Assembly: GCA_016190925.1 (NCBI GenBank)
Contig: JACPPQ010000109.1
Location: 1,614-65,613 of the forward strand
Length of the DNA: 64,000 nucleotides
Direction: 5' to 3'
DNA from: Chloroflexota bacterium
GTDB lineage: Bacteria; Chloroflexota; Dehalococcoidia; Dehalococcoidales; JACPPQ01
Below, one piece after another: positions 1-64,000 of the stretch. A model generated the notes under the pieces. The model searched no databases. It was given only the letters and a program-made list of their open reading frames with translations, and was not told where the DNA came from. Positions within the stretch are counted from its first letter, which is position 1. Each line of letters opens with the position of its first letter. The translations under genes were made by a program, and so were the position numbers.

Positions 1-1076
1 CCCGGAAACATTTGTTTAACTGAAACCACCGGTATATTCACACCCCTGGCATCTTCCAATACCCAGACTGCTTCTATGCCGGGAACCATGCTTTCTAACT
101 CATTCCATAACAAGGCCACATGCCTGATGCATCCACCTGCTTGTGCGGAATCATTCATAACAGGCGGGCACCCTAGAATTATAGGGTCGTCCCTGTGAAG
201 CACGGTTTTTACCTTCAAAGCCGCTTCCATGCTGGAACCGCTGGCGTAATAACCTATCCATTCCGCAAATGGGCCTTCTTTTCTTGTTTCCACATCTGGC
301 GGCACAATCTCACCTTCCAGGGCTATTTCTGCAGTAGCCGGGATGGGGATGCCAGTAGAAGGTCCCCTGGTTACTTTGACAGGGTTTTGTCTTAACCATC
401 CGACATACTCGTATTCAGAACTTCCCCAGGGGATTTTAACCGAAGCGATTAAGAAAAGAAGAGGGTCCTGGCCGCAGGTAACAACCACCGGACAACTCTG
501 CCCCCGGTCCCAGTACTTCTGCCGTATTAACGCTCCGTGCTGGCCGGGTGCTATCCAGACCGTTGCGGTATCTTTATCATGGATTTGCACCCTGTACGTG
601 CCGAGGTTCACCCATCCATCATCGGGGTCTCTCATGATTACCGTGTCACCGGTGCCGATATATCTACCTCCATCGAGTGCATGCCACCTCGGGACGGGAA
701 ACTTGAATAAATCGATTTTGCTACCGGTAATAACATTCTCTTTAACCGGGGCATTGTCAACTTCAACCGGTGCAACTGGTACTACCCCATCTTTTAATTT
801 TTGGCGATAGTAGCTGACTACCTCCCGTTTGTTCTTCATCTCCGGGAAGCCCAACGCCAGAACGAGACGGCTGAGTTTGGGGAAGACGTTAGTGAGAACT
901 CTGTATCCTTTAGGATAGCCCTTGATGGAGTCAAACAGAAGCATGGGTGAATCCGGGACTGTGCCCATCACTTCGGCTATCGAGCCGATTTCCAACTCCC
1001 AGTCCGCGCCTTCAACAAGTTTGCACTCACCGAGTTCCTCAGTTTTTTTTATGAAGCTCCTCAAATCATCAATCAT
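1..1076 (-). CDS. UbiD-family (prFMN-type) decarboxylase/carboxylase, paralog 1; C-terminus runs off the left edge
   Basis: This ORF is absent from the ORF track because the window edge truncates it. My reverse-strand translation from the ATG at 1076..1074 gives MIDDLRSFIKKTEELGECKLVEGADWELEIGS... It contains DDGWVNLGTYR and EGPFAEWIGYYASG, motifs shared with the other UbiD-like ORFs here. Confidence 0.85.
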   Translation of the reverse strand, partial: MIDDLRSFIKKTEELGECKLVEGADWELEIGSIAEVMGTVPDSPMLLFDSIKGYPKGYRVLTNVFPKLSRLVLALGFPEMKNKREVVSYYRQKLKDGVVPVAPVEVDNAPVKENVITGSKIDLFKFPVPRWHALDGGRYIGTGDTVIMRDPDDGWVNLGTYRVQIHDKDTATVWIAPGQHGALIRQKYWDRGQSCPVVVTCGQDPLLFLIASVKIPWGSSEYEYVGWLRQNPVKVTRGPSTGIPIPATAEIALEGEIVPPDVETRKEGPFAEWIGYYASGSSMEAALKVKTVLHRDDPIILGCPPVMNDSAQAGGCIRHVALLWNELESMVPGIEAVWVLEDARGVNIPVVSVKQMFP

Positions 1077-1148
1077 AGTTGTGCTCTCCTGGTCTAAATT
1101 TTTTCGCTCATTTTGAGACTCTCAATGAAAAAGATGCTCTGTGCGCAG

Positions 1149-1270
1149 GTTGACATAACTCAATACAAAAATCAATAAAATCAAATCGAACACGGAGGCT
1201 AACAGCAAACCAAAACAAATCAAATCAAATAAATACGGGAGCTAAAAATACTCGTTAGTTGACATAACTC
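1149..1270. promoter_or_regulatory. Two copies of the 13-mer GTTGACATAACTC (1149..1161 and 1258..1270) in the region upstream of UbiD paralog 1
   Basis: An exact 13-nt direct repeat, 109 nt apart, lies in the 247-nt gap between the dctM stop and the UbiD-1 start. The intervening DNA is A-rich, low-complexity CAAAT/CAAAA sequence. Any operator or promoter role is inferred only. Confidence 0.3.
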
Positions 1271-1323
1271 TAAAAATAAATCCCAAAGCCAACCATTCAC
1301 GAATTGTTTCCCGAATTTTTTGT

Positions 1324-2643
1324 TTAACTCCCTTTGAACATGAGACTGGGAAGCCACAATGATAATTGGGGAAAAGCGAACATGAAAGCCATCGCTATCA
1401 AGTCGACATAGACAAACGGCAGGCCAGCTCGATAGACGTCCTGCATTGAATACTGCGGGGCTACACCCTTCATTACGAACAGGTTCAGGCCGAATGGGGG
1501 AGTAATTCCCGCTATTTCCAGATTAAGCAACGTTATCGCCCCGAACCATATCGGGTCGAAGCCCAGATTGCGAACAATAGGCATAAACATGGGTATGGTA
1601 ATCATCATTATGGGGACCTGGGACATGAACATGCCCATCACCAGTATAATGAGCTGCGTGATGATTATGATACCGATGGGGGATAGTGATAAATCAGAGA
1701 TGAATCCAGAAAGTCCCTTGCTGATGCCGGTAAAAACCAGGATTTGAGAGAAGACCTGTGCGCTGGTTAAAATAATAAGTACCATCGAGGTCATTTCAAT
1801 GGTTGTGAATAGCGCTCTTTTAATTTTCCCCCAATCAAGCTGCCTGTATAAGGCGGCTAAAAGCAGACTTCCAAGAGCACCCATGGCCGCTGCTTCGGTC
1901 GGTGTGGCAATGCCCAGGAATATAATTCCCAGAACCAAGAATACAATCAGTCCCAGCGGAAGGATGTAACGCACAGCGGCCATCAGTTTTTCTGAAAGTG
2001 GCAGGTCTGTCACCCGATAAGATGGCGCAATTTGTGGTTGGAGTTTGCATCTGGCGATAACATAAATTGCCATAAGAGCCGCTACCAGTAAGCCGGGTAC
2101 AACGATAGCCATGAAAAATTGCCCGATAGACATTTGTGCAAGAATCGCCAGGATAACTCCGAGACTGGTAGGTGGAATCAACATAGCCAGACCGCCGCTG
2201 CCTAAAATTGGTCCTAAGCACATTGGCTTTTGATAACCCCTTTTTTCCATCTCCGGAATAAGCGATGACCCCAGTAATGCCGTGCCACCCATGCTGGAGC
2301 CGCTCAAACAGGCGAACACAGTCCCACCGGCAATGGCAAGCAGCCCCAGTCTGCCTGGAAGACGCCCTATCCACATGTCCAGGGTATCTATCATGTTCCG
2401 CGCTACGCCGCTTACAAAAATCACCTCACCCATGAAGATGAAGAAAGCTACGGTTAAATAGGAAAAGTCACTTATAGAATCACGCAGGCTAAGAATAAGT
2501 TGGTTTAAACCCCTTTCGCCACCCCACAAAAGTAATGCGCCTATAATGCCAATAAGCATAAAACAAAAAACGGTCTCCAGCCCCAGCGCCATCAGGGCAA
2601 CCAGACCGCCAATCACAATCAAAGCGGCAAACTGCCATTCCAT
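1324..2643 (-). CDS. dctM: TRAP transporter large permease (DctM family)
   Basis: This is a 439-aa polytopic hydrophobic ORF. The motifs WIGRLPGRLGLLAIAGG and EKRGYQKPMCLGPILGSGGLAMLIPPS align by eye with the second DctM at 52170..53477. It starts 10 nt after dctQ. Confidence 0.9.
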   Translation of the reverse strand: MEWQFAALIVIGGLVALMALGLETVFCFMLIGIIGALLLWGGERGLNQLILSLRDSISDFSYLTVAFFIFMGEVIFVSGVARNMIDTLDMWIGRLPGRLGLLAIAGGTVFACLSGSSMGGTALLGSSLIPEMEKRGYQKPMCLGPILGSGGLAMLIPPTSLGVILAILAQMSIGQFFMAIVVPGLLVAALMAIYVIARCKLQPQIAPSYRVTDLPLSEKLMAAVRYILPLGLIVFLVLGIIFLGIATPTEAAAMGALGSLLLAALYRQLDWGKIKRALFTTIEMTSMVLIILTSAQVFSQILVFTGISKGLSGFISDLSLSPIGIIIITQLIILVMGMFMSQVPIMMITIPMFMPIVRNLGFDPIWFGAITLLNLEIAGITPPFGLNLFVMKGVAPQYSMQDVYRAGLPFVYVDLIAMAFMFAFPQLSLWLPSLMFKGS

Positions 2644-2653
2644 GAGTTCACCT

Positions 2654-3169
2654 CTACCGCTGACTAAGGGGGACGCTCTTCAGGGTTGTTATACTTTGAT
2701 GTATTTTTCTCAGGCATTGTATCAATAGAAGGAGGTAGGCTACAGGAATAATCCAGAGGACGGTTGCGTTGGGAATATTGAGAAACGAGGGTTGGTAAAT
2801 ACCTCCACGCCAATGGTTCCAGGTGGTCTGGACGCCGTACCAGAAAATAATGCCGCAGATTACGACTCCGAGAAATGCATTAAAGATACCGAGCAGGAGC
2901 TGATAGTTTGGTTTTAAACGGAGAGGTAGCAGGTCCATCCTGACATGCTTTCCTTCCCTCATCAGCTTTGCTGCAGGTAACATCACCATGAAAAACAGTA
3001 GAATCTGGTTGATTTCTATTTGCCATCTTATTGGCCAGCCGAACATTCTGAGGATGACATCAATTCCGACAGTTAACATCGCAAAGGCAAGCAAAGCACT
3101 TGCGATAGTTACTGCGGTATTAAGTACCCGGTCGAAATTGGCTCTGATTTTGCTGGCTATCTCTGTCAT
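2654..3169 (-). CDS. dctQ: TRAP transporter small permease (DctQ family)
   Basis: This 171-aa ORF has about four hydrophobic segments and lies directly upstream of dctM. It is paralogous in size and position to 53483..54004. Confidence 0.8.
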   Translation of the reverse strand: MTEIASKIRANFDRVLNTAVTIASALLAFAMLTVGIDVILRMFGWPIRWQIEINQILLFFMVMLPAAKLMREGKHVRMDLLPLRLKPNYQLLLGIFNAFLGVVICGIIFWYGVQTTWNHWRGGIYQPSFLNIPNATVLWIIPVAYLLLLIQCLRKIHQSITTLKSVPLSQR

Positions 3170-3357
3170 ACCTTCCCTTGGGAAAAAGCTTTAGCGAATA
3201 GCGCGAGCTGCAGGGGATAGTCATTTGCCGTTATTAAGCTCCGAATGTCTGATAATGGACATCCCGGGGCTTATTGCGAATTGATAAACTGGTGGCGTTC
3301 CTGCGTATACCGGTTATCGGTTTACTCAGAAAAATGGTATTGATTAACCCTATCTCC

Positions 3358-3542
3358 TTTACGTTAAGTAAACGCTCTGCGCTCTTGGCGCAGGGTAAAA
3401 AAATACAGTTTTCCAAAAGGACGTCCGCCTCAGGTGGATGGCCGCACGTAGAGCTTGCCTGAGCCTGCCCTGAGAGAAGCCGAAGGGTACCTGATACGGG
3501 GGTCAATGCCCTGCCCGCCTCTGGCGGGCGGAATTGCTTTAC
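3358..3542 (+). repeat. Composite hairpin-mosaic repeat, copy 1 (ends in GGAATTGCTTTAC)
   Basis: This copy aligns by eye with 4904..5111, 33307..33484 and, for the 3' half only, 61244..61347. It contains the hairpins CTGCGC-n5-GCGCAG, CGTCCGCC-TCA-GGTGGATG and CCCGCC-TCT-GGCGGG. Confidence 0.85.
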
Positions 3543-3625
3543 GAGCTGTTTGAAAAGTAAAAAGATTTGTGACTTGCCCTCTTTATTTCCCTCTCTCGAA
3601 AACAGGAAGGGAGAGCATTTTTTCT

Positions 3626-3748
3626 GAAGAGGGGCGTAATCCCCTCTTCAACACCCCATATTCGGACAACCTCAAGAATTTTAGAAGAGGGTTTGCACCC
3701 CTCTGGACGCCTCGACTTTTCATTGTTCGTGTGTGCGCCTCAGGCGCA
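3626..3748. repeat. Further hairpin modules in the dctP-dctQ spacer
   Basis: GAAGAGGGG-cgtaat-CCCCTCTTC lies at 3626..3649. AGAGGG-n7-CCCTCT follows near 3686. TGCGCC-TCA-GGCGCA lies at 3734..3748, and its 20-mer GTGCGCCTCAGGCGCATGGA recurs at 54245..54264. Confidence 0.8.
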
Positions 3749-3755
3749 TGGATAA

Positions 3756-4799
3756 TTACTTTACAAAGAGTTGTCTTAGTTTGTCGTAAGTTTGCTGATT
3801 GACATTCTTCTTCAAGACCGCCCACCTTGATTCGTAGGCAAGATTAAGATACGATTTTGTATCTTCAGGGGAGAAGGTGATAGGCTGCATGCCTTTTTCC
3901 ACTATTGTTTTCTTCGCGGCTTTGGCCAGATTGTCCGGCCGTGAAGGGTCTGCCTCCAATTTTGCTGCCTCATTCACCAGTATGTCTTGCAAGTTCTTTG
4001 GGAGCTTATTGAATCGGTCCATGTTTATATAGGTCGATGTATTAGTGTAGTAGAATGGGTAGTCAATCCAGTATTTGACCACTTCATACCATTTGTTCTG
4101 CACTGTCAGGTCGTAGGTCATAACATAGCCGTCAATCAGTTTGGTTTGCAGGCTGGTGTAAATGTCACCAAAACCTACATTGAGGGGGGTGACGCTCAGG
4201 GCATTTAAGAACGGGGTATAAGTCGGCGTGGTGCGCATCTTTAGCCCGGCTAACTCTTTGGGAGTCTTTACCTGGGGATTCAGGAATATGGAGAACATGG
4301 CCTCGGTGTTAGTGGCAATCATCCCCAGCAAGTATACCTTTGCCCTCTCCTTGAAAAGGTCGCGGATATAGGCATACCCGCCGGCCTGCCGATTTTCCCA
4401 CGATTTATACGAGGAGATAGAAATGGCCAAAGTCTCCGGCACAACATATTCCCATTCATCGGTGAAGCTGAAGAGCATATCGATTGTACCGGAACGCACT
4501 GCCTCAGTCTGGTTTGCTCTGGGGATAGCCTCCGGCCCGCCGACGATGTCAATAACAAGCTGCCCGTTAGACGCTTTCTTGACATTATCAACAAAATCAT
4601 CGGCGCTGAGCATCGTCGCTGTATGGGCGGGCAAAACGGTTACCGCTTTCAGCACTATCGGAGCCGCGGTTGGCGCGGGCGCAGGTGCTGGTTTTGGCGT
4701 GGCCGTGGGTGCCGGAGCCGGGGTTCGTGTACAGCCTGCCAGAACAAGCACCGCTGCCAGCGCTAAGGTCAGAATCAGGATTACAGTTTTCATTTTCAT
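3756..4799 (-). CDS. dctP: TRAP substrate-binding lipoprotein (DctP family) with a Pro/Ala/Thr linker
   Basis: The track ORF is 3756..4811. I prefer the ATG at 4799 (M5) because GGAGGGG lies 5 nt upstream of it. The protein has a signal peptide with lipobox VLAGC followed by TPAPAPTATPKPAPAPAPTAAP. The mature domain is DctP-like. Confidence 0.85.
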   Translation of the reverse strand: MKMKTVILILTLALAAVLVLAGCTRTPAPAPTATPKPAPAPAPTAAPIVLKAVTVLPAHTATMLSADDFVDNVKKASNGQLVIDIVGGPEAIPRANQTEAVRSGTIDMLFSFTDEWEYVVPETLAISISSYKSWENRQAGGYAYIRDLFKERAKVYLLGMIATNTEAMFSIFLNPQVKTPKELAGLKMRTTPTYTPFLNALSVTPLNVGFGDIYTSLQTKLIDGYVMTYDLTVQNKWYEVVKYWIDYPFYYTNTSTYINMDRFNKLPKNLQDILVNEAAKLEADPSRPDNLAKAAKKTIVEKGMQPITFSPEDTKSYLNLAYESRWAVLKKNVNQQTYDKLRQLFVK

Positions 4800-4903
4800 T
4801 TTCCCCTCCATGGTAATGAATTACTATTTCAAGTTGGCGTTTGCTATTGATTTCCGAATATCCCACCTCCTCCGAACAAATCTAACTTTTTCCAAGGTTA
4901 TTG

Positions 4904-5111
4904 TTTACGAAGTAAACGCCCTGCGGTCTCTGCCGCAGGGTTAAAATATATAGGGTTTCCAAAGGGACGTCCGCCTCAGGCGGATGGCTTGCCTCCGCTG
5001 AAGCTTTAGCGCAAGCAGGCCGCACGCAGAGCTTGCCCCGTTCACAGTTTGCCCCGTACCTGATACGGGGGTCAACGCCCTGCCCGCCTCTGGCGGGCGG
5101 AATTGCTTTAC
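4904..5111 (+). repeat. Composite hairpin-mosaic repeat, copy 2
   Basis: Its hairpins are CCCTGCGG-n6-CCGCAGGG, CGTCCGCC-TCA-GGCGGATG, CCCCGTA-cctga-TACGGGG and CCCGCC-TCT-GGCGGG. It ends in GGAATTGCTTTAC, and its last bases overlap the stop codon of the minus-strand gene 5108..5380. Confidence 0.85.
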
Positions 5112-5380
5112 AGGTACTTCTCTACGGGATTGGGAAGTTTTTCCAGAATCTTGATTCTCATGGGTTCAGGTATGATAGATTCGTCATAATCCTTCACCCA
5201 TAAAACATCACCTTCAGGTAGTTTGGCCGGGTCCCTGGAGAATTGAGCTTTAACATATATCCGCTCCAGGGTTTTGTGGTCTTTTATTTCGACGTTATTA
5301 ATCTGGAATATCTGCCTGTTCTCAAAGTCTGCCGCCTTTCCGCTATCACGGATGTCTATCATAGTGGCTTCCCATTCCAT
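5108..5380 (-). CDS. Small Cys-free protein (90 aa), paralog of 6953..7216; candidate UbiD accessory subunit
   Basis: It lies immediately downstream of UbiD-2 on the same strand. It shares the block VKAQFSRDPAKLPEGDVLWVK with VKAILSSKPGELPGGDTLWIR in the other small ORF. I recognise no known family. Confidence 0.6.
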   Translation of the reverse strand: MEWEATMIDIRDSGKAADFENRQIFQINNVEIKDHKTLERIYVKAQFSRDPAKLPEGDVLWVKDYDESIIPEPMRIKILEKLPNPVEKYL

Positions 5381-5450
5381 TCCTTATTACCTCTCCCTGG
5401 TGTTGTAATTACCATTAGCCTCAAAGCAAATAGCTGCCCCGATTGAAGAC

Positions 5451-6917
5451 TTATTTCAAACCGTACGAAGTCCAATTTTTCACTACTTTGTCCTGTAACT
5501 CTTTAGAATACATGGCTGCAAAGGTCACTTTGGGCGGTGCCGTAATTTCAAGCGGCCAGTCCAGAGGCCAGGTGGCGTCATAGACTATTTGTGGGCCTGT
5601 CTGGTCCATTCTTTCCTTCAAATCGGCGGAAGGTTGAAGCGGGCTGCCCTGCTGGTGATACACCCATATTCCCCGCTCCGGATGTACTTTTTCGACAAGG
5701 CTATTAATAACGTCATCTGTGTTAAAAACATCGGTATCTTCGTCACACACTAGAATTGCGTAGGAGTACAGGCCACCGGCAGCAGAGTATATAGCCGCTG
5801 CTACCCCCTGAGCCACCCTGGGTCTCCCTCTCTTGACGGACACTATGACCAGGTCAGCGACACCCGGATAGCAATGCACCTCTTTTACCGGCCAGCCAGC
5901 GTCAGTCAAAAGCTTTCGATAGAAAGCTGATTTTACAACAGGTGCGATTATGCCACCTTCGTCCCTGCCTCGGCCTACGCTGGCCATGGATAATATCGGG
6001 TTATTTCGCCAGGTTATGCACTTCACGACAAAAACGGGGCGCAGGTCTCTCGGCGAAGCCCTGAAGCCTGTATACTCGCCAAAGGGACCTTCGTACGCCC
6101 GCACATGCGGCGGAACTATACCTTCGATGACTATCTCGGAGGATGCGGGCACGTAAATGTCATTGGTTTCACATTTGACCAGTTCGAGAGGTTTCTTCCT
6201 CCAGCCTCCTACGGCATCAACCTCAGACATCTTTGCGGGAATGGGACTGGCCGCAGCAATGGCAGATAAGGGGTCGGGATTTATGGCAATGGCGCAGGGC
6301 ATTGGCTCGTTAGCATCCTCGTACTGTTGATAGAACATGTTGGGCCCGTGCTGTCCATAAACAAAAAGGCAACCCAGGCTTCTTCTATCGTGAATCATGT
6401 GCCGGTACATACCCCAGTTTACCCAATCACTATTCTTGTCCTTGGTAATGGTAGCGTGATAAGTGCACATATATCGGCCGCCATCGCCTTCATGTATCAT
6501 CGGCGCGGGAAAGGTATACAGGTTGCAATCATTTCCAAACGTTTTATTCTCTTTACAAGGGGCCTTCTTGACTACTACCGGTTTTATCGGATGTTCCAGC
6601 CCGGCAATATACAGGTCCTGTAGCTCCCGCCAGGTTGCCTTGTCAGGGTTCGGATGTCCAAAGATAATGGCCATGCGCTTCAGGTTACAGATGCTGGAGC
6701 TTATAATCGAATGACCGGGGTAGCCTTTAATGTTTTCAAAGAGCATAGCGGGTTGTCCACCGTGGTTGACGTTCTTTCCCTCACCGATTTCCAGGGCTCT
6801 GCGCGCAATGGCGCCAGCTTCCAGATTCCAGTCTACCTCTTTTTTTATCCTGGCAAGCTCTCCAGCCGCCTCCCAGTCAACTATCGCATCCCTGACGCTA
6901 TCGTGTGGGAATGGCAT
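5451..6917 (-). CDS. UbiD-family decarboxylase/carboxylase, paralog 2
   Basis: This 488-aa ORF has an AAGGAGAA ribosome-binding site. It carries the motifs DWVNWGMYRHM and EGPFGEYTGFRA, plus the typical N-terminal segment that contains GELARIKKEVDW. Confidence 0.9.
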   Translation of the reverse strand: MPFPHDSVRDAIVDWEAAGELARIKKEVDWNLEAGAIARRALEIGEGKNVNHGGQPAMLFENIKGYPGHSIISSSICNLKRMAIIFGHPNPDKATWRELQDLYIAGLEHPIKPVVVKKAPCKENKTFGNDCNLYTFPAPMIHEGDGGRYMCTYHATITKDKNSDWVNWGMYRHMIHDRRSLGCLFVYGQHGPNMFYQQYEDANEPMPCAIAINPDPLSAIAAASPIPAKMSEVDAVGGWRKKPLELVKCETNDIYVPASSEIVIEGIVPPHVRAYEGPFGEYTGFRASPRDLRPVFVVKCITWRNNPILSMASVGRGRDEGGIIAPVVKSAFYRKLLTDAGWPVKEVHCYPGVADLVIVSVKRGRPRVAQGVAAAIYSAAGGLYSYAILVCDEDTDVFNTDDVINSLVEKVHPERGIWVYHQQGSPLQPSADLKERMDQTGPQIVYDATWPLDWPLEITAPPKVTFAAMYSKELQDKVVKNWTSYGLK

Positions 6918-6952
6918 TTCTTCTCCTTTGTTGATTTACTTATTTTAGAAAC

Positions 6953-7216
6953 CTAATAATATTCTTTGCCTACCGCTTCTCCGAGTGAGCTGATGTCCTG
7001 GATTATTTTTATCGCCCAGGGTTGTGGATGTTTCTGACCTCTCTGCCACCGTATCCATAGCGTATCTCCGCCGGGCAATTCCCCAGGTTTGCTGCTCAGG
7101 ATTGCCTTAACCTGCCTGGTTTCTACAGTGGCCAGGTCACGTACGTTGACGATGGTTTCTACTCCCTCTTTCAATTCGCTGAAGTCCTTTATCAGGAAAA
7201 GTTCGTATTCCGGCAT
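6953..7216 (-). CDS. Small Cys-free protein (87 aa from M13), paralog of 5108..5380
   Basis: The track ORF is 6953..7252. The internal ATG at 7216 is preceded by AGGAAGGA with 7-nt spacing, so I prefer it. The gene lies 35 nt upstream of UbiD-2. Confidence 0.6.
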   Translation of the reverse strand: MPEYELFLIKDFSELKEGVETIVNVRDLATVETRQVKAILSSKPGELPGGDTLWIRWQRGQKHPQPWAIKIIQDISSLGEAVGKEYY

Positions 7217-7280
7217 GATGCATTCCTTCCTAAAAGTGGACAGGCAGTCCAAGATGACACTCTGACTTTCGGATATGAAT

Positions 7281-7382
7281 GTATAGATGCTAACTTGTTT
7301 GACTATCGATTATCTGCCAGACATAAGCGTAAATTATTGTAAGACTAATACCATATCCCCCTACCTTACTTTGCCTACACTG
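7281..7382 (-). promoter_or_regulatory. Conserved TGTAGG-box upstream element, copy a (read on the minus strand)
   Basis: The reverse complement reads TGTAGGCAAAGTAAGGTAGGGGGATATGGTATTAGTCTTACAATAATTTACGCTTATGTCTGGCAGATAATCGATAGTCAAACAAG. It closely matches copies b and c and sits upstream of the small-protein/UbiD-2 operon. Confidence 0.7.
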
Positions 7383-7564
7383 TTTTCCAAGCGTCGATAC
7401 CAAAATTACGCGGACTAACGGAAAGGGGTAACTAGGAAGGGGTCGCTGGTCATAGACATGTTCAGACGTCGGTCATACCGCTACTATCTTTGAGAATTGT
7501 TGGGGTCTTTGGATTCTGGGGAAGTCTAATAGTGGAAAAGAATAAATTTTAATTTTGGCATTAG

Positions 7565-8770
7565 TTATCGGGCGCGCATTTTGCTCTGCTTCCACCTGAG
7601 GACAATCATTGCCACCGCAACGAAGAACATAAAACCTGCCATTAGTGCATAGCTTTGTTGGTAAGAACCGCTGATGTCCCTGACAAAGCCTGCCGAAGCC
7701 GGTCCGAGCAGTATTCCAAGGTTGAGACAGGTAGAGATAATGCCAAAGCCGAGGCCGAGCCTTTCCGGGCTGGTCGCTTCCGGTGGCAGTGCGAGAATCG
7801 GAGCGGGAACAAGGGTTTGTGCGGCCCCTATCAGGAGCATCAACCCGAGTATCCATCCTGTTGCCGAAGGAACAAATGGTATCAAAATTGCCAGCGTAAT
7901 GCCTCCCGAGGCGATTATTGCCTGCTTCTGGCCTATTCTGTCCATCAAATAACCTACCAACGGACTTAAGACCAGGGCCGGCCACATGACTGCGCTGGTA
8001 ATGAAACCGGCTTGGCTGGGGCTAATCCCGGCAGAGGTCAGCAGGTCTGGTGTGAATGTGAACAGGGAAATAACAGCGGCGTTGAACAAAAGCCAGGCAA
8101 TGCCGATAATCCAGATTGGCGCTCCGGTGCGCCTCAGACTCAAGAAAATGGTTTCTCGCGGAGGTGTGGCTTTCTGTATTTTTCGCGGCGCCGGTGCAAA
8201 GAGCAAGAGGAATATCAATACCGAAGCGGCCGGCAGGATGATGCTGACCCAAATGCTGGCTCGCCAGCCCAGGTTTGCTCCAAGTTGGGACAGGAAATTC
8301 AGCGACAGGATGGTTCCCAGGGGCATTCCGGTGCTGTACACGCCCATTGCAATGCCTATCTCGCGTCCGGCGAACCACTGCGCCAGCAGTTGGGGAGAAA
8401 TTATCATCAATGTTATAGCGCCTGCGCCGGATATTATTCTACCAAGTGCCAGTGTAGGAAATGAATTGCCAGTAGCCACGATTGCTATGCCTGTAATGAC
8501 CAGGATAAAAGAGGCCAGGCCTATTAACTTCTGTCCATAGCGGTCAGCAAGCATTCCTGCCGGAATGGAGATGGCTATCCCGGGCAACGCAAAAAGGCTC
8601 ATCAGCAGGCCGCCTTGTGCGTGGGACAGCTTAAGCTCCCGTATGATGAGGGTGAGAACAGGCGGCACCGCTTGCAGGGTGATGGCGAAGCTTAAGATGC
8701 AGAGATAAACGACACCCAGAATGGTCCATCTACGCTTTAGCTGGATGCCTGACAGTTCATTAGTAGTCAT
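7565..8770 (-). CDS. MFS transporter
   Basis: This 401-aa ORF has about 12 hydrophobic segments. The MFS loop motif GMLADRYGQK follows the second or third transmembrane segment. Confidence 0.85.
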   Translation of the reverse strand: MTTNELSGIQLKRRWTILGVVYLCILSFAITLQAVPPVLTLIIRELKLSHAQGGLLMSLFALPGIAISIPAGMLADRYGQKLIGLASFILVITGIAIVATGNSFPTLALGRIISGAGAITLMIISPQLLAQWFAGREIGIAMGVYSTGMPLGTILSLNFLSQLGANLGWRASIWVSIILPAASVLIFLLLFAPAPRKIQKATPPRETIFLSLRRTGAPIWIIGIAWLLFNAAVISLFTFTPDLLTSAGISPSQAGFITSAVMWPALVLSPLVGYLMDRIGQKQAIIASGGITLAILIPFVPSATGWILGLMLLIGAAQTLVPAPILALPPEATSPERLGLGFGIISTCLNLGILLGPASAGFVRDISGSYQQSYALMAGFMFFVAVAMIVLRWKQSKMRAR

Positions 8771-8909
8771 AAATTTGCCTTCGAGGTATATTACATCGAC
8801 TTTCTACTGCACGGCAAGCATTATTGTCTCAAAACCGGCATTTCGTTTAATAAAGCGATTCCAGGTGAAATCATTCATGACAGGCACACTTCATCTGATG
8901 TGAAAGTGG

Positions 8910-9017
8910 TGTAGGCAAAGTAAGGTGGGGAACAATGGTATTAACCCTACAATAATTTACGCCGATGTCTGGCAGATAATCAGTGGTCAAAGAGGTTACT
9001 TTAAGGTACTAAGCATT
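8910..9017 (+). promoter_or_regulatory. Conserved TGTAGG-box upstream element, copy b
   Basis: The sequence is TGTAGGCAAAGTAAGGTGGGGAACAATGGTATTAACCCTACAATAATTTACGCCGATGTCTGGCAGATAATCAGTGGTCAAAGAGGTTACTTTAAGGTACTAAGCATT. TGTAGG at 8910..8915 can pair with CCTACA at 8946..8951. Confidence 0.7.
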
Positions 9018-9094
9018 GGGAATATGAGATATTCTGGTCGGAATACCAGGCTGGATTATTATCCCAGGCAGAACAAAGGAAGGAGAATCGAGTT

Positions 9095-10279
9095 ATGAGA
9101 ACGAGAATAAGGACAATCCTCATCGCGTGTTTGGGACTGGTTGTAACGGGAGTGCTTCTGGCAGGGTGTGCCGCGCCAGCCCCAACTCCAACTCCCGCAC
9201 CCGCGCCCAAACCTGCGCCTACGACTGCACCGGCGCCAGCAACTACACCCAAACCTCCGGCACCTGCACCTCCGGCCACACCAAAACCCACTCCACCGCC
9301 AGCCCCGGCACCGGTAAGCGCAGCAGAGTTTTACCGGAATAATCCTGCAACTATTTATGTTGGCTATGGGGCTGGTGGTGGGGCCGACTATGCTACCCGC
9401 ACGTTCGCTTCTTTCTGGAAAGAGGTCACCGGCGGTACCATGGTGGCCAAGAATATGGAAGGTGCATCTGGGATGGCATTGGCCAATTGGATGTACAAAA
9501 CGGCCAAACCGGATGGTCTTACCATAGGGCTACTATATAGCGGCGCCTCTTTGACAGGCCCGGTGCTTTTCGCAAAGTCCGGTGTCGAGTTCGACCTGCA
9601 GAAATTCATATATATCGGCTCGTTTTATCAGGATATGCCCGGGCTTGCCATCAGCACTAAGCTGCCATATACCTCCCTGGATGAGTTGCGGAAAGTTAAA
9701 GGTCTGAAAATCGGGACTGTGGCGTTAAGAGACATAAACGCGCTGGCGGCAGCCCTGGCCATTGAGTTTCTTGGTCTGCAGGATGCCAGGATTGTTGCCG
9801 GCTACTCCGGTACGCCGGAGATGTTTCTGGCTGTGGGCAGGGGTGAGATAGATGCCGTTTCATATACCGCCGCTACAATTCTGCGTGAGCGTGGAGCCGG
9901 GACGGGATATTTTAAGCCAATATGGGTCGTGATGGCTGAGCAAAGGTCTCCGGCTTTCCCCGATGCACCAACGCTTGGCGAGTTAGTAAAGATCTCCCCA
10001 TCGGACGCACCATTGTTAGAACTCCTGTCAGCTATGGCATCGTATCCGGTAATCTTTGCCCCGCCAGGGGTACCCCAGGACCGGGTTGAATTTCTACGCG
10101 CTACTTTTGACAAAATGTTTTCCAATGAAACCTTTGTGCAACAGATGAAGAAGAATTTTCCGGTGTGGACTAAGCCTGTTAGCGGGGTAAACGAGACTAA
10201 AAACATTGAGCGTGTACTAAAGGTATCCAAGGTTGACATAGACAGAGGAAACGCTTTGATAGACAAATACTCACGCTGA
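9095..10279 (+). CDS. tctC: Tripartite tricarboxylate transporter substrate-binding lipoprotein (TctC/Bug family)
   Basis: This 394-aa ORF has lipobox LLAGC followed by a ~50-aa Pro/Ala/Thr linker. The mature part contains GYGAGGGADYATR...NMEGASGMALANW...KPDGLTIG, which is typical of Bug/TctC proteins. Confidence 0.85.
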   Translation: MRTRIRTILIACLGLVVTGVLLAGCAAPAPTPTPAPAPKPAPTTAPAPATTPKPPAPAPPATPKPTPPPAPAPVSAAEFYRNNPATIYVGYGAGGGADYATRTFASFWKEVTGGTMVAKNMEGASGMALANWMYKTAKPDGLTIGLLYSGASLTGPVLFAKSGVEFDLQKFIYIGSFYQDMPGLAISTKLPYTSLDELRKVKGLKIGTVALRDINALAAALAIEFLGLQDARIVAGYSGTPEMFLAVGRGEIDAVSYTAATILRERGAGTGYFKPIWVVMAEQRSPAFPDAPTLGELVKISPSDAPLLELLSAMASYPVIFAPPGVPQDRVEFLRATFDKMFSNETFVQQMKKNFPVWTKPVSGVNETKNIERVLKVSKVDIDRGNALIDKYSR

Positions 10280-10384
10280 CAACTAAGGCGTCTACTCCCG
10301 GCCGAAAGCATATCTTCTGAGTAAGGGGATGCCCTCGGTAAGATTGTCCAGGGCATCCCCTGGAGCAGGGTGAGGTAAGAGCGG

Positions 10385-11899
10385 ATGGCAGTAGAGGCTT
10401 TTCTTCAAGCCTTACAAAATTTCAGGGATTTAGACCTCCTTCTTTTCATGTTCGTCGGGTCAATTATCGGAATCGTATTTGGCCTTATTCCGGCTATTGG
10501 CAGTCTGACGGCGATGGCTCTCATTATACCCTTCACCTTCATGATGCCGCCGATGAATGCCATCCCCCTTTTGCTTGCGTTAACCAGCGGCGCCATTACT
10601 GCCGGCTCAATAACCTCTATTTTGCTCAATATCCCCGGAACGGGTGTCAATGTGGCAACTCTTATCGATGGTTTTCCGATGAACCAGAAAGGTCAAGCTG
10701 GACGTGCCTTAGGAGCAGCTCTGGTGAGTTCTGGAATGGGCGGGGTTTTTTCCGTATTTCTGGCCTTTGCCATAATACCGCTCGTATTGCCTATGGTGAT
10801 GGCGCTCCGTTCAGCAGATATGGTCTTCGTGATACTCTTGGGAATAACCTTTATCGGTGTTCTTGGGACAGGCTCCACACTCAAAGGTCTAATCAGCGGA
10901 GGAATCGGGCTGCTAATTTCTTTCATTGGATATCAAGCGTCAACAGGAGCGTCACGCTTCACCTTCGGAGCTAACTATCTGTATGATGGTATCCCCTTGC
11001 TCCCTGTGATTTTAGGCATATTCGGCTTGCCGGAAATGATTACTCTGGCAGCAAAAGGTGGCGCCATCGCTAAAGCAGGAGCCAACGTTAAAGGAGTGCG
11101 AGATATATTTGAAGGAGGGAAGGACGTATTTCGCCACTTTTTCTTGTGGATGCGTAGCACTATTTTAGGTTACATTATCGGCATCGTTCCGGGTGTGGGA
11201 GCGTCGGTAGCCCAGTTCGTAGCTTATGGGCAAGCACGGCAGACTTCAAGACATCCTCAGAAGTTCGGTACTGGCACTGTCGAAGGTGTTATTGCTCCGG
11301 AAAGCGCCAATAATGCGGTTCAGGGCGGGGCATTATTAACCATGCTGGCATTGGGTATACCGGGAAGCCCTGATACGGCGATTCTATTGGGCGCGTTACT
11401 ATTGATGAATGTTATACCCGGTCCACAAATGATGACCGCTCAGCTTGACCTATCGCTTACGCTTTTGTTAATCGTTATCGGCGCTAACATTATAGCTGCG
11501 AGCGTTTGTCTGATACTGGCACCAAATCTGGCTAAAGTAGCGTATATTCCTGGTCGTATTCTCGTTCCTTTGGTGATAGCAATAATATTCATCGGGGCTT
11601 ATGTTCATCGGGAGTCACTTAATGATGTGGTTGTAACCATCGCTTTCGGCATAGTTGGATTAGCGATGAGGAATTTTGGTTTTAGCAGACCCTCACTGTT
11701 ATTGGGCCTTATCCTGGGAACTCTGTTCGAGCACTATCTTTTCCTTGCGCTTGCAGCATCTGGCCCGCTATTCTTCGTGAGACCTATCAGCCTGGTTCTA
11801 ATTGTTATTAGTATAGCTGCTATTTTCCAGGGACAAATAAGAGGCCTGTTCGGAAATCGATTTAGAAGGCAAGCTAAGACGTATGAAACTAAAGGGTAG
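10385..11899 (+). CDS. tctA: Tripartite tricarboxylate transporter large permease (TctA family)
   Basis: This is a 504-aa polytopic ORF placed between tctC and a small four-helix ORF. Length and hydrophobic pattern fit TctA. Confidence 0.85.
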   Translation: MAVEAFLQALQNFRDLDLLLFMFVGSIIGIVFGLIPAIGSLTAMALIIPFTFMMPPMNAIPLLLALTSGAITAGSITSILLNIPGTGVNVATLIDGFPMNQKGQAGRALGAALVSSGMGGVFSVFLAFAIIPLVLPMVMALRSADMVFVILLGITFIGVLGTGSTLKGLISGGIGLLISFIGYQASTGASRFTFGANYLYDGIPLLPVILGIFGLPEMITLAAKGGAIAKAGANVKGVRDIFEGGKDVFRHFFLWMRSTILGYIIGIVPGVGASVAQFVAYGQARQTSRHPQKFGTGTVEGVIAPESANNAVQGGALLTMLALGIPGSPDTAILLGALLLMNVIPGPQMMTAQLDLSLTLLLIVIGANIIAASVCLILAPNLAKVAYIPGRILVPLVIAIIFIGAYVHRESLNDVVVTIAFGIVGLAMRNFGFSRPSLLLGLILGTLFEHYLFLALAASGPLFFVRPISLVLIVISIAAIFQGQIRGLFGNRFRRQAKTYETKG

Positions 11900-12347
11900 C
11901 TCATATTGCTATATCGGGGTTATGGGCATTGCTGCGGCAGTCATAATTCTGGCGTTGCCTATGGAATCCTTGAAGCCCAAATTGCTTCCTTTAATTTTAG
12001 GAGGCATCGTTTTTGTTCTATCGGCAGCAGGTCTCTGGCGGGACCTTTTTGTGCAAAACAATAAACCCGATGGTGAGACAAAAAAGGATGTCGATTCGGA
12101 AGTCGCCGATGCAAGATTGGGCGGCTATTTAGCCATCGGAGTATGGATAGCGGGCTTTTTCCTGGCCATTTATTTGGTCGGTTTTACCATAGCTACTCTA
12201 TTGTTCGTCCTGGCCTATATTAAAGCGCACGGCGCGAAATGGCTAACCGCTATTATCTTTACCATTATTACTTTAGCTGTTGTATATGGTGTATTCGAGG
12301 TAGTTTTGAAAATGAGCTTATATAAAGGACTATTTTTTGCTTTTTAG
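11883..12347 (+). CDS. tctB: Tripartite tricarboxylate transporter small subunit (TctB family)
   Basis: This 154-aa ORF has about four hydrophobic helices and overlaps the tctA end by 17 nt. The C-A-B gene order differs from the usual C-B-A. Confidence 0.7.
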   Translation: MKLKGSSYCYIGVMGIAAAVIILALPMESLKPKLLPLILGGIVFVLSAAGLWRDLFVQNNKPDGETKKDVDSEVADARLGGYLAIGVWIAGFFLAIYLVGFTIATLLFVLAYIKAHGAKWLTAIIFTIITLAVVYGVFEVVLKMSLYKGLFFAF

Positions 12348-12426
12348 TTATGGTACTGGATGAGTCTGCTGAAAACCTTGAGCTTCGGGTAAAAACATAA
12401 ATTTATTGTAATAAGGAGAACAAACG

Positions 12427-14037
12427 ATGGCATACTACAGGGACTTGAGAGAATACCTTAAAGTCCTGGAATCCAAAGGAAAGCTTGTCAGGATAAACCG
12501 GGAGATAAACAAGGATACCGAGCTTATGCCATTGGTCAGATGGCAATTTCGTGGGCTTCCAGAGGAGCAAAGGAAAGCCTTCATCTTCGATAATGTGAAA
12601 GATGCAAAGGGGAAAAAGTACGATATGCCGGTAGTGGTGGCCGCTCATGCTCCATCCAGAGAGGTCTACGCACTGGCCATGATGTGCGCGCCTGACAAGA
12701 TTATTGAGCGCTGGACGGAGGGCCAGCTTCATCCCATAGAACCTGTAGTGATAGAGAGCGGGCCAGTCCATGAGAATATTCATCAGGGTGACGAGCTTAT
12801 TACATGGGGTGGTCTGGGACACCTCCCGGTACCCATTTCAACGCCAGGATTCGATAACGCTCCTTATTTGACTTGCTCCAACTGGGTAAGCAAAGACCCG
12901 GACACTGGCATAAGGAACATGGGCATTTACCGGGGTATGTTGAAAAGCGCTACCAGGCTGGGGATACAGTGCGACCAGGGTAAGCATCTGCGCATACACT
13001 GGGAAAAGTGCCGGAACAAAGGGATTCCATTGCAGGTTGCGGTAGTTGTCGGGGCGAGCCCTAACCTGGGATTTGTTGGAGCGGCACATATACCGTACGG
13101 TGTGGATGAATTCGCAATCGCCGGTGGCCTCAGCGGAGAACCGATTAAGCTGGTAAAGTGCAAGACGGTGAACATCGAGGTCCCCGCTACGGCAGAGATA
13201 GTCATAGAGGGTGAAATGCCTACGGATTCTATGGAGAAAGAGGGACCCTTCGGAGAGTTCACCGGCTATATGGGAGCCGAGGGGGTCTACCCCTATTTCA
13301 ACGTCAAGTGCATTACGCATCGTAACGATGCAATTTACACGGCCTTTATCAGCCAATTTGCACCGAGCGAGAGCAGCAAGCTGAGGCAAATTTCCCAGGA
13401 AGGTGTCTGGTATAAGCTCCTGAAGCATGACTTGAATAATCCGGGCGTACTGAGATGTGCCTTTCACGAGAACGCCAGCGGGAGTTCCGCTGCCCTCCTT
13501 GTGATACAGCTCAAGAAAGCGCATCCCTTCGATGCATGGCATGCCCTGGACGGGGCGGCTGCCTTCACCCAGAGCTGGCCCAGGATAATAATAGCGGTTG
13601 ACGAAGACATCGACCCGGAGGATGCTGATTCGGTGAACTGGGCGCTCAGCTTCAGGATGGAACCACATAGAGATTTGCGCGTGGTTCAGGGGAAAGCCTA
13701 TAACCTGGACCAGGCGAGCAATCCGCCATGGACACCCCAGGCAGAAAGGTTTTACCCATCGCCGAACGGAAGCTCGGTCTTGTTGATAGATGCCACCAGA
13801 AAGTGGCCGTACCGGCCGGTTTCACTGCCCGCCAGGAAATTCATGGAAAGGGCAAAGCAAATCTGGGAAGAAGAAAAGCTTCCCAGGCTAATCCCACGGT
13901 CTCCCTGGTTTGGCTACTCACTGGGACAGTGGACTGATGAGAACAAGGAAGAGGCCGAGCTGGCCCTTAATGAAGAACACTACCAGACAGGCGAAAAGAT
14001 AGCCAGGCAAAGGACTCAGCTTGGCAACTCTGAATAA
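12427..14037 (+). CDS. UbiD-family decarboxylase/carboxylase, paralog 3 (long C-terminal tail)
   Basis: This 536-aa ORF has an AAGGAG ribosome-binding site. The N-terminus reads MAYYRDLREYLKVLESKGKL, and the motifs GIRNMGIYRGM and EGPFGEFTGYMG are present. Confidence 0.9.
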   Translation: MAYYRDLREYLKVLESKGKLVRINREINKDTELMPLVRWQFRGLPEEQRKAFIFDNVKDAKGKKYDMPVVVAAHAPSREVYALAMMCAPDKIIERWTEGQLHPIEPVVIESGPVHENIHQGDELITWGGLGHLPVPISTPGFDNAPYLTCSNWVSKDPDTGIRNMGIYRGMLKSATRLGIQCDQGKHLRIHWEKCRNKGIPLQVAVVVGASPNLGFVGAAHIPYGVDEFAIAGGLSGEPIKLVKCKTVNIEVPATAEIVIEGEMPTDSMEKEGPFGEFTGYMGAEGVYPYFNVKCITHRNDAIYTAFISQFAPSESSKLRQISQEGVWYKLLKHDLNNPGVLRCAFHENASGSSAALLVIQLKKAHPFDAWHALDGAAAFTQSWPRIIIAVDEDIDPEDADSVNWALSFRMEPHRDLRVVQGKAYNLDQASNPPWTPQAERFYPSPNGSSVLLIDATRKWPYRPVSLPARKFMERAKQIWEEEKLPRLIPRSPWFGYSLGQWTDENKEEAELALNEEHYQTGEKIARQRTQLGNSE

Positions 14038-14076
14038 CCAATAACCTGGACCCGACATTGTAATCCTTAAAATTGA

Positions 14077-14184
14077 TGTAGGCAAAGCAAGGTAGAAAAT
14101 AATAGTATTAGTCTTACATCAACTTACGCCGATGTCTGGTAGATAACGATAGTCAAAGAGATTAGTTTTAAGGTACTAAGCATT
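14077..14184 (+). promoter_or_regulatory. Conserved TGTAGG-box upstream element, copy c
   Basis: The sequence is TGTAGGCAAAGCAAGGTAGAAAATAATAGTATTAGTCTTACATCAACTTACGCCGATGTCTGGTAGATAACGATAGTCAAAGAGATTAGTTTTAAGGTACTAAGCATT. It is collinear with copy b up to the start codon of the next gene. Confidence 0.7.
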
Positions 14185-14256
14185 ATGGACATATCTCATT
14201 CGGATATAACCTGGAGAATATGAGACCCAGGTGCAGACACAGAAAGGAGAAATCGT

Positions 14257-15378
14257 ATGAAAAATGGAATAAAGACAATCTTCATCGTGTGTTTAGGTTT
14301 AATCACCACAGTAGCACTTCTTGCTGGATGTGCCGCACCAGCAACCACCCCTGCTCCCGCGCCTAAACCAGCACCTGCTCCGGCAACAACGGCTGCTCCA
14401 GCGCCGAAGCCTTCGCCCAGTCCGGCTCCCGGGCCAGCAACAGTTTGGACGTTTGCCATCCATAGAGGCACTAATTCTATGGAGCTGGCTTATACGCCAA
14501 ATCCACGCTTCCAGGACATGATAGCAAAAGCAACCGGTGGCCGGCTGAAACTCGATACCAAAGTGGAAATATTTCCGCCCAATGAGGTCATAAACGCGGT
14601 AATTGATGGGCGAATAGACATGGGATTGCAGAGACTGGATTATGTCTCCGGGACCTTCCCTCTTTGGGGTTTTGGCTCTCTTCCATTCTTCTTTTCAAAC
14701 TATCATTACGAATATGAAGCAGCACTAAACGACCCCCGCATGATTCAACTACTGCAGAAAAGCTATGGAGAATCCGGCCTGTTTTATCTATTTGACACTT
14801 CTGGCACCGGAATCGAATCCATTTGGTCCAAAAAGCCTATCGCTACGCTCGACGATCTCAAGGGCGTTAAAGTAAGGGCCTCCGGCTTGCTTACCACAAG
14901 GGCGTTACAGCTTCTGGGTGCGGCACCCTTAACCACAGCCCCGGGAGAAATAGTCGATGCAATGCAAAAGGGACTGGTTGATGCTGTAGCTTCGGGCATG
15001 GGATTCGGTCTCTTCCTGGGGCTGGCCGATGTTTCCAAGTATGTTAATTCCTGGCCGATAACCGAAGTGTTTCCGGGTTCTGTGGTAGTCAACATGAAAA
15101 AATGGAATGCCTTACCCGATGACCTGAAGCAGATAGTAATCAATGTGGCGAAAGAGGTACAGGGGCAGGTAGTTCTTGCTGTTGATGTTGAATGGAGGAA
15201 GACCCTCGCTAGCCTTCAGGCTGCGAAAATGCAGGTCATAATACCTGACAAAGCCCACATACAAAAAGCGAGAGAGCTTACTAAACCTGCAATTGATGAG
15301 TGGGTTAAGTTGGCTGGTCCTTACGCCCCAGAGCTCCTAAGCATTGCTTCGCAATATGCCAGTGGGGCGAAAAAATAG
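14257..15378 (+). CDS. Orphan TRAP-type (DctP-like) substrate-binding lipoprotein
   Basis: This 373-aa ORF has lipobox LLAGC and a Pro/Ala linker. The mature domain contains GGRLKLDTKVEIFPPNE...GRIDMG...GSLPFFF, which is DctP-like. No dctQM genes are adjacent. Confidence 0.75.
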   Translation: MKNGIKTIFIVCLGLITTVALLAGCAAPATTPAPAPKPAPAPATTAAPAPKPSPSPAPGPATVWTFAIHRGTNSMELAYTPNPRFQDMIAKATGGRLKLDTKVEIFPPNEVINAVIDGRIDMGLQRLDYVSGTFPLWGFGSLPFFFSNYHYEYEAALNDPRMIQLLQKSYGESGLFYLFDTSGTGIESIWSKKPIATLDDLKGVKVRASGLLTTRALQLLGAAPLTTAPGEIVDAMQKGLVDAVASGMGFGLFLGLADVSKYVNSWPITEVFPGSVVVNMKKWNALPDDLKQIVINVAKEVQGQVVLAVDVEWRKTLASLQAAKMQVIIPDKAHIQKARELTKPAIDEWVKLAGPYAPELLSIASQYASGAKK

Positions 15379-15391
15379 TGAAAAAGGAAAC

Positions 15392-15457
15392 ACATCAGGC
15401 CGCATCTCGATACCTTGTAAAAAGCAACTTTTCAGGGTGGTTGGTGCGGCCTGATGT
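15392..15457 (+). terminator. 13-bp perfect inverted repeat downstream of the binding-protein gene (possible terminator or processing structure)
   Basis: ACATCAGGCCGCA at 15392..15404 pairs with TGCGGCCTGATGT at 15445..15457, followed by CCATCTTTCC. The 40-nt loop is long for a classical intrinsic terminator. Confidence 0.35.
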
Positions 15458-15742
15458 CCATCTTTCCAAGTTGTCCGGGATAAGTCAAATTAAGCAGGGC
15501 AAATACTGAGAGAGCGGCAGAATTCAATTATGTTTGCTCTCGGCGTTTCTTACCGCTTACCCGCTTCTTCCAAAGGTGTTTAGCTAGAAAAGCTCTCCGG
15601 ATTGATAGCTGTTGGGAGAAATGAGGTTTGAAAAAGAGAAATTCTGGACACGTCCCTGGATTGTTCCCCGTAGAAATCTCCATACTTAAAAGCAAGGGAT
15701 AACTATGAAAAGGATGATGCACCGGCACACGAGGGAGGTACA

Positions 15743-17842
15743 GTGGCATATATAATAGGAATTGATACCGGAGGGACTTTCACGGATATAGTGGTCTTGA
15801 GTGAAGATGATGGAAAAGTCACAACTGACAAAGCTCCATCAACACCAAGGGATTTTTCTATCGGGGTGATAGATGCGGTCGAAAACGCAGCCCGGCAGCT
15901 CGGTATGTCCGGATTCCAACTTCTGAATAATACGGCTATCTTTGCTATTGGCACGACAGTAGCAACTAATATGTTGTTGACACACACGGGTACAAAAACC
16001 GGTCACATCACCACTAAAGGGTTTGAAGATACATTACTCATCGGCAGGGTAAATCAGAAGATAGCCGGGCTGAGTGGTATCGATGTCCTGGACCTGGCCC
16101 GTTTAGACAAAGCAAGGCCTGTTATTCCCAGAAATCTGATTAAAGGGGTGACCGAACGAATTGATTATAAGGGGGAGGTTATTGTCCCGCTGGTTTACCA
16201 GGAGACTGCACAGGTTGTCAGGGACCTGGTCGAAAAAGAACATGTGGAGGCGATTGCCGTTGTTCTCCTGTGGTCATTTATGAATCCAGAGCACGAGCAG
16301 GAAATCAAAAAGATTATCAATCAAATGTACCCGCAAATCTATGTCACCATATCAAGCGAACTGGTGCCCAAAATAAAGGAATATGAAAGAGCCGCTACAA
16401 CGTCAATCAATGCTTACGTAGGGAAAGGCACATCAAGGTATATCTCATCATTGGGAACGAGACTAAAGGAGAATGGCCTCAAGTTGCCTCCTATGATAAT
16501 GCAGAATATGGGCGGCTTTACAACCGCTGACGAAGCATGCAGGAAACCCGTTCTTACCTGCAATTCAGGACCAGCAGGTGGCGTGGTCGGCGCTCAGGCT
16601 CTGGCAAATCTCTTGGGCTATAAAAACATCATAACTACCGATATGGGTGGTACCAGTTTTGACGTAGGACTGGTGGTTAACGGAGTTTCCCAGTTTGCCA
16701 GTCAATTAATACTTGATAAATACGTCACTTTAAATCCAACCATCGATGTAACCTCCATTGGTGCTGGCTCGGGAAGTATTGCCTGGATAGAGCCGGATAC
16801 CGGCCTGTTAAAAGTCGGTCCGCAAAGCGCCGCAGCTGACCCGGGCCCTGTTTGTTATGAAAAAGGGGGGACAGAACCAACGGTAACAGACGCCAATATT
16901 GTGTTAGGCAGGTATCCCGGCCACCTCCTTGGGGGAAAAATCAAACTTAATAAAGAGAAATCATTCTCAGCTATTAAAACAAAGATTGCCGACCCATTAA
17001 AAATGGACGTTGCAACGGCGGCCATCAGCATCATCGATATAGTGGACTCGCACATGGCGGACTTGATAAGAAAGGTCACTGTAGCGAAAGGCTATGACCC
17101 TGGCGATTTTGTCATTTTTTCCTTTGGAGGAGCTGGAGCCGCCCATGTTGGCTCATATGGGTATGTGGGTTCGAAGACAGCAATCATACCTAACTTCGCG
17201 TCAGAATTCTCCGCATTTGGGATATGTTCATCTGATGTTATTCACATTAATGAGCTATCGGAGCCTATGCGATACCCGTTCGGCACGGAACGAATTACTG
17301 CAATTTATCAAGACCTGGAGAACAAGGCGCTTAAAGACTTTCAAGCAGAAGGGTTTAGCCGAGAGAACATACTTTTGACTCGTTTGGTTGATTTAAGGTA
17401 CATCGGCCAAATACAAGAGATGGCAACACGTGTTCCCGCCGGCGATTTGAATCATCAAGACATGGAAAGGGTCATCGATGAATTTGAAGCAGCATATGAA
17501 CTGAAATACGGGAAAGGCTCGGCCTATAAGATAGCGGGAATCGAGGCGACAACGTACCGAGTCCACGGAGTAGGCAAAATAATCAAGCCATCTCCGAAAA
17601 AACGCAGACGAGGTCCCGCTAATTCATCAGCGGCTATAAAAGAGAAACGGGACGTTTATTTCAGAGAATGCGACGGTTTTCGTCTTATCAATGTATATGA
17701 CCGGGGGAAACTACAACCTGGCAATATTGTGGAAGGGCCTGCCATTATAGAGGCGGTTGATACCACAGTGGTCGTTCATCCCGGGCAGACCGTTAAGTTA
17801 GATGGATATTCCAACATGATAATGCAACTGAGTCAGGGGTGA
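15743..17842 (+). CDS. Hydantoinase/oxoprolinase A family subunit (HyuA; acetone/acetophenone carboxylase beta-like)
   Basis: This 699-aa ORF starts with GTG after GAGGGAGG. The N-terminus IGIDTGGTFTD is the hallmark of the HyuA ATPase fold. Confidence 0.9.
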   Translation: MAYIIGIDTGGTFTDIVVLSEDDGKVTTDKAPSTPRDFSIGVIDAVENAARQLGMSGFQLLNNTAIFAIGTTVATNMLLTHTGTKTGHITTKGFEDTLLIGRVNQKIAGLSGIDVLDLARLDKARPVIPRNLIKGVTERIDYKGEVIVPLVYQETAQVVRDLVEKEHVEAIAVVLLWSFMNPEHEQEIKKIINQMYPQIYVTISSELVPKIKEYERAATTSINAYVGKGTSRYISSLGTRLKENGLKLPPMIMQNMGGFTTADEACRKPVLTCNSGPAGGVVGAQALANLLGYKNIITTDMGGTSFDVGLVVNGVSQFASQLILDKYVTLNPTIDVTSIGAGSGSIAWIEPDTGLLKVGPQSAAADPGPVCYEKGGTEPTVTDANIVLGRYPGHLLGGKIKLNKEKSFSAIKTKIADPLKMDVATAAISIIDIVDSHMADLIRKVTVAKGYDPGDFVIFSFGGAGAAHVGSYGYVGSKTAIIPNFASEFSAFGICSSDVIHINELSEPMRYPFGTERITAIYQDLENKALKDFQAEGFSRENILLTRLVDLRYIGQIQEMATRVPAGDLNHQDMERVIDEFEAAYELKYGKGSAYKIAGIEATTYRVHGVGKIIKPSPKKRRRGPANSSAAIKEKRDVYFRECDGFRLINVYDRGKLQPGNIVEGPAIIEAVDTTVVVHPGQTVKLDGYSNMIMQLSQG

Positions 17843-17845
17843 GAA

Positions 17846-19699
17846 ATGCGTACGAAAAACAAAATCGACCCGGTAACCTTCGAGATTCTGAGACATAGGG
17901 TTGGCGCCATTAATGATGAGGGTGCTTCCAGCTTAATGTTAGTTTCGGGGTCACCGGTGGCCAGTGAGGTTCTCGACTTTAATACCGCCTTACTTAATGC
18001 CAAAGGAGAGGTAATCGTCATCGGCCCGTACATTCTGGAGCACGGTATCTCTCTGGAGCAAATTGTAAAGTACATTATCGCTAATTATCAGGATAACCCG
18101 GGAATTAATGAAGGCGACATGTTCTTGTGCAACGACCCGTATGTGGGAGCTCTCCATCAGAATGATGTCGCCCTGGTGGCGCCGATTTACTGGGAGGGGG
18201 AGCTAGTAGGTTGGACGGGGGTTGCGGTGCATCAGCAGGATGTTGGAGGGCCTGGCAAAGGACAGGTAAGCATAGGCGCAACTTCTATTTTTGAAGAGGC
18301 ACCTGTATTCCCACCCATTAAGCTTATAGAGAGAGGAATTATCCGAAAAGACCTTGAAGGAGAGTACTTCAAACGAAGCAGATTACCAGAGCGCCTCGGG
18401 CTGGACTTGAGGGCTATGACTGCTTCAAACAACGTTACGAGCAGACGTATTAGAGAACTTATTAAAGACCGAGGAATAGAAACCGTAAAATCGACATTCG
18501 ATGCCATCATAGATTATGTTGAAGTCAAGTTAAGAAGCAGATTAATGGAACTCCCTGATGGGACCTGGCGCCATACCGCTTACCTGGATTACGGAGACAA
18601 GATTTACCCCTGTAAGTTAACCATGACCAAGAAGAAAGACAAGCTAGTTTTTGACTTTACTGGGACAGCCGCCCAGGCGCCCGCCGTTATTAATTGCACT
18701 TATCCTGTCTTGCAGGCTATTGTCACGGGAGTTTTTATGATGTACCTGGGATACGGCATATTCCCGCCGAGTTCTGGAGCAGCAGGCAGGTGTCTTGAGG
18801 TAGTTTCTGAACCCGGTACGTTTGTCCATGCGATATGGCCAGCAGGTGTGAGTAAGGCGACCACTGGTGCAAGGTATTCCGTAATCGATGCCGGAAGTGT
18901 TTGTTTAGCTAAAATGCTGGCTGCCAGTGACAAGTACCGGGACCGCGTAATGGCTCCGTGGAGGAGCTCATCTATAATAGCGGACTTATTTGGTATCGAC
19001 CAGAGGGGTGCTTACTTTGGGGCCTCAATCCTGGACTTTATGGCGGGTGGCGCCGGTGCAAGGAGCTATAAAGATGGCATCGACACCGGAGGTCAACTGG
19101 GTGCTCCGGCAATCGCCATCGCTAACGTAGAAACGCACGAGTTCCGCTACCCGATGCTTTTTTTGTACCGGAAACAAGAAAGGGATACAGGCGGGCCTGG
19201 CAAATTCAGGGGAGGAGTGGCACTGGGGTATATGTGGATGCCCCATGACGTAGAGGAAATCTCCAATGCGGTTATTCACGCCATCGGTCTGCAATCGCCC
19301 AATGGTGTAGGTATTTATGGAGGTTATCCCAGCAGTACCCATGTAGTCTCCCTCAAAAGAAATACCAATATACTGGATATCTTCAGGGATGGGAAGCTAC
19401 CGGCAAGCCTGGATGAAATTGACGGCAAATTTGAGATACCTCCTCAACTTGTAGAAACATCTCTTAAGAAGAACGACATAATTGTGGGCCTGGGACAGGG
19501 GGGAGGTGGCTATGGAGACCCAATCGAGCGCGATGCCAGGTTAGTTGCCAACGATGTAACGAATGAGTTAGTTTCCAGAGAATGTGCCAGGGATATTTAT
19601 GGGGTAGTGCTCGACCCTCAAACACTCCAGCCAGACATAAAACAGACTGAGGAACGGAGGCTTGAAATAAAGAGGGAAAGGGCGGGGTGGCAAAAGTAG
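17846..19699 (+). CDS. Hydantoinase B/oxoprolinase family subunit (HyuB; carboxylase alpha-like)
   Basis: This 617-aa ORF starts 3 nt after HyuA. The N-terminus DPVTFEILRHRVGAINDEG is typical of HyuB. Confidence 0.9.
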   Translation: MRTKNKIDPVTFEILRHRVGAINDEGASSLMLVSGSPVASEVLDFNTALLNAKGEVIVIGPYILEHGISLEQIVKYIIANYQDNPGINEGDMFLCNDPYVGALHQNDVALVAPIYWEGELVGWTGVAVHQQDVGGPGKGQVSIGATSIFEEAPVFPPIKLIERGIIRKDLEGEYFKRSRLPERLGLDLRAMTASNNVTSRRIRELIKDRGIETVKSTFDAIIDYVEVKLRSRLMELPDGTWRHTAYLDYGDKIYPCKLTMTKKKDKLVFDFTGTAAQAPAVINCTYPVLQAIVTGVFMMYLGYGIFPPSSGAAGRCLEVVSEPGTFVHAIWPAGVSKATTGARYSVIDAGSVCLAKMLAASDKYRDRVMAPWRSSSIIADLFGIDQRGAYFGASILDFMAGGAGARSYKDGIDTGGQLGAPAIAIANVETHEFRYPMLFLYRKQERDTGGPGKFRGGVALGYMWMPHDVEEISNAVIHAIGLQSPNGVGIYGGYPSSTHVVSLKRNTNILDIFRDGKLPASLDEIDGKFEIPPQLVETSLKKNDIIVGLGQGGGGYGDPIERDARLVANDVTNELVSRECARDIYGVVLDPQTLQPDIKQTEERRLEIKRERAGWQK

Positions 19700-19723
19700 C
19701 TGAATTGTTCAGGAGGCATAAAA

Positions 19724-20005
19724 ATGCAGAGGGTCAATGAATACCTGGAAATTGTTGAAGAAGCTGGGGAAAAAGCCTTCCGCTGCAAATGTGGCTATAT
19801 ACTCGGTCCAGCGACTGATAACTACAAAACGTACGCTCTTAAATGCGAGTCCCCGCTTAAAAAAGCCGGCCCTAATGTGAATCCGTATAAAGTGGGTGGA
19901 GAAAAGTTTGTTTTCAGGGAGTTTTGCTGCCCCGGTTGTTATACTTTGCTTGGTACCGATATTGCATTAAGGGGAGAACCTCTTTTGCGGGATGTGGAAT
20001 TGTAA
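19724..20005 (+). CDS. Small Zn-ribbon protein resembling the acetone carboxylase gamma subunit
   Basis: This 93-aa ORF carries the Cys pairs CKCG and CCPGC. Its position directly after HyuA/HyuB matches the three-subunit carboxylase layout. It is shorter than a canonical gamma subunit. Confidence 0.55.
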   Translation: MQRVNEYLEIVEEAGEKAFRCKCGYILGPATDNYKTYALKCESPLKKAGPNVNPYKVGGEKFVFREFCCPGCYTLLGTDIALRGEPLLRDVEL

Positions 20006-20062
20006 GTCGTCCCTGACTGAGTGTTTTGGTTTGTTTACCTTGAGGGTTAAGGAGGCGTGTTA

Positions 20063-20707
20063 ATGGTAGATTACGCAATACGCCCTGAAAAGACTGCCTT
20101 GATTCTATTTGACATGGTAAACGAGTTTATAAAGCCGGGCGCGCCGCGTGAGAATCCTGAAATCAGGGAAAAATTAGTCCCAAAACTAAGGAAACTGATA
20201 ACGGTATGCCGTACCAGTGATATTCCGGTCATTTATACTAACCATTGCCACCGCGCGGACGGAAGCGACCTGGGAGTTTTGGAAGACATTTATAAATGGT
20301 GGCGGAAAGTAAGGCCCGGGAAAGTGGCGCCGCTCATAGAAGGAACACCGGGAACAGAGGTCTATCATGAAATCGCGCCTCAAAAAGGCGATATCATAGT
20401 CAAAAAGCACAGGTTCAGCGCTTTCTGCGGCACAGACCTGGATATGATTTTGAGACATAAGGGCATAGACACAATCATACTTACCGGAGCTACGACCAAT
20501 ATCGGCCCGGAAACCACGGTGCGCGATGCCACCGTGAGAGATTACAAGGTAATTTTTCCCAGCGATGGTAATCTTTCAAGAGACCTGCCTGACATGGGAT
20601 GGGGGCCGGTGACCAAAGAGGAAATCGATAAAGTGGCATTGAGCACCATGCAGTACTGTTTTGCTCGGGTATTGACAATCGAAGAGTTGATTTCGGAGCT
20701 GTCATAG
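20063..20707 (+). CDS. Isochorismatase-fold protein lacking the nucleophilic Cys (Gly at that position)
   Basis: The track ORF starts at GTG 20057, but the ATG at 20063 has better spacing from AGGAGG. The D and K of the fold are present (ILFDM, VKKHRFSAF). The segment GATTNIGPETTVRDA aligns with G-x-x-T-x-x-C-V and places G where the Cys should be. Confidence 0.7.
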   Translation: MVDYAIRPEKTALILFDMVNEFIKPGAPRENPEIREKLVPKLRKLITVCRTSDIPVIYTNHCHRADGSDLGVLEDIYKWWRKVRPGKVAPLIEGTPGTEVYHEIAPQKGDIIVKKHRFSAFCGTDLDMILRHKGIDTIILTGATTNIGPETTVRDATVRDYKVIFPSDGNLSRDLPDMGWGPVTKEEIDKVALSTMQYCFARVLTIEELISELS

Positions 20708-20709
20708 AC

Positions 20710-22146
20710 GTGGGCACGGAATACAGGGACTTGAGGGAATGGCTCTCGAAAGTCGAGGAAATTGGAGAGCTCAGGCGGGGCAAATCCCTTACCGTAGAAG
20801 AAGACGCCGGCAGGGTAGCGGAGATATTGCCCGCCCTGGAAAACGGACCGGCGGTTATTCTGGATGAGTTAGTAGGGTACGAGCCCGGTTACCGAATCCT
20901 GCTTAATCTCTTCGGCAGCACTCGCAGGATAGCCCTGTCATTTGGATTTCCTATTGACTCGGATAGAAAATCGCTGCTTCAGCACTTTGAAAAGAAACTC
21001 GAAAAGATCGAGCTTATAAAACCAGCCTATGTCGAAACAGGCCCCATATTAGAAAACCGGCTGGTAGGGGATGATGTGAATCTTGACCGGTTTCCTGTTC
21101 CTCTGTGGCATAAGCACGATGGAGGTCCCTACATTGGAACAGGATGCGCGGTGGTTACGCAAGACCCTGACGACGGTTGGGTTAATTTGGGGACCTACAG
21201 AAACCAGCTCTTCGATAAGAAAACGGTGGGATTCTATATCACTTCGGCGGGGCAGGGAAGGGTTCATCGGGAAAAGTACTTCAGTCGCGGAAAACCATGC
21301 CCGGTGGCCGTTGTTTTCGGGATGGACCCTTTGCTATTTACCGGGGGTATGACTGACATTCCTCCAGGCATCTGTGAATATGATTGGGTCGGAGGTTGGC
21401 AAGGCAGGCCGGTGCAGGTTATCAAGGGACCTGTAACCGGTCTTCCGGTTCCTGCTAATGCTGAAATTGTAATCGAAGGTTTCTCTTATCCGGGAAAAAA
21501 CCGGCTCGAAGGCCCTTTCGGTGAGTCGAGGGGATATTATGCATCAGGCGCAAGCGAAGCACCTTACATCGAAGCTCAGGCCCTTTACTTCAGGAATGAA
21601 CCTATTCTTCTGGGAATGCCGTCCCAAAAACCGCCCTACGATGCAGACAAAGCTAGGCAGTATATGAAATCTGCGCTACTGAAACAACAGTTGAAGCAGT
21701 TCGGTATCCCGGGAATAACGGATGTATGGTGCTATGGAGAAGGTAGCTGCAGGCTTTTTGTGGTAGTCGCTATAAAGCAGCAGTATCCCGGACATTCCCG
21801 ACAGGCAGGTCATGCGGTTTATGCCAGCCGCGTAATCACTTACGGGCGCTATGTAATAGTGGTCGATGACGATATCGATGTTGCCGATATCAAAGATGTG
21901 CTGTGGGCTATTACAACCCGTTCTAGCCCGGCAACCTCGGTAGACATCATACACAAAGCGAGGTCATTTCAGTTAGACCCGCTAATCTCGCCTGAGGACC
22001 GGGCGGCAGGCCGATATTATGATTCTCGCGCCATCATCGATGCCACAAAGCCATTCGAATGGAAAGACCAGTTTCCTTTACCCGTACAGACAGACCAGGA
22101 GTACAGGCGGGAAACCAGAAAAAAGTTTGATTATCTTTTTAAATAG
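20710..22146 (+). CDS. UbiD-family decarboxylase/carboxylase, paralog 4
   Basis: This 478-aa ORF has a GTG start 2 nt after the previous stop. The motifs DDGWVNLGTYRNQ and EGPFGESRGYYASG are present. It is a close paralog of 59000..60439. Confidence 0.9.
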   Translation: MGTEYRDLREWLSKVEEIGELRRGKSLTVEEDAGRVAEILPALENGPAVILDELVGYEPGYRILLNLFGSTRRIALSFGFPIDSDRKSLLQHFEKKLEKIELIKPAYVETGPILENRLVGDDVNLDRFPVPLWHKHDGGPYIGTGCAVVTQDPDDGWVNLGTYRNQLFDKKTVGFYITSAGQGRVHREKYFSRGKPCPVAVVFGMDPLLFTGGMTDIPPGICEYDWVGGWQGRPVQVIKGPVTGLPVPANAEIVIEGFSYPGKNRLEGPFGESRGYYASGASEAPYIEAQALYFRNEPILLGMPSQKPPYDADKARQYMKSALLKQQLKQFGIPGITDVWCYGEGSCRLFVVVAIKQQYPGHSRQAGHAVYASRVITYGRYVIVVDDDIDVADIKDVLWAITTRSSPATSVDIIHKARSFQLDPLISPEDRAAGRYYDSRAIIDATKPFEWKDQFPLPVQTDQEYRRETRKKFDYLFK

Positions 22147-22167
22147 AAGAAGGAGGAAACATAGAAA

Positions 22168-22950
22168 ATGGTTAATGTGAAGATATTGGGGATTTCGACC
22201 AGTGTCCGGCATGCTAATACCGAGATTGCCGTCAAGTGGGCAATGGAATCGGCGGCTGAATTGCCGGGAGTGGAGACTGAATTCGTATCGTTGGCAGGAA
22301 AGACCATATATCCCTGTAACAACTGCTATCGGTGTCTGAATTCCGAGGCGGATAACCCCTGCCCTGCCTATGACGATGATTTTAGGGAAATATGTCTCAA
22401 GATGATAGAACCAGATGGGATTATTGTAGGAGCTAATGTTGATTTTCAGACGGCTGGCGTGCTCTTTCACATTTTTAAGTCAAGGCTGATGTCTCTGGAA
22501 ATGAACAGAAAAGTTGGGCCTGAGGCTCTCCGGAACAAGGTATTTGGCTGTATTGCCGTGGGTGGCTCCCCTTATAACGGTATCAACACCGCACAACAAT
22601 ATATGATAATGTGGGCAATACAGAATGATATGCACGTGGTTGGCTGCGGCCCTGATAAAGGCATTACCTGTGGAGGCTTCCTTGGAGCGGGTGGGGCAAC
22701 TTTCCTCGTTAAAGGTTGTGCCAGAATATTCCGGGGGCGCGGGCCGCTCCTGCCCAACACGCCAGCAGAAAAGGAGGCCATAAAAGAGGATGAGGCGTGC
22801 TTCCTCCAGTGCCAGGCCCTGGGTAAAAGGGTCGCAGAAACAGCCAAGGTGATAAAGGCAGGCTTTGATACGGTACCGCCAGAGGAGATGCACTGGCAGA
22901 AGGGTCCGGTTAAGATTGGAGGATACGACTTCGGGCAGAAACAACGCTAA
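22168..22950 (+). CDS. Isf-like iron-sulfur flavoprotein (NADPH-dependent FMN reductase fold), paralog 1
   Basis: This 260-aa ORF begins KILGISTSVRHANTE, a flavodoxin-like start. It carries the Cys motif CNNCYRC-x8-C. The C-terminal block GKRVAETAKVIKAGF is shared with 30116..30913 and 48721..49506. Confidence 0.6.
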   Translation: MVNVKILGISTSVRHANTEIAVKWAMESAAELPGVETEFVSLAGKTIYPCNNCYRCLNSEADNPCPAYDDDFREICLKMIEPDGIIVGANVDFQTAGVLFHIFKSRLMSLEMNRKVGPEALRNKVFGCIAVGGSPYNGINTAQQYMIMWAIQNDMHVVGCGPDKGITCGGFLGAGGATFLVKGCARIFRGRGPLLPNTPAEKEAIKEDEACFLQCQALGKRVAETAKVIKAGFDTVPPEEMHWQKGPVKIGGYDFGQKQR

Positions 22951-22991
22951 TGGGCAGACTATTAAACCACTAAAAGAGGAGGCCTAGTAAA

Positions 22992-23669
22992 TTGCCTGTA
23001 TGGGACGATGTCATCACTGAACGAGATAAACTGGTCTACAATGCCGCAGGCTTCGGCCAGAAAAGAATTGGGTTCGGCCAGAAACCTGCGCTCATTATAA
23101 TCGACGTCACATATGCGTTCGTTGGAGATAAACCGGAGCCTATCATGGAATCAATCAAACGCTTTCCCAACAGTTGTGGAGAAGAAGGTTGGGCAGCGGT
23201 CCGCCAGATTGCTTCTCTGCTGCCGGTAGTAAGAGAGAAAAACATACCCGTAATCTATACTGCCTCGGATACCGTGCAAAAGCCCTCGGCTTGGACAAGC
23301 TGGAAGAGCTCCCGTATGAAAGAGGAAAACAGGGTTGCGACGAATCAGATTGTGCGGGAGATATCGCCCTCCGCCAATGATATTTTAGTTTACAAATCTC
23401 GTGCCAGCATTTTTTATGGCACGCCGTTGCTGAGCATACTCATCTCTCTCCGTGCGGACACATTGCTTGTGTGTGGTTGCACCACCAGTGGCTGCGTCCG
23501 GGCCAGTGCTATCGATGCCTGGTCCAGTAACTTTAAGGTAGCAGTCATTGAAGAATGTGTTTTTGACCGGGCACAAACGAGCCACAAGATAAACCTCTTT
23601 GACATGAATGCCAAGTACGCTGATGTTGTCTCCGTTTCTGATATAAAGGAATATATCGCCAAGTTGTAA
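22992..23669 (+). CDS. Isochorismatase-family cysteine hydrolase (amidase-type)
   Basis: This 225-aa ORF has a TTG start 9 nt after GAGGAGG. The full D-K-C set is present (IIIDVT, VYKSRAS, VCGCTTSGCVRASAIDA). Confidence 0.75.
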   Translation: MPVWDDVITERDKLVYNAAGFGQKRIGFGQKPALIIIDVTYAFVGDKPEPIMESIKRFPNSCGEEGWAAVRQIASLLPVVREKNIPVIYTASDTVQKPSAWTSWKSSRMKEENRVATNQIVREISPSANDILVYKSRASIFYGTPLLSILISLRADTLLVCGCTTSGCVRASAIDAWSSNFKVAVIEECVFDRAQTSHKINLFDMNAKYADVVSVSDIKEYIAKL

Positions 23670-23719
23670 CAAATGAGGCTGGCAGTAACCGGTCGGAAGC
23701 CCTGAAGGAGAAATGAGAA

Positions 23720-24469
23720 ATGAAATATGATGAATTTCTCGGGCTTTTGAAGTATAGGCGAAGCATAAGAGTATTCAAACCGGAGCCGATTCCCGATGAA
23801 TATGTCATGAAAATACTGGACGCGGCCCATTATGCGATGTCCGGAGCTAACTCTCAACCCTGGGAGTTTCTGGTGGTCGAAGACCGACGGAACAGAGAAA
23901 AGCTCTATCAAGCCTATCTCAAGGACTTCGATATGATTTACCATCTGGAACAGCAGCGCACGCCGAAGTACAAACACCCAGCGTTCAAAATGCGGGTTGA
24001 CGATAGAGATGAGGCCATAGGGAAGTTTGCGAACTGGAAAGATGCGCCGGTGTATATATGCGTGCTTGAAGACCCGAGAAAAATGTTCGGCTCGGTGCTT
24101 GCCGCTCGGTCTGATTTTTGCGCCGCCAGTCATAGCATCCTGGCTACCACTATGGGTCACCTGTCAATGACCATACAACTGGCTGTGGCCTCGCTTGGAC
24201 TGGGTTCACAGCGCGTTGACGTTTTTGTCCAGGAACCATACAGGCAAATCCTCGGGTATCCCGAGCCCTTGCGTCTGAATATCATAGTCCCGGTTGGTTA
24301 CAGAACACTTGAGCCGGGGCCTCCGCACCGCCTGCCGTTGGAGGCGCTGGTACATTTTGAAAGATACGATATGAAAAAATATGTGCGCAGCGAGGACTTC
24401 CTGAAATATCTCGGTAAGATAAGAAAACGCGGAAAACGGCACGGAAGTCCTCCCGCTTCCAACAAGTAG
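23720..24469 (+). CDS. Nitroreductase-family flavoprotein
   Basis: This 249-aa ORF contains RRSIRVFKPEPIPDE and SGANSQPWEFLVV, which are hallmark nitroreductase motifs. Confidence 0.8.
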   Translation: MKYDEFLGLLKYRRSIRVFKPEPIPDEYVMKILDAAHYAMSGANSQPWEFLVVEDRRNREKLYQAYLKDFDMIYHLEQQRTPKYKHPAFKMRVDDRDEAIGKFANWKDAPVYICVLEDPRKMFGSVLAARSDFCAASHSILATTMGHLSMTIQLAVASLGLGSQRVDVFVQEPYRQILGYPEPLRLNIIVPVGYRTLEPGPPHRLPLEALVHFERYDMKKYVRSEDFLKYLGKIRKRGKRHGSPPASNK

Positions 24470-24489
24470 ACAGCTTTAAGAGATGGCTC

Positions 24490-25677
24490 CTATTCCCTGC
24501 GACCAAAGATGCCGATTGCGGAAGTAAATGCCCCCGGCCAGCCGCCGATATTATGGACCAGCCCCACTTTGGCATTTTTAACCTGCCTGGGCCCGGCCTT
24601 GCCGCGAAGCTGCTGGCAAATCTCGAAGACCATTCTCAGGCCGCTAGCGCCGATGGGGTGGCCGAAAGATTTGAGTCCGCCATCGGGATTAGCGGGCAGG
24701 CCACCACTCAATTCAAAGAAACCGGAGTTTATGTCCTCGATGGCCTTGCCCCTGGCGCTGAATCCCAGGTCTTCATAGGTCAGCAGCTCGTTTATGGTAA
24801 AGCAATCGTGCAATTCAGCAACGTCTATCTGCTCGCGCGGAGCGGTTATCCCGGCCTCCGCATATGCCAGTTTAGCAGCGGCCAGGTTCTCTTTCCAATG
24901 CGTCCAATTGTAATCAGGGGAAATCTGGGCGTATTCATCGCCGCATGCTACACCCAGTCCTTTAATCAGTATGTAATCGTCGCGGTATTTCTCGGCTATT
25001 TCCGGACGTGTAATGACAGCCGCAGCGGCACCATCGCTCACACCACAACAATCGAAAACCCCCAGGGGCTTGGCAATGATTGGAGAATTAAGTACCACCT
25101 CCAGAGTGACCTCCTGGCGAATGTGCGCTCTAGAGTTTAGAGTCCCGTTATGATGGTTCTTAACTGCAATTTTTGCCATCGCCCTCTTGCCTTCCATGGG
25201 GTCTATTCCGTAGTGATAGAAGTACCTGTTAGCCATTAAGGCAAACTGGGACGGCATCGGCGTAGCCGGCCTCGTGTGGCTCAGTGCCACATCGGGATAT
25301 GAAGGCGGAGAGACCGGGAGGCCGGAAAAACCGTAGTCCTTCAGCTTCTCAACCCCAACGGCCAGGGCTACATCGTACGCTCCTGAAGCTACCGCGTAGG
25401 CGGCATTGCGCAAGGCGTCCGTTCCGGTGGCGCAGGCATTTTCCAGCCGGCTGATTGGAATATCTGGAATATGTAATGGAATCAGTCCTGTCCCCCGATG
25501 ATAGCCATAGCCTGTCCCAATCCACGCTGCCTGGATTTTATCGGGTGATATCTTCGCATCCTCGAACGCTTCATAACAGGAATCGACCACTAGGTCGTAG
25601 AAGCTTTTCTCCCACAGCTCACCAAACCTGGTGCAGCCCGCTCCGATGACGGCAACTTTATCTTTAATACCTTCCAT
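24490..25677 (-). CDS. SCP-x / DUF35-associated type thiolase
   Basis: This 395-aa ORF contains NACATG (nucleophilic Cys) and GHPIGASG. Its start is coupled to the stop of the upstream DUF35 fusion gene (TAG-A-ATG). Confidence 0.85.
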   Translation of the reverse strand: MEGIKDKVAVIGAGCTRFGELWEKSFYDLVVDSCYEAFEDAKISPDKIQAAWIGTGYGYHRGTGLIPLHIPDIPISRLENACATGTDALRNAAYAVASGAYDVALAVGVEKLKDYGFSGLPVSPPSYPDVALSHTRPATPMPSQFALMANRYFYHYGIDPMEGKRAMAKIAVKNHHNGTLNSRAHIRQEVTLEVVLNSPIIAKPLGVFDCCGVSDGAAAAVITRPEIAEKYRDDYILIKGLGVACGDEYAQISPDYNWTHWKENLAAAKLAYAEAGITAPREQIDVAELHDCFTINELLTYEDLGFSARGKAIEDINSGFFELSGGLPANPDGGLKSFGHPIGASGLRMVFEICQQLRGKAGPRQVKNAKVGLVHNIGGWPGAFTSAIGIFGRRE

Positions 25678-25678
25678 T

Positions 25679-27088
25679 CTAGCTTACCTCCGAGAACCTG
25701 ACAGGCATGCATTTCCAGGCGTAATTGTGGATACCTTCAGATGTAAACAGTTTTCTAAAAGTCATCTCTACGGGCATTCCGATTTCCACCTGCTTGTCGC
25801 CCCTATCGGTCATATAGGCCCACATCCTTCCGCCGCCTTCGAAGTCAATCACAGCCAGAACCATCGGTGGGTCAGGATTGGGTGTAGCGTAGTCTTCGGT
25901 GTAGGTAGTCAAAGTCGCCCTCCTGCCGCCGAAACGGTAAGTCTCGTTCTGGTCTTTGGCGTGGCAATTGTAGCATATCCGTTGGGCCGGGTACTGCACC
26001 ATGCCGCAGCTTTTGCATCTGCCACCGTGGAGACGGAGAGTCTCTTCTCTCTCTCGCCAGAGGCAGGTAACGGAAGGACTCGGCGTTGGCGGGCGGCGGC
26101 GACCGGTCACCATCTCCACCAGCCCTCTCCAGTTGAGATATTTGAGATAGTCTTTTGATACCATTTTCGATGAGACGCAGGCTGAAAATGGCGGGCTGAC
26201 GTTAACCGCCTTCGCCGACTCGAGAAGGAACACATCGGCTCCATTGCCGTAAGCACCGAGGAGGAGCTTATCCCCGGGTCTGGCTTTTTCAACAGCCGCC
26301 GTTAGCATCATCAGACTGGAAGCTGTTCCTGTATCGCCGACTGTGCCAAACATGGGGGCTTGCACCTGCTCGGCAGCGAGTCCTAGCCTCTTCCCCATCT
26401 CGCTATGGCGCCTGGCATTGGGCCCATTAAAAACAGACCTGGAGAAATCTTTGACGGACAGTCCATTGCGCTCCGCCAGGCGCGAGATAGCCCTGGGCAG
26501 CACCCTGAAATAGCCTTCGTCAAGGTTAAATCTCTCCTCCCACGAGCGTATGTATTTATCCTCGTCGCTCCGCCAGATATCATGTATTTCGTCCGCAAGG
26601 GAGAAGCTATCCCTGATTGCCACGCTAATATCCGTAGAACTGACCAGGAGAGCGGCAGCGCCATCGCCAAACTCCCTTTCGAAGTCAGAACCAGGCATGG
26701 GCAGACGCATATCGGAGGCAACTACCAGTACCTGTTTTGCCGCCCCAGCCTTAACGGCGTTCGCCGCCGCGGTCAGAGCCGTTGTACCAGCCCTCAAAGA
26801 AGTGGAAAAATCGGCGGTTAGAATATCGTCGCGAAGGTCGAGCGCGGTGGCGGCCGTCACCGATACCTGTTTCTCGCGGTAGGGGAAGGTAGTGGAGGCA
26901 AAGAAGAGTCCGTCCACCGTGTTGCGGTCTATGCCTCTCAGGCAATTCGTACCGGCAGCCACGCCCATGGTCAGGCTGTCTTCGTCGAAGTTGGCGATTG
27001 CCTTCTCACCACGCAGGCCGGCCTTGATACTACCCAGGTCGAGTCGCCATTGTGGTACATAGACACCGCAGGCCCTGATGCCCACCAT
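25679..27088 (-). CDS. HMG-CoA synthase/KAS-III-like domain fused to a DUF35 Zn-ribbon/OB-fold domain; catalytic residues apparently absent
   Basis: This 469-aa ORF has an N-terminal part that aligns by eye with archaeal HMGCS. It reads ASTTFPY where I expect GSESHPY, TSLRAGT where I expect FACKAGT, and VFNGPN where I expect VFHQPN. The C-terminus has CKSCG...CYNCH plus an OB-fold-like tail (DUF35). Confidence 0.7.
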   Translation of the reverse strand: MVGIRACGVYVPQWRLDLGSIKAGLRGEKAIANFDEDSLTMGVAAGTNCLRGIDRNTVDGLFFASTTFPYREKQVSVTAATALDLRDDILTADFSTSLRAGTTALTAAANAVKAGAAKQVLVVASDMRLPMPGSDFEREFGDGAAALLVSSTDISVAIRDSFSLADEIHDIWRSDEDKYIRSWEERFNLDEGYFRVLPRAISRLAERNGLSVKDFSRSVFNGPNARRHSEMGKRLGLAAEQVQAPMFGTVGDTGTASSLMMLTAAVEKARPGDKLLLGAYGNGADVFLLESAKAVNVSPPFSACVSSKMVSKDYLKYLNWRGLVEMVTGRRRPPTPSPSVTCLWREREETLRLHGGRCKSCGMVQYPAQRICYNCHAKDQNETYRFGGRRATLTTYTEDYATPNPDPPMVLAVIDFEGGGRMWAYMTDRGDKQVEIGMPVEMTFRKLFTSEGIHNYAWKCMPVRFSEVS

Positions 27089-27262
27089 CTATATAGTTAC
27101 CTCCTTTTTATAGTCGATGTAGTTTATCCCCTTCGGGCTACAGGAGTTTCGTGACTTGTGGTATAAATCAAGCAGCATTGTACTTCGTTATGCATGGTAT
27201 CAGTTGGATGTCCCGTTGTCAATAATTAGAATCAGTCATAATAGGCTTTTTCATGACCTTGA

Positions 27263-27292
27263 CATGTATGTTATAATCATGTATGTTATAAG
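27263..27292. promoter_or_regulatory. Tandem 15-bp direct repeat CATGTATGTTATAAT / CATGTATGTTATAAG in the divergent promoter region
   Basis: The two units are adjacent, differ only in the last base, and overlap a TTGACA hexamer at 27259..27264. They lie between the thiolase operon (start 27088, minus strand) and the kinase gene (27420, plus strand). Confidence 0.5.
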
Positions 27293-27419
27293 TAACTTAT
27301 CGGATACGATGATGTGTGTCCTCATGCGAGCAGAGAAGAGGGGTGGGGTACGTCAGAACGGTCTTCAGTAGTTGAGTACCCTAAAACAGTTTCCCTTGTA
27401 GAAAGCAGAACAGGAGTGC

Positions 27420-29096
27420 GTGGTGGTATCAGAAACTTTGACGAGATGCATGCTACCTATGAATGGCATTCTAAATCCTCACGTCTGCCTGTTTTACCGG
27501 GCTCGACAGCAAGCGGATGACTTCTTATTGCCTTTCCTGGAAGAGGGACTGGAGAATAACGAAGTCTGCCTTTGGGTGAGCGATAGATGTCAGGAAGCCG
27601 AAGAAGCAGCGAGAAAGCGTATCCGCAATTTTGATATTCAACTGTCTCAAGGCCGGATAGATATTATCCCGCACACGTTGTTCTGCCTTGAGAATGAAGG
27701 CTTCAACCCGCGTATAGCACTTGCATGGTGGGTTGATAGAGTTAACCAATTATCGGATGAAGGATGCGGAAGCATCCGGATTATTTGCGATGCGGGCAGT
27801 ATCAATAAGAGACTTTGCTACATGCTGAGTGACCTTCAGGATACAATGAACCGCGATAGACAAATAAGTTCAATAGCCATTCTTTGTGTTCATTCTCTAC
27901 ACAACTGCACCACATCTCAATCGATGGAAATCGCAATGAGGCATGACCTGGCACTGGTTAAACGTGGACCTAAATGGAGCTTTATCAAGAGACGCCAGAG
28001 CAAACGTGTAGATGAAGTGGTCCAGCTCCAAAGTGAGATATTATCGAAAGCTCCTGCTGGAGCACTTATTGTGCAGAGGAGCGATAATACCATAATCTAC
28101 TGTAATGCGGAACTTGAGAAAATGTTTGGCTATGAACGAGGTGAATTGCTCGGTAAGAATGTAGCCATACTAAATGCGCCGTCTGGTGGAAAATCAGCCG
28201 AAGCTATTAGGGACGAAATTGTCGATGCGCTGGAAAAATGTGGTGATTGGAGCGGGGAGCTCAAGAACATAAAGAAGGATGGCACAATCTTTTACTGTCG
28301 CTCACGGGTCTCGACATCGCAGTCGTCGCGCTATGGAAAGGTTTCCATTGCATTCCACGCAGATATTACTGAGCGTAAGCGAGTAGCCGAGGAATTACAA
28401 AGGTCGCGTGATGAACTGCGCAATCTTTCCTTGCATTTGCAGTGCGTGAGGGAGGAAGAGAGGAAACTTGTGGCGCGTCGCATTCATGACGACCTGGGGC
28501 AGTCGCTGGCGGCTCTGCGAATGGAGCTGGCAGGGATAAGAGGAAGGCTACCGCCGGGTATCGATTCACTACACGAAAGGCTGGAAGAGGCCATAAGAGG
28601 TGTCGATGGTACTATCCAACAGGCAAGAGAAATTTCGACACAGTTGAGGCCGGGGATACTGGATGATTTTGGCCTTCTGGCTGCGATGGAATGGGAGGCA
28701 AGCGAGTTCCAGAGGCGCACCGGGACTCAGTGCGCAGTCAAGGGCAATCCCGGCATTGCCATCGGAAAGAACTGCGCTGCATCTATTTTTGAGATATTTC
28801 GTGAAGCTCTGACTAATATTGCTCAGCACGCCAACGCTACCAGGGTTACAACCTGTATCAAAGTTGAGGAGGGCAAATTGGTTCTTCAGGTCAGGGACAA
28901 CGGAAGAGGAATTACAGCCGAGCAGGTATCTTCTCCAAAATCGTTTGGCCTGCTGGGAGTGAAGGAGCGCGTACGTTTCTGGGGAGGAGAGACAAAGATA
29001 AAAGGTATCACAGGTAAAGGTACTAACTTGAAGGTAATAATCCCGGTAGGGAGCATTCAGGAGGACCACCATGATAAAGATGCTTGTTGCCGATGA
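27420..29096 (+). CDS. Sensor histidine kinase: MEDS-like N-terminal domain, PAS, HisKA_3, HATPase_c
   Basis: This 558-aa ORF starts with GTG after AGGAG; starts at 27423 or 27450 are also possible. The N-terminus HVCLFYRARQQADDFLLPFLEEGLENNEVCLWV resembles a MEDS domain. A PAS region follows, with an H-box at RRIHDDLGQSL and an ATPase domain at the C-terminus. Confidence 0.8.
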   Translation: MVVSETLTRCMLPMNGILNPHVCLFYRARQQADDFLLPFLEEGLENNEVCLWVSDRCQEAEEAARKRIRNFDIQLSQGRIDIIPHTLFCLENEGFNPRIALAWWVDRVNQLSDEGCGSIRIICDAGSINKRLCYMLSDLQDTMNRDRQISSIAILCVHSLHNCTTSQSMEIAMRHDLALVKRGPKWSFIKRRQSKRVDEVVQLQSEILSKAPAGALIVQRSDNTIIYCNAELEKMFGYERGELLGKNVAILNAPSGGKSAEAIRDEIVDALEKCGDWSGELKNIKKDGTIFYCRSRVSTSQSSRYGKVSIAFHADITERKRVAEELQRSRDELRNLSLHLQCVREEERKLVARRIHDDLGQSLAALRMELAGIRGRLPPGIDSLHERLEEAIRGVDGTIQQAREISTQLRPGILDDFGLLAAMEWEASEFQRRTGTQCAVKGNPGIAIGKNCAASIFEIFREALTNIAQHANATRVTTCIKVEEGKLVLQVRDNGRGITAEQVSSPKSFGLLGVKERVRFWGGETKIKGITGKGTNLKVIIPVGSIQEDHHDKDACCR

Positions 29097-29697
29097 CCAT
29101 GCGGTTGTCCGGAAGGGGCTGAAGGAGATAGTGGGAAATATCCCCCAATTAGTCGTAGCTGACGAAGCGTGCAACGGCGACGAGGTTATGCGAAAGGTGT
29201 GGCAAAACGATTATGACCTCCTCTTGCTGGATATTACCATGCCTGGTAGAAGTGGGCTTGAAGTACTGAAGGAAGTCAAGAACTTGAAACCGCAACTACC
29301 CATTCTGATACTCAGTATTCATCCTGAAGAGCATTATGCCGTGCGCGTCCTGAGAGCGGGAGCAAGCGGATATTTAAACAAGGAAAGCGCTCCGGACGAG
29401 TTGCGCTCTGCTATTGAGAAAGTAGCGGCTGGCGGGAAATATGTCAGCCCGATTGTGGCGGAAATTCTTGCCTCCGAACTGGTAGACAGCGAAAAAGCAG
29501 CTCATGAATCTTTATCCGACCGTGAATATGAAATTATGTGCATGGTAGCTACGGGCAAAACGGTAAAGCAGGCTGCGACAGAGCTCAAATTAAGTCCTAA
29601 GACTGTGAGCAGTTATATTCACCGTATTCTGGTCAAGATGAGAATGCGAAACAAGAGCCAGCTTACAAGATATGCTATCGAACATCTTCTAATATAA
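29071..29697 (+). CDS. NarL/FixJ-type response regulator (REC + LuxR HTH)
   Basis: This 208-aa ORF contains MLVADDH...LLLLDITMPG (receiver domain) and LSDREYEIMCMVATGKTVKQAATELKLSPKTVSSY (LuxR-type HTH). It overlaps the kinase gene by 26 nt. Confidence 0.9.
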   Translation: MIKMLVADDHAVVRKGLKEIVGNIPQLVVADEACNGDEVMRKVWQNDYDLLLLDITMPGRSGLEVLKEVKNLKPQLPILILSIHPEEHYAVRVLRAGASGYLNKESAPDELRSAIEKVAAGGKYVSPIVAEILASELVDSEKAAHESLSDREYEIMCMVATGKTVKQAATELKLSPKTVSSYIHRILVKMRMRNKSQLTRYAIEHLLI

Positions 29698-29879
29698 AAT
29701 TACCAATCGATGCCCTTATTAGTTTGATTAACCAACCTTCTTATCAGTGCGTCGCAGTTCACCGTGTTTCTCTGCTATTTCTGTTTGCAAGCATGCCCGT
29801 ATCTTTCCAGAAATGGCCGAAATACCAACCTCGCTTTTTGGTCTTGGGTTCTTGCATCGTGACACACTCTCTCTACCTG

Positions 29880-29982
29880 TGTAGGACAAGGGCTACATCT
29901 GGATATGGCAAACGTCCTACGGAATCAAGGGGTCACATCTTACAGACTTGCCGCAACACTAATTGATAGTATCAAAGGCAGA
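29880..29982 (+). promoter_or_regulatory. TGTAGG-box upstream element, divergent copy d
   Basis: The sequence is TGTAGGACAAGGGCTACATCTGGATATGGCAAACGTCCTACGG...CTAATTGATAGTATCAAAGGCAG. It keeps the closing helix (GTAGGAC/GTCCTAC) and the TAAT-GATAGT-CAAAG block. It lies upstream of the Isf-like/amidohydrolase pair. Confidence 0.5.
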
Positions 29983-30115
29983 TTCCCAAACATTTTCCTC
30001 AGCGAGTAGAGCATGCCCGAAATACCAATTGCTAATGTAAGTGGCAGAGAGGGCGGATAAACCGAAATTTAAGTATGGTTGTAACAAAATTAATTAACCT
30101 GGAGGGTAGGCAAGT

Positions 30116-30913
30116 ATGGTGAAGGTCAAGCTGCTGGGTGTTGCTACCAGTGCACGGCATGGTAATACGGAGATAGCAGTAAACTGGGCGCTTGAATCGG
30201 CACGCGAACTACCGGGAGTGGAAACAGAGTTCGTCTCACTCTCAGGGAAAGTGATTCGTTCTTGCCTCGATTGCACCGGGCGAGGAGGTCATCTGTGCAC
30301 TGGTGCTCCCAAGGATAATCCCTGTCCAAGGATACCGGATGACGACTTCAGAGAGATATGCCTCAAGATGGTGCAGCCTGACATAGATGGGTATATCATG
30401 GGTGCCACGGTTGATTTTCAGCAGGCAGGGGCAGCCTGGCATTGTCTTAAATCCCGTCTTGTATGTCTGGAGCACAATCAGTGGGGACCCGAGGCGTTAA
30501 GATGCAGGGTTTTTGGTGCAATTGCCATAGGAGCGGTACCCTACGGCGGCCAGAGCACTGCGTTAGAGCAGATGGTAATCTGGGCACACCAGACCGATAT
30601 GTACGTGGTAGGTTGTGGCCCGGAGCCCGGTGCGGCCTGTGGTGGTTACATCGGGGCCAGTGGAGCAACATGCCGGAGCGCTGCAACCGGTCGGATTTTC
30701 CGTAACCGCGAGCCGCTAAAGCTCGGTAGCAGGGAGGAGAAGCAAGCCATTCTGGAAGATAAGGCATGCCTGAAGCAATGCCAGAACCTGGGCAAGAGGG
30801 TTGCTGAAACTGCCAAGGTCATAAAGAATGGCTATAGTACGCTATCGCCGGAAGAGCTGCGCTGGCCCAAGGGTCCCATCCCAACCGGCGGATATGAGTT
30901 TGCCCATGAGTAA
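30116..30913 (+). CDS. Isf-like iron-sulfur flavoprotein, paralog 2
   Basis: This 265-aa ORF is collinear with 22168..22950 (MVKVKLLGVATSARHGNTEIAVNWALESARELPGVETEFVSL..., GKRVAETAKVIKNGY). Its Cys motif is the variant CLDC-x7-C-x8-C. Confidence 0.6.
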   Translation: MVKVKLLGVATSARHGNTEIAVNWALESARELPGVETEFVSLSGKVIRSCLDCTGRGGHLCTGAPKDNPCPRIPDDDFREICLKMVQPDIDGYIMGATVDFQQAGAAWHCLKSRLVCLEHNQWGPEALRCRVFGAIAIGAVPYGGQSTALEQMVIWAHQTDMYVVGCGPEPGAACGGYIGASGATCRSAATGRIFRNREPLKLGSREEKQAILEDKACLKQCQNLGKRVAETAKVIKNGYSTLSPEELRWPKGPIPTGGYEFAHE

Positions 30914-30938
30914 CCGTCAAAATAAAGAAAGGAGAGAA

Positions 30939-32471
30939 ATGAGCGGAACGCAAGAAGGAAAGGTTGACCTGGTAATCAAAGGTGGTAAGGTTGTCACTGA
31001 TAGAGGTACGAGGGCGCAGTGGATTGCGGTAAATGCCGGCAAAATCGTCGGCCTGGGTTCTGGCGAAGAATGCGCGCCACCTGCTGCAAAAAAGACGCTT
31101 GATGTTACCGGCAAACATGTTTTGCCCGGAGTCATCGACCCTGAACATCACCTGGTTCCTCCTATTACGGAGAGCTTCCTCACCGAGACAAGGGCGGCCA
31201 TAGCTACCGGAGTAACTACTCAGGGCATGATAACTACTGCAAGCTGGATGAAGCCTTTGCCTAAAGAGATGAAAGATAGCTGGGAGATGAGGGTCAAAGA
31301 AAAGACCTCGCTCAATGCGGAGGCTCTCCCCTTTTTCAAAGAAGTGGGTGATGAGAATTCCATGGTCGACTGGTTCTACACTCCCTGGATTGTGACAGCC
31401 CCGCAGTGCCACGAAGTTGAAGAACTGAGCTCCAAATGGGGAGTCACTTCCTATAAACTCACACTGCATACCATGAACGGTGAGGATGCCTATAACATGT
31501 GGCCGCACCTGATGCGCGTCGGTGCTTCGCGGTATGACGATGGTGATATCTATTCTCTAATGAGAGACATTGTCAAACTGGGGCCGCCCGGAATTTTGGT
31601 CATACATCCCGAAAACTGGGAAATCTCTCGAATCCTCAAGGAGGACTTGATAAAAGAGGGACGGGACAGGATGGACCCTGGATTATGGTGCGAGAAATCA
31701 CCGGACTGGGTGGAGGCCGGACATGTCCATGACTATTCATTCTATGCCAAAGTCACAGGTTGTCCCCTCTATGTTATCCATGCTACCACCCCGCTGACCT
31801 TCGAAGAGATACGTAAAGCCCGGGCCGAGGGGGTGAAACTCTGGGCCCAGTGTGCTGTGCATTATTTAACTCTGGACAAATGTCAGTGGCCAATAAACAT
31901 CCCGCTCAGGGGTAAGGAAGACCGGGAAGCCTGCTGGAAGGCCATACAGGACAGGACAATCAATTGCATCGGTAGTGACCATGTGGGTTGGGGCAGGACT
32001 GCCAAGCAGATAGAAGAGAGAGGGACCGGACTTGAGTACAAGGCCGATGTTTGGGCTGTCTGGGAAGGATTTGCCTCAAGAGTAGAAGCCCTGTTGCCCA
32101 TGCTGTTGAGTGAGGGAGTAAACAAGGGAAGAATCACTATAGAGCGAGTAGCTGAGATATCCTCCACGAACGTCGCTAAGGCATTCGGTTTGTATCCCAA
32201 GAAAGGCGTAATTGCAGTCGGCGCCGACGCCGATTTTGCCATTGTCGACCTCGAAAGAGAGAAGACCATAACACGGGACATGATATTCAGTCGCCAGGGC
32301 TGGTCTCTGTGGGAAGGCTGGGATGTCAAGGGATGGCCGGTCATGACCATCCTGAGAGGGAACGTAATGATGGAATGGCCGGAAGGAGAGCCTCGAGCCA
32401 GGATTGTCGGCAAGCCGGATGGCAAGTATCTCCCGCGTTATCCCGGGCACGAGCTTTATCCTATTGAGTAG
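30939..32471 (+). CDS. Cyclic amidohydrolase (dihydropyrimidinase/hydantoinase-like)
   Basis: The track ORF starts at 30828, but the ATG at 30939 follows AAGGAGAGAA and gives the typical start MSGTQEGKVDLVIKGGKVVTD. Motifs VIHPEN, VIHATT and GSDH are present. The first metal motif reads DPEHH rather than DPHxH. Confidence 0.75.
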   Translation: MSGTQEGKVDLVIKGGKVVTDRGTRAQWIAVNAGKIVGLGSGEECAPPAAKKTLDVTGKHVLPGVIDPEHHLVPPITESFLTETRAAIATGVTTQGMITTASWMKPLPKEMKDSWEMRVKEKTSLNAEALPFFKEVGDENSMVDWFYTPWIVTAPQCHEVEELSSKWGVTSYKLTLHTMNGEDAYNMWPHLMRVGASRYDDGDIYSLMRDIVKLGPPGILVIHPENWEISRILKEDLIKEGRDRMDPGLWCEKSPDWVEAGHVHDYSFYAKVTGCPLYVIHATTPLTFEEIRKARAEGVKLWAQCAVHYLTLDKCQWPINIPLRGKEDREACWKAIQDRTINCIGSDHVGWGRTAKQIEERGTGLEYKADVWAVWEGFASRVEALLPMLLSEGVNKGRITIERVAEISSTNVAKAFGLYPKKGVIAVGADADFAIVDLEREKTITRDMIFSRQGWSLWEGWDVKGWPVMTILRGNVMMEWPEGEPRARIVGKPDGKYLPRYPGHELYPIE

Positions 32472-32821
32472 CTTAAGATAGACTCGCGGTAGGGCACGTT
32501 CGCGGTTGCGCAGGCAAGGCTACTTCCAGGAATGTGTCCTATCTTTGCCTTTCAATCAAGAATTAGAAATCGAGGAGGCAGGATCCAATCCATCTCAGAT
32601 TGAAATTATGCGGATTGTCTCAATCCGCTCGACCGATTCCGCAATGACGGATTATGTGATGGTCTTGCAACTCGGAACATTACTCGAGGAAGTGGGTGGC
32701 TAAGGGTTCACCCTGCGTGCCCCCGGCTTCTTAAGTCCCTTGAGATTGCACCGGTTCTATTGAAATGAGCGTGCCAGACTAGGAGGTGATTTAAGGGCTG
32801 AAATGCGCTGACAAATTCGTT

Positions 32822-33286
32822 CTATATCTCTATATGCAGGCCTTTGCCTATCTTCATGCAAACGAAAGCTTCGGTATCTCTCAATCCCTTGATTTTCACT
32901 GTCTCTCTATGCAAAAAGTCAGCAAGTTCATCAGCTGAACGAAATGCAGCAAATACCATGATATCAAAGCGTCCTGTGGTGCTTGAAATCCAGGCTACCT
33001 GCTGGTAGCTGGCCAGTTGTCTGACTGCTGCTTCAACCTTGTCCTGTTCTACGTCAAAAGCCAGCATAGTCAGAAAAGGAAATCCCGCTTTATAAGGGTC
33101 GACCAGGGCGGCTATCCGCAGTATTTGGCTTTCGGTTAATCTCTTCATCCGGCGTCTGACTGTAGACGGACTAATGCTGAGTTGCTTTGCCAGTGTTTCA
33201 CTTGACTGTTGGGGGTCGGTTCTTAATAGAGAGATAATCTGCCGGTCAACGGAATCCAACGGCTCTTCGTCGTTTCTCTTTCTCAT
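32822..33286 (-). CDS. Lrp/AsnC-family transcriptional regulator
   Basis: This 154-aa ORF has an N-terminal HTH (LDSVDRQIISLLRTDPQQSSETLAKQLSISPSTVRRRMKRL) followed by an AsnC-type ligand-binding domain. It is divergent from the 33876 operon. Confidence 0.85.
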   Translation of the reverse strand: MRKRNDEEPLDSVDRQIISLLRTDPQQSSETLAKQLSISPSTVRRRMKRLTESQILRIAALVDPYKAGFPFLTMLAFDVEQDKVEAAVRQLASYQQVAWISSTTGRFDIMVFAAFRSADELADFLHRETVKIKGLRDTEAFVCMKIGKGLHIEI

Positions 33287-33306
33287 GTTCCATTACCTTT
33301 CGCACT

Positions 33307-33484
33307 TTTACGTTAAGTAAACGCCCTGCGCCAAGAGCGCAGGGTAAAAAATATACAGGGTTTCCAAAGGGACGTCCGCCTCAGGCGGATGGCCGCACGC
33401 AGAGCTTGCCCCGTTCACAGCCTGCCCCGTACCTGATACGGGGGTCAATGCCCTGCCCGCCTCTGGCGGGCGGAATTGCTTTAC
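33307..33484 (+). repeat. Composite hairpin-mosaic repeat, copy 3
   Basis: Its hairpins are CCCTGCGC-caaga-GCGCAGGG, CGTCCGCC-TCA-GGCGGATG, CCCCGTA-cctga-TACGGGG and CCCGCC-TCT-GGCGGG, ending in GGAATTGCTTTAC. By eye it is almost identical to copy 2 over the 3' part. Confidence 0.85.
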
Positions 33485-33815
33485 AACAGTTGTTGGTTAG
33501 AACTATTCACTTATAGTCAACAACAGGGGATTTCTCCCCGTCAGGTATCAAACGTTCTAAAAATAGCATACCTGGATAAGAAATATCAAATTTTACTGTT
33601 ATTGCAGTTTCAATTGCTCCAAATCGAAATCATGGTCGAAGTAGTTAAGAAAATGGTGATACTATATAGCATTTCCTTCTTTTACACGATAGAACTATAA
33701 GAGGACTTAATCGTTTAAGAATCATCGAGGTGAGATTTATTCAAAAATTTAACAATAAATGCTCGTAATTGGTCAATAATACTACAAAAAATGTGAAAAA
33801 CAATCATATTTTATA

Positions 33816-33845
33816 TTGACATGCCTTAAAACGCCATGCTATAAT
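33816..33845 (+). promoter_or_regulatory. Near-consensus sigma-70-type promoter for the 33876 operon
   Basis: TTGACA at 33816..33821 is followed by an 18-nt spacer and TATAAT at 33840..33845. It lies 30 nt upstream of the ATG at 33876, in an AT-rich stretch. Confidence 0.6.
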
Positions 33846-33875
33846 GAGCTACCTCTAAATGAATTGAGCTTGTGA

Positions 33876-35471
33876 ATGGAAAAAATATTTCAGACTGACT
33901 CAGCAATAGAGGTGAAACCTCTCTATACTCCCGAAGACATGGTAGAAGCGGGCTTTGACCATAGTCGCGACCTGGGCTCTCCGGGGAGATATCCTTTCAC
34001 TCGTGGGAAGGATTCTACCGGTTACAGGAAGAATCCCTGGATAATGTACCAGTATGCTGGATTTGGCAGTGCCGAAGAAACTAACAAGCGCTATCACTTT
34101 CTCCTCGACCACGGCGAGACAGGTCTCTCTGTAGCCATTGACCTCCCCACACAGATTGGGTATGACTCGGACAATCCCCTGGCATCGGGTGAAGTCGGGA
34201 AAGTCGGTGTTCCCATAAGCTCATTGCAGGATGCTGAAGTCCTTTTCAAAGGTATTCCGCTCGATAGACCGCGCCAGATAAGTGCTACTTTCAACTCCAA
34301 TGCGCCCATCTGGCTGGCAATGATGATTGTGCTTGCTGAAAAGCAGGGGATATCTCCTCAAAAGATAGGGGTCCGGATTCAGAACGACATTCTGAAAGAA
34401 TACATCGCCAGGGGCACTTACATTTTCCCTTCAGCCCCTTCTGTCAGTATGGCTACGGACGTCATCGCCTACTGCGCGGAACACCATCCCAACTGGTTTC
34501 CGTTGACTGCCTGCGGCTATCACATCCGGGAGGCCGGAGCTAACGCAGCGCAGGAGATTGCTTTTACCCTGGCCAACGCTATTGCCTATATCGATGACAC
34601 TGTCCGCAAGGGGGTTAAACCCGAGAAGTTCATTTCCAAAATTCCCGTTTTCTTCTCCTGTGGAATGGATTTTTTCGAGGAGATAGCCAAATTCAGGACC
34701 ATGCGCCGATTGTGGTCGCGGACCATGAAAGAACGCTATCATATTGATGACCCCAATTTGCTGAGCCTTAACCTGGTTGTGTTCACTGCCGGAAGCGCCC
34801 TCACCGCTCAACAACCGATGAACAACATCGTGCGGGTGGCAGTCCAGACCCTCGCCAGTGCTATCGGCGGATGCCAGAACCTGCATACCTGCTCAATGGA
34901 TGAGGCCTATTGTACTCCTACCGAAGAAGCGGTCAAGCTGGCGTTGCGCACCCAGCAGATAATCGCCCATGAAACAGGGATAGTCAGGACTATAGACCCC
35001 TTGGGCGGCTCATATTTTATAGAATCTCTGAGCAACAAGCTTGAAGAAATTGCGAAAAACTACCTGCGGGAAATTGATGAAACTGGTGGGGCGGTTAAGG
35101 CCACTGAAAGCGGCTATTTTCAGCGGCAAATTTCCAAATCAGCATACGAATTAAATCGACAGATTGAAGAGAAGGAACGTATCGTGGTCGGTGTTAATGA
35201 GTACGTGGACGATACAGGACTGCCTATCGAGATACTCAAAGTCGACCCTGGTTTGGAAAGAAAGCAGATAGACAGTGTCCGGGCGCTGAAAAAAGAGCGA
35301 GATAATGTCAAGGTGAAGCAAGCTCTGAGAGAGCTGAAACGGGTGGCAGAGATTCGGGAGAACATAGTTCCGCCGTGCATTGAAGCTGTCAGAGCCTATG
35401 CTACGGTAGGTGAAATCTGCGATGTTCTCAGGGAAGTCTACGGTGAGTATACCGGAGCGAGTCACTTTTAG
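33876..35471 (+). CDS. Methylmalonyl-CoA-mutase-family catalytic (large) subunit
   Basis: This 531-aa ORF contains YPFTRG...GYRKNPWIMYQYAGFGSAEETN and IQNDILKEYIARGTYIFP, both typical of acyl-CoA mutases. It is the TIM-barrel part only, with no B12-binding domain. Confidence 0.85.
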   Translation: MEKIFQTDSAIEVKPLYTPEDMVEAGFDHSRDLGSPGRYPFTRGKDSTGYRKNPWIMYQYAGFGSAEETNKRYHFLLDHGETGLSVAIDLPTQIGYDSDNPLASGEVGKVGVPISSLQDAEVLFKGIPLDRPRQISATFNSNAPIWLAMMIVLAEKQGISPQKIGVRIQNDILKEYIARGTYIFPSAPSVSMATDVIAYCAEHHPNWFPLTACGYHIREAGANAAQEIAFTLANAIAYIDDTVRKGVKPEKFISKIPVFFSCGMDFFEEIAKFRTMRRLWSRTMKERYHIDDPNLLSLNLVVFTAGSALTAQQPMNNIVRVAVQTLASAIGGCQNLHTCSMDEAYCTPTEEAVKLALRTQQIIAHETGIVRTIDPLGGSYFIESLSNKLEEIAKNYLREIDETGGAVKATESGYFQRQISKSAYELNRQIEEKERIVVGVNEYVDDTGLPIEILKVDPGLERKQIDSVRALKKERDNVKVKQALRELKRVAEIRENIVPPCIEAVRAYATVGEICDVLREVYGEYTGASHF

Positions 35472-35480
35472 GTTAAGCAT

Positions 35481-36308
35481 ATGGTTACAAAGCCAATCAG
35501 GGTCTTGATTGCCAAAGTAGGGCTGGATGGGCACGACCGTGGAGCCAAAATCATAGCCAAGGCATTGGCGGACACAGGTATGGAGGTTATTTACACTGGA
35601 ATACGCCAGACACCGGAGCAGGTGGTAAGCACGGCGATTCAGGAAGACGTGGACATTATCGGCCTGAGCAGCCTCTCCGGGGGGCATGAGGCCCTTTTCC
35701 CCAGAGTGGTCGAGCTCCTGAAGGCAAGGGGGAGCAATATCAGAGTAATCGGTGGCGGCATTATTCCTCCCGAAGACGCTTCGAAGCTGAAAAAACAGGG
35801 TATCGCCGAGATTTTCGGGCCGGGCACTCCTACCAAGGAAATTGTGCGCTTTATTAAAGGCGCTTGCCAGGAACCGGTTCGAGACGAGGAGAGTAAAATG
35901 CTCAAGCAAATTGACCATATCGGCATAGCCGTTCGTGATTTAGAGAAGTCTCTGGATAAGTATGCGGAGTTGTATGGGGCAAAGGCCACCCACACTGAGG
36001 TCATGGAGAGCCTGTCAATCAGTATTGCGTTTATACCGGTTGGTGAGGTACTGCTGGAGCTGCTTCAACCTCTTGCTCCGGGCAAAGGACGCATCGGTGA
36101 GTTTCTTGAAAAATACGGCGAGGGATTTCACCACATTGCCTACCGCGTGGATAACCTTGACCGGGTGCTGGCAAAGATGAAAGAAAATGGAATTAAATTG
36201 AGAGATGATAAGCCTCGCCCCGGCGCGGATAACACACGGATTGCATTCATAAGCCCTGAAGAGACCGGCAATGTGCTCACTGAACTGGTAGAAAGTAAGA
36301 AACTATGA
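35481..36308 (+). CDS. Fusion protein: B12-binding domain of acyl-CoA mutase + methylmalonyl-CoA epimerase (VOC fold)
   Basis: This is a 275-aa ORF. Residues 1-130 contain [20 protein letters not shown] (the DxHxxG cobalamin motif). Residues ~150-275 contain [15 protein letters not shown]...[13 protein letters not shown], which is epimerase/glyoxalase-like. Confidence 0.8.
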
Positions 36309-37870
36309 ACATACGGCAGCTCATAGAAGATAGAGTAGCTCGCAATCCGGCAAAGGTCTACCTCTATTTTGAAGACCAGCAGGTTACCTATGCCGATTTC
36401 AATGCGCAGATTAACAGAGTGGCGAACAGCCTGTGGAACGCGGGCATTCGCAAGGGCGACCGCTTTGCCATCATGTTGCCCAACTGCCCTGAGTTTCTGT
36501 ATGTCTGGTTCGGACTGAATAAGATTGGCGCTCTTGAAGTACCCATCAATAACAGCCTGAAGGGCGAGGAGGTCAAGTATATCCTGAAACACTCCGAGGC
36601 CAAAGGCATCGTAATTCATTCGGATTACCTGGCCCTGCTGGAAGGTATACGAGCGGAACTCCCGCAGTTGAAGCATGTGGTTGTATTTGGAAAAACTGCT
36701 GGGCTAGTCGGGGTAGTTCCCTATGAGTCATGGTTGAATTCCTCGTCCTCGGAGCCGCCGGTAGTGGAAATTGCAGAAGACGACCCCGCCGGTATCATCT
36801 ATACATCAGGGACCACCGGACTGCCAAAGGGTGTGCTTCTCTCTCACCGTGGCTGGGTGATGACGGGGGAATCCTATGCCTTTACAGTCGGTATCAAGGC
36901 CGATGACCGGGTTATGACACCCAACCCCCTCTTTCACGCCAATGCGCAATGTTACTCCACTATGGGAAGCCTGGCAGCCGGAGCAAGTCTCATCGTGATT
37001 AAGCGCTTCAGCCAGTCGGAGATACTGGAGCAGACCCGTCGGTATGGAGCTACTGTGCTGGTACTGGTGCAAGCGGTAACACCCTGGGTCTGGAGCCGGC
37101 CTGTTAAGCCTGATGATAAGGATAATCCGGTGAGGACGGTAGTTGCTGGGAACTGGCCTCCGGACATTTACAAAAAATTCGAGGAACGTTTCGGAGTAAA
37201 AAACCAGACTATCTACAGCCAGACCGAAGCCACGATGGCTATCATGGGACCCCGGGAGGGTACTCAACCGCGGAAGGCGGGGGGCATCGGGGTTCCTATG
37301 GAGCATCCCGACCCCTCGGTCAAAAACGAAGTGAAGATAGCCGACGAAAAGGGAGAAGAAGTCCCGTCCGGGCAGACAGGGGAGATATTAATCAAAAACC
37401 CGGCAGTGATGCTCGAATATTATAAAGACCCTGAAAAAACGGCTGAGACTAAACGGAATGGCTGGATTTACACCGGCGACACCGGTTACCGCGACGAAAC
37501 GGGCTACATTTTCTTTGTCGGAAGAAAAAAGCAACTCATTCGCCGGAGGGGTGAGCTTATATCTCCGGTGGAAATCGAAGAGGTGATTAATAAACATCCC
37601 AAAGTACAGGAATCAGCGGTTATTGGGATTCCTTCCGGGCTGGGAGTAGGAGAGGAAGAGATAAAGGTTTACGTTATGGCAAAGCCGGGCGAAACGGTGA
37701 CTCCCGAGGAGATTTGCAGTTGGTGCGGCGAAAAGCTGGCCGCGTTTAAGGTGCCCAAATATATTGAGTTTCGCACTGAGTTTCCACGGAGCTCTATCGG
37801 CAGGATTCAGAAAGAAGCACTCAAAGCGGAGAAGAAAGACCCACGAGAGGGCTGTTATGAGCGTAAGTAA
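36305..37870 (+). CDS. AMP-forming acyl-CoA synthetase/ligase
   Basis: This 521-aa ORF contains the AMP-binding motif [14 protein letters not shown] and the late motifs [21 protein letters not shown]. It overlaps the previous gene by 4 nt. Confidence 0.9.
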
Positions 37871-39224
37871 GACTTTGGCGGAAACGCAAAAACTGGTAAT
37901 AGAAGCGTACAAGCAAAAGACTGGCAAGTCCAGAGAACTGCACAAACGAGCTTGCGAGAGCCTCCAGGCGGGCGTATCGGCCAGCACCAGGTTTTATCCG
38001 CCATATCCCATATACATGACCCACGCAAAAGGCAGCAAGACCTATGACGTCGATGGCAACGAATATATAGATTGTTTTCTCTGTGCCGGACCTTTGATTC
38101 TGGGACACAACCGCCCGGAGGTTGTGGAAGCCATCAAGCGGGAAATCGACCGCGGCCTGCTTTTTTCAAATCCTGAGATGGTTATTGAATGCGCTGAACT
38201 GCTTAGGGAACTGGTCCCCTGTGCAGAGAAGATAAGACTTTGCAATACGGGCACCGAGGCAATACTCGCTGCCGTAAGAGCGGTCCGGGCCTTTACTGGC
38301 AAGGACAAGATTATCAAATTCTACGGCCATTACCACGGGCTGGAAGACCAGTTCCTGGTAGGCACCACAACTATAACCAACGCTCCCACCTCCGGGGGCA
38401 TCCCGAAGTCACATGTAGCGAATACCGTCCTGCTGAGATATGGCGATATCGAAGCAATAAAGCGAAAGTTTGACGAAGAGAATGATATTGCCGCTGTGAT
38501 TCTGGACCCTCAGATGAGCTACGAAGGTATCTGGCCTGCGAGCGTCGATTACCTGCGGGAACTGAGACGTCTAACTAAAGAACGGGGAATCGTCCTGATA
38601 TTCGACGAGGTAATAACCGGTTTCAGACTGGCCGCAGGAGGAGCGCAGGAATATTTCGGCATTATCCCCGATTTAGCCACTTTTGCCAAGGGCATGGCCG
38701 CTGGAGAAAAACTGGGGGCGGTAGTTGGCAGAGAGGATATCATGGACACCTTTTCCCCCACGGGATTCGTTCCCCCTTCAGGGGTAAAAGCGAGGGCTAT
38801 ACACGGAGGGACTTTTGCGGACTGCACGGCGGCCGTAGCCGCAGGGATAGCTTCTTTGAAGGTCTATAAACAATTGAAAAAAACGGGAGAATACCAGAAG
38901 CTCTTTCAGTTAACCGAAAAATTGAAAGCAGGCATAGAAGAGGCTTTCAAACAAAGGGGAGTACCCTGTCATGTAAACCAACTTGGCCCTTCAATCAAAA
39001 TTTTCATCACCGATTTGGAACCAGCCACCTTCGAGACTTATTGGAAGCTCGATAAAACTGCCATCTCGTTATTCTACCTGAGCATGATTCCTGAAGGTGT
39101 CTGGTTAGCCAATCCGAGCATGCGCTCGGTGTTCCTGTCCTTTGCTCACACCGAGCAAGATGTGGAGCAAATAGTTGCCGCGGTTAATACCGTTCTGGAT
39201 AAATACAGATTTGAACCTAGCTAA
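37857..39224 (+). CDS. Class-III PLP aminotransferase / glutamate-1-semialdehyde aminomutase-like
   Basis: The track ORF starts at 37764, inside the ligase gene. The ATG at 37857 gives [13 protein letters not shown]... Motifs IDCFLCAGPLILGHNRPEV and ATFAKGMAAGEKLGAV (PLP lysine region) are present. Confidence 0.8.
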   Translation: MSVSKTLAETQKLVIEAYKQKTGKSRELHKRACESLQAGVSASTRFYPPYPIYMTHAKGSKTYDVDGNEYIDCFLCAGPLILGHNRPEVVEAIKREIDRGLLFSNPEMVIECAELLRELVPCAEKIRLCNTGTEAILAAVRAVRAFTGKDKIIKFYGHYHGLEDQFLVGTTTITNAPTSGGIPKSHVANTVLLRYGDIEAIKRKFDEENDIAAVILDPQMSYEGIWPASVDYLRELRRLTKERGIVLIFDEVITGFRLAAGGAQEYFGIIPDLATFAKGMAAGEKLGAVVGREDIMDTFSPTGFVPPSGVKARAIHGGTFADCTAAVAAGIASLKVYKQLKKTGEYQKLFQLTEKLKAGIEEAFKQRGVPCHVNQLGPSIKIFITDLEPATFETYWKLDKTAISLFYLSMIPEGVWLANPSMRSVFLSFAHTEQDVEQIVAAVNTVLDKYRFEPS

Positions 39225-39256
39225 TTGGTTGCCTGAACACACAAAGAGAGGTGACT

Positions 39257-40267
39257 ATGAAAGTCATACAGTATGGTGTGGGTGACCTGGGTCAAACGGC
39301 AATTCGCCTGATGGCGAAGAAAGGGTACGAGGTAGTAGCCGCCATCGGCCGGAAGCGGTTTCTTAATGAAGACATCGGTGACATATCCGGCCTCGGCAGA
39401 AAGCTGGGCGTAAAAGTCACCGGCGATGCTGAAAGTGTGCTTGGGAAGGTAGAAGCCGATGTGGTCTGTCATATGACGGTAACGGATTTTGAAGAGGTCT
39501 ACCGGGAGATAATGCCCTGCGTGGAAGCCGGGCTAAACGTGGTTTCCATATCAGAGGAATTGAGCTATCCCTGGGACACTCATACCAGACTGGCCAGGGA
39601 GATGGACAAAAAGGCGAAATCGCGCCGTGTGACTGTGGTTGGAACGGGCATGAGTCCTGGCTGGGAGCATGACCTGCTCCCTTTAACTGTAGCCAGTGCT
39701 TGCGCCAGGGTCGATAGCATGAAAGTAATGAGAGTAAGTGACTGGAGCCACCAGGCCCGGAGCCGGGGCGATGTCCGGTTCGGGCGAAGCTTACCTGACT
39801 TCGAAGCCGGTGTCAGAAACGGGCAAATCCCGCTACATGCTGGTTTCCCGGAGGGATTGCATATGGTGGCTACTGCCCTGGGGTGGAAGCTGGACAGCAT
39901 TATAGACTGGTGGGAGCCGCTAGTATCGAAAAGCCTCCGCCAAGGCCCGGTGTATACCATTAAGGCTGGACAGACCTGCGGCTTCAAGCATGTTTCCATC
40001 GGATTAATCGACGGCGAAGCCAAACTGACTTTCGGGCTGACAGGAGTGGCAAACCCCGTCCCGGAAGAAGATGGAGAGATGGGCACATTTATCGAAATTG
40101 CAGGGGAACCGAACATAACCGTAAAAGAAGCAGGCTCGGACGTTCCCCTGGGGACAGTGGCGCGGGCGGTAAATTCCTTAAAGGCAGGGGTCGAGGCTCG
40201 GCCTGGTTTGCTTTCGGTGCTGGATTTACCGGTCGCGCCGCCGCTGCCGGACAGAAGTCATGTCTGA
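39257..40267 (+). CDS. DapB-fold NAD(P) dehydrogenase resembling 2,4-diaminopentanoate dehydrogenase / native amine dehydrogenases, paralog 1
   Basis: This ORF is 336 aa from the ATG at 39257 (GAGAGGTG ribosome-binding site). The N-terminal Rossmann segment reads KVIQYGVGDLGQ, followed by VVGTGMSPGW and ATALGWKLD. It is a paralog of 45311..46345. Confidence 0.6.
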   Translation: MKVIQYGVGDLGQTAIRLMAKKGYEVVAAIGRKRFLNEDIGDISGLGRKLGVKVTGDAESVLGKVEADVVCHMTVTDFEEVYREIMPCVEAGLNVVSISEELSYPWDTHTRLAREMDKKAKSRRVTVVGTGMSPGWEHDLLPLTVASACARVDSMKVMRVSDWSHQARSRGDVRFGRSLPDFEAGVRNGQIPLHAGFPEGLHMVATALGWKLDSIIDWWEPLVSKSLRQGPVYTIKAGQTCGFKHVSIGLIDGEAKLTFGLTGVANPVPEEDGEMGTFIEIAGEPNITVKEAGSDVPLGTVARAVNSLKAGVEARPGLLSVLDLPVAPPLPDRSHV

Positions 40268-40288
40268 GAAGCGAGTGGGGTTTGAAGT

Positions 40289-40561
40289 ATGGGGGTAAGA
40301 ATAAGGATACCGTATTCTCTGGTTCACTTGACCGGAGGCCAGTCGGCTGTGGAAGTGTTTGGTGACAATGTCGGAGAGTGCTTGGATTCTTTGCAGGCCA
40401 GGTTTCCGGAACTGAAAGCGACACTCTTCAATGAGGAAGGGAAGTTACGCGCGCTCTTCGATGTTTATGTGAATCACCAAAGCACTTATCCCGAGGGGTT
40501 GCTTCACCCGGTAAAAGGTGGTGATGAGCTTCTTCTCATCATGATAATCGGCGGTGGATAG
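40289..40561 (+). CDS. MoaD/ThiS-like ubiquitin-fold sulfur-carrier protein
   Basis: This 90-aa ORF ends in ...LLIMIIGGG, the C-terminal Gly-Gly typical of MoaD/ThiS. It sits inside the AOR-containing operon. Confidence 0.7.
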   Translation: MGVRIRIPYSLVHLTGGQSAVEVFGDNVGECLDSLQARFPELKATLFNEEGKLRALFDVYVNHQSTYPEGLLHPVKGGDELLLIMIIGGG

Positions 40562-40591
40562 CCTAATCCGATATGAATCGAGGAACCGTTT

Positions 40592-40900
40592 ATGGACAGA
40601 AGAATACAAAACGGGTTTGAGAGAGGCAAGAGTTTTGAAATAGAGGTGGATGGAACGAAGGTTAAAGCCTTCGAAGGTGAAACCATTGCTGCCGCTCTTC
40701 TTGCAGCGGGCAAGCGGACCACCTGCAAGAGTAACGCCAAAAAAGAAGCGAGGGGGCTCTATTGTGGCATGGGCGTCTGCATGGGATGCCGCATGATTGT
40801 CGATGGCAAGCCGAATACACTGGTATGCCAGACTCTGGCCACGCCGGATTGTAAGGTTAAAACACAGAATGCGCTTGAGAACTGGTGGGCTTCAAAATGA
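40592..40900 (+). CDS. Small [2Fe-2S] subunit (HcnA / opine-oxidase / proline-dehydrogenase gamma-like)
   Basis: This 102-aa ORF contains the Cys pattern CGMGVCMGCRMIVDGKPNTLVC. It is followed by HcnB-like and HcnC-like genes. Confidence 0.7.
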   Translation: MDRRIQNGFERGKSFEIEVDGTKVKAFEGETIAAALLAAGKRTTCKSNAKKEARGLYCGMGVCMGCRMIVDGKPNTLVCQTLATPDCKVKTQNALENWWASK

Positions 40901-42294
40901 AAGAAGTAGAAATTGCCATCATAGGAGGGGGACCGGGTGGTATCTGTGCCGCCGCTGAAGCGGCTAAATGCGGCGCGCATGTTGTCCTGCTTGATGAAAA
41001 TCCAGGCTTGGGCGGGCAAATTTACCGAAGGCTTCCCGGCGGTTTTGCTGTCAGGGATGAAGGCCGGCTGGGTAAGGACTACGTTGAGGGAACAAAACTC
41101 ATCAGAGAGCTGGAACAGCATAAGGAAAAGGTCGAAGTAATATCTGGCGCGGTAGTGTGGGGAGTTTTCCCTGGAAATGAAATTGCCTTCCTTAGCGGGG
41201 ACAGGAATGAGCGCCTGAAAGCGAATAGAGTCATTCTGGCCGAAGGTGCCTATGACAGACCTGTGCCCTTCCCCGGCTGGACGCTTCCGGGTGTTATCAC
41301 CGGCGGCGCAGCATTGAGAATGGTTAAGGCAGAGAGAATTTTGCCGGGCGAAAGGCTCCTGCTGGCGGGCACAGGGCCGTTGCAGCTTGCCCTCGGCGCA
41401 CATCTGGTGCAGGCTGGTGCTAAAGTGGTAGCCATCCTTGAAGCGAGCTCACGGGGCGCTTTTTGGAAGCATCTGCCCAAACTCCTGGGAGAGCGGGGAC
41501 TGCTCAAAGAAGGGTTCAATTATATCAGGGAGCTACAAAGAGCGAAAGTGCCGGTTCTCACGGGCCATGCCGTCGTTGCTGTGCAGGGCGATGGAGAAGT
41601 ACAACGAGCGGTTTATGCCAGGGTGGACAATAATTGGAAGACCATCTCTGGCACCGAGAAGACGGTAGAAGTGGACACCATTTGCAGTGGTTACGGTCTT
41701 GTGCCCTCTACCAGGCTGTCCAGGCTGTTCGGGTGCAAGCATAGCTGGGACCGCTCCCTCGGTGGCTGGGTCTCTGAGCACGACAGTTATGCGGAGACTA
41801 CTATCCAGGGTGTCTTTACGGTTGGCGAATGTGCTGGCGTAAGAGGCGCTCTGGTGGCAGCAGAGGAGGGACGTCTTGCTGCTATCAGAGCCTGCCAGCA
41901 ATTGGGGCGACTCTCAGAGGACGAGGCTCGGCGGAAAAGCGTTTCGGTAGTCAAGAGGTTGAAGAAGTTGACAGGCTTTGAATCCGCCCTCGGCAAGATG
42001 TTTGCCATGAGAAGCGGGCTATTCGCTCAAATACCGGACGAAACAGTGATTTGCCGGTGCGAGGAAATTACGGCGGGAGAAATCCGCAGTGCCATCGCTG
42101 AGGGGCTGACCAGTATTGATGAAATCAAGGCAGTAACTCATGCGGGGATGGGGCCTTGCCAGGGGCGGATATGCGAAACCATTGTCTCCGAGATGGTATC
42201 CATTCAAACCGGACGGCCACCGGAAGAGGTAAGGCCTCATACTCCACGTCCACCGGTTAAGCCCCTGGTCCTGGGAAGCTTTGCTCAAGAATAG
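40897..42294 (+). CDS. FAD/NAD(P) pyridine-nucleotide-disulfide-type oxidoreductase with BFD-like [2Fe-2S] domain (HcnB/OoxA-like)
   Basis: I prefer the ATG at 40897, which forms an ATGA overlap with the upstream stop. The dinucleotide-binding motif is IAIIGGGPGG, and the BFD-like motif is CRCEEITAGEIRSAI...GMGPCQGRIC. Confidence 0.75.
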   Translation: MKEVEIAIIGGGPGGICAAAEAAKCGAHVVLLDENPGLGGQIYRRLPGGFAVRDEGRLGKDYVEGTKLIRELEQHKEKVEVISGAVVWGVFPGNEIAFLSGDRNERLKANRVILAEGAYDRPVPFPGWTLPGVITGGAALRMVKAERILPGERLLLAGTGPLQLALGAHLVQAGAKVVAILEASSRGAFWKHLPKLLGERGLLKEGFNYIRELQRAKVPVLTGHAVVAVQGDGEVQRAVYARVDNNWKTISGTEKTVEVDTICSGYGLVPSTRLSRLFGCKHSWDRSLGGWVSEHDSYAETTIQGVFTVGECAGVRGALVAAEEGRLAAIRACQQLGRLSEDEARRKSVSVVKRLKKLTGFESALGKMFAMRSGLFAQIPDETVICRCEEITAGEIRSAIAEGLTSIDEIKAVTHAGMGPCQGRICETIVSEMVSIQTGRPPEEVRPHTPRPPVKPLVLGSFAQE

Positions 42295-42303
42295 CAGTGA
42301 GGA

Positions 42304-43461
42304 ATGTCAACAATGAAGCAGGAAACGGAAATAGTGGTGGCGGGTGGGGGTATAACCGGTACGGCAACCGCATACTACCTGGCAAAAGCGGGCAAAGACG
42401 TTGTCCTGGTCGAGAGGGGAGACCTGACCCGGGGCTCCTCGGCGGCCAATGCCGGGTTTGTTTGGATAACCTACCGCGCCCCTGGTCCCGCTTTGCGGTT
42501 GGGTTTGGCCACTCTTGATAGCTACGATGAAATGAGCAAGAACCATGACATGGAGTATGAGAAGTGCGGGGGCTTGACCCTTTTTGAAACCGAGAACCTG
42601 TTTAAGGACATGGCTCCCTTTGTTGATGTGCGGAAAAACGCAGGGCTGTCTGGGCTCAAGTTCCTGGATAGAAATGGGCTTTTGCAACTGGAACCGCATT
42701 TAGCTCCTTTTGTGTTAGGAGCATTGTTAAATCCACTGGACGGCCACATCAATCCGATGCGCGCAGTATATGCTTACGCCGCCGAAGCCAGGAAGCATGG
42801 CGCGCAACTCCACACCGGCGTAGAAATAACCGGCATCAACATCGAAAAAGGACATGTGAAGTCGGTTATCACTAACAAAGGTGAGATAAAAACAAAATAT
42901 ATCGTCAATGCCTGTGGTGCTCATGCGCCGGTCTTGGGCAAGATGGTAGGCTTGAAGGTCCCCATCGGCTTTCAGAGGGAGCAGATACTGGTCAGTGAAG
43001 AAGTCCCCGGGATTGTAGGCAGACCGATGTTCACCGCCAGCTACAAAAAAACGGTGCAGCAGGGTGGGGTTGGAGGGTTTACCACGGCCTTCTTCGCCAA
43101 TCAGACTAAAAAAGGCAATTTGATATTGGGGGGCGTCAACGATTTCCCGGGCGAAGTCACCAGCACCACCTTCGAAGCCTTTGAGGCTATCAGCCGGGAG
43201 GCGATAAGGTATTTGCCTATCCTGAAGACCCTGTCAGTACGCGCCATCAGGAGCTTCGCTAAATTTTACATCCACACACCGGATGCGCTGCCTGTCCTGG
43301 GGAAGGTCAAAGGGATAGAGGGATTCATTATGGCAAGCGGGCTCAATGATTTTGGCATGGGCGTTGGGCCGGGAGCGGGCAAGGTTATCTCTGAACTCAT
43401 CTGTCTTGGAGAGCCTTCTATCCCGCTCGATGGATTCAGTCTATCCAGATTTGAGAATTAG
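42304..43461 (+). CDS. FAD-dependent amine/amino-acid oxidoreductase (DAO family; HcnC/OoxB-like)
   Basis: This 385-aa ORF contains IVVAGGGITGTATAYYLAKAGKDVVLVERG. Length and position match the third subunit of HcnABC-type complexes. Confidence 0.75.
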   Translation: MSTMKQETEIVVAGGGITGTATAYYLAKAGKDVVLVERGDLTRGSSAANAGFVWITYRAPGPALRLGLATLDSYDEMSKNHDMEYEKCGGLTLFETENLFKDMAPFVDVRKNAGLSGLKFLDRNGLLQLEPHLAPFVLGALLNPLDGHINPMRAVYAYAAEARKHGAQLHTGVEITGINIEKGHVKSVITNKGEIKTKYIVNACGAHAPVLGKMVGLKVPIGFQREQILVSEEVPGIVGRPMFTASYKKTVQQGGVGGFTTAFFANQTKKGNLILGGVNDFPGEVTSTTFEAFEAISREAIRYLPILKTLSVRAIRSFAKFYIHTPDALPVLGKVKGIEGFIMASGLNDFGMGVGPGAGKVISELICLGEPSIPLDGFSLSRFEN

Positions 43462-43476
43462 GGAGGTCGAATAGAA

Positions 43477-45288
43477 GTGTACGGTTGGACGGGAAAGATA
43501 TTGAGGGTTGATTTATCCAGGGGAAAGACTTCTATCGAAGAGCTGGACCCAAAGGTGGCCAGGACTTACTTCGGGGGACGCGGACTGGGAGCGCGATACT
43601 TGTTGGACGAGGTTGACCCCGGGATAGAGCCGCTGAGCGAAGGAAACAAGCTCATGTTTGCCGCCGGGCCGGCAACAGGTGCTCCGATAGTGAGTGGAAA
43701 TCGATACAATGTTGTCACCAAGTCTCCGTTGACCGGGACCATTGCTGGACCGAGCTCCGCGGGATTCTGGGCGCCGGAATTGAAATTTGCCGGGTACGAT
43801 ATGGTTATCGTGGAAGGAAAGGCTAAGAATCCGGTATACGTCTGGATAGAAGATGACAAAGTTGAAATCAGGCCTGCGTCTCATCTCTGGGGGAAATCCA
43901 CCAACGAAACCCAGAAGGAAATCCGCAATGAGACCCGGCCGGAAACCAAAGTCGCCAGTATCGGCCCGGCAGGTGAGAGACTGGTCAGGTTTGCCTGCGT
44001 CATAAACGATGAAGGACGGGCGGCAGGGCGCGGAGGTGTTGGGGCTGTTGCCGGCTCAAAGAATTTGAAGGCAATTGCGGTAAGAGGTACTAAAAAAGTT
44101 CCCATAGCTGATACTGTTGAACTGAAGAGAATTGTGACCAGAATCCTGGGAAAGATGCCCAAGCCGTCAGGCCTCTCGCTGGGTGGAACACCATATGTAT
44201 TTGCCAGCGTCCAGGAGATTGGTATATTACCCACCAGGAATTTCCAGACCGGGGTTTTCGAGGGCTGGGAAAAAATAAGCGGTCAAGCGGTCAATAAAGA
44301 AGTGGTCTACAAGCACAGCGCCTGCTACCGCTGCCCGATTGGCTGCGGAAGATTAAGCCGGGTGACCAAGGCCCCCTTTGAAGGCGAAGGGGCAGGACCG
44401 GAATATGAGGGACTGTATGCCCTGGGTTCCAACTGTGGCGTGGATGATTTGTCTGCGGTGGTGAAAGCCTTTTTCCTCTGCAATGAGCTTGGGATGGATG
44501 TCATGAGTTGTGGTGCCACCATTGCTTGCGCCATGGAACTGTCCCAGAAGGGTTTTCTGCCGGAGAAAGACGTTGGAATGAAACTGAATTTCGGCGATGG
44601 CAGGACGCTGGTAGAGATGGTCAGGAAAACGGGGATGAGAGAGGGGTTTGGCGACCTCATCGCCGAGGGTTCCTACCGGCTGGCGGAAAGGTATGGTCAC
44701 CCTGAGCTTTCCATGAGCGTCAAAAAACAGGAACTGGCCGGCTATGACCCGCGTGGCGTGCAGGGACTTGGACTGGGATATGCCGTCTCGACAAGGGGTG
44801 CCTGCCATGTGCGCGGCGAAATCAACAACGCCGAGATTTGGGGAGCGCCTGTGAAACTGGACCGTCTAGCCACGAAGGGCAAGGCCAGCTACCTGATAAC
44901 CATTCAGGATGAGATTGCTGCCAGCGACTCGATGGGGATATGCCAGTTCTGCGGTGGTTACAAGATTGGCGTAGACGCCGTTATCGAAGAGATGGAACTG
45001 GTGAGCGGAGTTGACCTCTGGGCTGAAGGATTCTATCAAATGGGCGAAAGAATATGGAATATGGAAAAGATTTTCAACATGATGGCGGGCTTTACCGCCG
45101 CAGATGATACCCTCCCTAGGAGATTTCTTGAAGAACCCATGCCGGAGGGACCTACCAAAGGGCATGTTTGCAGACTTTGGGAGATGCTGCCCGAATATTA
45201 CCATCTGAGGGGCTGGGATAAAGAGGGAAGGCCAACCAGGGACAAGCTGAAAGAGCTTGGCCTCCTTGAATTTGCCAGGAAAATTTAA
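43477..45288 (+). CDS. aor: Aldehyde:ferredoxin oxidoreductase family (tungstopterin type), paralog 1
   Basis: This 603-aa ORF starts with GTG. The N-terminus reads MYGWTGKILRVDLSRGK. The cluster motif CYRCPIGC and the pterin-region motif GLGYAVSTRGACHVRG are present. Confidence 0.9.
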   Translation: MYGWTGKILRVDLSRGKTSIEELDPKVARTYFGGRGLGARYLLDEVDPGIEPLSEGNKLMFAAGPATGAPIVSGNRYNVVTKSPLTGTIAGPSSAGFWAPELKFAGYDMVIVEGKAKNPVYVWIEDDKVEIRPASHLWGKSTNETQKEIRNETRPETKVASIGPAGERLVRFACVINDEGRAAGRGGVGAVAGSKNLKAIAVRGTKKVPIADTVELKRIVTRILGKMPKPSGLSLGGTPYVFASVQEIGILPTRNFQTGVFEGWEKISGQAVNKEVVYKHSACYRCPIGCGRLSRVTKAPFEGEGAGPEYEGLYALGSNCGVDDLSAVVKAFFLCNELGMDVMSCGATIACAMELSQKGFLPEKDVGMKLNFGDGRTLVEMVRKTGMREGFGDLIAEGSYRLAERYGHPELSMSVKKQELAGYDPRGVQGLGLGYAVSTRGACHVRGEINNAEIWGAPVKLDRLATKGKASYLITIQDEIAASDSMGICQFCGGYKIGVDAVIEEMELVSGVDLWAEGFYQMGERIWNMEKIFNMMAGFTAADDTLPRRFLEEPMPEGPTKGHVCRLWEMLPEYYHLRGWDKEGRPTRDKLKELGLLEFARKI

Positions 45289-45310
45289 TAGTCAACCGAG
45301 GAGTGCAGAA

Positions 45311-46345
45311 ATGCAGAAAGCTAAAGTAATCCAGTGTGGTCTGGGAGCTATAGGTGTAGAGGTAAGCAAATTAATTCTGGAAAAGAAAGATATCGAGCTC
45401 GTGGCCGCAACCGATATCGCAAAACAACTGATAGACAAGGACCTGGGTCAGGTTCTGGGTCTGGAGCGCAAGCTCGGTATAAAAGTGAGGGATGATGCCG
45501 GGGAAGTGTTCAGGAAGACTGATGCCGATGTGGTAGTGGTTACAACCAGCAGCCATTTCGAGCGGATATTCGGCACCGTCAGGGAAGCGCTTTCGGCTGG
45601 CAAGAATGTAATCACCACCTGCGAAGATGCGTGCTTCCCGTGGACCAGAAATCCGGACTTGTCGCGCCAGATTGATGAATTAGCCAAAAGCAAGGGAGTT
45701 ACTTTCCTGGGCACCGGAATAAACCCGGGTTTTATGATGGACTACTTGCCCATAGCCCTCACCGGCATTATGAAAAGGGTGGACAAGGTTCGCATTCGCC
45801 GGGTGGCTAACATGGCTACCTGCGGCCTCACCGATTGGGAACTTTTCGGGTACGGAAAAAAGCTCGAGGCCTTTAACGAAGGGCTGGCTAAAGGGCAAAT
45901 CGGGGGGTTCATCGCCTTCAGGCAGATTATGGAGATGATAGCCCGGGCGCTTCAATGGGGAAAGATAGATTATGAGGAAGAAAAAGAAGGCTTGATTACC
46001 AGGTCCAGGCGGGTGGCCAAGGCCGGTGTGGTGGAGCCGGGCACCGTATACTCGGTCAAACAGACTGCGCGTGGCCTGAAGCAAGGCAAGGAAGTTATTG
46101 CCTTTGAGGAGTTTTTTGTCATCAATCCCAGCCTCGAAGAAGATGATTTGGAAGTTGGAAATTTCGCCACCATCGAGGGAGAGCCATCGGTAGTGGTCAA
46201 TGCCACCGGGCAGCAGGCTTCCCAGATGGCTGCCACGACCGCCGCTCATGTGGTGAACTCGATACCTGCCGTGATTGAGGGGCCGCCGGGATTGCTCACA
46301 GTATATGAGTTACCGCCATCACCTTGCTTGCCGGGGAAGGAATAA
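45311..46345 (+). CDS. DapB-fold dehydrogenase (2,4-diaminopentanoate dehydrogenase / amine dehydrogenase-like), paralog 2
   Basis: The track ORF starts at 45257, but the ATG at 45311 follows GAGGAG. The sequence contains KVIQCGLGAIGVEVSK, FLGTGINPGFMMDYLP and ARALQW. Confidence 0.6.
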   Translation: MQKAKVIQCGLGAIGVEVSKLILEKKDIELVAATDIAKQLIDKDLGQVLGLERKLGIKVRDDAGEVFRKTDADVVVVTTSSHFERIFGTVREALSAGKNVITTCEDACFPWTRNPDLSRQIDELAKSKGVTFLGTGINPGFMMDYLPIALTGIMKRVDKVRIRRVANMATCGLTDWELFGYGKKLEAFNEGLAKGQIGGFIAFRQIMEMIARALQWGKIDYEEEKEGLITRSRRVAKAGVVEPGTVYSVKQTARGLKQGKEVIAFEEFFVINPSLEEDDLEVGNFATIEGEPSVVVNATGQQASQMAATTAAHVVNSIPAVIEGPPGLLTVYELPPSPCLPGKE

Positions 46346-46347
46346 AC

Positions 46348-48228
46348 ATGTCTTTTGATGCGTGCGGATATACGGGAAAGCTATTGAGGGTCGACCTATC
46401 AAGCGGGAAAATTTCAGTCGAGCCGCTGAATATGGCCTGGGCCAGGCAATATATTGGCTGCCAGGGACTGGGCGTGAGATACCTGTTCGAAGAGCTGGCT
46501 CCCGGAATCGACCCTCTGGGACCGGAAAGTAAGATAGTCCTTCTCACAGGACCGCTTACAGGGACTATTGCCCCGTGCTCTCCTAAATACACGCTGATTT
46601 TTAAGTCGCCGCTGACCAATATACTCTACGATAGCACGTCGGGCGGGTATTTCGGTGCCGAGCTTAAATATGCCGGCTACGATGGCCTCATAATAGAAGG
46701 AAAATCGCCAAAACCGGTCTATCTTTTAATCAGAGACCAGAGGGTTGAGCTTCAGGATGCTGCCCGGATTTGGGGTAAAGATACCTTTACCGCCACTGAT
46801 ATGCTCAAACAGTGGTGGGGAGACGACCTGAGAGTTACGGTCATTGGCCTGGCGGGGGAAAACCAGGTCAGATTTGCCAGCGTTCTGACGGAATATGCTA
46901 AAGCCAACGGCAGGGCTGGTGGCGGGGCAGTCTTTGGCGCCAAGAACCTTAAGGCCATAGCGGTCAAAGGCTCCGGCTCGGTAAGTGTGGCCAATCCGGA
47001 GGCACTGGTTGAACTCTCACTGAAATTGATGGCGGAAACCCTGGTTGAAAACCCGGAGCAGCTGGTGTTCACCGGTTGGAAGGGTGGAGAAGGCACTATA
47101 AGCATAATGGACTGGGCTAATGATTATGGCTGCCTGCCCACCAGGAATTTCCAGGCTGGCAGCTTCGACAGAAAAAGCAAGATAGATGCCAGGGAAGTCA
47201 AGAAAATCACCAAGAAGGAGAAAGCCTGCTTCTCCTGTCCTATGGGTTGTGCGCATCAGGTTAAGATAGAGCAAGGCCAGCACAAGGGGACTGGAGTAGG
47301 TAGCTTCGAATACGAGAGCATAGCCATGCTTGGCTCGAACTGCGATATCAGTGACCTGGCTGTCGTTGCCAAACTGAACGAGCTATGCAATAAACATGGC
47401 ATGGATACTATCACCGCAGGAAACGTAATCGGCTGGGCAATGGACTGTTTTGAGAGAGGTCTCCTTACCGAGAAGGATACGAACGGTCTGCCCTTGCGCT
47501 TCGGCAACAATGAGGCCGCCATCGAGTTACTGGAAAAAATTGCTAGGAGAGAGGGAATCGGAGCCCTCCTGGCTGAGGGAGTAGCCAGGGCTTCAGCCAG
47601 AGTCGGGAAAGGCTCGGAAGAATTCGCCATGCATGTCAAAGGGCTGGAAATCCCCGCTTATGACCCCAGGGTAGCCATCGGAATGGGGCTTGCCTATGCC
47701 ACCGCTCCTCCGGGTGCGGCGCATACCCGCGCGTTCCCCATCAGCGGCGCCCTCTTTGGCGGATGGTGGGTTGGTGCCGACCCGGTCAAGCTGGACCCCA
47801 GAAAGCCGGAAAATTTTGCGCAGGTATGCATCCAGCAAAACCACTGGCAGGCTTACCGGTTCAGCACCGGCCACTGCGATTTCGGCCTGCTGGAGCCGGG
47901 ATGGAAACTCCCTGAACTGCTGGAAAACTGTACCGGGTGGCCGGAGATAAAGGACTGGAGAAAAATCGGCGAAAGGATTATCAACACCTACCGGCTATTC
48001 AGCATCAGGGAAGGAATCAGTCGGAAAGATGATACTCTACCTGCAGCATTCTTCAAGAAACCTCTTCCGGCTCCGGCGGAAGGCGCGGTCATCTCTCCGG
48101 AAGATTTCGAATTCATGTTGAACGAGTATTACGAACTCAGAGGCTGGGACCACGAGGGCAGGCCCACTCAGGAAAAGCTGAGAGAGCTTGGTATCCAAGA
48201 ACTTGGACTTAAGATTGGAGTTAGATAG
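46348..48228 (+). CDS. aor: Aldehyde:ferredoxin oxidoreductase family, paralog 2
   Basis: The track ORF starts at 46324. The ATG at 46348 follows GGGGAAGGA and lies 2 nt after the previous stop. The sequence contains YTGKLLRVDLSSGK and CFSCPMGC. Confidence 0.9.
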   Translation: MSFDACGYTGKLLRVDLSSGKISVEPLNMAWARQYIGCQGLGVRYLFEELAPGIDPLGPESKIVLLTGPLTGTIAPCSPKYTLIFKSPLTNILYDSTSGGYFGAELKYAGYDGLIIEGKSPKPVYLLIRDQRVELQDAARIWGKDTFTATDMLKQWWGDDLRVTVIGLAGENQVRFASVLTEYAKANGRAGGGAVFGAKNLKAIAVKGSGSVSVANPEALVELSLKLMAETLVENPEQLVFTGWKGGEGTISIMDWANDYGCLPTRNFQAGSFDRKSKIDAREVKKITKKEKACFSCPMGCAHQVKIEQGQHKGTGVGSFEYESIAMLGSNCDISDLAVVAKLNELCNKHGMDTITAGNVIGWAMDCFERGLLTEKDTNGLPLRFGNNEAAIELLEKIARREGIGALLAEGVARASARVGKGSEEFAMHVKGLEIPAYDPRVAIGMGLAYATAPPGAAHTRAFPISGALFGGWWVGADPVKLDPRKPENFAQVCIQQNHWQAYRFSTGHCDFGLLEPGWKLPELLENCTGWPEIKDWRKIGERIINTYRLFSIREGISRKDDTLPAAFFKKPLPAPAEGAVISPEDFEFMLNEYYELRGWDHEGRPTQEKLRELGIQELGLKIGVR

Positions 48229-48231
48229 AAC

Positions 48232-48690
48232 GTGGCTAAAGTGTTTTCCATAGATGCGAAAAAGTGTACGGGGTGCAAGCTTTGTGAGCTGATTTGCTCC
48301 TTTCACCACAACGGCGTCTTCAAGCCTTCGGTTTCACGGATAAGAGTCAAGCTGAACACCAGGGAAGGCACCGCTCAACCGTTGATATGCCGCCAGTGTA
48401 AAAAATGCACGTGTATAGAGGTATGCAGGCCAGGGGCAATTAGCCAGGATGAGAAAACCGGAGTGATAACCATCGACCATGCTAAATGCACCGGGTGCAA
48501 AGAATGTATATTTACCTGTCCTTTCCAGGCCGTTGGTTTTGAGGAGGAACCGAAAGGAGTTGCAATAGTTTGCGACCACTGTGGAGGCAAGCCAGAATGT
48601 GTAAAAGTCTGCTTTCCCGGAGCACTAAAATATATTGACAAAGAAACATCCTGGGCACCTACCAGGCAAGATACAACGAGTCGAGCTTAA
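48232..48690 (+). CDS. Polyferredoxin with four [4Fe-4S]-type Cys motifs (AorA-like electron-transfer subunit)
   Basis: This 152-aa ORF starts with GTG 3 nt after AOR-2. Its Cys motifs are CTGCKLCELIC, CRQCKKCTCIEVC, CTGCKECIFTC and CDHCGGKPECVKVC. Confidence 0.8.
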   Translation: MAKVFSIDAKKCTGCKLCELICSFHHNGVFKPSVSRIRVKLNTREGTAQPLICRQCKKCTCIEVCRPGAISQDEKTGVITIDHAKCTGCKECIFTCPFQAVGFEEEPKGVAIVCDHCGGKPECVKVCFPGALKYIDKETSWAPTRQDTTSRA

Positions 48691-48720
48691 CGTAAATCAT
48701 AGTAAAATAGGAGGGGTCAT

Positions 48721-49506
48721 ATGACAGTCAGAATTCTTGGTATTTCGGGAAGTCCTCGGCATGGGAACACTGAAATCGCTCTCAAAGAGGCCTTGGCTGG
48801 CGCCGCCGAAGTAAAGGACGTAGAAACGGAGCTGTATAGCATTGTCGGTAAAACGCTAAACCCGTGTACCGGGTGCTTTAAGTGCGGGACTGAAGAAGCT
48901 ACTCCGGAAATTCCCTGTCCGCAGTGGGGAGATGATGACATCACCAAACTGGTCAGAAGAATGAGGGACGATTTTGATGGGTTCGTGATTGGCAACCCGG
49001 TGTATATCGGTACCATCTCTGCCCAGATTAAAATGATTTTCGACAGGGCAATCATGATGACCGAGGGCGGCAGGCTGGGTCCCGTAACTCTAAGAAACAA
49101 GGTCTGCGGTGTTGTGATTAGCTCCTGGGACAGGAACGGAGGACATGATTTAGCCGCAATCGATACCTGGAGATGGGCTATTCTCCACGACATGATAGTG
49201 GTCGGTGTAGGACCGGAGAGAATAGATTGTAACAACTATTGGGCAGGATGTGTGGTTCAGGCCTATACTCCCAATCATCCCGACGGTGGCAAAGGAATCT
49301 GGTGGGCCAAGGCTAATTCGTTAGAGGAGCGGACCGCGGTCAAGTTTGATACACTGGGGCTCGCTCAATGCCGGAACACCGGCCGGCGAGTGGCAGAGTT
49401 GGCCAAAGTAATCAAGGCTGGCTTCGACAGTCTTAGCCGGGAGGATACCTACTGGCCGCGCGGCGGATGCGGAGGTTTTGAAGGGACAGCCTGGGGCAGC
49501 AAATAG
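48721..49506 (+). CDS. Isf-like iron-sulfur flavoprotein, paralog 3
   Basis: This 261-aa ORF begins RILGISGSPRHGNTE. It carries CTGCFKC-x10-C and GNPVYIGTISAQIKMIFDR, plus the shared C-terminal block GRRVAELAKVIKAGF. Confidence 0.65.
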   Translation: MTVRILGISGSPRHGNTEIALKEALAGAAEVKDVETELYSIVGKTLNPCTGCFKCGTEEATPEIPCPQWGDDDITKLVRRMRDDFDGFVIGNPVYIGTISAQIKMIFDRAIMMTEGGRLGPVTLRNKVCGVVISSWDRNGGHDLAAIDTWRWAILHDMIVVGVGPERIDCNNYWAGCVVQAYTPNHPDGGKGIWWAKANSLEERTAVKFDTLGLAQCRNTGRRVAELAKVIKAGFDSLSREDTYWPRGGCGGFEGTAWGSK

Positions 49507-49584
49507 GATACGAATATAAACTTGATAATTAATACAAACGACTTACTAACCGTCTCATATTAAGATAGAATCATGGAAATAGCT

Positions 49585-49672
49585 TCTCCCTTTCGCAAAG
49601 GGAGATTGTGAGGGATTTTCCACGGGTAGGTTGAGGGATTTCAAGTTCCCTACATCCTCTATTCGGAAAGGG
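49585..49672. repeat. Hairpin module TCTCCCTTT-cgc-AAAGGGAGA followed by a duplicated GAGGGATTT motif
   Basis: The 9-bp stem spans 49585..49605. TGTGAGGGATTTTC and TTGAGGGATTTC follow it. The same module type (CCCCCTTT-cgc-AAAGGGGG + GGGGATT x2) occurs at 61035..61068. Confidence 0.75.
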
Positions 49673-49745
49673 GTTACGTCCAGATTATTATGAAACGATT
49701 AGTAAGTGGAATCATTAACTATGTTGCATCATCGAGGAGCTAGCA

Positions 49746-50210
49746 GTGTTGCAGATTGATAAAGAAAAATGTACAGGGTGCAGATTATGTGAGATGATGT
49801 GCTCCTTTCGCCACGAAGGGGAATGCAGCACTGCAAAATCACGTATCAAAATCCTGAAAGATGAAGAATTCGGGAACTGCCTGGTGCTGGTATGCATGAA
49901 CTGTGAAGATGCTCCCTGTGTAGCCAGTTGTCCGACGGAAGCATTCAAAAAAGATGACAATAGCGGAATAGTAGCGCTTGATGAGTCTCTCTGTATCGGG
50001 TGCGAGGCCTGCATTGGCGTCTGCCCGATGGAAACTATAGTTCTGGATAAAGATAAAAACACCGTTTTCAAGTGCGACCTGTGCGGCGGCGACCCTGAAT
50101 GTGTGAAGTGGTGTACCAGGGGAGCGATAAAGGAAAACGACATCGGCTGGCAAGCCAGGCAAGCCTACATCGAGCAGGCAAATAAAATGCGAAGTCCAAA
50201 CAGCGCTTAA
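49746..50210 (+). CDS. Polyferredoxin (AorA-like), paralog 2
   Basis: This 154-aa ORF starts with GTG. Its Cys motifs are CTGCRLCEMMC, CMNCEDAPCVASC, CIGCEACIGVC and CDLCGGDPECVKWC. It is collinear with 48232..48690. Confidence 0.8.
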   Translation: MLQIDKEKCTGCRLCEMMCSFRHEGECSTAKSRIKILKDEEFGNCLVLVCMNCEDAPCVASCPTEAFKKDDNSGIVALDESLCIGCEACIGVCPMETIVLDKDKNTVFKCDLCGGDPECVKWCTRGAIKENDIGWQARQAYIEQANKMRSPNSA

Positions 50211-50235
50211 AACCTCGATAGTTAAGGGAGCAAAA

Positions 50236-52116
50236 ATGCACGGGTGGGCGGGGAAACGACTCAAGGTATACCTGACCGAAGGAAAGCTGGTCGAGGAGGA
50301 GCTAACCGAGGAATTCAGACAGGAGTACCTGGGCGGAAGAGGGTTTAATGTCAGAACCGTATTTGACGAGATAGCTCCGGGAATTGACCCCTTAAGCCCC
50401 GAAAACGTCTTGACAGTATCGACAGGTCCCCTGGCCGGCACTGCGGCACCGGGCATGACCAGGTGGACCGTAACCGCCAAATCTCCATTGACCGGAATAA
50501 TCGGCGACGGCAACGGGGGCAGCGACTTTGCCGCCGAACTCAAATTCGCGGGCTACGACCAGATTGTTGTATACGGGCGGGCTGCCTCGCCGGTCTACTT
50601 GTTTATCAAAGACAGTCGAGTCGAGCTGAGAGACGCATCCAGGCTATGGGGCAAGACGACTTGGGATACCCACAAGTTAATCGTCAAAGAGCTGCATGAC
50701 AGCCAAATCCGCGACTTGATTATCGGGCCGGCAGGGGAAAACCTGGTCCGTTTTGCTAAGATTATCACCAACATGACCAGGGCAGGTGGCAAGTGCGGGA
50801 TGGGGGCGGTCATGGGGTCGAAGAATCTCAAAGCAATAGTAGTGCGCGGGTCTGGCTCGGTCAAAATAGCCAGCCCCGATGCTTTTTATCAAGCCGCCCA
50901 GCAGGCCAACGCTAAGTTGCTGGCTTCGCGTTTTCATCGCCAGGTCCTGGGAGAAGAAGGCACTCCCTATCTTATAAAGTTTCTAACCTCGGAGCGTTCG
51001 TTAACTACAAGAAACTCCCAGGCAGGCTATTTCGAAGGTTGGGAGAAGTTAACTTCGGAGGCATTTGAATCCAGCTACGCAGTTAAACATGGAGCTTGTT
51101 TCTCCTGTCCCATCGCTTGCAGTCATTATTACCGCGTAAAGGATGGGCCATACGCTACTCACGGCGGCTCCAACCAGTTTGGCACGCTCTACCCCTTTAC
51201 TTCCAGGTGCGGAAGTGACAATCTGGCTGCCTCGTTGCACCTGACTACCCTTTGTGACCAGATGGGGATAGATACACATTCCTGTGGGGCGACGATATCA
51301 TTTGCCATGGAGGCCTGGGAAAAGGGATTGATTACTTTTAAGGATACCGATGGGCTTGACCTTTCCTGGGGGAATGCCGACTCAATGATAAAATTGGTAC
51401 AGAAGATAGCATACCGCCAGGGTTTTGGCGATATCCTGGCTGAGGGTTCACTGAGGGCCTCCGCGCAGATTCCTGGTTCAGCTTCCTGCCTGACCGTTGT
51501 CAAGGGACTGGAATGCAGTTCGTACTACCCCGGCGAAGGTGAGCACAAGATAATCGGGCTTGCCTTTGCGACATCGCCGATAGGTGGAAGCCACCATCGG
51601 GGAGGATTCATGGGACTGCACAGCCACCCCAAAGTGAGACAGGCCCTGGGCGAAGAGCTCGCTCGCCACCTTCGTGACCACACCACCTACAAAGGACAGG
51701 GCGTGCTCCTCGTCGTAGAAAACGACTTTGTGGCCGCTCTTAACTCAATGGAAACCTGCCTTCTGCTTTGCCAGTATGGCCTCACCGCGGATGACCTGGC
51801 CGGGCTGGTGTCGGCAGCTACCGGCTTTGACATCGACGGTGATGCGCTGTTGAAGATAGGCGAAAGAGTTTTCAATGTAGAGAGGGCGTTTAATGTGCGT
51901 GAGGGAATCCGGCGTAAAGACGATACCCTGCCTGAGCGTTTCTTTGTTGAAAAGGAAACGCCTTATGGAAAGACCGGCATAAACAAGGCGAAATTCCAGG
52001 AAATGCTGGATGAGTTTTACAGCTTCCGAGGCTGGGATAAAGAAGGTGTCCCAACTAGAAAAAAGCTTGAGGAACTCAATCTCGGATATATCGCGGAGCA
52101 GATTCCGGCTTCCTGA
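50236..52116 (+). CDS. aor: Aldehyde:ferredoxin oxidoreductase family, paralog 3
   Basis: This 626-aa ORF begins MHGWAGKRLKVYLTEGK. It contains CFSCPIAC and GLAFATSPIGGSHHRGG. Confidence 0.9.
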   Translation: MHGWAGKRLKVYLTEGKLVEEELTEEFRQEYLGGRGFNVRTVFDEIAPGIDPLSPENVLTVSTGPLAGTAAPGMTRWTVTAKSPLTGIIGDGNGGSDFAAELKFAGYDQIVVYGRAASPVYLFIKDSRVELRDASRLWGKTTWDTHKLIVKELHDSQIRDLIIGPAGENLVRFAKIITNMTRAGGKCGMGAVMGSKNLKAIVVRGSGSVKIASPDAFYQAAQQANAKLLASRFHRQVLGEEGTPYLIKFLTSERSLTTRNSQAGYFEGWEKLTSEAFESSYAVKHGACFSCPIACSHYYRVKDGPYATHGGSNQFGTLYPFTSRCGSDNLAASLHLTTLCDQMGIDTHSCGATISFAMEAWEKGLITFKDTDGLDLSWGNADSMIKLVQKIAYRQGFGDILAEGSLRASAQIPGSASCLTVVKGLECSSYYPGEGEHKIIGLAFATSPIGGSHHRGGFMGLHSHPKVRQALGEELARHLRDHTTYKGQGVLLVVENDFVAALNSMETCLLLCQYGLTADDLAGLVSAATGFDIDGDALLKIGERVFNVERAFNVREGIRRKDDTLPERFFVEKETPYGKTGINKAKFQEMLDEFYSFRGWDKEGVPTRKKLEELNLGYIAEQIPAS

Positions 52117-52169
52117 AGACCCGGCTTATATGGCGCACTTGAACCGAAGGCTTAATCCCATAGCCTTGA

Positions 52170-53477
52170 TTAGCCCATCCGGCCGGGAAGCCAGAGGGCT
52201 ATTGCGGGAAAAACAATAACAATTGCCATTATTATTACATTGAGCACGATGAATGGGAGCCCGGCCTTGTAGATATCTCCCATAGTGGTCCCGGGTGGAG
52301 CAACCCCTTTCATTACAAACAGATTCAAACCGAAGGGTGGGGATATCGCCGCTATCTCTGCATTAATGAGATAAATGACGGCGAACCAGACTGGATTAAA
52401 CCCCAGACCGTTAACAACGGGCATAAAGACGGGAAGGGTTATCATCATGATGGGCAGCACGTTCATGAACATGCCCAGAATCCCTACGATAAGCTGCATG
52501 GCGATAAATATCAATATTGGAGTGACAGGAAGACCCGTGGCAAGTTCAGTCAGATTTCGACTGACCCCGCCAAAGGCCAATATCTGGCTGAAGGCCCCCG
52601 ATGAGGCTATGATAAAAAGTATCATGCCGGTAACGTGAAGAGTGCTGGCCAGGGATTTTTTCATGACAGCCCAGCTCAGGCGCTTGTGTGAGGCGACCAG
52701 CAAGAGTGTACCCAATACGCCGGAGACCGCGGCTTCGGTCGGGGTTGCGATACCCAGTACGATAAGCCCGATGACCAGGAAGACTATAATACTTATCGGC
52801 AGGATATGCTTTGCGAGTGCTGCAAGCTTTTCCGAAAGGGGTACCCTGGTTATTTCATAGGGGGGTGCCAGAGTGGGGTCCAGCCGGCACCGGGTGACGA
52901 TGTATGTAGTAAAAATGACAGCGGATAAGAGTCCTGGAAGAATAATAGCTAACAGAATCTGGCCTATGGAGATTTCACCCAGTGCCCCCAGGAGAACCGC
53001 CAGGCCGCTTGGAGGAATCATCGTAGCCAGACCTCCGCTCCCCAGAATAGGCCCCAGGCTCATCGGCTTTTTATAGCCCCGTTTCTCCATTTCAGGTATC
53101 AAAGTTGACCCGAGCATGGCCACGCTGGCCATGCTGGCCCCTGTGAGGGTGGCAAGCAAAGTCCCGGCTCCTACGGCAAGCAGGCTCATCCTGCCCGGCA
53201 GACGCCCCATCCACTTATCCACGCTATCGATAATAATGCTGCCCATTCCAGACTGAAATAAAACGTCCCCCATCAATATGAACATGGGGATGGGTAAGAG
53301 GGTAAAGCTGGTCACGGAACCGAAAATGCTACGTACCAGTAAGTCCATATCGCCGTGCCGTACCACCAATAGTCCCACCATGTTTATGGCTAGAAAACTG
53401 AAAGCTACGGGCATTCCGGCTGCCATCATGACTATCAGCCCGCCGAACATTATGAGGAGTACCAGTTGCCAGTCCAC
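52170..53477 (-). CDS. dctM: TRAP transporter large permease (DctM family), second system
   Basis: This 435-aa polytopic ORF contains WMGRLPGRMSLLAVGAG and EKRGYKKPMSLGPILGSGGLATMIPPS. It is a paralog of 1324..2643. Confidence 0.9.
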   Translation of the reverse strand: MDWQLVLLIMFGGLIVMMAAGMPVAFSFLAINMVGLLVVRHGDMDLLVRSIFGSVTSFTLLPIPMFILMGDVLFQSGMGSIIIDSVDKWMGRLPGRMSLLAVGAGTLLATLTGASMASVAMLGSTLIPEMEKRGYKKPMSLGPILGSGGLATMIPPSGLAVLLGALGEISIGQILLAIILPGLLSAVIFTTYIVTRCRLDPTLAPPYEITRVPLSEKLAALAKHILPISIIVFLVIGLIVLGIATPTEAAVSGVLGTLLLVASHKRLSWAVMKKSLASTLHVTGMILFIIASSGAFSQILAFGGVSRNLTELATGLPVTPILIFIAMQLIVGILGMFMNVLPIMMITLPVFMPVVNGLGFNPVWFAVIYLINAEIAAISPPFGLNLFVMKGVAPPGTTMGDIYKAGLPFIVLNVIIMAIVIVFPAIALWLPGRMG

Positions 53478-53482
53478 TTACG

Positions 53483-54004
53483 TCAATCCATCCTCGCCTG
53501 ATTATTAGGTGCTTTCCACTTTTGAACATAACCCTGGATTTTTTTTGCGAGCTGGGAAAACAGCAGCAAAAATCCCAGGGGAATAATGATTTCCAGCACT
53601 CCGGCAGGAGGTCGCAATGGCGTTGGGTAGAGATAGCCGCTTTCGAAGAAATAGATGACGCTTTTTGTCCCAAACCAGACCAAAACCAGGCAAATAACAC
53701 TGCTGGCGATGGAGGTAACAAGGTTCACCAAGAGCCTTGTTCTTGGCTTCAATCGATTCAGGAGCAGGTCCACCGCTACGTGGCCGTCTCTTTTTAGTAC
53801 CCAGGCCGCCGCCAGAAAGGTAATAAACAATAAGCTGTACTCGCTGAGCTCGGTTATACCCTTTATCGGTCGCCGGAAGAAAAACCTCATGATAATCTCT
53901 GCGAGAATTCCCAGCCCGGTAATAACAATCAGCAAGGCTGCCAGAAACGCCGAGCTGTTGATAAGGGTGTCGACAAGGCCGGATATCTTCGCTATGAACT
54001 TCAT
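53483..54004 (-). CDS. dctQ: TRAP transporter small permease (DctQ family), second system
   Basis: This 173-aa ORF has about four hydrophobic helices and ends 5 nt upstream of dctM. Confidence 0.8.
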   Translation of the reverse strand: MKFIAKISGLVDTLINSSAFLAALLIVITGLGILAEIIMRFFFRRPIKGITELSEYSLLFITFLAAAWVLKRDGHVAVDLLLNRLKPRTRLLVNLVTSIASSVICLVLVWFGTKSVIYFFESGYLYPTPLRPPAGVLEIIIPLGFLLLFSQLAKKIQGYVQKWKAPNNQARMD

Positions 54005-54187
54005 AGAAATTCAAAACCCCATGAATGCACCACTGAATATGAGAGGCATTTCATCGTAAACAACCGCAGGCACAGCCCGCGACACCTTTGCCCTTCGGGC
54101 ACGGCCTGAGCTCCACAATATGGCCGGTTCACCCTGCTGTTACCGTAACGTTCAAGACTTACGTTTTCTCACGAAAATACATTTAGT

Positions 54188-54425
54188 GGTGGCACTCGCC
54201 TCAGGCGAGTGCCTGCCTGTGCAAGAAACATTTTCATACTTCGTGGTGCGCCTCAGGCGCATGGAGGATTACCAAGAAAATAGCCTTTGTCACCCCTGCG
54301 AAGGCAGGGGTCTACCGCCGCCGTCGAGGCGGCATCCCGATGTCCATCGGGACTAATTAACCTGTCCTTCCTAAGGGAAGGAATTGCCTCGACGGCAATG
54401 GATAGATTCCCGCTTTCGCGGGAAT
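54188..54425. repeat. Array of eight consecutive, non-identical GC-rich hairpins in the dctP-dctQ spacer
   Basis: The stems lie at 54191..54213 (10 bp, TCA loop), 54247..54261, 54293..54310, 54317..54333, 54335..54352, 54365..54382, 54383..54399 and 54406..54425. I checked each base by base. Confidence 0.85.
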
Positions 54426-54485
54426 GACAGTTATTTGTTGTTGCTATTTTCATCCTTCGTGGGTGGTGTAACGCGCTATGGGTAA

Positions 54486-55619
54486 TTACTTGTTATATAA
54501 GTCCATTAGTGTTTTGATGGCGTCCGGTTGCTGCTTAGCGAGCTCCTGCCATTGTGATGAGTAGGCCAGGTCAAGGTAGCGTTTGGCCTCCTCCGGCGGC
54601 AGTTTGATGAACTTTACGCCGGCATTTTTCATATTCTGTACGTACCTGTCATAAAAGCCGGTCATCAACTTGGCAGTCTCCGGTTCCATCTCGATGCGCG
54701 CCTGCTCCATCAGGTCCTGAATGTTCTTGGGAAGACTTTTCCACTTGTCTAAATTCATCAGGCTCAGTGGCGCCCCTATATAATAGGGATGGTCAACTAC
54801 TACTAAACCCTTGATTTGATGCAGGCCAAGGGCCACCAGCGTGTCCGCGGCGTTAATGTAAACGTCAATAACGCCGGTCTCCATGGCAGTGTATGTCTCT
54901 GCATAAGGCATTGGCTTGTAGCTCATACCGACTGAGGCGGCGGAAGCGTTACCAATTGTGCCCAATCCGCCGGCCCTCAAACCCTTCAGGTCGTCCAGCT
55001 TGGCAACCGGTTTCCTGCTGGCTGCATAGAAAATGGGGTCCTTTGAGGCATCATCCAGGCCCAGAAAATAGAATCCCGCTTCTGCGGCGTATTTGCGCAA
55101 AGCGGTTACTGCCCCGCGTTTTCGCTCTTCATCCGCTGTTAGCCGTGAGAGCCCGGGAGTATTGAGCGCCGGCATCATTGTCTCCACCATTGTGCCGAAG
55201 GTTGAAACGAGGTCTACCTGCCCCTTCTTCACTGCCAGTGGTTGCTGGCCTGCTGGTATGACTTCCGGACCTCCGCGGATTTTGATGGAAAACTGTCCGG
55301 GATATTTTTCAGCGGCCAGCTTATTGATACGGTCAATGGTCATCAACCATATCTTCATCTTTTCCCGGTCCGTTGGCAATACGGTAACCATTTCAAGCAC
55401 TATCGGCTGTGTCTTTGGCGTCGGCGTGGCAACCGGCGTCGGCGTTGGCGTGGGCTTAGGCGCAGGTGCAGGCGCTGGCTTAGGCGTCGCTGTAGGTGCG
55501 GGTGATGGCGCAGGCGCAGGTTTTTCTTGCGTAGCGCAGGAGGCTGCCATGGATAATACTCCCGCGATTGCTAAAAGGCAAACGATGCTCAATATCCTGA
55601 TACTTTTACTATTTATCAT
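54486..55619 (-). CDS. dctP: TRAP substrate-binding lipoprotein (DctP family) with long Pro/Ala/Thr linker, second system
   Basis: This 377-aa ORF has an AAGGAGGGG ribosome-binding site. Its signal peptide ends in AASC, followed by KPAPAPSPAPTATPKPAPAPAPKPTPTPTPVATPTPK. The mature domain is DctP-like. Confidence 0.85.
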   Translation of the reverse strand: MINSKSIRILSIVCLLAIAGVLSMAASCATQEKPAPAPSPAPTATPKPAPAPAPKPTPTPTPVATPTPKTQPIVLEMVTVLPTDREKMKIWLMTIDRINKLAAEKYPGQFSIKIRGGPEVIPAGQQPLAVKKGQVDLVSTFGTMVETMMPALNTPGLSRLTADEERKRGAVTALRKYAAEAGFYFLGLDDASKDPIFYAASRKPVAKLDDLKGLRAGGLGTIGNASAASVGMSYKPMPYAETYTAMETGVIDVYINAADTLVALGLHQIKGLVVVDHPYYIGAPLSLMNLDKWKSLPKNIQDLMEQARIEMEPETAKLMTGFYDRYVQNMKNAGVKFIKLPPEEAKRYLDLAYSSQWQELAKQQPDAIKTLMDLYNK

Positions 55620-55623
55620 GTTT

Positions 55624-55953
55624 TCACCCCTCCTTTGAGGAATTCTCCGATTTACCAGACATTACCAGGCTTATCTCACCATTGCTCACCCCCGTAGATG
55701 AAGAGGTTCTATCGGAACCTCTTGCTGCTCTTACTTCCTTTTCTATCCACCTCATCGAGATGGCATTCCTCGGGCAGTCCTCTATACAGGCAAAACATTG
55801 CGAGCAATCGTCCTGGTACACAATGATTGCTTTTCCTGCTTTCATCCTGATTACATCGTTTAAGCAAGACTGCACGCAAACACCGCACCCTGTGCAACGG
55901 TAGCGGTCTATCTTCCCGATAACCAGCCTCCGCGTTAACCTTGCCTCTATCAT
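55624..55953 (-). CDS. 2x[4Fe-4S] ferredoxin partner of the upstream flavoprotein
   Basis: This 109-aa ORF contains the Cys motifs CTGCGVCVQSC and CSQCFACIEDCP. It overlaps the flavoprotein gene by 4 nt. Confidence 0.8.
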   Translation of the reverse strand: MIEARLTRRLVIGKIDRYRCTGCGVCVQSCLNDVIRMKAGKAIIVYQDDCSQCFACIEDCPRNAISMRWIEKEVRAARGSDRTSSSTGVSNGEISLVMSGKSENSSKEG

Positions 55954-57659
55954 CTTCCCTGACCCCCGTTCGGCCGCACTGGGTACTCACTCATCGGGAG
56001 CGGCTCTACCCATGTCTTTATTTGTCGGCCTTCTCTTTTGGCTATTACCCACTTGAGCCAGTTCTTATCATCCCTTGCTGGATAATCCTCTCGGTAATGC
56101 GAGCCCCTGCTTTCGGTTCGCAACAATGCTGTATGTGCCAGAAGTTCCAGAAACAAGAGGCCGTTTTCCACTCCTATGACCCCTACCAGGTCGTGATAAT
56201 CTCTGGCCACCATTCTGGGTATTTCCTCATGCTTTATTCCCTGCACTATCTTCATCGCCGCCTTTAGCTTCCCATCGCTCCTAATTGGTCCAAACATCCC
56301 CTGTTCCTGTACGCTAACACAGTGTTCTCGCACTTCTTCCCGGGTCAAGCCGATCTGCCTCCACAGCGGTGCGAATATTTTGTTTTGCAGGCTCTCCACC
56401 TGATGGGTATCCACGGCCTGCAAGTCAAGAGCGGCCAAACTCCGGGCGGCAGCCTCTCCAGCGCGATGTCCCCCGATGGCTGATGCCATGCCGATGCTGA
56501 TAACGTCTGTCACTCCGACTTCAGCGTGGTCTGTTGCCGCACCGGCTGCGAACAGCCCGGTTAGCGTGGTAGCACCGCTTCTATTGACTCTGATTCCACC
56601 GGGGCATATGTCGGTCAAAGTGACCACGTAAGGAACCAGGTCTTTTCTGATATCGAGACCGCCGGCGGCAAAGGAGCGCATAACAATCGGAATAGCCATA
56701 TCGATGCGGCGGTAAGCGGCGTCATCCAGGTGGGTAGCATCCAGGTAGACCGGTCCACGGTTTTCCAGCATCTCGACCACAATAGCTCTCCCGACCAGCG
56801 ACCTGGTTGACCTCTCCACGAGTTCCTGGTCCCATTTCTTCATGAACCTCTCACCCTGGGCATTAACCATGACGGCCCCTTCGCCAAACAGGATATTTGC
56901 CCCGGGGGCTGTGTTGAAGTCTTTTGGCCTGTAGCCGTAGTGCGCCAGCTCGATATTCCTCATCTCACATCCGGCCCGAAAAGCCATCGCCTTGCCATCG
57001 CCGCTCAGGTTGTATACCGGCATCCTGGAAAGTATTGCCAGTGTGGGGCCGGTAGCAATTACCACTGCTTTGGCTCTAAAAACATAAAATGTGCCATTTC
57101 TGATGTTAAAGCCGGCTGCGCCAATTACCTGGCCGGTGGTCGGGAAATCGCCATCCGAGGTAAGCAGGTCGGTGGCCATAACTCGCTCTAATACGCGTGA
57201 GCCAAGGCGCAACACCTCCCCCCTCAGCACGGACATCATCTGAAGGCCGCCGTTGGTCAGAACTACGTTCCGGATATGGCGCTGGCCCACACACGCTTTT
57301 CGAAGACGTTTGCCGTTATCTCTCTGGAATGTAACTCCCCAACGCTCTAGGTCGTTTATTCTTTCGGCTGTTTCGGTCACCATTCCCTCCAGCCGGTGCT
57401 GGTCGCACAGCCATTCGCCGGCTTCAACACACTCCCGATACCACTGCTCGCGGTCATCGGTATCCGGGTCAAAACAGGTCAGCACCCCAGACATCTGGTG
57501 ACTCAAACCGCTTCTTCCTAGATTTCCTTTATCGACCATGACAACGTCGGCGCCAAGCTCTCTTGCCCTTATAGCCGCAAAACAGCCGGCAATTCCCCCG
57601 CCCAGCACCAGTACATCAGTTTCCAGAGTCTCGCTCTTTATTTGCTGTGAAACAGCCAT
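55950..57659 (-). CDS. FAD flavoprotein of the succinate dehydrogenase/fumarate reductase/AprA superfamily
   Basis: This 569-aa ORF contains DVLVLGGGIAGCFAAIRA, GLFAAGAA and ESRGSHYREDYPARDDKNWLKW, the last being a typical C-terminal motif of this superfamily. Confidence 0.75.
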   Translation of the reverse strand: MAVSQQIKSETLETDVLVLGGGIAGCFAAIRARELGADVVMVDKGNLGRSGLSHQMSGVLTCFDPDTDDREQWYRECVEAGEWLCDQHRLEGMVTETAERINDLERWGVTFQRDNGKRLRKACVGQRHIRNVVLTNGGLQMMSVLRGEVLRLGSRVLERVMATDLLTSDGDFPTTGQVIGAAGFNIRNGTFYVFRAKAVVIATGPTLAILSRMPVYNLSGDGKAMAFRAGCEMRNIELAHYGYRPKDFNTAPGANILFGEGAVMVNAQGERFMKKWDQELVERSTRSLVGRAIVVEMLENRGPVYLDATHLDDAAYRRIDMAIPIVMRSFAAGGLDIRKDLVPYVVTLTDICPGGIRVNRSGATTLTGLFAAGAATDHAEVGVTDVISIGMASAIGGHRAGEAAARSLAALDLQAVDTHQVESLQNKIFAPLWRQIGLTREEVREHCVSVQEQGMFGPIRSDGKLKAAMKIVQGIKHEEIPRMVARDYHDLVGVIGVENGLLFLELLAHTALLRTESRGSHYREDYPARDDKNWLKWVIAKREGRQIKTWVEPLPMSEYPVRPNGGQGR

Positions 57660-57677
57660 TCAGTATCACCCCGCGTA

Positions 57678-58970
57678 TTATTTGCCCCTGCCCCGTGGCC
57701 TTCTCTCACGGCTACATATATCGAGCGCAACCATGGCATATATTTCGGCAGCCTTGTACAGGTCGTCGATGAGAATGGAATAGTTTCTCCCGCCGGTCCC
57801 TGCCGCGGGGCCGTAGGTTAGAGAAGGGATGCCGACTTCGTTAAATATGTTGTTGTCTCTCCACATGCTGCACACCGGGCCGATAGCAGGCTCAGGCTTT
57901 TTCCCGAAAATGGCTTTATGAGCGTTGTCTACTGCTTCAACCAGTGGACCGATACCGGTAGCGTTAGCCTCGTAGCCCGGCTCCGATGCGAAGATGTCCA
58001 CTTCGCCATCCAGCTCCAGAGACCGGACTTTGTTTTCAAGCTCGGCCTTGATATCAAGAAAGTTCTGCCCCGGTGCTGTTCTGATGTCGATGTAAATTGA
58101 GCATACTTCAGACGTTCCATCGAGTGCAAAGGGCTCTCCCCCTCGTATAGCACCTATCGCGACTTTGGGAATCAGCGTACCGCCTGGGCATACGTACGTG
58201 TGCTCCCTCTCATAAACCGCCGCCCACGCTTCAATCTCGTTTATCAACCGGGACATCCGCACAATGGCATTTGGGTTCTTTTCAGGTGAATAGGAGCCTT
58301 TAAGGTACGGAGTGTACAAACGCGGTTCCCCGAACACTGTTATTTTGACGTACAGCTTTCCCGCCTCGACCCACGCCGACTGAAAATTGGTAGCTTCAGC
58401 TACAAGAGCATAGTCGGCAATTCCGCCGTGAGTAGCTATAAAGCGGGTGCCGATCTCGGTCCCCGGGCATTTAGGTGGCTGGAACTCATCGATTGGTTCC
58501 CAGGCAACCTCGCCGCTGACAGCGGTAAGTATGATATCACCTTTCAAAGCGATGCCTGCTTGCTTGATTGCCCTGGCAGCAATTAGAAAACATGCCATCG
58601 GCCCTTTGTCATTTACTATGCCGTTGCCGAAAAGCCTATCCCCCTCCCGCCATGCCTGGTGATAGATAGGGTCCTCGCTATCACGACGTGATAAGACTGC
58701 GTCACGGGATACCACCGTATCCATATGGCTATTGAAGAGAAGGCTTAATCCGCCCCCACTCCCCTTCAACGCGCCTATCACATTTGGACGGCTTTCCAGA
58801 AGACTGAGGACCTTCGTTTTGAATCCCTCCTGCTTGAGCCATGCCTCAACAGCTTGCGCCATTCCTCTTTCCTGGCCCGGAGGGCTATCGATGTTTCCAA
58901 GTTTCAAAGCAAGGTCGACCAGTTCTTCCCTGTCTATTTTTTCCAGGACTCGGTCAGTAACTGAAGCCAT
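57678..58970 (-). CDS. M20-family metallopeptidase/deacylase (ArgE/DapE/ACY1/hippuricase type)
   Basis: The track ORF starts at GTG 58985, but the ATG at 58970 follows GGGAG with 8-nt spacing. The sequence contains LLFNSHMDTV, the metal-binding H-x-D motif. Confidence 0.75.
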   Translation of the reverse strand: MASVTDRVLEKIDREELVDLALKLGNIDSPPGQERGMAQAVEAWLKQEGFKTKVLSLLESRPNVIGALKGSGGGLSLLFNSHMDTVVSRDAVLSRRDSEDPIYHQAWREGDRLFGNGIVNDKGPMACFLIAARAIKQAGIALKGDIILTAVSGEVAWEPIDEFQPPKCPGTEIGTRFIATHGGIADYALVAEATNFQSAWVEAGKLYVKITVFGEPRLYTPYLKGSYSPEKNPNAIVRMSRLINEIEAWAAVYEREHTYVCPGGTLIPKVAIGAIRGGEPFALDGTSEVCSIYIDIRTAPGQNFLDIKAELENKVRSLELDGEVDIFASEPGYEANATGIGPLVEAVDNAHKAIFGKKPEPAIGPVCSMWRDNNIFNEVGIPSLTYGPAAGTGGRNYSILIDDLYKAAEIYAMVALDICSRERRPRGRGK

Positions 58971-58999
58971 TAATTTAACTCCCACAAGTTATTTAGCCT

Positions 59000-60439
59000 C
59001 TATGTCTTAAACAGGTGCGCAAATCTTTTCCAGCTTTCTCTTCTATACTCCTGGTCTGATTGAACAGGCATGGGGAATTTATCTTTCCACTCGAAGGGCA
59101 TGGTAGCATCGATAATAGCGCGGGAATTCATGTACCGTCCTGCCGTGCGGTCTTCGGGAGAGACCAGGGCATCCAGGGCGCTTGTCCTCGCCCTGCGAAT
59201 GATGTCGACAGAAGTGGCCGGGTCACACCGGGTTAATACCGCCCACAGTACATCCTTCAGGTCCGTGACATCAATGTCTTCATCGACCACTACCACTAAT
59301 TTGCCGACGTTCGACCCTGTGATAGCGTACACCGCGTGTCCCACCTGCCTCGAATGGCCGCCGAACTGCTGTTTGATGGCTACCGCGGTCAGGAGTTTGC
59401 AGGCCCCCTCTCCGTAGCACCAGATATTGCTTATCCCTTGAATGCCGGTCTGCTTCAACTCGTTGAAAACGAGCGCGGATTCGATATATTGCCGCGCCTT
59501 ATCCGCATCATACGGTGGTTTTTCAGATGGCACTCCCAGCAGGATAGGGTCATTGCGGAAATAGACCGCCTCTACATCCACATAAGGAGCTTCACCGCTA
59601 CCGGAGGCATAATACCCCATCCACTCGCCAAACGGACCTTCCAGCCTGGTCTTTCCCGGATAAGAGAAGCCTTCTATCGCTATCTCGGCGGCTGCTGGTA
59701 TTGGAAGTCCGGTCACAGGCCCCTTTATCACTTTCACAGGACTGCCGCGCCATCCTCCGACCCAGTCCAGTTCGCTCACACCCCACGGCAGGTCGGTCAT
59801 TCCTCCTGCGAACAGAAGCGGGTCGCTTCCAAACACGATAGCTACTGGACACGGCTTTCCTTTGGCAATATACTTCTGCCGATGTGCGTAACCATGCGGC
59901 ACACGGGAGCTGAAGAAACCCACAGTCTTCTTGTCCAGAAGTTGGTTCCTGTAAGTGCCTACGTTGACCCATCCTTCATCCGGGTCTCGTGTTATTACCA
60001 TGCATCCCGTGCCGATGTAAGGCCCTCCATCCTGGCGGTGCCACATGGGGACAGGAAAGCGGTTCAAGTCTACTTGGTTTCCGGTGAGCTGGTTCTCAAA
60101 TATGGGGCCGGTATCAACGTATTCTGGGGGAATTAATTTCAGCCCCGCTAGCTTCTTCTTGAAATGCTCCAGCAAGGACTTCCGGTCTGAAACTAGGGGA
60201 AAGCCGAACGTGATAGCTATCTGGCGGATACTGCCATACGGGTTAATCAGAATGCGGTAGCCGGGCTCGAAACCGGGGAATTCGTCCAGGACAATAGACG
60301 GTGCGGTTTCCATGCTGGCGGCAATTTCAGCAATTCTGCCTGTATCTTCTTTCAGGTCTATCGATTTGGCTATCTTTAGTTCGCCGATTTCTTCAACCTT
60401 TGCTAACCACTGCCGCAAGTCTTCATAGTCTACTCCCAT
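59000..60439 (-). CDS. UbiD-family decarboxylase/carboxylase, paralog 5
   Basis: This 479-aa ORF contains DEGWVNVGTYRNQ and EGPFGEWMGYYASG. It is collinear with paralog 4 from the first residue (MGVDYEDLRQWLAKVEEIGEL versus MGTEYRDLREWLSKVEEIGEL). Confidence 0.9.
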   Translation of the reverse strand: MGVDYEDLRQWLAKVEEIGELKIAKSIDLKEDTGRIAEIAASMETAPSIVLDEFPGFEPGYRILINPYGSIRQIAITFGFPLVSDRKSLLEHFKKKLAGLKLIPPEYVDTGPIFENQLTGNQVDLNRFPVPMWHRQDGGPYIGTGCMVITRDPDEGWVNVGTYRNQLLDKKTVGFFSSRVPHGYAHRQKYIAKGKPCPVAIVFGSDPLLFAGGMTDLPWGVSELDWVGGWRGSPVKVIKGPVTGLPIPAAAEIAIEGFSYPGKTRLEGPFGEWMGYYASGSGEAPYVDVEAVYFRNDPILLGVPSEKPPYDADKARQYIESALVFNELKQTGIQGISNIWCYGEGACKLLTAVAIKQQFGGHSRQVGHAVYAITGSNVGKLVVVVDEDIDVTDLKDVLWAVLTRCDPATSVDIIRRARTSALDALVSPEDRTAGRYMNSRAIIDATMPFEWKDKFPMPVQSDQEYRRESWKRFAHLFKT

Positions 60440-60530
60440 TGGTCTCCTTCCTAAATAACGGCGAATCGCAAACCCTATCGGATAAGACTATCCGCTGACA
60501 AGCCTCAGTGTTACGGCTTCTCGTCCAGTT

Positions 60531-60640
60531 GTTATAGTGTATACTATTCTCAAGTCAATTGTTAATGGATGTCTGACGGATTTTTGCGTCAGTTTTTGTA
60601 AGGCTAATACTATGCTTACTCTCCAGTCTTTTCCTACACG
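60531..60640 (-). promoter_or_regulatory. TGTAGG-box upstream element, divergent copy e (read on the minus strand)
   Basis: The reverse complement reads TGTAGGAAAAGACTGGAGAGTAAGCATAGTATTAGCCTTACAAAAACTGACGCAAAAATCCGTCAGACATCC... The first ~45 nt are collinear with copies a-c. The GATGTCTG(A/G)C motif is present in the inverted orientation. It lies upstream of the UbiD-5 operon. Confidence 0.5.
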
Positions 60641-60886
60641 GTTGGCTTATGGAAAGGGGAGTTGCAACAGGCACAAATTAAATTTTGCTAGAAAACACTC
60701 AGCATGACAGCGTTGGTGACTGATTACAACCTCGATTATGAAGTTATTGACAATTACCAAGCAAACATGGTTATATAACTTACACTGCCCGGCAAATTTC
60801 CTGCGGACAAGGATAAAAGGACCTGCACCGTGTTAGTACTTAGTTGCAATATTGAGCGTAATGATGTTTTGGTGTTTCGTACATCT

Positions 60887-61347
60887 GGTGGCACTCGCCT
60901 CAGGCGAGTCCCTTTAGGGAGAACCCTTCAGGGTGAACCCTGCCTGTGCACCTTGACTAACAATTACGCTGATTCATGCAACTTAGCACTAGTGTGCCGT
61001 ATCAGAAATACGTTGACTAAATATTTTGTCATTTCCCCCTTTCGCAAAGGGGGATTAAGGGGGATTCTGAACCTGTCCGACAGAAAATTCCTCTCAGTCT
61101 CCCTTTCGTAGAGGGAGAGAACTTATTCAAGTTACTTGCGAGACAGGATACTAGGATGGTGAATCGCAAATAACGTTAGCCCGGCATTCACCCATTACTT
61201 CGAAAATACCCAAATTTCCTCTCCCTTGAGAAGGAGAGGATTAAAGCTTGCCCAAGCCTGCCCGCCGTAGCCTTGTGCGTTGGCAGGAGCGAAGCCGAAG
61301 GGTACTTGTTACGGGGGGCAATGCCCTGTGGTGCGGAATTGCTTTAC
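60887..61347. repeat. Mosaic of hairpin modules filling the divergent UbiD-5 / UbiD-6 intergenic region
   Basis: GGTGGCACTCGCCTCAGGCGAGT at 60887 is the same 23-mer as at 54188. Other modules are CCCCCTTT-cgc-AAAGGGGG (61035..61053), TCTCCCT-n7-AGGGAGA (61098..61118) and CCTCTCC-n8-GGAGAGG (61218..61239). The 3' half of the composite repeat spans 61244..61347. Confidence 0.8.
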
Positions 61348-61410
61348 TTTTCGGACAGCTTCCTGGATGACAGCAAATTCCTAACCTACCAAAATCTGAA
61401 GGAGTGAACG

Positions 61411-62844
61411 TTGGCATATAAAGACTTGCGGGAATTCATGGCTTTACTGGAAAAGAGGAGACTTCTGGTTAGAGTTAAGTCAGAAGTGGACCCTTCCTGG
61501 GAAATCAACGGCGTTACCAGGAGGCTTCAAGAGGTAGGCGGACCGGCAGTGCTTTTTGAAAATGTAGGAGGGCACCAGGTCCCTGTTCTTTCCGAGCTTG
61601 TTGGAACGCCGGAGCGCCTGGCTTTAGCCCTGGGGATGGACTCTTCCACAACTGAAAAGCAAATCACAGAGGAGTGGGTCCGGCGGATTGAACATCCTGT
61701 TCCACCAAGGTTGGTAAGCACTGGTCCATGTAAAGAGAACATCCTGAAAGGTATTAAAGCTGACCTGAATGCGGTATTCCCGCCTGTAATCTGGCACAAA
61801 GGAGATGGCGGACCGTTTATCGGTGTTCTTGGCCTGCAAGTCACCAGGGACCCGGAGACCGGGGTACAGAACACAGGTATTTACCGCCAGATGGTCAGGA
61901 GCAAGAATGAGACCGGCCTTTATATGCCGGCCTACCAGCACGGCGGCCAGCACTTGCAAAAATGGGCGCGATTATATCCCGGCAAGCCCATGCCTCTAGC
62001 CGTTGTCCTTGGGCCGGAACCTTGTTACCTGCTTGCCGCCGGTGCCAAATTTCATCATCCGCCTGGAGAGGATGTCTATACGGGTGCTCTGAGACAGGAG
62101 CCATTGGAGCTGGTCAGGTGCGAGACCTGCGACATCGAGGTGCCTGCCACGGCTGAAATCATTCTGGAAGGTGAGGTCTATCCCGAAGAGTTCAAGACGG
62201 ATGGCCCATTTGGAGAGTACACCGGTTTCCTCGGCGGAGAACAAGAATTCAACGTCTTCCATTTGAAAGCTATAACCCATCGCAATAATCCTATCTTCCA
62301 GGGTACCCGGGAAGGCGCTCCACGCGGCAAGGGCTGGGTAGAAAGCGGCCTCCTGTGGATTAAGGGAGAAGAATACCAGTTATATAAGGAGCTTAAGAAG
62401 ATTAACGGGGTGATAGATGTTTGTGTGCCACTGTGGTGCAGCGGTTTCCACGCGGTGGTCTCAATCAGGAAGTTGAGGGCCGGACAACCTTTTCAAATTA
62501 TCCAGAGAATTTTCGGAGATGAAGAATTCGGCTCGCTCATAAAACATGTAATAGTGGTCGATGAAAACATCGATGTCCGCAATCCAAAAGAAGTTGAATG
62601 GGCCGTAGCCAACCTCGTCCAGGGTGACAGGGATATATTGGTAGTTCCCAGGTGTCCCGGCGAAGGACTGGATACCTCTCAACCTTATTCTAAACGTTTC
62701 TGGACGTCAAAGGTTGGCATTGATGCAACCGTACCGACTTACGAATATCAGGCTGAAGGACGGACGCCGCCACCCACATGTCTTGACCCGGACATCGTGG
62801 CCAGGGTAATCGCGCAGTGGGATAAATACGGGATAAATATATAG
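61411..62844 (+). CDS. UbiD-family decarboxylase/carboxylase, paralog 6
   Basis: This 477-aa ORF has a TTG start after AAGGAG, supported by alignment with paralog 7 (MAYKDLREF...). The motifs GVQNTGIYRQM and DGPFGEYTGFLG are present. Confidence 0.9.
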   Translation: MAYKDLREFMALLEKRRLLVRVKSEVDPSWEINGVTRRLQEVGGPAVLFENVGGHQVPVLSELVGTPERLALALGMDSSTTEKQITEEWVRRIEHPVPPRLVSTGPCKENILKGIKADLNAVFPPVIWHKGDGGPFIGVLGLQVTRDPETGVQNTGIYRQMVRSKNETGLYMPAYQHGGQHLQKWARLYPGKPMPLAVVLGPEPCYLLAAGAKFHHPPGEDVYTGALRQEPLELVRCETCDIEVPATAEIILEGEVYPEEFKTDGPFGEYTGFLGGEQEFNVFHLKAITHRNNPIFQGTREGAPRGKGWVESGLLWIKGEEYQLYKELKKINGVIDVCVPLWCSGFHAVVSIRKLRAGQPFQIIQRIFGDEEFGSLIKHVIVVDENIDVRNPKEVEWAVANLVQGDRDILVVPRCPGEGLDTSQPYSKRFWTSKVGIDATVPTYEYQAEGRTPPPTCLDPDIVARVIAQWDKYGINI

Positions 62845-62904
62845 TGGCCTGAGTCTGAATGTCTTTACAAAAATAGTACCACCTTATTCAACAACAATGG
62901 AAAG

Positions 62905-63150
62905 TCGGGGTGTCTAAGAGGAATGCCGACCCCTCTTCTAATATCCTATGGGGGTGGGGTTCCCATCCAGGGGTTTTGGCGAGTGGTGCGAGCCAAAACC
63001 CCCTAAAAGCATCTGAGGCTGTCCAAAAATGGCCTGTCACTCTGAACGAAGTGAAGAATCTGGGGGATGTAAGGGGAAGTGAATTCCCCTCCCCGAGAAT
63101 CTTCAGTCGTCCGCCTCGGCGGACACTCTCAGAATGACATTTCGGACAGC
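62905..63150. repeat. Hairpin modules in the spacer between the tandem UbiD-6 and UbiD-7 genes
   Basis: An 11-bp stem GGGGTTTTGGC-n11-GCCAAAACCCC spans 62970..63002. GGGGAA-n5-TTCCCC lies near 63073. GTCCGCC-tc-GGCGGAC spans 63109..63124. TTCGGACAGC at 63141 is also seen at 3661 and 61350. Confidence 0.75.
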
Positions 63151-63314
63151 CTCTTAGGGTGAGGGTAATATTCTTCCAAATTAGTGCCACAAAAAGACAT
63201 CTATTTTGGACAAGCGTAATTTGGAGATTCGGAATTTATTTTGATTTTCAAAGAGCTATTCAAAGCTTTGTCCAGGCGATAAATATACACCATTCTTAAA
63301 GATGGGGAAAAACT

Positions 63315-64000
63315 ATGGCATATAAAGATTTAAGAGAATTCATAGCTCTGCTGGAACAGAAAGGCCACCTGGTCAGGGTGAAGGCTGAGGTGAACCCGTC
63401 ATGGGAGATAAATGGCATCACCAATAAACTTACCAGGGAAAACGGCCCGGCAGTGCTTTTTGAAAATGCAGGAGGGCACAAAGTCCCCGTTCTTTCCGAG
63501 CTGCTGGGAAGGTCCCAGAGACGATATGCACTGGCGTTGGGTCTTGATACGGATGATGTGAGAGTAATAAGAGACGAATGGCTGAAGAGGATTAACCATC
63601 CCATAACCCCGAGATTAGTAAAGACCGGCCCGTGCAAGGAGAATATCCTCACAGGTGACAGGGCTGACCTGAACGCTATCTTCCCTCCGGTGCTCTGGCA
63701 CAAAGGCGATGGCGCACCGTTTGTTGGTACACAGGGCCTTCAGGTGACCAGGGACCCGGAAACGGGAGTCCAGAACACCGGTGTTTACCGGCAAATGGTG
63801 TTCTCTAAGAACGAGACCAGCCTCATGATGCAGCCCTTCCAGCACGGAGCGCAGCATCTTCAGAAATGGGTGCGCCTGTACCCCGGCAAGCCGATGCCTG
63901 TGGCGGTTGTCATCGGCCCTGAACCATGCTACCTTATAACGGCTGGTGGAAAGTTCTCACACCCGCCGAGCGAAGACGCCTACGCGGGAGGGCTGAGGCA
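63315..64000 (+). CDS. UbiD-family decarboxylase/carboxylase, paralog 7; runs off the right edge
   Basis: This ORF is absent from the ORF track because the window edge truncates it. My translation from the ATG at 63315 gives MAYKDLREFIALLEQKGHLVRVKAEVNPSWEINGITNKL...GVQNTGVYRQM... About two-thirds of residues match paralog 6 by eye. Confidence 0.85.
   Translation, partial: MAYKDLREFIALLEQKGHLVRVKAEVNPSWEINGITNKLTRENGPAVLFENAGGHKVPVLSELLGRSQRRYALALGLDTDDVRVIRDEWLKRINHPITPRLVKTGPCKENILTGDRADLNAIFPPVLWHKGDGAPFVGTQGLQVTRDPETGVQNTGVYRQMVFSKNETSLMMQPFQHGAQHLQKWVRLYPGKPMPVAVVIGPEPCYLITAGGKFSHPPSEDAYAGGLR

Follow-up and report, generated by a model that had tools for sequence, protein, structure and literature searches.

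A repeated TGTAGG-N30-CYTACA element before five UbiD-decarboxylase/transporter operons of an uncultured Chloroflexi genome: a candidate activator-dependent promoter with an array of regulator sites

The window analyzed here, a 64-kb stretch of DNA, comes from an uncultured Chloroflexi MAG and carries an island for aromatic-acid/organic-acid degradation. Five copies (a to e) of a conserved element are located in the intergenic regions of the window, each in the same orientation as the operon that follows. The genes downstream of the copies were assigned by Pfam. The copies, their hexamer half-sites, the promoter-like pairs and two regulatory genes beside copy d are as follows.

7265-7389, minus strand: copy a (nhmmer E 2e-43, inverted repeats, Pfam), 5' of a phenylphosphate-carboxylase-gamma-like small gene (ATG 7216) and a UbiD gene (5451-6917), and 3' of a co-oriented MFS gene
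7374-7379, minus strand: 5' half-site TGTAGG of a
7338-7343, minus strand: 3' half-site CTTACA of a
7278-7305, minus strand: weak promoter-like pair of a, TAGTCA-16-TACATT (8/12)
8895-9017, plus strand: copy b (nhmmer E 2e-49, Pfam), 5' of tctC-like/tctA/tctB/UbiD (9095-14037)
8910-8915, plus strand: 5' half-site TGTAGG of b
8946-8951, plus strand: 3' half-site CCTACA of b
8984-9012, plus strand: weak promoter-like pair of b, TGGTCA-17-TACTAA, read from the sequence; b/c conservation stops 5 nt later
14062-14184, plus strand: copy c (nhmmer E 2e-45, Pfam), starting 25-40 nt past the UbiD-3 stop codon, 5' of a DctP-like gene (14257-15378)
14077-14082, plus strand: 5' half-site TGTAGG of c, where the palindrome is lengthened to TTGATGTAGG / CTTACATCAA
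14113-14118, plus strand: 3' half-site CTTACA of c
14150-14179, plus strand: weak promoter-like pair of c, TAGTCA-18-TACTAA, read from the sequence
27420-29096, plus strand: MEDS-PAS-HisKA_3 sensor kinase (Pfam, NCBIfam), candidate sensor of the regulon
29071-29697, plus strand: NarL/FixJ-type response regulator (Pfam, NCBIfam), candidate binder of the box
29875-29982, plus strand: copy d, divergent, core only (Pfam), lying 183 nt past the response-regulator stop codon, 5' of FMN_red (30116) and amidohydrolase (30828)
29880-29897, plus strand: TGTAGG-N6-GCTACA of d, which fits the GacA/UvrY box pattern better than any other site of the window (1 mismatch)
29916-29921, plus strand: 3' half-site CCTACG of d at the family spacing N30
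60531-60648, minus strand: copy e (nhmmer E 3.8e-7 with the abc profile, Pfam), 5' of UbiD (59000-60439), M20, flavoprotein, ferredoxin and TRAP genes
60633-60638, minus strand: 5' half-site TGTAGG of e
60597-60602, minus strand: 3' half-site CTTACA of e
60531-60565, minus strand: two overlapping promoter-like pairs of e, TTAACA-18-TACACT (9/12, co-registered with a-c) and TTGACT-16-TATAAC (10/12)

Copies a, b and c, originally predicted to be three close copies, are real repeats of about 100-130 nt, 77-79% identical pairwise over -10 to +89. A repeat search of the window gave a direct repeat for b and c (8903-8979 and 14070-14146, 81%) and an inverted repeat for a and b (7291-7387 versus 8902-8998, 81% complementary), so that a and b are indeed inverted relative to each other and flank the MFS gene. 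The nhmmer profile matched all three at E 2e-43 to 2e-49. The a/b/c profile also detected copy e (60570-60641, minus strand) as a significant homologue (E 3.8e-7), with 57-58% identity to a, b and c.

Copy d was missed by the abc and abce nhmmer profiles, even at E≤50, and its overall identity to the other copies is just 37-47%. It shares with them the core TGTAGG-N30-CYTAC, with a 41-nt span equal to that of the other four; with all spacings from 20 to 40 allowed, the TGTAGG/CYTAC pattern has an expectation of 0.71 per window, or of about 0.03 at one fixed spacing. Ungapped and in the same register, d also agrees at 15 of 29 further columns invariant in a, b, c and e (binomial p 0.0018; empirical p 0.0019 over all window positions). 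When scored with a leave-one-out matrix built without it, d ranked 6th of about 128,000 positions and 2nd among non-training positions. Because of the fixed span, the register agreement and this rank, d is probably a divergent member of the family. Of the two divergent copies first proposed, e was thus confirmed and d is a probable one. A direct repeat flanks d alone among the copies. The five-copy matrix gave no sixth copy in the window.

The positions of all five copies upstream of operons, their orientation and the identities of the genes behind them (Pfam) were as first described. A protein-coding operon with a Shine-Dalgarno sequence (SD) begins 65-134 nt past each copy; measured from the 3' ends given in the original prediction, the start codons lie at 65 (a, using ATG 7216), 78 (b), 73 (c), 134 (d) and 92 (e) nt. 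The distance from TGTAGG to the start codon is 163-236 nt, and the two ranges agree roughly with the 80-220 nt claimed earlier.

The 5' hexamer was 100% identical in 10 of 10 pairwise comparisons and the 3' hexamer was 67-100% identical, while the 30 nt between them fell to 27-50% in the comparisons with d. Further conserved bases are found between and after the two hexamers. The sequence blocks said to be common to all copies hold for a, b and c and partly for e; d retains scattered invariant bases only. Invariant hexamers around a diverged interior fit recognition by base identity, not by pairing. Conservation had no helical periodicity (10-11.5 nt; p 0.46-0.94). Neither a leader peptide nor a small ORF was found in the element, which has stops in all frames and no conserved ORF.

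Copies b and c are part of a longer duplicated unit. Its identity is 32% upstream of the element, rises to 82% within it, falls to 43% in the 5'UTR past GCATT, and is 72% both in the SD and in the signal-peptide codons. High conservation thus sets in some 10 nt ahead of TGTAGG and ends about 5 nt past the putative -10.

We searched for relatives of the element elsewhere. In a genome-contig collection that excluded the MAG of the window, the five-copy invariant pattern gave three matches at chance level, in Thalassotalea, Levyibacteriota and Shewanella, and in a metagenome-contig collection neither the strict abce pattern nor the core pattern gave any match. No blastn match to the element was obtained among plasmids and phages. 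The best non-self homologue of the TctC-like protein is 44% identical, and that of UbiD-5 is 77% identical, on a 5-kb contig with an unrelated upstream region; the best homologue of the kinase is 45% identical over a partial match. The abce nhmmer profile found nothing credible on all fetched homologue loci, and a literature search for TGTAGG/CCTACA operators returned primer noise only.

The absence of the element from the other genomes scanned would agree with a passive repeat, that is, a promoter or 5' region copied by segmental duplication or recombination, or a small mobile intergenic repeat, whose copies are alike through recent ancestry. The b/c duplication unit, which extends from the element as far as the signal-peptide codons of two unrelated genes for binding proteins, the inverted a/b pair around the MFS gene and the presence of other repeated intergenic elements in the window are also in favor of this origin. 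However, within the b/c unit the element is 82% identical against 43% in the adjacent 5'UTR, and d and e have diverged to 37-58% overall and yet have kept the hexamers, the spacing and scattered invariant bases. All five copies share their orientation relative to the downstream operon, where a mobile repeat would be expected in many copies and either orientation, and no terminal inverted repeat was seen at the sharp 5' border. Neither terminal inverted repeats nor target duplications were seen around a, b, c or e, and Pfam detected no transposase or recombinase among the ORFs scanned. We regard passive copying as a distinctly improbable account of the likeness.

The original prediction offered two functions, a sense-strand cis-regulatory RNA leader or a common operator that defines a regulon. 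As an RNA leader, the element would be transcribed from an upstream promoter or by read-through (a, c, d) and would fold as a TGTAGG/CYTACA hairpin or as nested GTARG/YTTAC helices, through which a ligand or an RNA-binding protein would control the genes. It resembles Rfam-type leaders as a conserved, co-oriented block of about 100 nt in front of several operons, and its inverted repeat can form pairs in the sense direction. In the 6-bp helix, all 30 cells are standard pairs when the sense strand is read, and on that strand alone; the antisense strand turns G-U into C-A. The pair types were reported correctly (G-C in b and d, G-U in a, c and e). The palindrome extends to 10 bp in c and to 7-8 bp in d. 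No terminator was detected after the co-oriented genes that precede a, c and d, so these copies could be transcribed. The RNAalifold consensus of a, b, c and e beat column shuffles on the sense strand (z -2.9, 2/300) and not on the antisense strand (z -0.6), a result that any inverted repeat would give likewise.

The changes within the proposed pairs do not support the helix. The six proposed pairs comprise four invariant pairs and two with one-sided changes, without any compensatory change, and every shuffle equalled the observed value in this set of five sequences; the covariation of the nested alternative was reached by 72-210 of 500 shuffles of the same five. The extension in d, which had been taken for covariation, is not: in the alignment the bases at these positions do not pair in the other four copies. 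Nor do the substitutions require an RNA helix, as had been argued, because the two one-sided changes are transitions (C/T, A/G) that are described equally well by a degenerate half-site TGTARG. The consensus energy was only -4.1 to -7.1 kcal/mol, and single-sequence folds were no better than shuffles (z +0.28, +0.83, -0.52, -1.15 and -1.15). Rfam gave no match window-wide at the gathering score, and at E≤10 none overlapping a, b or c. Unlike known leaders, the element has no expression platform: no terminator-like site was found on the sense strand between the elements and the start codons, and the sequence from element to SD is unconserved (43% in the b/c 5'UTR). There is also no conserved promoter upstream of the duplicated b/c unit, and arms invariant in sequence with a diverging loop are unusual for a stem kept only for pairing. 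These results weakened the RNA reading, and we consider a leader of this kind unlikely. In its most specific form, the element would be a new lineage-specific cis-regulatory RNA before UbiD-type (de)carboxylase and organic-acid transporter operons of uncultured Chloroflexi, whose repeats, three of GTARG and two of YTTAC, would pair into alternative helices that exclude each other (either TGTAGG with CYTACA, or both GTGTAGG with TTTACGC and GTAGGG with TCTTAC), switched by a ligand or an RNA-binding protein. We hold such a switch to be very unlikely.

The operator alternative fits all the evidence, and we chose it as the best explanation. Promoter-like hexamers are located at the 3' end of the element, 3' of the conserved sites, in a, b, c and e. 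The -35 hexamers (TAGTCA in a, TGGTCA in b, TAGTCA in c, TTAACA in e) and the -10 hexamers (TACATT, TACTAA, TACTAA and TACACT, respectively) are in a shared register with 16-18 nt spacing, and they are weak, with 8-10 matches out of 12. In d a promoter could not be assigned, and in a promoter scan promoter-like sites in the element regions were no commoner than in shuffles. Elsewhere the genome has a canonical sigma-70 promoter, TTGACA-18-TGnTATAAT (12/12), at 33816-33845; the kinase operon also has canonical sigma-70 promoters (27194-27287), as do the loci of related MAGs. Because the hexamers of a-c are poor while canonical sigma-70 promoters serve elsewhere in the genome, they suggest that these promoters depend on an activator. 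A sigma-54 -24/-12 motif in the TGGCAG block was rejected by eye, as the spacing and the GC dinucleotide did not fit and e had no GG.

A promoter could also be placed inside the element, with a -35 TAGGCA (in TGTAGGCA), a 16-nt spacer and a -10 TATGGT/AATAGT/CATAGT in the invariant AT.G block. Transcription would then start at CYTACA, the promoter would be blocked when a repressor occupied the two hexamers, and the blocks further downstream would belong to the 5'UTR. TAGGCA-16-TATGGT in a and TAGGCA-16-AATAGT in c are promoter-like pairs (8/12), the invariant A, T and G of the ATRGYA block coincide with the -10 position in each of the five copies, and the two half-sites would fall exactly at -35 and +1. 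However, these promoter hexamers offer no improvement on the 3'-end pairs, and a G at the fifth position of the -10 is unfavorable. An internal promoter also leaves unexplained why b and c stay 80-90% conserved for 75 nt further downstream and then drop sharply, as well as the 10/12 promoter at the 3' end of e. We find this arrangement improbable.

The element is most likely an ordinary, previously undescribed regulon signal, a docking site for a regulator with a weak promoter rather than a folded RNA. Specifically, we propose with a probability of roughly 55% that it is a DNA-level regulatory module before five UbiD-decarboxylase/transporter operons, combining an activator-dependent promoter with a regulator-binding array and defining a small regulon. 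The upstream part would be the array of regulator sites, with the inverted hexamers TGTAGG-N30-CYTACA as its invariant core, and the downstream part would be the weak sigma-70-type -35/-10 pair at about +73 to +102 from TGTAGG. The transcription start predicted from this pair is near +108, which would put the hexamers at about -106 and -70 and the GATGTCTGGCAGATAA block at about -54 to -40. Such positions would be typical of activators that bring RNA polymerase to poor promoters, and we infer activation rather than repression, by which the five operons would be switched on together as one regulon. The regulator would probably bind as two or more dimers interacting across the 36-bp centre-to-centre distance. 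Several observations count against the activator-dependent module. One dimer cannot span the N30 spacing, which is unlike that of any characterised GacA/NarL-type site. The promoter hexamers are weak, with none assigned in d, conservation lacks helical periodicity, the candidate regulator scores below the UvrY/GacA cut-off, no relative of the element turned up in the collections scanned, and the sense-strand consensus fold of a, b, c and e beats column shuffles, as an RNA would.

The likeliest regulator, which we name tentatively and at rather less than even odds, would be the NarL/FixJ-type response regulator (29071-29697) paired with the MEDS-PAS kinase beside d. It is the only response regulator in the window, and its gene lies immediately 5' of d. 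Among NCBIfam models, UvrY/SirA/GacA scores best (NF007018; 174 bits, below the cut-off of 280), and the best PDB match is NarL (1a04, E 8e-29). Its identity to E. coli UvrY is 37%, and the recognition helices of the two are similar (LSPKTVSSYIHRI versus LSPKTVNSYRYRM). The half-sites TGTARG/CYTACA are those of the UvrY/GacA box, and d carries the best N6 GacA-type box of the window, TGTAGG-N6-GCTACA, with one mismatch. GacA-type N6 boxes are at chance level window-wide (49 against 57.8 expected) and d alone stands out; no half-site was found at the N6 position in a, b, c or e. No TGTARG/CYTACA hexamer that could serve as an autoregulatory box was present 5' of the kinase operon or of the AsnC/Lrp gene (32822-33286).

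The UvrY/GacA box, TGTAAG-N6-CTTACA, is an 18-bp palindrome bound by NarL/FixJ-family response regulators, and as the UvrY/GacA/SirA box it is the upstream activating sequence of csrB/rsmY/rsmZ-type sRNA genes (PMC3171408). The element resembles it in its inverted hexamer half-sites 5' of a regulated promoter, and in having a NarL/FixJ-type regulator with UvrY/GacA as best curated model encoded beside one copy. In contrast to the N6 spacing there, all five copies here have N30, with an extra N6 version in d; the targets here are protein-coding catabolic and transport operons and not Csr/Rsm sRNA genes (Rfam found no CsrB/RsmY/RsmZ match in the window); the candidate regulator, at 37% identity to UvrY, is below the family cut-off; the partner kinase is a MEDS-PAS protein and not BarA/GacS; and the host belongs to the Chloroflexi and not to the Gammaproteobacteria. 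None of the three marks of a UvrY/GacA box regulon, namely the 18-bp N6 palindrome, a cognate regulator of the family and sRNA targets, was found.

StyR and TodT are two-component response regulators of aromatic catabolic promoters, with several spaced sites and cooperative dimer-dimer contacts (PMC2442086). The arrangement proposed here would resemble StyS/StyR-PstyA and TodS/TodT-PtodX in having a PAS-containing kinase and a response regulator act on a catabolic promoter, through several spaced sites from about -110 to the promoter and cooperative contacts between bound dimers. The box sequences are unrelated, and StyR and TodT use palindromic dimer sites and IHF, whereas the element has conserved isolated half-sites only and no IHF site was identified in it. 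At nitrate-regulated promoters, NarL binds TACYYMT heptamers as 7-2-7 pairs, or as single or variably spaced sites, centred for example near -70. The candidate regulator belongs to the same protein family, the half-site arrangement is likewise flexible, and the 3' hexamer is predicted to be centred near -70; the half-site sequence is different.

Shared operators are common in catabolic islands and no general concept is changed by this one. If our reading holds, one regulon would unite five operons of an island for the anaerobic degradation of aromatic and organic acids, and the box would be an example of GacA-type half-sites at a 30-nt spacing. The operons under the box hold three of the UbiD-family (de)carboxylase genes of the window, TTT and TRAP transporters, and amidohydrolases. 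The box would then mark the MEDS-PAS two-component system as the switch of the island, and would offer a concrete way towards the substrate that induces these uncharacterised enzymes of an uncultured Chloroflexi lineage.

The shared element proved to be real. Copies a, b and c were recovered by repeat search of the window (repeats D9, I3 and I4) and by an nhmmer profile built on them (E 2e-43 to 2e-49), with pairwise identity of 77-79% over -10 to +89 relative to TGTAGG. Copy e was detected by the a/b/c profile as a significant homologue (E 3.8e-7; 57-58% identity). All five copies are intergenic and, as the original prediction had it, have the same orientation as the next operon:

a, 7265-7389, minus strand, before small protein/UbiD-2
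b, 8895-9017, plus strand, before tctCAB-UbiD-3
c, 14062-14184, plus strand, before the DctP-like gene
d, 29875-29982, plus strand, before FMN_red/amidohydrolase
e, 60531-60648, minus strand, before UbiD-5/M20/flavoprotein/TRAP

Copy d was missed by both nhmmer profiles, even at E<=50. It probably belongs to the motif family all the same, as a divergent copy, because its TGTAGG-N30-CYTAC spans 41 nt exactly as in the other four copies (chance expectation of TGTAGG...CYTAC at any spacing of 20-40, 0.71 per window), it agrees at 15 of 29 further columns invariant in a, b, c and e in the same ungapped register (p ~0.002, analytical and empirical), and it ranks second among positions outside the training set in a leave-one-out matrix scan. 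All five copies share the invariant skeleton TGTAGG-NN-AAG-N14-AT-N-G-N-A-N5-C-N-TAC, with A, G, A..TC and AGA at scattered positions after it, and the five-copy matrix scan found no sixth copy in the window. The top non-family score in the leave-one-out scan, owing purely to base composition, was that of an AT-rich intergenic stretch at 1100-1320 containing GTTGACATAACTC twice (about 1149 and 1258). Pfam and NCBIfam searches with the ORF at 343-810 gave no match.

On either side of copy d, at 29791-29828 and 30011-30028, stands a direct repeat, GCATGCCCG...AAATACCAA, whose left copy has a 20-nt insert. This repeat is expected by chance 0 times, occurs nowhere else in the window, and could be the site of a second regulator or an insertion trace. 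Copy e contains a perfect palindrome, CTGACG-N8-CGTCAG, at 60573-60592, formed from blocks matching TTACGC...TGGCAGA of a-c; it is absent in a-d, and its opposite strand was flagged as terminator-like by the scanner.

The element had been proposed to be either an RNA leader or a common operator defining a regulon. The operator is the best-supported reading, to which we give a probability of about 0.55, and the conservation pattern favours DNA recognition. The 5' hexamer is 100% identical in 10 of 10 pairwise comparisons and the 3' hexamer 67-100%; identity of the 30 nt between them goes down to 27-50% in comparisons with d. At such divergence, stems maintained for pairing alone would normally have accumulated compensatory changes.

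A sense-strand RNA helix pairing TGTAGG with CYTACA is improbable. Four of its six pairs never vary and two vary one-sidedly (G-C/G-U and U-A/U-G); both changes are transitions, equally well read as a degenerate half-site, TGTARG. There are no two-sided changes, and all shuffles equalled the observed values, hence the covariation test was uninformative. The covarying extension claimed for d is specific to d, the matching columns being unpaired in the other four copies. The RNAalifold consensus of the five copies was -4.1 kcal/mol, and none of the five single sequences folded better than dinucleotide shuffles did (z +0.28, +0.83, -0.52, -1.15 and -1.15). On a, b, c and e, RNAalifold gave an alternative nested structure, GTGTAGG with TTTACGC plus GTAGGG with TCTTAC, which draws on three GTARG and two YTTAC repeats. 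On the sense strand this structure outscored column shuffles (z -2.9), on the antisense strand it did not (z -0.6), but any inverted repeat would pass such a test, its covariation was not above shuffles, and d and e do not fit it. Rfam gave 0 matches at gathering score and, at E<=10, none overlapping a, b or c. No conserved ORF was found on either strand, and no terminator-like site on the sense strand from the element to the start codon.

A second observation in favour of DNA recognition is that b and c form part of a single duplication unit. It starts about 10 nt before TGTAGG and extends into signal-peptide and linker codons of two unrelated binding-protein genes, one TctC-like and the other DctP-like. 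Identity between b and c along the unit was as follows:

upstream of the element, 32%
element, 82%
5'UTR after GCATT, 43%
SD, 72%
signal-peptide codons, 72%

The 32% upstream identity implies that no conserved promoter lies upstream of the hexamers in this unit, and high conservation stops about 5 nt past the -10-like hexamer. Such a profile is that expected for regulator sites plus a promoter, followed by a free 5'UTR. The two genes, although of different families, have in common the element, the SD, and (9095-9260 versus 14257-14420) a 72%-identical signal-peptide/lipobox segment with a Pro/Ala-rich linker. It appears that a cassette of promoter plus signal peptide was copied onto both.

The organism uses canonical sigma-70 promoters. 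An extended one, TTGACA-18-TGnTATAAT (12/12), lies at 33816-33845 before the methylmalonyl-CoA mutase operon, and strong divergent promoters lie at 27194-27287 between the thiolase-like and sensor-kinase operons. The divergent region before the kinase operon has TTGACA-17-TACCAT and TTGACA-17-TATGTT. At the 3' end of the element, a, b, c and e have co-registered hexamers, -35 at +73 to +79 and -10 at +96 to +102:

a, -35 TAGTCA, spacer 16, -10 TACATT
b, -35 TGGTCA, spacer 17, -10 TACTAA
c, -35 TAGTCA, spacer 18, -10 TACTAA
e, -35 TTAACA, spacer 18, -10 TACACT

These matches are weak, and promoter-like site counts were not above shuffles. Copy e has an additional TTGACT-16-TATAAC (10/12), and in d no promoter could be placed. 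If the 3'-end pair is used, the transcription start would be near +108. This would place the hexamer centres near -106 and -70 and the GATGTCTGGCAGATAA block at about -54 to -40, a putative activator-dependent geometry. On the operator reading, the element would resemble in its action the multi-site regions upstream of catabolic promoters that response regulators control. Another possibility is a promoter inside the element (-35 TAGGCA, -10 TATGGT) starting at CYTACA, with the hexamers as a repressor operator bracketing it.

Three regulatory genes were annotated in the window by Pfam:

27420-29096, MEDS-PAS-HisKA_3 kinase
29071-29697, NarL/GerE response regulator, with the kinase
32822-33286, AsnC/Lrp protein

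We infer as candidate regulator the response regulator, the only one in the window, encoded 183 nt upstream of d. The UvrY/GacA box, TGTAAGN6CTTACA, has the same half-sites, TGTARG/CYTACA, as the element (PMC3171408), but the element departs from a GacA-box regulon in spacing, regulator score and target type. The best NCBIfam model for the response regulator was UvrY/SirA/GacA at 174 bits, below its cut-off of 280 bits, followed by MctR (141) and NarL (135). Its full-length identity to E. coli UvrY is 37%, the recognition helices of the two proteins are similar, and NarL is its best solved relative. Copy d contains the best N6 GacA-type box in the window, TGTAGG-ACAAGG-GCTACA, with one mismatch (estimated chance given the TGTAGG anchor, ~0.008 per copy). 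One dimer cannot reach across the N30 spacing (36 bp from centre to centre), so the model needs at least two dimers, which would interact across 36 bp; StyR on PstyA and TodT on PtodX offer a precedent for interacting dimers (PMC2442086). Conservation showed no 10.5-nt periodicity. Alternatively, the hexamers could be bound by the AsnC/Lrp protein; its gene adjoins the amino-acid/mutase block, and no hexamers occur upstream of it or of the kinase.

Other intergenic repeats were also observed. One of ~200 nt has three copies (3343-3545, ~4900-5112 and 33292-33485; partial similarity at 61287-61328), two of them 94-97% identical, and one copy separates dctQ from dctP within a TRAP operon. It consists of four perfect GC-rich hairpins, e.g. 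GTCCGCCTCAGGCGGAT and GCCCGCCTCTGGCGGGC, folds better than its shuffles on either strand (z -2.9 and -2.3), had only chance-level Rfam matches under gathering score (E 2.3-7.1), and looks like a REP/BIME-like hairpin cluster. Further short hairpin-type repeats, such as TTCTCCCTTTCGCAAAGGGAGA, GGCACTCGCCTCAGGCGAGTGCC and GTGCGCCTCAGGCGCATGG, lie at 49584-49617/61033-61066, 54187-54214/60886-60913 and 3733-3759/54246-54272, and the 971 nt upstream of e are packed with them.

Across 185,579 species genomes the invariant pattern had only three matches, which is chance level, and JGI metagenomes had none. The flanking proteins have their closest homologues at 44-77% identity, in loci that lack the element. 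Two related loci from Chloroflexi MAGs, which resemble the island in gene content (UbiD, TRAP, TTT, nitroreductase, AFOR), have repeated TTGACx-17-TATAnT modules of their own, unrelated in sequence: L001 at 6573-6621/14113-14161 and L002 at 5526-5563/14239-14276, e.g. CGCTTGAyAG...GTGATATAnTAT and CTTGACGC...GTGCTATAnTGG. In this group, promoter modules may often be copied within islands of this kind.

The window is part of a contig of 72,957 bp from the MAG of an uncultured Chloroflexi bacterium (TctC-like protein, locus tag HYX79_06440). According to Pfam it holds a dense catabolic island with at least six UbiD-family (de)carboxylase genes, a phenylphosphate-carboxylase-gamma-like small protein, TTT (tctCAB), TRAP and MFS transporters, hydantoinase/acetone-carboxylase-like enzymes, isochorismatases, nitroreductase/FMN reductases, an amidohydrolase, an M20 peptidase, aldehyde:ferredoxin oxidoreductases and a methylmalonyl-CoA-mutase/aminotransferase block. 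Repeated duplication of UbiD genes has occurred inside the island. Tandem paralogues at 61411-62844 and 63311-64000 are 71-75% identical in DNA (repeats D1, D2 and D4), and the UbiD proteins of 20710-22146 and 59000-60439 are 68% identical (P0016). The main use of the element is as a lead to how this uncharacterised island is regulated and to its substrate.

Follow-up and report, generated by a model that had tools for sequence, protein, structure and literature searches.

A repeated upstream element in a Chloroflexi catabolic island and a probable 5′ duplication that crosses the start codons of two binding-protein genes

How did two binding proteins of different families come to begin with similar DNA, and how far into the genes does the common part reach? 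The question is raised by a 64-kb stretch of Chloroflexi DNA (the window, all of which was analysed), in which tctC (9095–10279, + strand) encodes a TTT receptor of 394 aa and heads tctC-tctA-tctB-ubiD, and dctP (14257–15378, +) encodes a TRAP receptor of 373 aa, an orphan without DctQM. A first-pass annotation, whose quoted sequences and two N-termini are exact as written, had proposed that a cassette of promoter, leader and lipoprotein anchor, extending into a Pro/Ala linker, was recombined onto unrelated bodies. The comparisons described below suggest that the 5′ ends of tctC and dctP share an ancestry that is not shared by the bodies, with 5′ duplication or recombination as the best reading.

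The bodies belong to different Pfam families. TctC matches PF03401 with 33.1 bits (gathering cut-off 27), and the TctA and TctB genes adjoin its gene; DctP matches PF03480 with 123 bits (gathering cut-off 23.4). TctC is 100% identical to the hypothetical protein HYX79_06440 of a Chloroflexi MAG, and DctP is encoded on the same contig of that MAG. The two mature domains had been described as different in family, which is correct, and as unrelated in fold, which goes too far: BLASTP of mature TctC against DctP is marginal (E = 0.02), and in a profile-profile comparison of the mature domains only, 194 columns align at 18% identity with E = 2.8e-5 and a probability of 74%, a probability that is inflated to 98.8% when the leaders are included. 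The bodies therefore appear to be remote relatives in different families. This agrees with the membership of both families in the periplasmic-binding-protein superfamily. The argument for a chimera would be unaffected by such remote relatedness, because the bodies are ~18% identical and the N-termini ~66%. The DNA coding for the mature parts is not similar in its first 300 nt (z = −0.4).

The upstream part of the similarity has a wider distribution. A search of the 64-kb window with nhmmer, using a profile built from the copies themselves, reveals an element of ~95–115 nt in four copies: a at 7286–7390 (−; E = 1.8e-31), b at 8899–9019 (+; E = 1.9e-37), c at 14066–14186 (+; E = 9.9e-35) and the diverged d at 60567–60641 (−; E = 1.2e-6). 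Of these, the first-pass annotation had described copies b and c only. A core pattern of 21 bases, TGTAGGNAAAG-N17-GTATTANNCNTACA, is matched exactly in all of them (7338–7379, 8910–8951, 14077–14118 and 60597–60638, respectively; four matches vs. zero expected by chance), and an inverted repeat, TGTARG-N30-CYTACA, is retained in every copy. Copies a, b and c are roughly equidistant at 78–82% identity and d is ~57% identical to them; despite identities of 57–82%, the invariant blocks stand at fixed spacing. The cores of b and c agree at 96 of 118 positions (81%, z = 31). Both contain a 14–15-nt segment, CTTTAAGGTACTAA, which copy a lacks and which makes up most of the 18-mer described below. 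That ~95–115 nt can be aligned end to end indicates that a whole 5′ region was probably copied, rather than that a motif arose by convergence.

Each copy is oriented toward the operon downstream of it, and the distance from the core to the first start codon is 163–199 nt in all four cases. The TGTAGG core of copy a begins 163 nt upstream of a small ORF (7216–6953, −) for a phenylphosphate-carboxylase-gamma-like protein (PF09662 by Pfam), which is followed by UbiD (6917–5451, −). Copy b lies in the divergent intergenic region between an MFS gene (8770–7565, −) and tctC, its core starting 185 nt upstream of the tctC ATG. Copy c starts 29 nt past the stop of the preceding UbiD gene (12427–14037), with its core 180 nt upstream of the dctP ATG, and the core of copy d begins 199 nt upstream of UbiD 60439–59000 (−), the first gene of an operon that, by Pfam, continues with an M20 peptidase and an FAD protein, a DctPQM set lying further downstream. 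The common orientation should not be overrated: the chance probability of finding it in four copies is 1 in 8, which counts against the weight of that argument.

The first genes of the four operons (for the PhenylP-gamma-like protein, TctC, DctP and UbiD) are non-homologous, and those behind copies a and d encode cytoplasmic, non-exported proteins. The proposal of a recombined cassette divides in two: a shared 5′ segment produced by duplication or recombination is upheld, and a cassette dedicated to lipoproteins is not. The operons are related in content. A UbiD-family gene is present in each of the four, a binding-protein-dependent transporter is carried by or adjoins three of them, and dctP heads a cluster for carboxylase subunits, isochorismatases, UbiD, an FMN reductase and a nitroreductase. 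The window as a whole is a catabolic island with at least seven UbiD-family genes, three TRAP receptors and one TTT receptor; it also encodes acetone/acetophenone-type carboxylase subunits (hydantoinase A, B, gamma), three aldehyde:ferredoxin oxidoreductases and isochorismatases. Candidate regulators in the window are a LuxR-type response regulator (29071–29697), accompanied by a MEDS-PAS histidine kinase, and a protein of the AsnC/Lrp type (33286–32822).

Between tctC and dctP the likeness extends beyond the element. Their 5′ regions form one continuous local alignment, 8903–9172 vs. 14070–14334 (score 110.5, z = 52), whose 3′ limit at 9172/14334 is the end of the extracted stretch. The collinearity reported earlier is borne out by this single alignment, with the qualification that the spacer is rearranged except for its last ~35 nt. 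The left edge is sharp, similarity being absent to the left of 8898/14065 (z = −0.6). An 18-mer, TTTAAGGTACTAAGCATT, at 9000–9017 (+) in copy b and 14167–14184 (+) in copy c is identical at all 18 positions; with up to three mismatches allowed, these are the only two matches in the window (0.02 expected). It is a candidate for the −10/transcription-start region or for a second operator. The spacers that follow, putative 5′ UTRs at 9018–9094 (+) for tctC and 14185–14256 (+) for dctP, carry the RBS AAGGAGAA at 9080–9087 and 14244–14251. Their similarity is weak (z = 3.4), and they are homologous but rearranged: GAATATGAGA occurs in both at shifted positions, and a small palindrome has its centre flipped. 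The final ~35 nt before the ATG (CCCAGG..CAGAMCAMAGRAAGGAGAA) are again collinear. Beyond the upstream element itself, the 18-mer, the rearranged spacer, the RBS region and codons 1–14 are common to the tctC/dctP pair only.

The homology crosses the start codon, as had been claimed. Codons 1–14 of tctC (9095–9136, +) match their homologous counterpart in dctP (14257–14298, +) at 33 of 42 nt. The 30-mers at 9106–9135 and 14268–14297 are identical at 26 positions and all four differences are transitions; in codons 5–12 the agreement amounts to 21 of 24 nt, with third positions identical in eight of eight codons although three of the eight amino acids differ. In codons 4–12, nine consecutive third positions are identical, for which a permutation test gives P = 0.010–0.016. 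Over the whole signal peptide (codons 1–25), 52 of 75 nt and 15 of 25 aa are identical (z = 17). Codons 15–25 hold the rest of the h-region and the lipobox LAGC in tctC (9137–9169, +; Cys25 at 9167–9169) and likewise the lipobox LAGC in dctP (14299–14331, +; Cys25 at 14329–14331). In codons 13–25, nine of 13 amino acids are identical but only three of 13 third positions, which is about the same-codon chance level from local codon usage. The third-position contrast between codons 5–12 and 13–25 gives p = 0.001 by Fisher's test, with a boundary that was picked after viewing the data. Both proteins have a basic n-region, a hydrophobic h-region and a lipobox of the form L-[AS]-[GA]-C (MRTRIRTILIACLGLVVTGVLLAG and MKNGIKTIFIVCLGLITTVALLAG, each followed by C), and both are predicted substrates of signal peptidase II.

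How much of this leader was transferred depends on how its second half is read. It is unlikely, in our judgement, that one block moved comprising the promoter, the full signal peptide, the lipobox and the Pro/Ala linker, that is, a lipoprotein-specific cassette with its junction in or after the linker. Amino-acid identity does run on to LLAGCAAPA (19/29), tctC/dctP leads a set of 55 lipoprotein-leader pairs taken in part from the window and in part from other Chloroflexi loci (14/21 aa, against a mean of 4.0 ± 1.8 aa, and 44/63 nt), and crossing over could plausibly have occurred in the repetitive DNA of the linker. The third positions after codon 12, however, are at chance, and the leaders of P0009, P0037 and P0052, unrelated receptors that come from three separate samples, reach 9–12/21 aa and 35–40/63 nt with an upstream z of about 0. 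The 9/13 identity of the lipobox half is matched by three other pairs among 465, two of which are unrelated proteins without upstream homology, and the proteins encoded behind two of the four copies are not secreted. The likeness of codons 15–25 exists at the amino-acid level only and, because unrelated Chloroflexi leaders reach similar identity, it is indistinguishable from convergence on a common leader type; a lipobox anchor in the transferred piece, as the first-pass annotation had it, is not demonstrable. The linkers, at 9170–9313 (+) in tctC and 14332–14439 (+) in dctP, are generic low-complexity Pro/Ala/Thr tethers. Their alignment score of 29.5 ranks about 13th of 55 lipoprotein-linker pairs from the window and other Chloroflexi loci. 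Such linkers are found on all four binding-protein lipoproteins of the window and, in both families, on essentially all homologues from Chloroflexi; those homologues that have a plain Sec-type signal instead (one annotated Desulfobulbaceae) have no linker. GCAAPAP and AGCAAPAP-like motifs recur on unrelated proteins. Since the linker likeness is generic, it is no evidence of recombination, and the place in the homology that had been assigned to the linker is not confirmed.

The opposite reading, in which only the non-coding element was duplicated and the signal-peptide likeness is due to convergence on a Chloroflexi leader type plus chance, is highly improbable. The same types of leader do turn up on unrelated Chloroflexi binding proteins, and leaders are short and compositionally constrained; an explanation by low complexity and generic composition would suffice for codons 15–25 and the linker, but it fails for codons 1–14. 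At an assumed baseline identity of 60%, the agreement at 21 of 24 nt in codons 5–12, where all eight third positions match and three of the eight amino acids differ, has a P of about 0.0035 by a binomial estimate. Furthermore, the leader likeness is contiguous with the collinear RBS region in the one local alignment of z = 52, whereas convergent control pairs have z ~ 0 upstream. Firm tctC/dctP homology thus appears to span ~8903–9136, and the 3′ junction would lie somewhere from codon ~14 to the end of the linker, with no finer placement because the similarity of the lipobox half and of the linker is generic. Of the breakpoints that alignment had been expected to locate, the left edge is placed at 8898/14065 and the 3′ junction is bracketed by this range. 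A third TRAP receptor (55619–54486) was considered as a diverged member of the leader family and was rejected, with a nucleotide z of 2.5–3.1 and protein scores the same as those of the fourth receptor.

In the reading that we consider probable, the element is a lineage-specific control region of a regulon and represents promoter reuse by 5′ duplication, with a tract in tctC/dctP that crosses the start codon. Regulator binding sites would lie in the element and the core promoter at its 3′ end or slightly beyond, and at least four operons of the catabolic island would be under common control via the element. It would have spread through duplication of 5′ regions (promoter reuse). In the case of tctC and dctP, the duplicated or exchanged tract would have taken along the 18-mer, the 5′ UTR and the RBS, together with ~14 codons or more. 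A fusion of this type may be tolerated because lipoprotein signal peptides are interchangeable in their N-terminal part and are cleaved off; for the cytoplasmic enzymes behind copies a and d, viable junctions would exist only upstream of the gene. The event is likely to be old because the three copies a–c lie at equal distances from one another (78–82%) and because agreement at synonymous sites falls to chance after codon 12. A single neutral duplication would not leave the spacer more diverged than codons 5–12, a point that counts against this reading and calls for patchy constraint; the conserved patches (the element, the 18-mer, the RBS region and codons 4–12) were probably kept by function, and the rest, including most of the spacer and the later synonymous sites, would have drifted. 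It is distinctly unlikely that codons 4–12 are held at the nucleotide level as a control site specific to both receptor genes and not for export; a site of this kind might be an operator that follows the promoter, or else a small-RNA or protein target at the translation-initiation region. The regulatory function of the element, the direction of transfer and the mechanism of spread are what we infer from these patterns.

The search for the promoter itself was a consensus scan and not a functional test. No canonical sigma-70 −35/−10 pair was found by it on the right strand inside or just after copies a–c, which counts against the control-region reading; at the 3′ end of copy d there is a 9/12 sigma-70 site. 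Sigma-54 and ECF-type promoters in the TTACGC...CTGGCAGATAA block were considered by inspection and discarded, the spacing and the −12 element being missing.

Two further explanations concern the nature of the element. That it is transcribed and acts as RNA, either as a riboswitch-like leader or as a small RNA of the four operons, is very unlikely. Its position 163–199 nt upstream of the start codons is a span possible for long leaders, invariant blocks alternate with variable ones, and a nested helix pair can be drawn. However, the leaders have no Rfam matches at the gathering threshold or at E ≤ 1, their folding energies are no better than those of shuffled sequence (z = +0.3, −0.1 and +1.3), and the four-copy consensus fold is weak (−7.1 kcal/mol) with a covariation term of ~0. 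Given the Rfam, folding and covariation negatives, a DNA-level element would be the better fit. The consensus fold also hinted at a long-range helix of the 18-mer with codons 11–14, in which one pair looked compensatory, but this helix was rejected: its duplex energies are no better than those of shuffles (p ~ 0.05–0.2), nor than those at 26 unrelated gene starts. It is highly improbable that we are dealing with a selfish, MITE- or REP-like miniature repeat that inserted between genes and has no regulatory role. The element is indeed repeated, intergenic and lineage-restricted, and copy c, and only it, has flanking arms (13 nt, 85% complementary). Yet there are no terminal inverted repeats or target duplications common to the four copies, all four are promoter-proximal in the same orientation to the downstream gene, and diverged copies (57–82%) with invariant blocks at fixed spacing point to constraint and not to recent transposition. 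Other REP-like repeat families are present in the window, an observation that can be counted on the side of a repeat.

Judged by public data, the control region that we favour seems to be private to the source lineage. Scans with two of its core patterns gave zero matches in 185,579 representative genomes and in JGI metagenomes, and nhmmer finds no copy in the TctC-homologue loci of other Chloroflexi MAGs, including one with a similar gene neighbourhood. Absence of the element from these genomes and metagenomes makes cross-species conservation unusable as functional evidence. A 30-position profile of the leader, searched against 1.84 billion representative proteins, returns TctC itself and one irrelevant internal match; this search misses proteins that stand behind a representative of ≥50% identity, as DctP itself does. 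The nearest homologues elsewhere, at ≤44% identity for TctC and ≤53% for DctP, bear different leaders. Within the 64-kb window the leader is not found on the other two binding-protein lipoproteins, the carriers being tctC and dctP only. The idea of an active or recurrent cassette therefore finds no support: there are just two members, about 80%/69% identical, with no other carrier among the 1.84 billion representative proteins. Faint leader resemblances exist among homologues of both TctC and DctP (an internal Cys in P0009 and in P0019/P0020), and since they occur on both sides the donor is not nameable.

These data have several implications. The TGTAGGNAAAG-N17-GTATTANNCNTACA motif and the ~115-nt profile provide a searchable handle on one probable uptake/UbiD-type (de)carboxylation regulon of at least four operons, and tctC/dctP is a clean example of promoter reuse with a copied tract crossing the start codon. 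For Chloroflexi in general, caution is advisable: linkers, lipoboxes and even h-regions recur across unrelated binding-protein leaders, and a recombination call from leader or linker likeness needs nucleotide-level and flanking evidence. Promoter reuse of the kind proposed here is fairly ordinary and does not change the general picture.

Several known systems are comparable in part. Putative mobile promoters consist, like the element, of very similar non-coding DNA upstream of non-homologous genes in one genome; their families average 92% identity and are mostly pairs (PMC3575422), and cases reaching into the coding region exist that were filtered out of the survey (Matus-Garcia, Nijveen & van Passel 2012; PMC3575422). 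When the numeric criterion of that survey (PMC3575422) is applied within −150 to −50, it links a with b (86.3% over 51 nt), a with c (83.3% over 60 nt) and b with c (84.5% over 71 nt), and gives no match of copy d to copies a–c. As to non-paralogy, the first gene behind copy a is clearly non-homologous to those behind b and c, while the bodies behind b and c are remotely similar with their first ~14 codons homologous, a pair that the survey filters might drop. Unlike the published families, the element has four copies at 57–86% identity, all in one catabolic island, and one pair reaches into signal-peptide codons. Promoter activity is putative both for the element and for the published mobile promoters.

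A closer parallel for the leader is provided by the erp genes of Borrelia burgdorferi with their 'upstream homology box', where promoter/operator DNA and a leader are joined to independently derived mature parts, which has been interpreted as recombination of one promoter/leader/localisation sequence with diverse bodies (PMC10016077). The likeness lies in the conserved promoter/operator DNA upstream (81% between b and c, z = 31) and in leaders on different bodies that match over codons 1–14. The erp genes, however, form a large, prophage-borne, frequently recombining surface-protein family in which conservation includes the lipobox and sorting residues (PMC10016077), whereas tctC and dctP are just two chromosomal genes for nutrient receptors, the event behind their likeness is presumably old, conservation can be demonstrated no further than about codon 14, and the upstream element is found in front of non-lipoprotein operons as well. 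In place of multiple members with diverse mature parts, the 64-kb window has two genes; codons 1–14 of their leaders are specific at the nucleotide level, and from codon 15 to 29 and in the linker the likeness does not exceed that of unrelated leaders.

In the vpma and vsp genes of Mycoplasma, the 5′ UTR and signal-peptide region are conserved and the remaining CDS is without significant homology (PMC2268961). Those genes are phase-variable through site-specific inversion and serve antigenic variation; at tctC/dctP no recombinase, inversion sites or silent copies were seen. Ordinary regulons should be considered as well. Typical regulon operators are motifs of 15–30 bp that arise independently. 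The element resembles them in its constant position and orientation across operons and in the functional relatedness of the downstream genes, and it differs from them in being alignable over ~95–115 nt.

In the receptor genes tctC and dctP, all third positions of codons 5-12 (9107-9130 and 14269-14292, respectively) are identical, and yet three of the eight encoded amino acids differ. After codon 12 the relationship is reversed: the amino acids are kept while the third positions are randomised. Since third positions agree where amino acids diverge, and the opposite holds further downstream, the pattern suggests a constraint at the nucleotide level, or a conversion patch, within the coding sequence. 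In the spacers that precede the two start codons, that of tctC carries the palindrome GAATATGAGATATTC (9021-9035); at the matching place of the dctP spacer (14190-14201) stands ATATCTCAT, with its centre flipped relative to GAATATGAGATATTC, and GAATATGAGA (14216-14225) is displaced 29 nt downstream when the tctC spacer is taken as reference. These differences suggest that a hairpin loop was flipped or that a short stretch was rearranged.

Similarity between leaders can be judged against three receptors that differ in family and in sample of origin, P0009 (L006:896), P0052 (L007:2485) and P0037 (L008:76), which serve as a useful negative control. Their leader h-regions are near-identical ('..LVIGLI.AGC', 9-12 of 21 amino acids and 35-40 of 63 nt), with no homology upstream of their genes. 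They seem to represent a leader type that arose by convergence in Chloroflexi. Antisense open reading frames of more than 90 amino acids on the minus strand over the Pro/Ala linkers of tctC (9001-9291) and dctP (14196-14471) are almost certainly artefacts, because repeats of GCN and CCN codons leave the opposite strand without stop codons.

At least seven genes in the window belong to the UbiD family, including tandem paralogues (61411-62844 and about 63315 to the window end, 1904 nt apart) with a nucleotide identity of 71-75%. Three aldehyde:ferredoxin oxidoreductase paralogues are found at 43477-45288, 46324-48228 and 50236-52116, two of them preceded or followed by 4Fe-4S ferredoxin genes. 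Dispersed between operons are intergenic repeats of a REP-like family that form GC-rich hairpins, GCCCGCCTCTGGCGGGC and GCGCCTCAGGCGC among them, with copies up to 97% identical to each other (3343-3543, 4956-5112, 33292-33485 and 61287-61328, with further sites at 3733-3759, 54246-54272, 54187-54214 and 60886-60913). The sole candidate regulators among the annotated open reading frames of the window are a histidine kinase of the MEDS-PAS-HisKA_3 type, accompanied by a LuxR/NarL-type response regulator (27420-29697), and an AsnC/Lrp regulator (32822-33286, minus strand).

The receptor gene dctP, at the start of the region 14257-20005, encodes an orphan TRAP receptor with no adjoining DctQM. 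The genes that follow it, after a 365-nt gap, code for hydantoinase A, B and gamma subunits resembling those of acetone/acetophenone carboxylases; DctQM is found downstream of each of the two other TRAP receptors of the window. The TTT operon (9095-12347) has the gene order tctC-tctA-tctB, the start of tctB (11883) overlapping the end of tctA (11899), and the same order occurs in two loci of other Chloroflexi, L001 and L002.

Follow-up and report, generated by a model that had tools for sequence, protein, structure and literature searches.

A HyuA/HyuB/gamma, isochorismatase-fold and UbiD gene cluster of Chloroflexota with a possible role in heteroaromatic carboxylate catabolism

The HyuA/HyuB/gamma enzyme and its characterised relatives

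ATP-dependent lactamases and hydantoinases such as caprolactamase (CapAB, 6YRA) and N-methylhydantoinase (NMHase, 7HK5) share a two-subunit core, ATP motifs, an Asp-His-Asp-His metal site and pairing with an isochorismatase-fold hydrolase; N-carbamoylsarcosine amidase is the known partner of NMHase. Acetophenone carboxylase (Apc, 5L9W) and acetone carboxylase (Acx, 5SVB/5M45) have a four-cysteine gamma subunit (Cys22/25/75/78 in Apc; PMC5214803), so far reported solely in ketone carboxylases (PMC5214803, PMC4959651). Here we describe a HyuA/HyuB/gamma (HyuABgamma) locus from a Chloroflexota MAG, lying in a 64 kb stretch of DNA that was analysed as a whole and is hereafter called the window. 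It shares all the listed features of the lactamases, including similar subunit lengths, but adds the Zn-ribbon gamma that they lack; its conserved isochorismatase-fold partner, unlike that of the NMHase system, has Gly for the catalytic Cys, and UbiD decarboxylases lie within the module. With Apc and Acx it shares the four-cysteine gamma, and with acx the A-B-gamma gene order, whilst alpha-prime and epsilon subunits are absent and its neighbourhood is of amide or N-heterocycle type rather than one of ketone metabolism.

HyuA (15743-17842, + strand, 699 aa; Pfam Hydant_A_N, Hydantoinase_A and Hydant_A_C) keeps the ATP motifs D8-TGGTFTD, D300-MGGT and ADPGP365, as defined for the family (PMC8453981). 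It scores almost equally against ApcC (408 bits), CapA (399), NMHase (395) and Acx-beta (359) among solved relatives, and its NCBIfam matches to CapA (558 bits) and ApcC (452) fall far under the respective cut-offs of 1000 and 1500. HyuB (17846-19699, + strand, 617 aa; Hydantoinase_B, 369 bits), which is 100% identical to MBI2831881.1, fails every equivalog cut-off by a wide margin (ApcD 217 versus 1500; CapB 207 versus 1000) and is 25-27% identical to any characterised enzyme. ApcD is its best solved relative (200 bits), and a simple, unbootstrapped NJ tree places it on the ApcD side, opposite CapB and NMHase-B. The NCBIfam, solved-relative and tree comparisons do not place HyuA and HyuB among housekeeping enzymes of the oxoprolinase type. 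Alignment confirmed the metal tetrad of HyuB, Asp44-His104-Asp107-His129, which matches Asp65/His123/Asp126/His148 of Apc and Asp41/His99/Asp102/His124 of CapB; the gate position is occupied by Asp here and in Apc and Cap, but by Glu89 in Acx. The gamma subunit (19724-20005, + strand, 93 aa; Acetone_carb_G, 41 bits, E 2.4e-10) carries Cys21, Cys23, Cys69 and Cys72, conserved in free and HyuB-fused gamma domains. By published criteria (PMC5214803), the HyuA and HyuB lengths are hydantoinase-like, unlike those of Acx or Apc: HyuB has about 684 residues in Apc and about 776 in Acx, and gamma is shorter here than in both. The sequence of HyuABgamma would fit either hydrolysis or carboxylation.

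Organisation and recurrence of the locus

The eight genes at 15743-24469 all lie on the + strand as intact ORFs (ORF list and Pfam), and each exceeds the Pfam gathering score of the family that an earlier note, made from the letters alone, had assigned to it. Gamma is followed by isochorismatase-fold protein 1 (Iso1; 20057-20707, +; Isochorismatase, 134 bits), the PhdA-like UbiD-family (prFMN) decarboxylase UbiD-4 (20710-22146, +, 478 aa; UbiD_N, UbiD and UbiD_C), a flavodoxin-like FMN reductase with a Cys cluster (22168-22950, +, 260 aa; FMN_red), isochorismatase-fold protein 2 (Iso2; 22992-23669, +, 225 aa, TTG start; Isochorismatase) and a nitroreductase-superfamily flavoprotein (23720-24469, +, 249 aa; Nitroreductase, 92 bits). 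If the longest ORFs are taken, gaps of 3, 24, 51, 2, 21, 41 and 50 nt separate the genes. Shine-Dalgarno spacing and orthologue N-termini make ATG 20063 the probable true start of Iso1; the gap before it is therefore 57 nt, and the 2-57 nt range given previously holds. Shine-Dalgarno sequences of GGAGG type precede most of the genes, and the 2-3 nt gaps suggest translational coupling. Promoter-like (19 versus 15.3 ± 3.9) and terminator-like (14 versus 12.9 ± 3.5) matches show no excess over shuffled sequence, and none falls in the operon gaps, in keeping with the expectation that the operon has no internal promoter or terminator.

Directly upstream lies a gene for a TRAP-type solute-binding protein of the DctP family (14257-15378, +; DctP, 123 bits), separated from hyuA by 364 nt. 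A very stable RNA hairpin with a 13-nt perfect inverted repeat (15386-15467, +; MFE -41.9 kcal/mol, z -6.2) follows it. None of 200 shuffles matched it in folding, and it probably marks the 5' limit of the unit in which the eight genes are transcribed. A single transcription unit best explains the arrangement. The conserved unit probably reaches further upstream, to a second, HmfF-like UbiD decarboxylase (12427-14037, +, 536 aa) and a TctC/TctA/TctB tripartite carboxylate transporter (9095-12347, +; TctC, TctA and TctB). Downstream lies a convergent thiolase / HMG-CoA-synthase pair, whose thiolase gene has its end 20 nt past gene 8.

Co-occurrence of all eight genes across genomes had been named as a check, and it was only partly borne out. 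Only HyuA, HyuB, gamma, Iso1 and a PhdA-like UbiD recur in independent Chloroflexota/Dehalococcoidia contigs, and the HmfF-like UbiD likewise recurs near this core; the FMN_red protein, Iso2 and the nitroreductase-family gene show no such conservation across related loci and are specific to the window. The order HyuA-HyuB-gamma-Iso-UbiD is that of the window in three loci (L001/L002/L003), the core is present in L006, L007, L011 and L012, and in L008 it is rearranged alongside CN_hydrolase and CoA ligase genes. When 83 loci were binned by HyuB identity, gamma was present from about 33% upwards, with isochorismatase-fold neighbours joining at about 42% and UbiD neighbours at about 53%. At 53% or more, all 8 loci have gamma, 4 the isochorismatase-fold neighbour and 6 UbiD; the corresponding counts are 13, 14 and 2 of 18 loci at 42-53%, 23, 1 and 0 of 25 at 33-42%, and 1, 0 and 0 of 32 under 33%. 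In the wider clade, the genes beside HyuABgamma-Iso are of N-heterocycle or amide type: those of L026 encode a Cys isochorismatase, an M20 amidohydrolase, a TetR regulator of RutR/YcdC type and an ABC system whose binding protein is NMT1, whilst L016 has two Amidohydro_1 genes, L017 a luciferase-like monooxygenase and L008 the CN_hydrolase.

Decarboxylases, isochorismatase-fold proteins and flavoproteins

UbiD-4 exceeds the cut-off of the generic UbiD model TIGR00148 (291 bits versus 245). Its best solved relative is PhdA (7PDA), the prFMN-dependent phenazine-1-carboxylate decarboxylase of Mycolicibacterium fortuitum (354 bits, 40% identity over the full length; next structure 186), whose catalytic motifs it retains as N159-x-G-x-Y-R164 and E267-GPFG-E272. 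An identity of 40% is too low for transfer of substrate specificity, and UbiD-4 differs from PhdA in coming from an anaerobe, in its operon context and in having no adjacent UbiX; no UbiX was found within the window. The upstream UbiD has HmfF (6h6x) as its top solved relative (188 bits) and keeps the catalytic motifs; its orthologues (56-58% identity) adjoin HyuABgamma in L006, L012 and L013. UbiD-4 is 39-44% identical to the UbiDs of other clusters and not orthologous to them, and its own relatives at 60-72% identity occupy five different gene contexts. One orthologue (68%) immediately follows a pair of xanthine-dehydrogenase-type Mo hydroxylases; enzymes of this class convert N-heteroaromatics into ring lactams. 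The nearness of UbiD-4 to PhdA and of the second UbiD to HmfF, together with these Mo-hydroxylase neighbours, points to heteroaromatic acids and strengthens the earlier idea of a heteroaromatic carboxylate pathway.

The amide or vinyl-ether hydrolysis proposed earlier can now be divided between two distinct isochorismatase-fold proteins. Iso1 has the constellation Asp19-Lys117-Gly150, an Asp-Lys-Gly set found in EntB and YecD (PMC12553813) and also in PhzD, and is therefore not a thiol amidase. Its Gly aligns with the catalytic Cys of 3irv and 3eef, and orthologues read N[VI]GC or GP at this site. Iso1 is closer by sequence to 3irv-type 'CC' cysteine hydrolases (137 bits) than to the isochorismatases EntB (59) and PhzD (35), so the Gly state represents an independent loss inside that subfamily. 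The change is present in all HyuABgamma-linked orthologues, whilst close Cys-type relatives (45-52% identity) are not linked to HyuAB. Iso2 keeps Asp38-Lys135-Cys168 and the motif GCTTSGCVRA; with N-carbamoylsarcosine amidohydrolase 26st (108 bits) as its best solved relative, followed by 4l07, 3ot4 and 1nba, it is predicted to be a cysteine amidohydrolase resembling N-carbamoylsarcosine amidase.

The FMN_red protein had been called Isf-like, a label based on its C50-X2-C53-X2-C56-X8-C65 motif. The AF2 model (pLDDT 92.5) matched the quinone reductases PnpB and WrbA and flavone reductase 7d38 best in Foldseek, and Isf was absent from its top 50 matches. The family is small (72 homologues found), and a 61%-identical paralogue 6 kb away adjoins a dihydropyrimidinase-like ring amidohydrolase. 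The nitroreductase-family protein scores 70 bits against BluB in NCBIfam, under the cut-off of 150, and has generic solved relatives (4dn2, NOX, BluB, IYD).

A possible pathway and its alternatives

We suggest, with a probability of about 45%, that the locus allows heteroaromatic carboxylates to be degraded anaerobically: prFMN chemistry would decarboxylate them, and a ring amide would then be opened at the expense of ATP. The core would be a catabolic module of five proteins, characteristic of anaerobic Chloroflexota, that acts on imported (hetero)aromatic carboxylates, most likely N-heterocyclic ones. Uptake of the acids would fall to the TTT and TRAP binding-protein systems encoded alongside, and UbiD-4, probably with the HmfF-like UbiD, would strip ring carboxyl groups by prFMN chemistry. 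Next, HyuA would use ATP to phosphorylate the lactim or enol form of a ring carbonyl and hand the activated intermediate on to the metal site of HyuB; there the ring amide would be opened by water, as happens in caprolactamase and N-methylhydantoinase. Iso1 may serve as an acid catalyst in the manner of an isochorismatase, protonating and hydrolysing the resulting enamine or enol-type compound, or it may be a non-catalytic partner. In the source genome, Iso2 would remove a terminal amide or carbamoyl group and the two flavoproteins would reduce a C=C or carbonyl of the ring or side chain. Both this sequence of reactions and the parts given to the three accessory genes are inferred.

This reading is favoured by the likeness of Iso2 to N-carbamoylsarcosine amidase, the hydantoinase-like subunit lengths, the flanking transporter genes, the FMN_red paralogue beside a ring amidohydrolase, the recurrence of the core in independent contigs, the gradation of neighbours by HyuB identity and the wider-clade neighbours. 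Against it count the restriction of gamma to ketone carboxylases in published reports, the position of HyuB on the ApcD side of the unbootstrapped tree, which favours carboxylase-type chemistry, and the lack in Iso1 of the nucleophile needed by an amidase acting after ring opening. The HyuABgamma clade, the Gly-type Iso1 clade and the UbiD-4 subclade are each without a characterised member, UbiD-4 is no orthologue of the UbiDs in other clusters and has its closest relatives in varied contexts, the window shows no UbiX, and five UbiDs in the window, in genomes rich in UbiD paralogues, inflate chance adjacency.

HyuABgamma might instead be an ATP-dependent carboxylase of the acetone/acetophenone type, phosphorylating an enolisable ketone or hydroxy-heteroarene and adding bicarbonate-derived CO2, with the UbiDs and hydrolases serving other steps of the same or a neighbouring pathway. 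The four-Cys gamma, the acx-like gene order, ApcD as the best solved and NCBIfam relative of HyuB and its nearest in the tree, the downstream thiolase / HMG-CoA-synthase pair and the naming of Chloroflexi hyuABC as acetone carboxylase in earlier genome papers (PMC3971608, PMC4959651) all speak for this. We treat it as a serious though rather unlikely alternative, as the ApcD and ApcC cut-offs are missed widely, no acetone-carboxylase family is matched, HyuB and gamma are short, the gate is not the Glu of Acx, alpha-prime and epsilon are absent, and the recurrent partners (amidase-fold proteins, amidohydrolases, N-compound transport and regulation) would be superfluous for ketone carboxylation. 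A two-stage carboxylation like that of phenylphosphate synthase and phenylphosphate carboxylase is very improbable. Here HyuABgamma would form an enol or aryl phosphate, two UbiD-family proteins would carboxylate it with release of phosphate, and Iso1, lacking a thiol nucleophile, would have an accessory hydrolase-fold role like the phosphatase-like subunit of phenylphosphate carboxylase. Two distinct UbiD paralogues do recur beside HyuABgamma, phenylphosphate carboxylase beta is the top NCBIfam match of UbiD-4 (291 bits), and the hydantoinase/ketone-carboxylase family forms phosphoenol or phosphoimidate intermediates (PMC5214803). However, that match is under its cut-off of 469 and equals the generic UbiD score, the clear closest solved relative, PhdA, is a decarboxylase, known family members retain the phosphorylated intermediate within the HyuA-HyuB tunnel (PMC8453981), and the flanking carboxylate-type transporters suggest that acids are the input, not the product.

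It is also conceivable, if quite doubtful, that no single pathway exists and that the genes, co-transcribed or merely adjacent, each serve different scavenged substrates within an island densely packed with paralogous genes for UbiD decarboxylases, binding proteins and hydrolases. The window holds five UbiDs, three FMN_red paralogues, three AFORs and many binding proteins, the closest UbiD-4 relatives lie in heterogeneous contexts, conservation in other loci does not extend to the last three genes, and a 60%-identical HyuABgamma in L004 lacks both Iso and UbiD as neighbours. Yet in the window and in L001, L007, L011 and L012 a same-strand UbiD either follows Iso1 immediately or is no more than two genes away. 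Moreover, only one clade shows the association, which is graded by HyuB identity; linkage to HyuABgamma goes together with the Cys-to-Gly change in Iso1; and the shortest gaps suggest translational coupling.

The locus also overlaps at superfamily level with the Rut pyrimidine-utilisation pathway (RutA-G, RutR) through its isochorismatase-fold (RutB) and nitroreductase-family (RutE) proteins and a flavin reductase function (RutF), to which wider-clade loci add the RutR/YcdC-type regulator and a RutA-family luciferase-like monooxygenase. Scores are far under the equivalog cut-offs (RutB 64 and 37 bits versus 378; RutE 27 versus 152), RutA, RutC, RutD and RutG are absent from the window, and ring opening here would be ATP-dependent, not O2-dependent.

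Layout and surroundings of the operon

Between 15743 and 24469 on the forward strand lie eight ORFs of 699, 617, 93, 216, 478, 260, 225 and 249 aa, encoding in order the ATP subunit HyuA, the metal subunit HyuB, a Zn-ribbon gamma subunit, a first isochorismatase-fold protein (Iso1, 20057-20707), a UbiD (UbiD-4, 20710-22146), an FMN_red flavoprotein, a second isochorismatase-fold protein (Iso2, 22992-23669) and a nitroreductase-family protein. The eight co-directional genes and the families named in the earlier note were thereby borne out, with all Pfam assignments above gathering score (three HyuA domains, Hydantoinase_B, Acetone_carb_G, Isochorismatase twice, three UbiD domains, FMN_red and Nitroreductase). 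Using longest-ORF starts, the gaps measure 3, 24, 51, 2, 21, 41 and 50 nt, and most genes have a GGAGG-type Shine-Dalgarno sequence ahead of them. Shine-Dalgarno spacing and ortholog N-termini favour ATG 20063 as the start of Iso1, which widens the preceding gap to 57 nt and reproduces the upper value reported earlier. HyuB and UbiD-4 are 100% identical to MBI2831881.1 and MBI2831884.1, respectively, from a Chloroflexota MAG.

An internal promoter or terminator, together with a lack of co-occurrence in other genomes, had been named as refuting the earlier proposal; promoter- and terminator-like consensus matches did not exceed the frequency in shuffled sequence, and the operon gaps contained none. 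Scans at shuffled level neither back nor split the operon. Upstream, 364 nt separate hyuA from the gene of a DctP binding protein, and directly 3' of the DctP stop codon lies an extended, very stable hairpin (15386-15467, + strand; 13-nt perfect inverted repeat; MFE -41.9 kcal/mol, z -6.2) that may terminate transcription or else serve in RNA processing or stabilisation. On the downstream side, the end of a convergent thiolase gene lies 20 nt past gene 8. The eight-gene unit is therefore well delimited. That thiolase (PRK06157, 519 bits, above cut-off) is followed on the reverse strand (24490-27088) by an HMG-CoA-synthase-like protein fused to a DUF35-type Zn-ribbon/OB domain, an archaeal-type thiolase/HMGS/DUF35 arrangement with two of its parts fused.

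The whole of 9095-24469 reads on the forward strand, with TctC/TctA/TctB genes preceding a 536-aa UbiD (12427-14037), the DctP binding protein and the operon. The window holds five UbiDs, three FMN_red paralogs, three tungsten-type aldehyde:ferredoxin oxidoreductases (AFORs), several TRAP systems, a MEDS-PAS histidine kinase with a LuxR regulator and a dihydropyrimidinase-like amidohydrolase, a gene content that is that of an anaerobe scavenging organic acids. Searching the whole window against Rfam gave nothing above gathering score, and so no riboswitch or RNA leader naming a ligand.

Relatives and active sites of the encoded proteins

HyuA carries its three Pfam domains at 269, 145 and 113 bits, and the ATP motifs DxGGTxTD, DxGGT and GxxPGP, as defined for HyuA-type subunits (PMC8453981), lie at residues 8, 300 and 365, placing it in the hydantoinase/ketone-carboxylase superfamily. 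The same holds for HyuB, where the proposed check of Mn/Zn-site residues was positive: Asp44, His104, Asp107 and His129 align with the metal ligands of ApcD (acetophenone carboxylase, Apc) and CapB (caprolactamase, Cap), and are invariant in alignment A1. The gamma subunit matches PF08882; its Cys21, 23, 69 and 72 correspond to the Zn site of Apc-gamma (PMC5214803) and are kept across the free and HyuB-fused gamma domains of a large clade.

Against solved relatives, HyuA scored 408 bits with ApcC, 399 with CapA, 395 with N-methylhydantoinase and 359 with the beta subunit of acetone carboxylase (Acx), while HyuB reached 200 (ApcD), 163, 156 and 140 bits at 25-27% identity. All NCBIfam equivalog cut-offs were missed, by about two-fold or more, including those for ApcC (452 vs 1500), ApcD (217 vs 1500), CapA (558 vs 1000) and CapB (207 vs 1000). 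Judged by these scores, HyuABgamma (15743-20005) has no close characterised enzyme. In a neighbour-joining tree of 99 HyuB sequences, which is moderate evidence only since it carries no bootstrap, the window and all gamma-bearing loci fall on the ApcD side, opposite CapB and N-methylhydantoinase-B.

HyuABgamma shares with Acx the gene order HyuA, HyuB, gamma, with gamma downstream of the HyuB-type gene. It differs in length, the Acx HyuB-type subunit having ~776 aa and its gamma ~50 extra N-terminal residues compared with 617 and 93 aa here, and in the gate, where Acx Glu89 is replaced by Asp44; moreover, the Acx alpha subunit matches HyuB only as two fragments totalling 140 bits. Apc is a five-subunit set with alpha-prime and epsilon, whereas the operon has neither a second HyuA-type gene nor an epsilon gene, and caprolactamase has two subunits and lacks the gamma found here. 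By published criteria HyuABgamma would be classed from its sequence as a hybrid, combining Acx-like order and gamma with hydantoinase-like lengths, an Asp gate and a lack of both alpha-prime and epsilon. It is certainly not a housekeeping oxoprolinase, and the clustering with such enzymes that was said to undermine the earlier proposal does not hold. A true acetone carboxylase, as the literature would read these genes, was rejected on subunit sizes, gate residue and HMM scores. Chloroflexi hyuABC genes have been called 'acetone carboxylase' in earlier genome papers (PMC3971608, PMC4959651), a label that the present comparisons do not support.

In Iso1, Asp19 and Lys117 are retained, but the position of the nucleophilic Cys in 3irv, 3eef and 3hb7 is taken by Gly150, so that the Asp-Lys-Cys triad is incomplete. 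EntB and YecD are known Asp-Lys-Gly members (PMC12553813). Although Iso1 has the same residues as EntB and PhzD, it scores only 59 and 35 bits with these as against 137 for the cysteine-hydrolase type 3irv, and is assigned on this basis to the 3irv-type 'Cys-Cys' subfamily. All HyuAB-linked Iso1 orthologs have Gly at the Cys site, followed by Cys or Pro, whereas metagenomic 3irv-type members at 45-52% identity keep the Cys and do not lie beside HyuAB. Gly was found in 14 of the 61 nearest 50%-identity cluster representatives and Cys in 44. Across the wider HyuAB-linked clade the Cys is retained in some partners and has been lost independently in others; nucleophile loss is thus recurrent among HyuAB-linked members. 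Losses were noted in Binatia, deltaproteobacterial and Limnocylindrales proteins (loci L015, L017, L018, L019, L021 and L056), with RAV, RSV, HGV, WGV or WAV replacing xCV. The idea that Iso1 has a new His-x-His metal site was considered and rejected, as Cys-type relatives carry the same motif. Approached from the Iso1 side, 80 JGI metagenome loci yielded nearly exclusively Cys-Cys-type relatives unlinked to HyuAB; the only close relatives lie on two short contigs with uninformative flanks, L093, which has the Gly motif, and L104, which ends before that position. Iso2, in contrast to Iso1, has the complete triad (Asp38, Lys135 and Cys168, the last in GCTTSGCVRA). Its closest solved relative is the N-carbamoylsarcosine amidohydrolase 26st (108 bits, with GCTTSGCVRA aligned), followed by 4l07 and 3ot4, which we take to be maleamate amidases.

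UbiD-4 is a member of the UbiD family (TIGR00148 291, cut-off 245). Its best solved relative is phenazine-1-carboxylate decarboxylase, PhdA (354 bits, 40% identity; others at most 186), from which it differs in operon context. N159-LGTY-R164 and E267-GPFG-E272 align with PhdA, preserving the Asn/Arg and Glu-x5-Glu motifs, of which Asn presumably binds metal and prFMN and Arg/Glu/Glu are presumably catalytic, by analogy with Fdc1 and UbiD. The UbiD paralogs of the window, at 5451-6917(-), 12427-14037(+), 20710-22146(+), 59000-60439(-) and 61411-62844(+), span at least four subgroups: one is PpcA-like, one HmfF-like and one generic, while two PhdA-like copies share 68% identity. That at 12427-14037 is closest to HmfF (188 bits); PhdA and HmfF both act on heteroaromatic acids.

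The FMN_red protein belongs to a small family and has a CX2CX2CX8C motif, with C50, C56 and C65 invariant in 36 homologs. In Isf proteins the FMN_red fold is accompanied by four Cys in a compact N-terminal motif that binds a [4Fe-4S] cluster. The top 50 Foldseek matches of the confident AF2 model comprised PnpB and WrbA quinone reductases and a flavone reductase, with no Isf. The nitroreductase-family protein falls into no defined subfamily (BluB 70 vs 150; RutE-type PRK05365 27 vs 152), and its solved relatives are generic. A role of the flavoproteins as helpers in prFMN maturation was considered and set aside; no UbiX lies nearby, nor was one found among the window ORFs scanned.

Conservation of the gene module

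The close relatives of HyuB, at 53-63% identity, derive from metagenomes, groundwater among them, and from MAGs of Dehalococcoidia/Chloroflexota. HyuA-HyuB-gamma-Iso-UbiD occur in the same order in loci L001, L002 and L003, with variants in L006, L007 and L011; gamma and HyuB are fused in some variant loci, and in some a small TPR protein precedes Iso. In L008 the set is rearranged and accompanied by a CN_hydrolase and a CoA ligase, whereas L012 has HyuA, HyuB-gamma and two UbiDs and no isochorismatase-fold neighbour. Orthologs of the 12427-14037 UbiD, at 56-58% identity, lie beside HyuABgamma in L006, L012 and L013. Conversely, the flavoprotein, Iso2 and nitroreductase-family genes are not conserved, giving single weak echoes only, in L001 and L008. 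The co-occurrence check proposed earlier for the eight genes was therefore positive in part: the five-gene core recurs in other contigs and the last three genes do not. As these three are unconserved and a second UbiD recurs, the conserved unit comprises the five-gene core, the second UbiD and binding proteins rather than eight genes.

Profile searches over 83 non-redundant loci revealed stepwise neighbour counts. At HyuB identities of at least 53% (8 loci), gamma was present in 8, an isochorismatase-fold neighbour in 4 and a UbiD in 6; at 42-53% (18 loci) the counts were 13, 14 and 2, at 33-42% (25 loci) 23, 1 and 0, and below 33% (32 loci) 1, 0 and 0. Within the literature library searched, no paper joins UbiD with hydantoinase, or hydantoinase B with isochorismatase.

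UbiD-4 shares only 39-44% identity with the UbiDs of other HyuAB clusters. Its relatives at 60-72%, among them the paralog at 59000-60439, occur in five distinct settings. In L088 the gene follows two xanthine-dehydrogenase-type Mo hydroxylases, and in L090 it lies near a HyuA-HyuB-gamma fusion; L091 has a CoA ligase, an Amidohydro_2 protein and UbiX beside it, L173 has BcrAD-type ATPases together with a VdcCD-like pair, and L174 is an archaeal UbiD cluster. Reading a substrate from these contexts was dropped, as all five differ; the UbiD slot of the module seems exchangeable inside a loose PhdA-like group. The L090 fusion is a single 1444-aa protein (10121-14455), 675 nt downstream of a 67%-identical UbiD-4 ortholog and a TctC gene.

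HyuABgamma-Iso pairs at 42-53% identity sit amid genes for N-compounds. The Cohnella locus L026 has a RutR/YcdC-type TetR regulator, an ABC system with an NMT1 binding protein and an M20 amidohydrolase; the Rhodospirillales MAG locus L016 has two Amidohydro_1 genes, the Binatia locus L017 a luciferase-like monooxygenase and L008 its CN_hydrolase. None of these neighbours fits ketone carboxylation, and all suit the handling of ring amides and of the amide or carbamoyl compounds formed from them. L016 carries two tandem gamma/Iso/HyuB/HyuA sets (409-14595) with its two Amidohydro_1 genes and an NMT1 binding protein. Two further genes recur beside HyuABgamma. In the fused-gamma subclade, a TPR protein of ~205 aa lies between HyuB-gamma and the Gly-type isochorismatase-fold gene (L007 12350-12964, L010 3333-3944, L011 4666-5289). 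A GIDA/FAD_oxidored-type flavoprotein of ~430 aa, which has no counterpart in the window, adjoins HyuABgamma in L001 (6413-7705), L003 (1632-2924) and L004 (12224-13543), upstream in two loci and downstream in one.

Candidate function and rival readings

Every part of the module comes from a known superfamily, and none of the sets of features that define Acx, Apc, caprolactamase, phenylphosphate carboxylase, BluB or RutE is present in full. The catalytic motifs are intact, the synteny is conserved and the kinds of relatives are clear. Our tentative reading, to which we give a probability of about 45%, is that the module catabolises heteroaromatic carboxylates brought into the cell; prFMN decarboxylation would be the first step, followed by ATP-driven hydrolytic ring opening. 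HyuA would use ATP to phosphorylate a ring lactam or enol, and the HyuB metal site would open the ring hydrolytically. Iso1 might then perform isochorismatase-type acid catalysis on the enamine or enol product, or be a non-catalytic partner; in this genome, Iso2 could remove an amide or carbamoyl group and the flavoproteins carry out reductions. We infer in what sequence the steps run, which way the UbiD reaction goes and every class of substrate, and it is gene context that points to a putative ATP-coupled hydrolysis of cyclic amides by HyuABgamma.

That HyuABgamma is instead a true ATP-dependent carboxylase would agree with its gamma subunit and with the placement of HyuB on the ApcD side; given the amidase and N-heterocycle neighbours and hydantoinase-like subunit sizes of the large, uncharacterised gamma-bearing branch, we consider this unlikely. 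The window is rich in UbiDs, and the genes might be unrelated neighbours in such an island, an explanation that we regard as distinctly unlikely alongside the recurrence of the core in other contigs. A kinase-plus-carboxylase system resembling that for phenylphosphate would also pair ATP use with a UbiD, and is highly improbable: UbiD-4 scores 291 with TIGR02724, the phenylphosphate carboxylase beta subunit, against a cut-off of 469.

A more specific proposal, which we offer as a long shot, is that HyuABgamma, Cys-less Iso1 and the PhdA/HmfF-like UbiDs form a previously unrecognised O2-independent route for opening aromatic-like N-heterocycles. The UbiDs would strip the carboxyl(s) from a pyridone-, pyrimidine- or quinolone-type acid, for example an orotate- or hydroxynicotinate-like one, ATP phosphorylation of the ring lactam would replace the O2-dependent cleavage of RutA-type and dioxygenase pathways, and the Asp-Lys-Gly protein would hydrolyse the enamine or ureido-acrylate-type product. 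Were this so, the gamma subunit would not be a carboxylase marker.

The module is conserved and, on our preferred reading of decarboxylation and hydrolytic ring opening, would correct a common annotation: if the gamma-bearing branch hydrolyses rings, gamma is no longer a basis for annotating 'acetone carboxylase' in Chloroflexota. The coupling to UbiD suggests how abundant subsurface Chloroflexota and Dehalococcoidia may use heteroaromatic acids without oxygen, and the fact that the partner isochorismatase-fold protein has repeatedly lost its catalytic Cys suggests a new activity, or a structural role, for that fold.

Elsewhere in the window, an FMN_red paralog (30116-30913, 61% identical to the flavoprotein of the operon) directly precedes a dihydropyrimidinase/D-hydantoinase-like amidohydrolase (30828-32471; TIGR02033 219 bits, below the cut-off of 393), the two ORF calls overlapping. 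This second pair of flavoprotein and ring amidohydrolase adjoins the MEDS-PAS kinase and LuxR regulator (27420-29697). Further downstream, a long forward-strand cluster (33876-52116) encodes methylmalonyl-CoA-mutase-type subunits, one of them fused to a glyoxalase/epimerase domain, a CoA ligase, a class-III aminotransferase, two 2,4-diaminopentanoate-dehydrogenase-like proteins, FAD oxidoreductases, the three AFORs with ferredoxins and the third FMN_red paralog.
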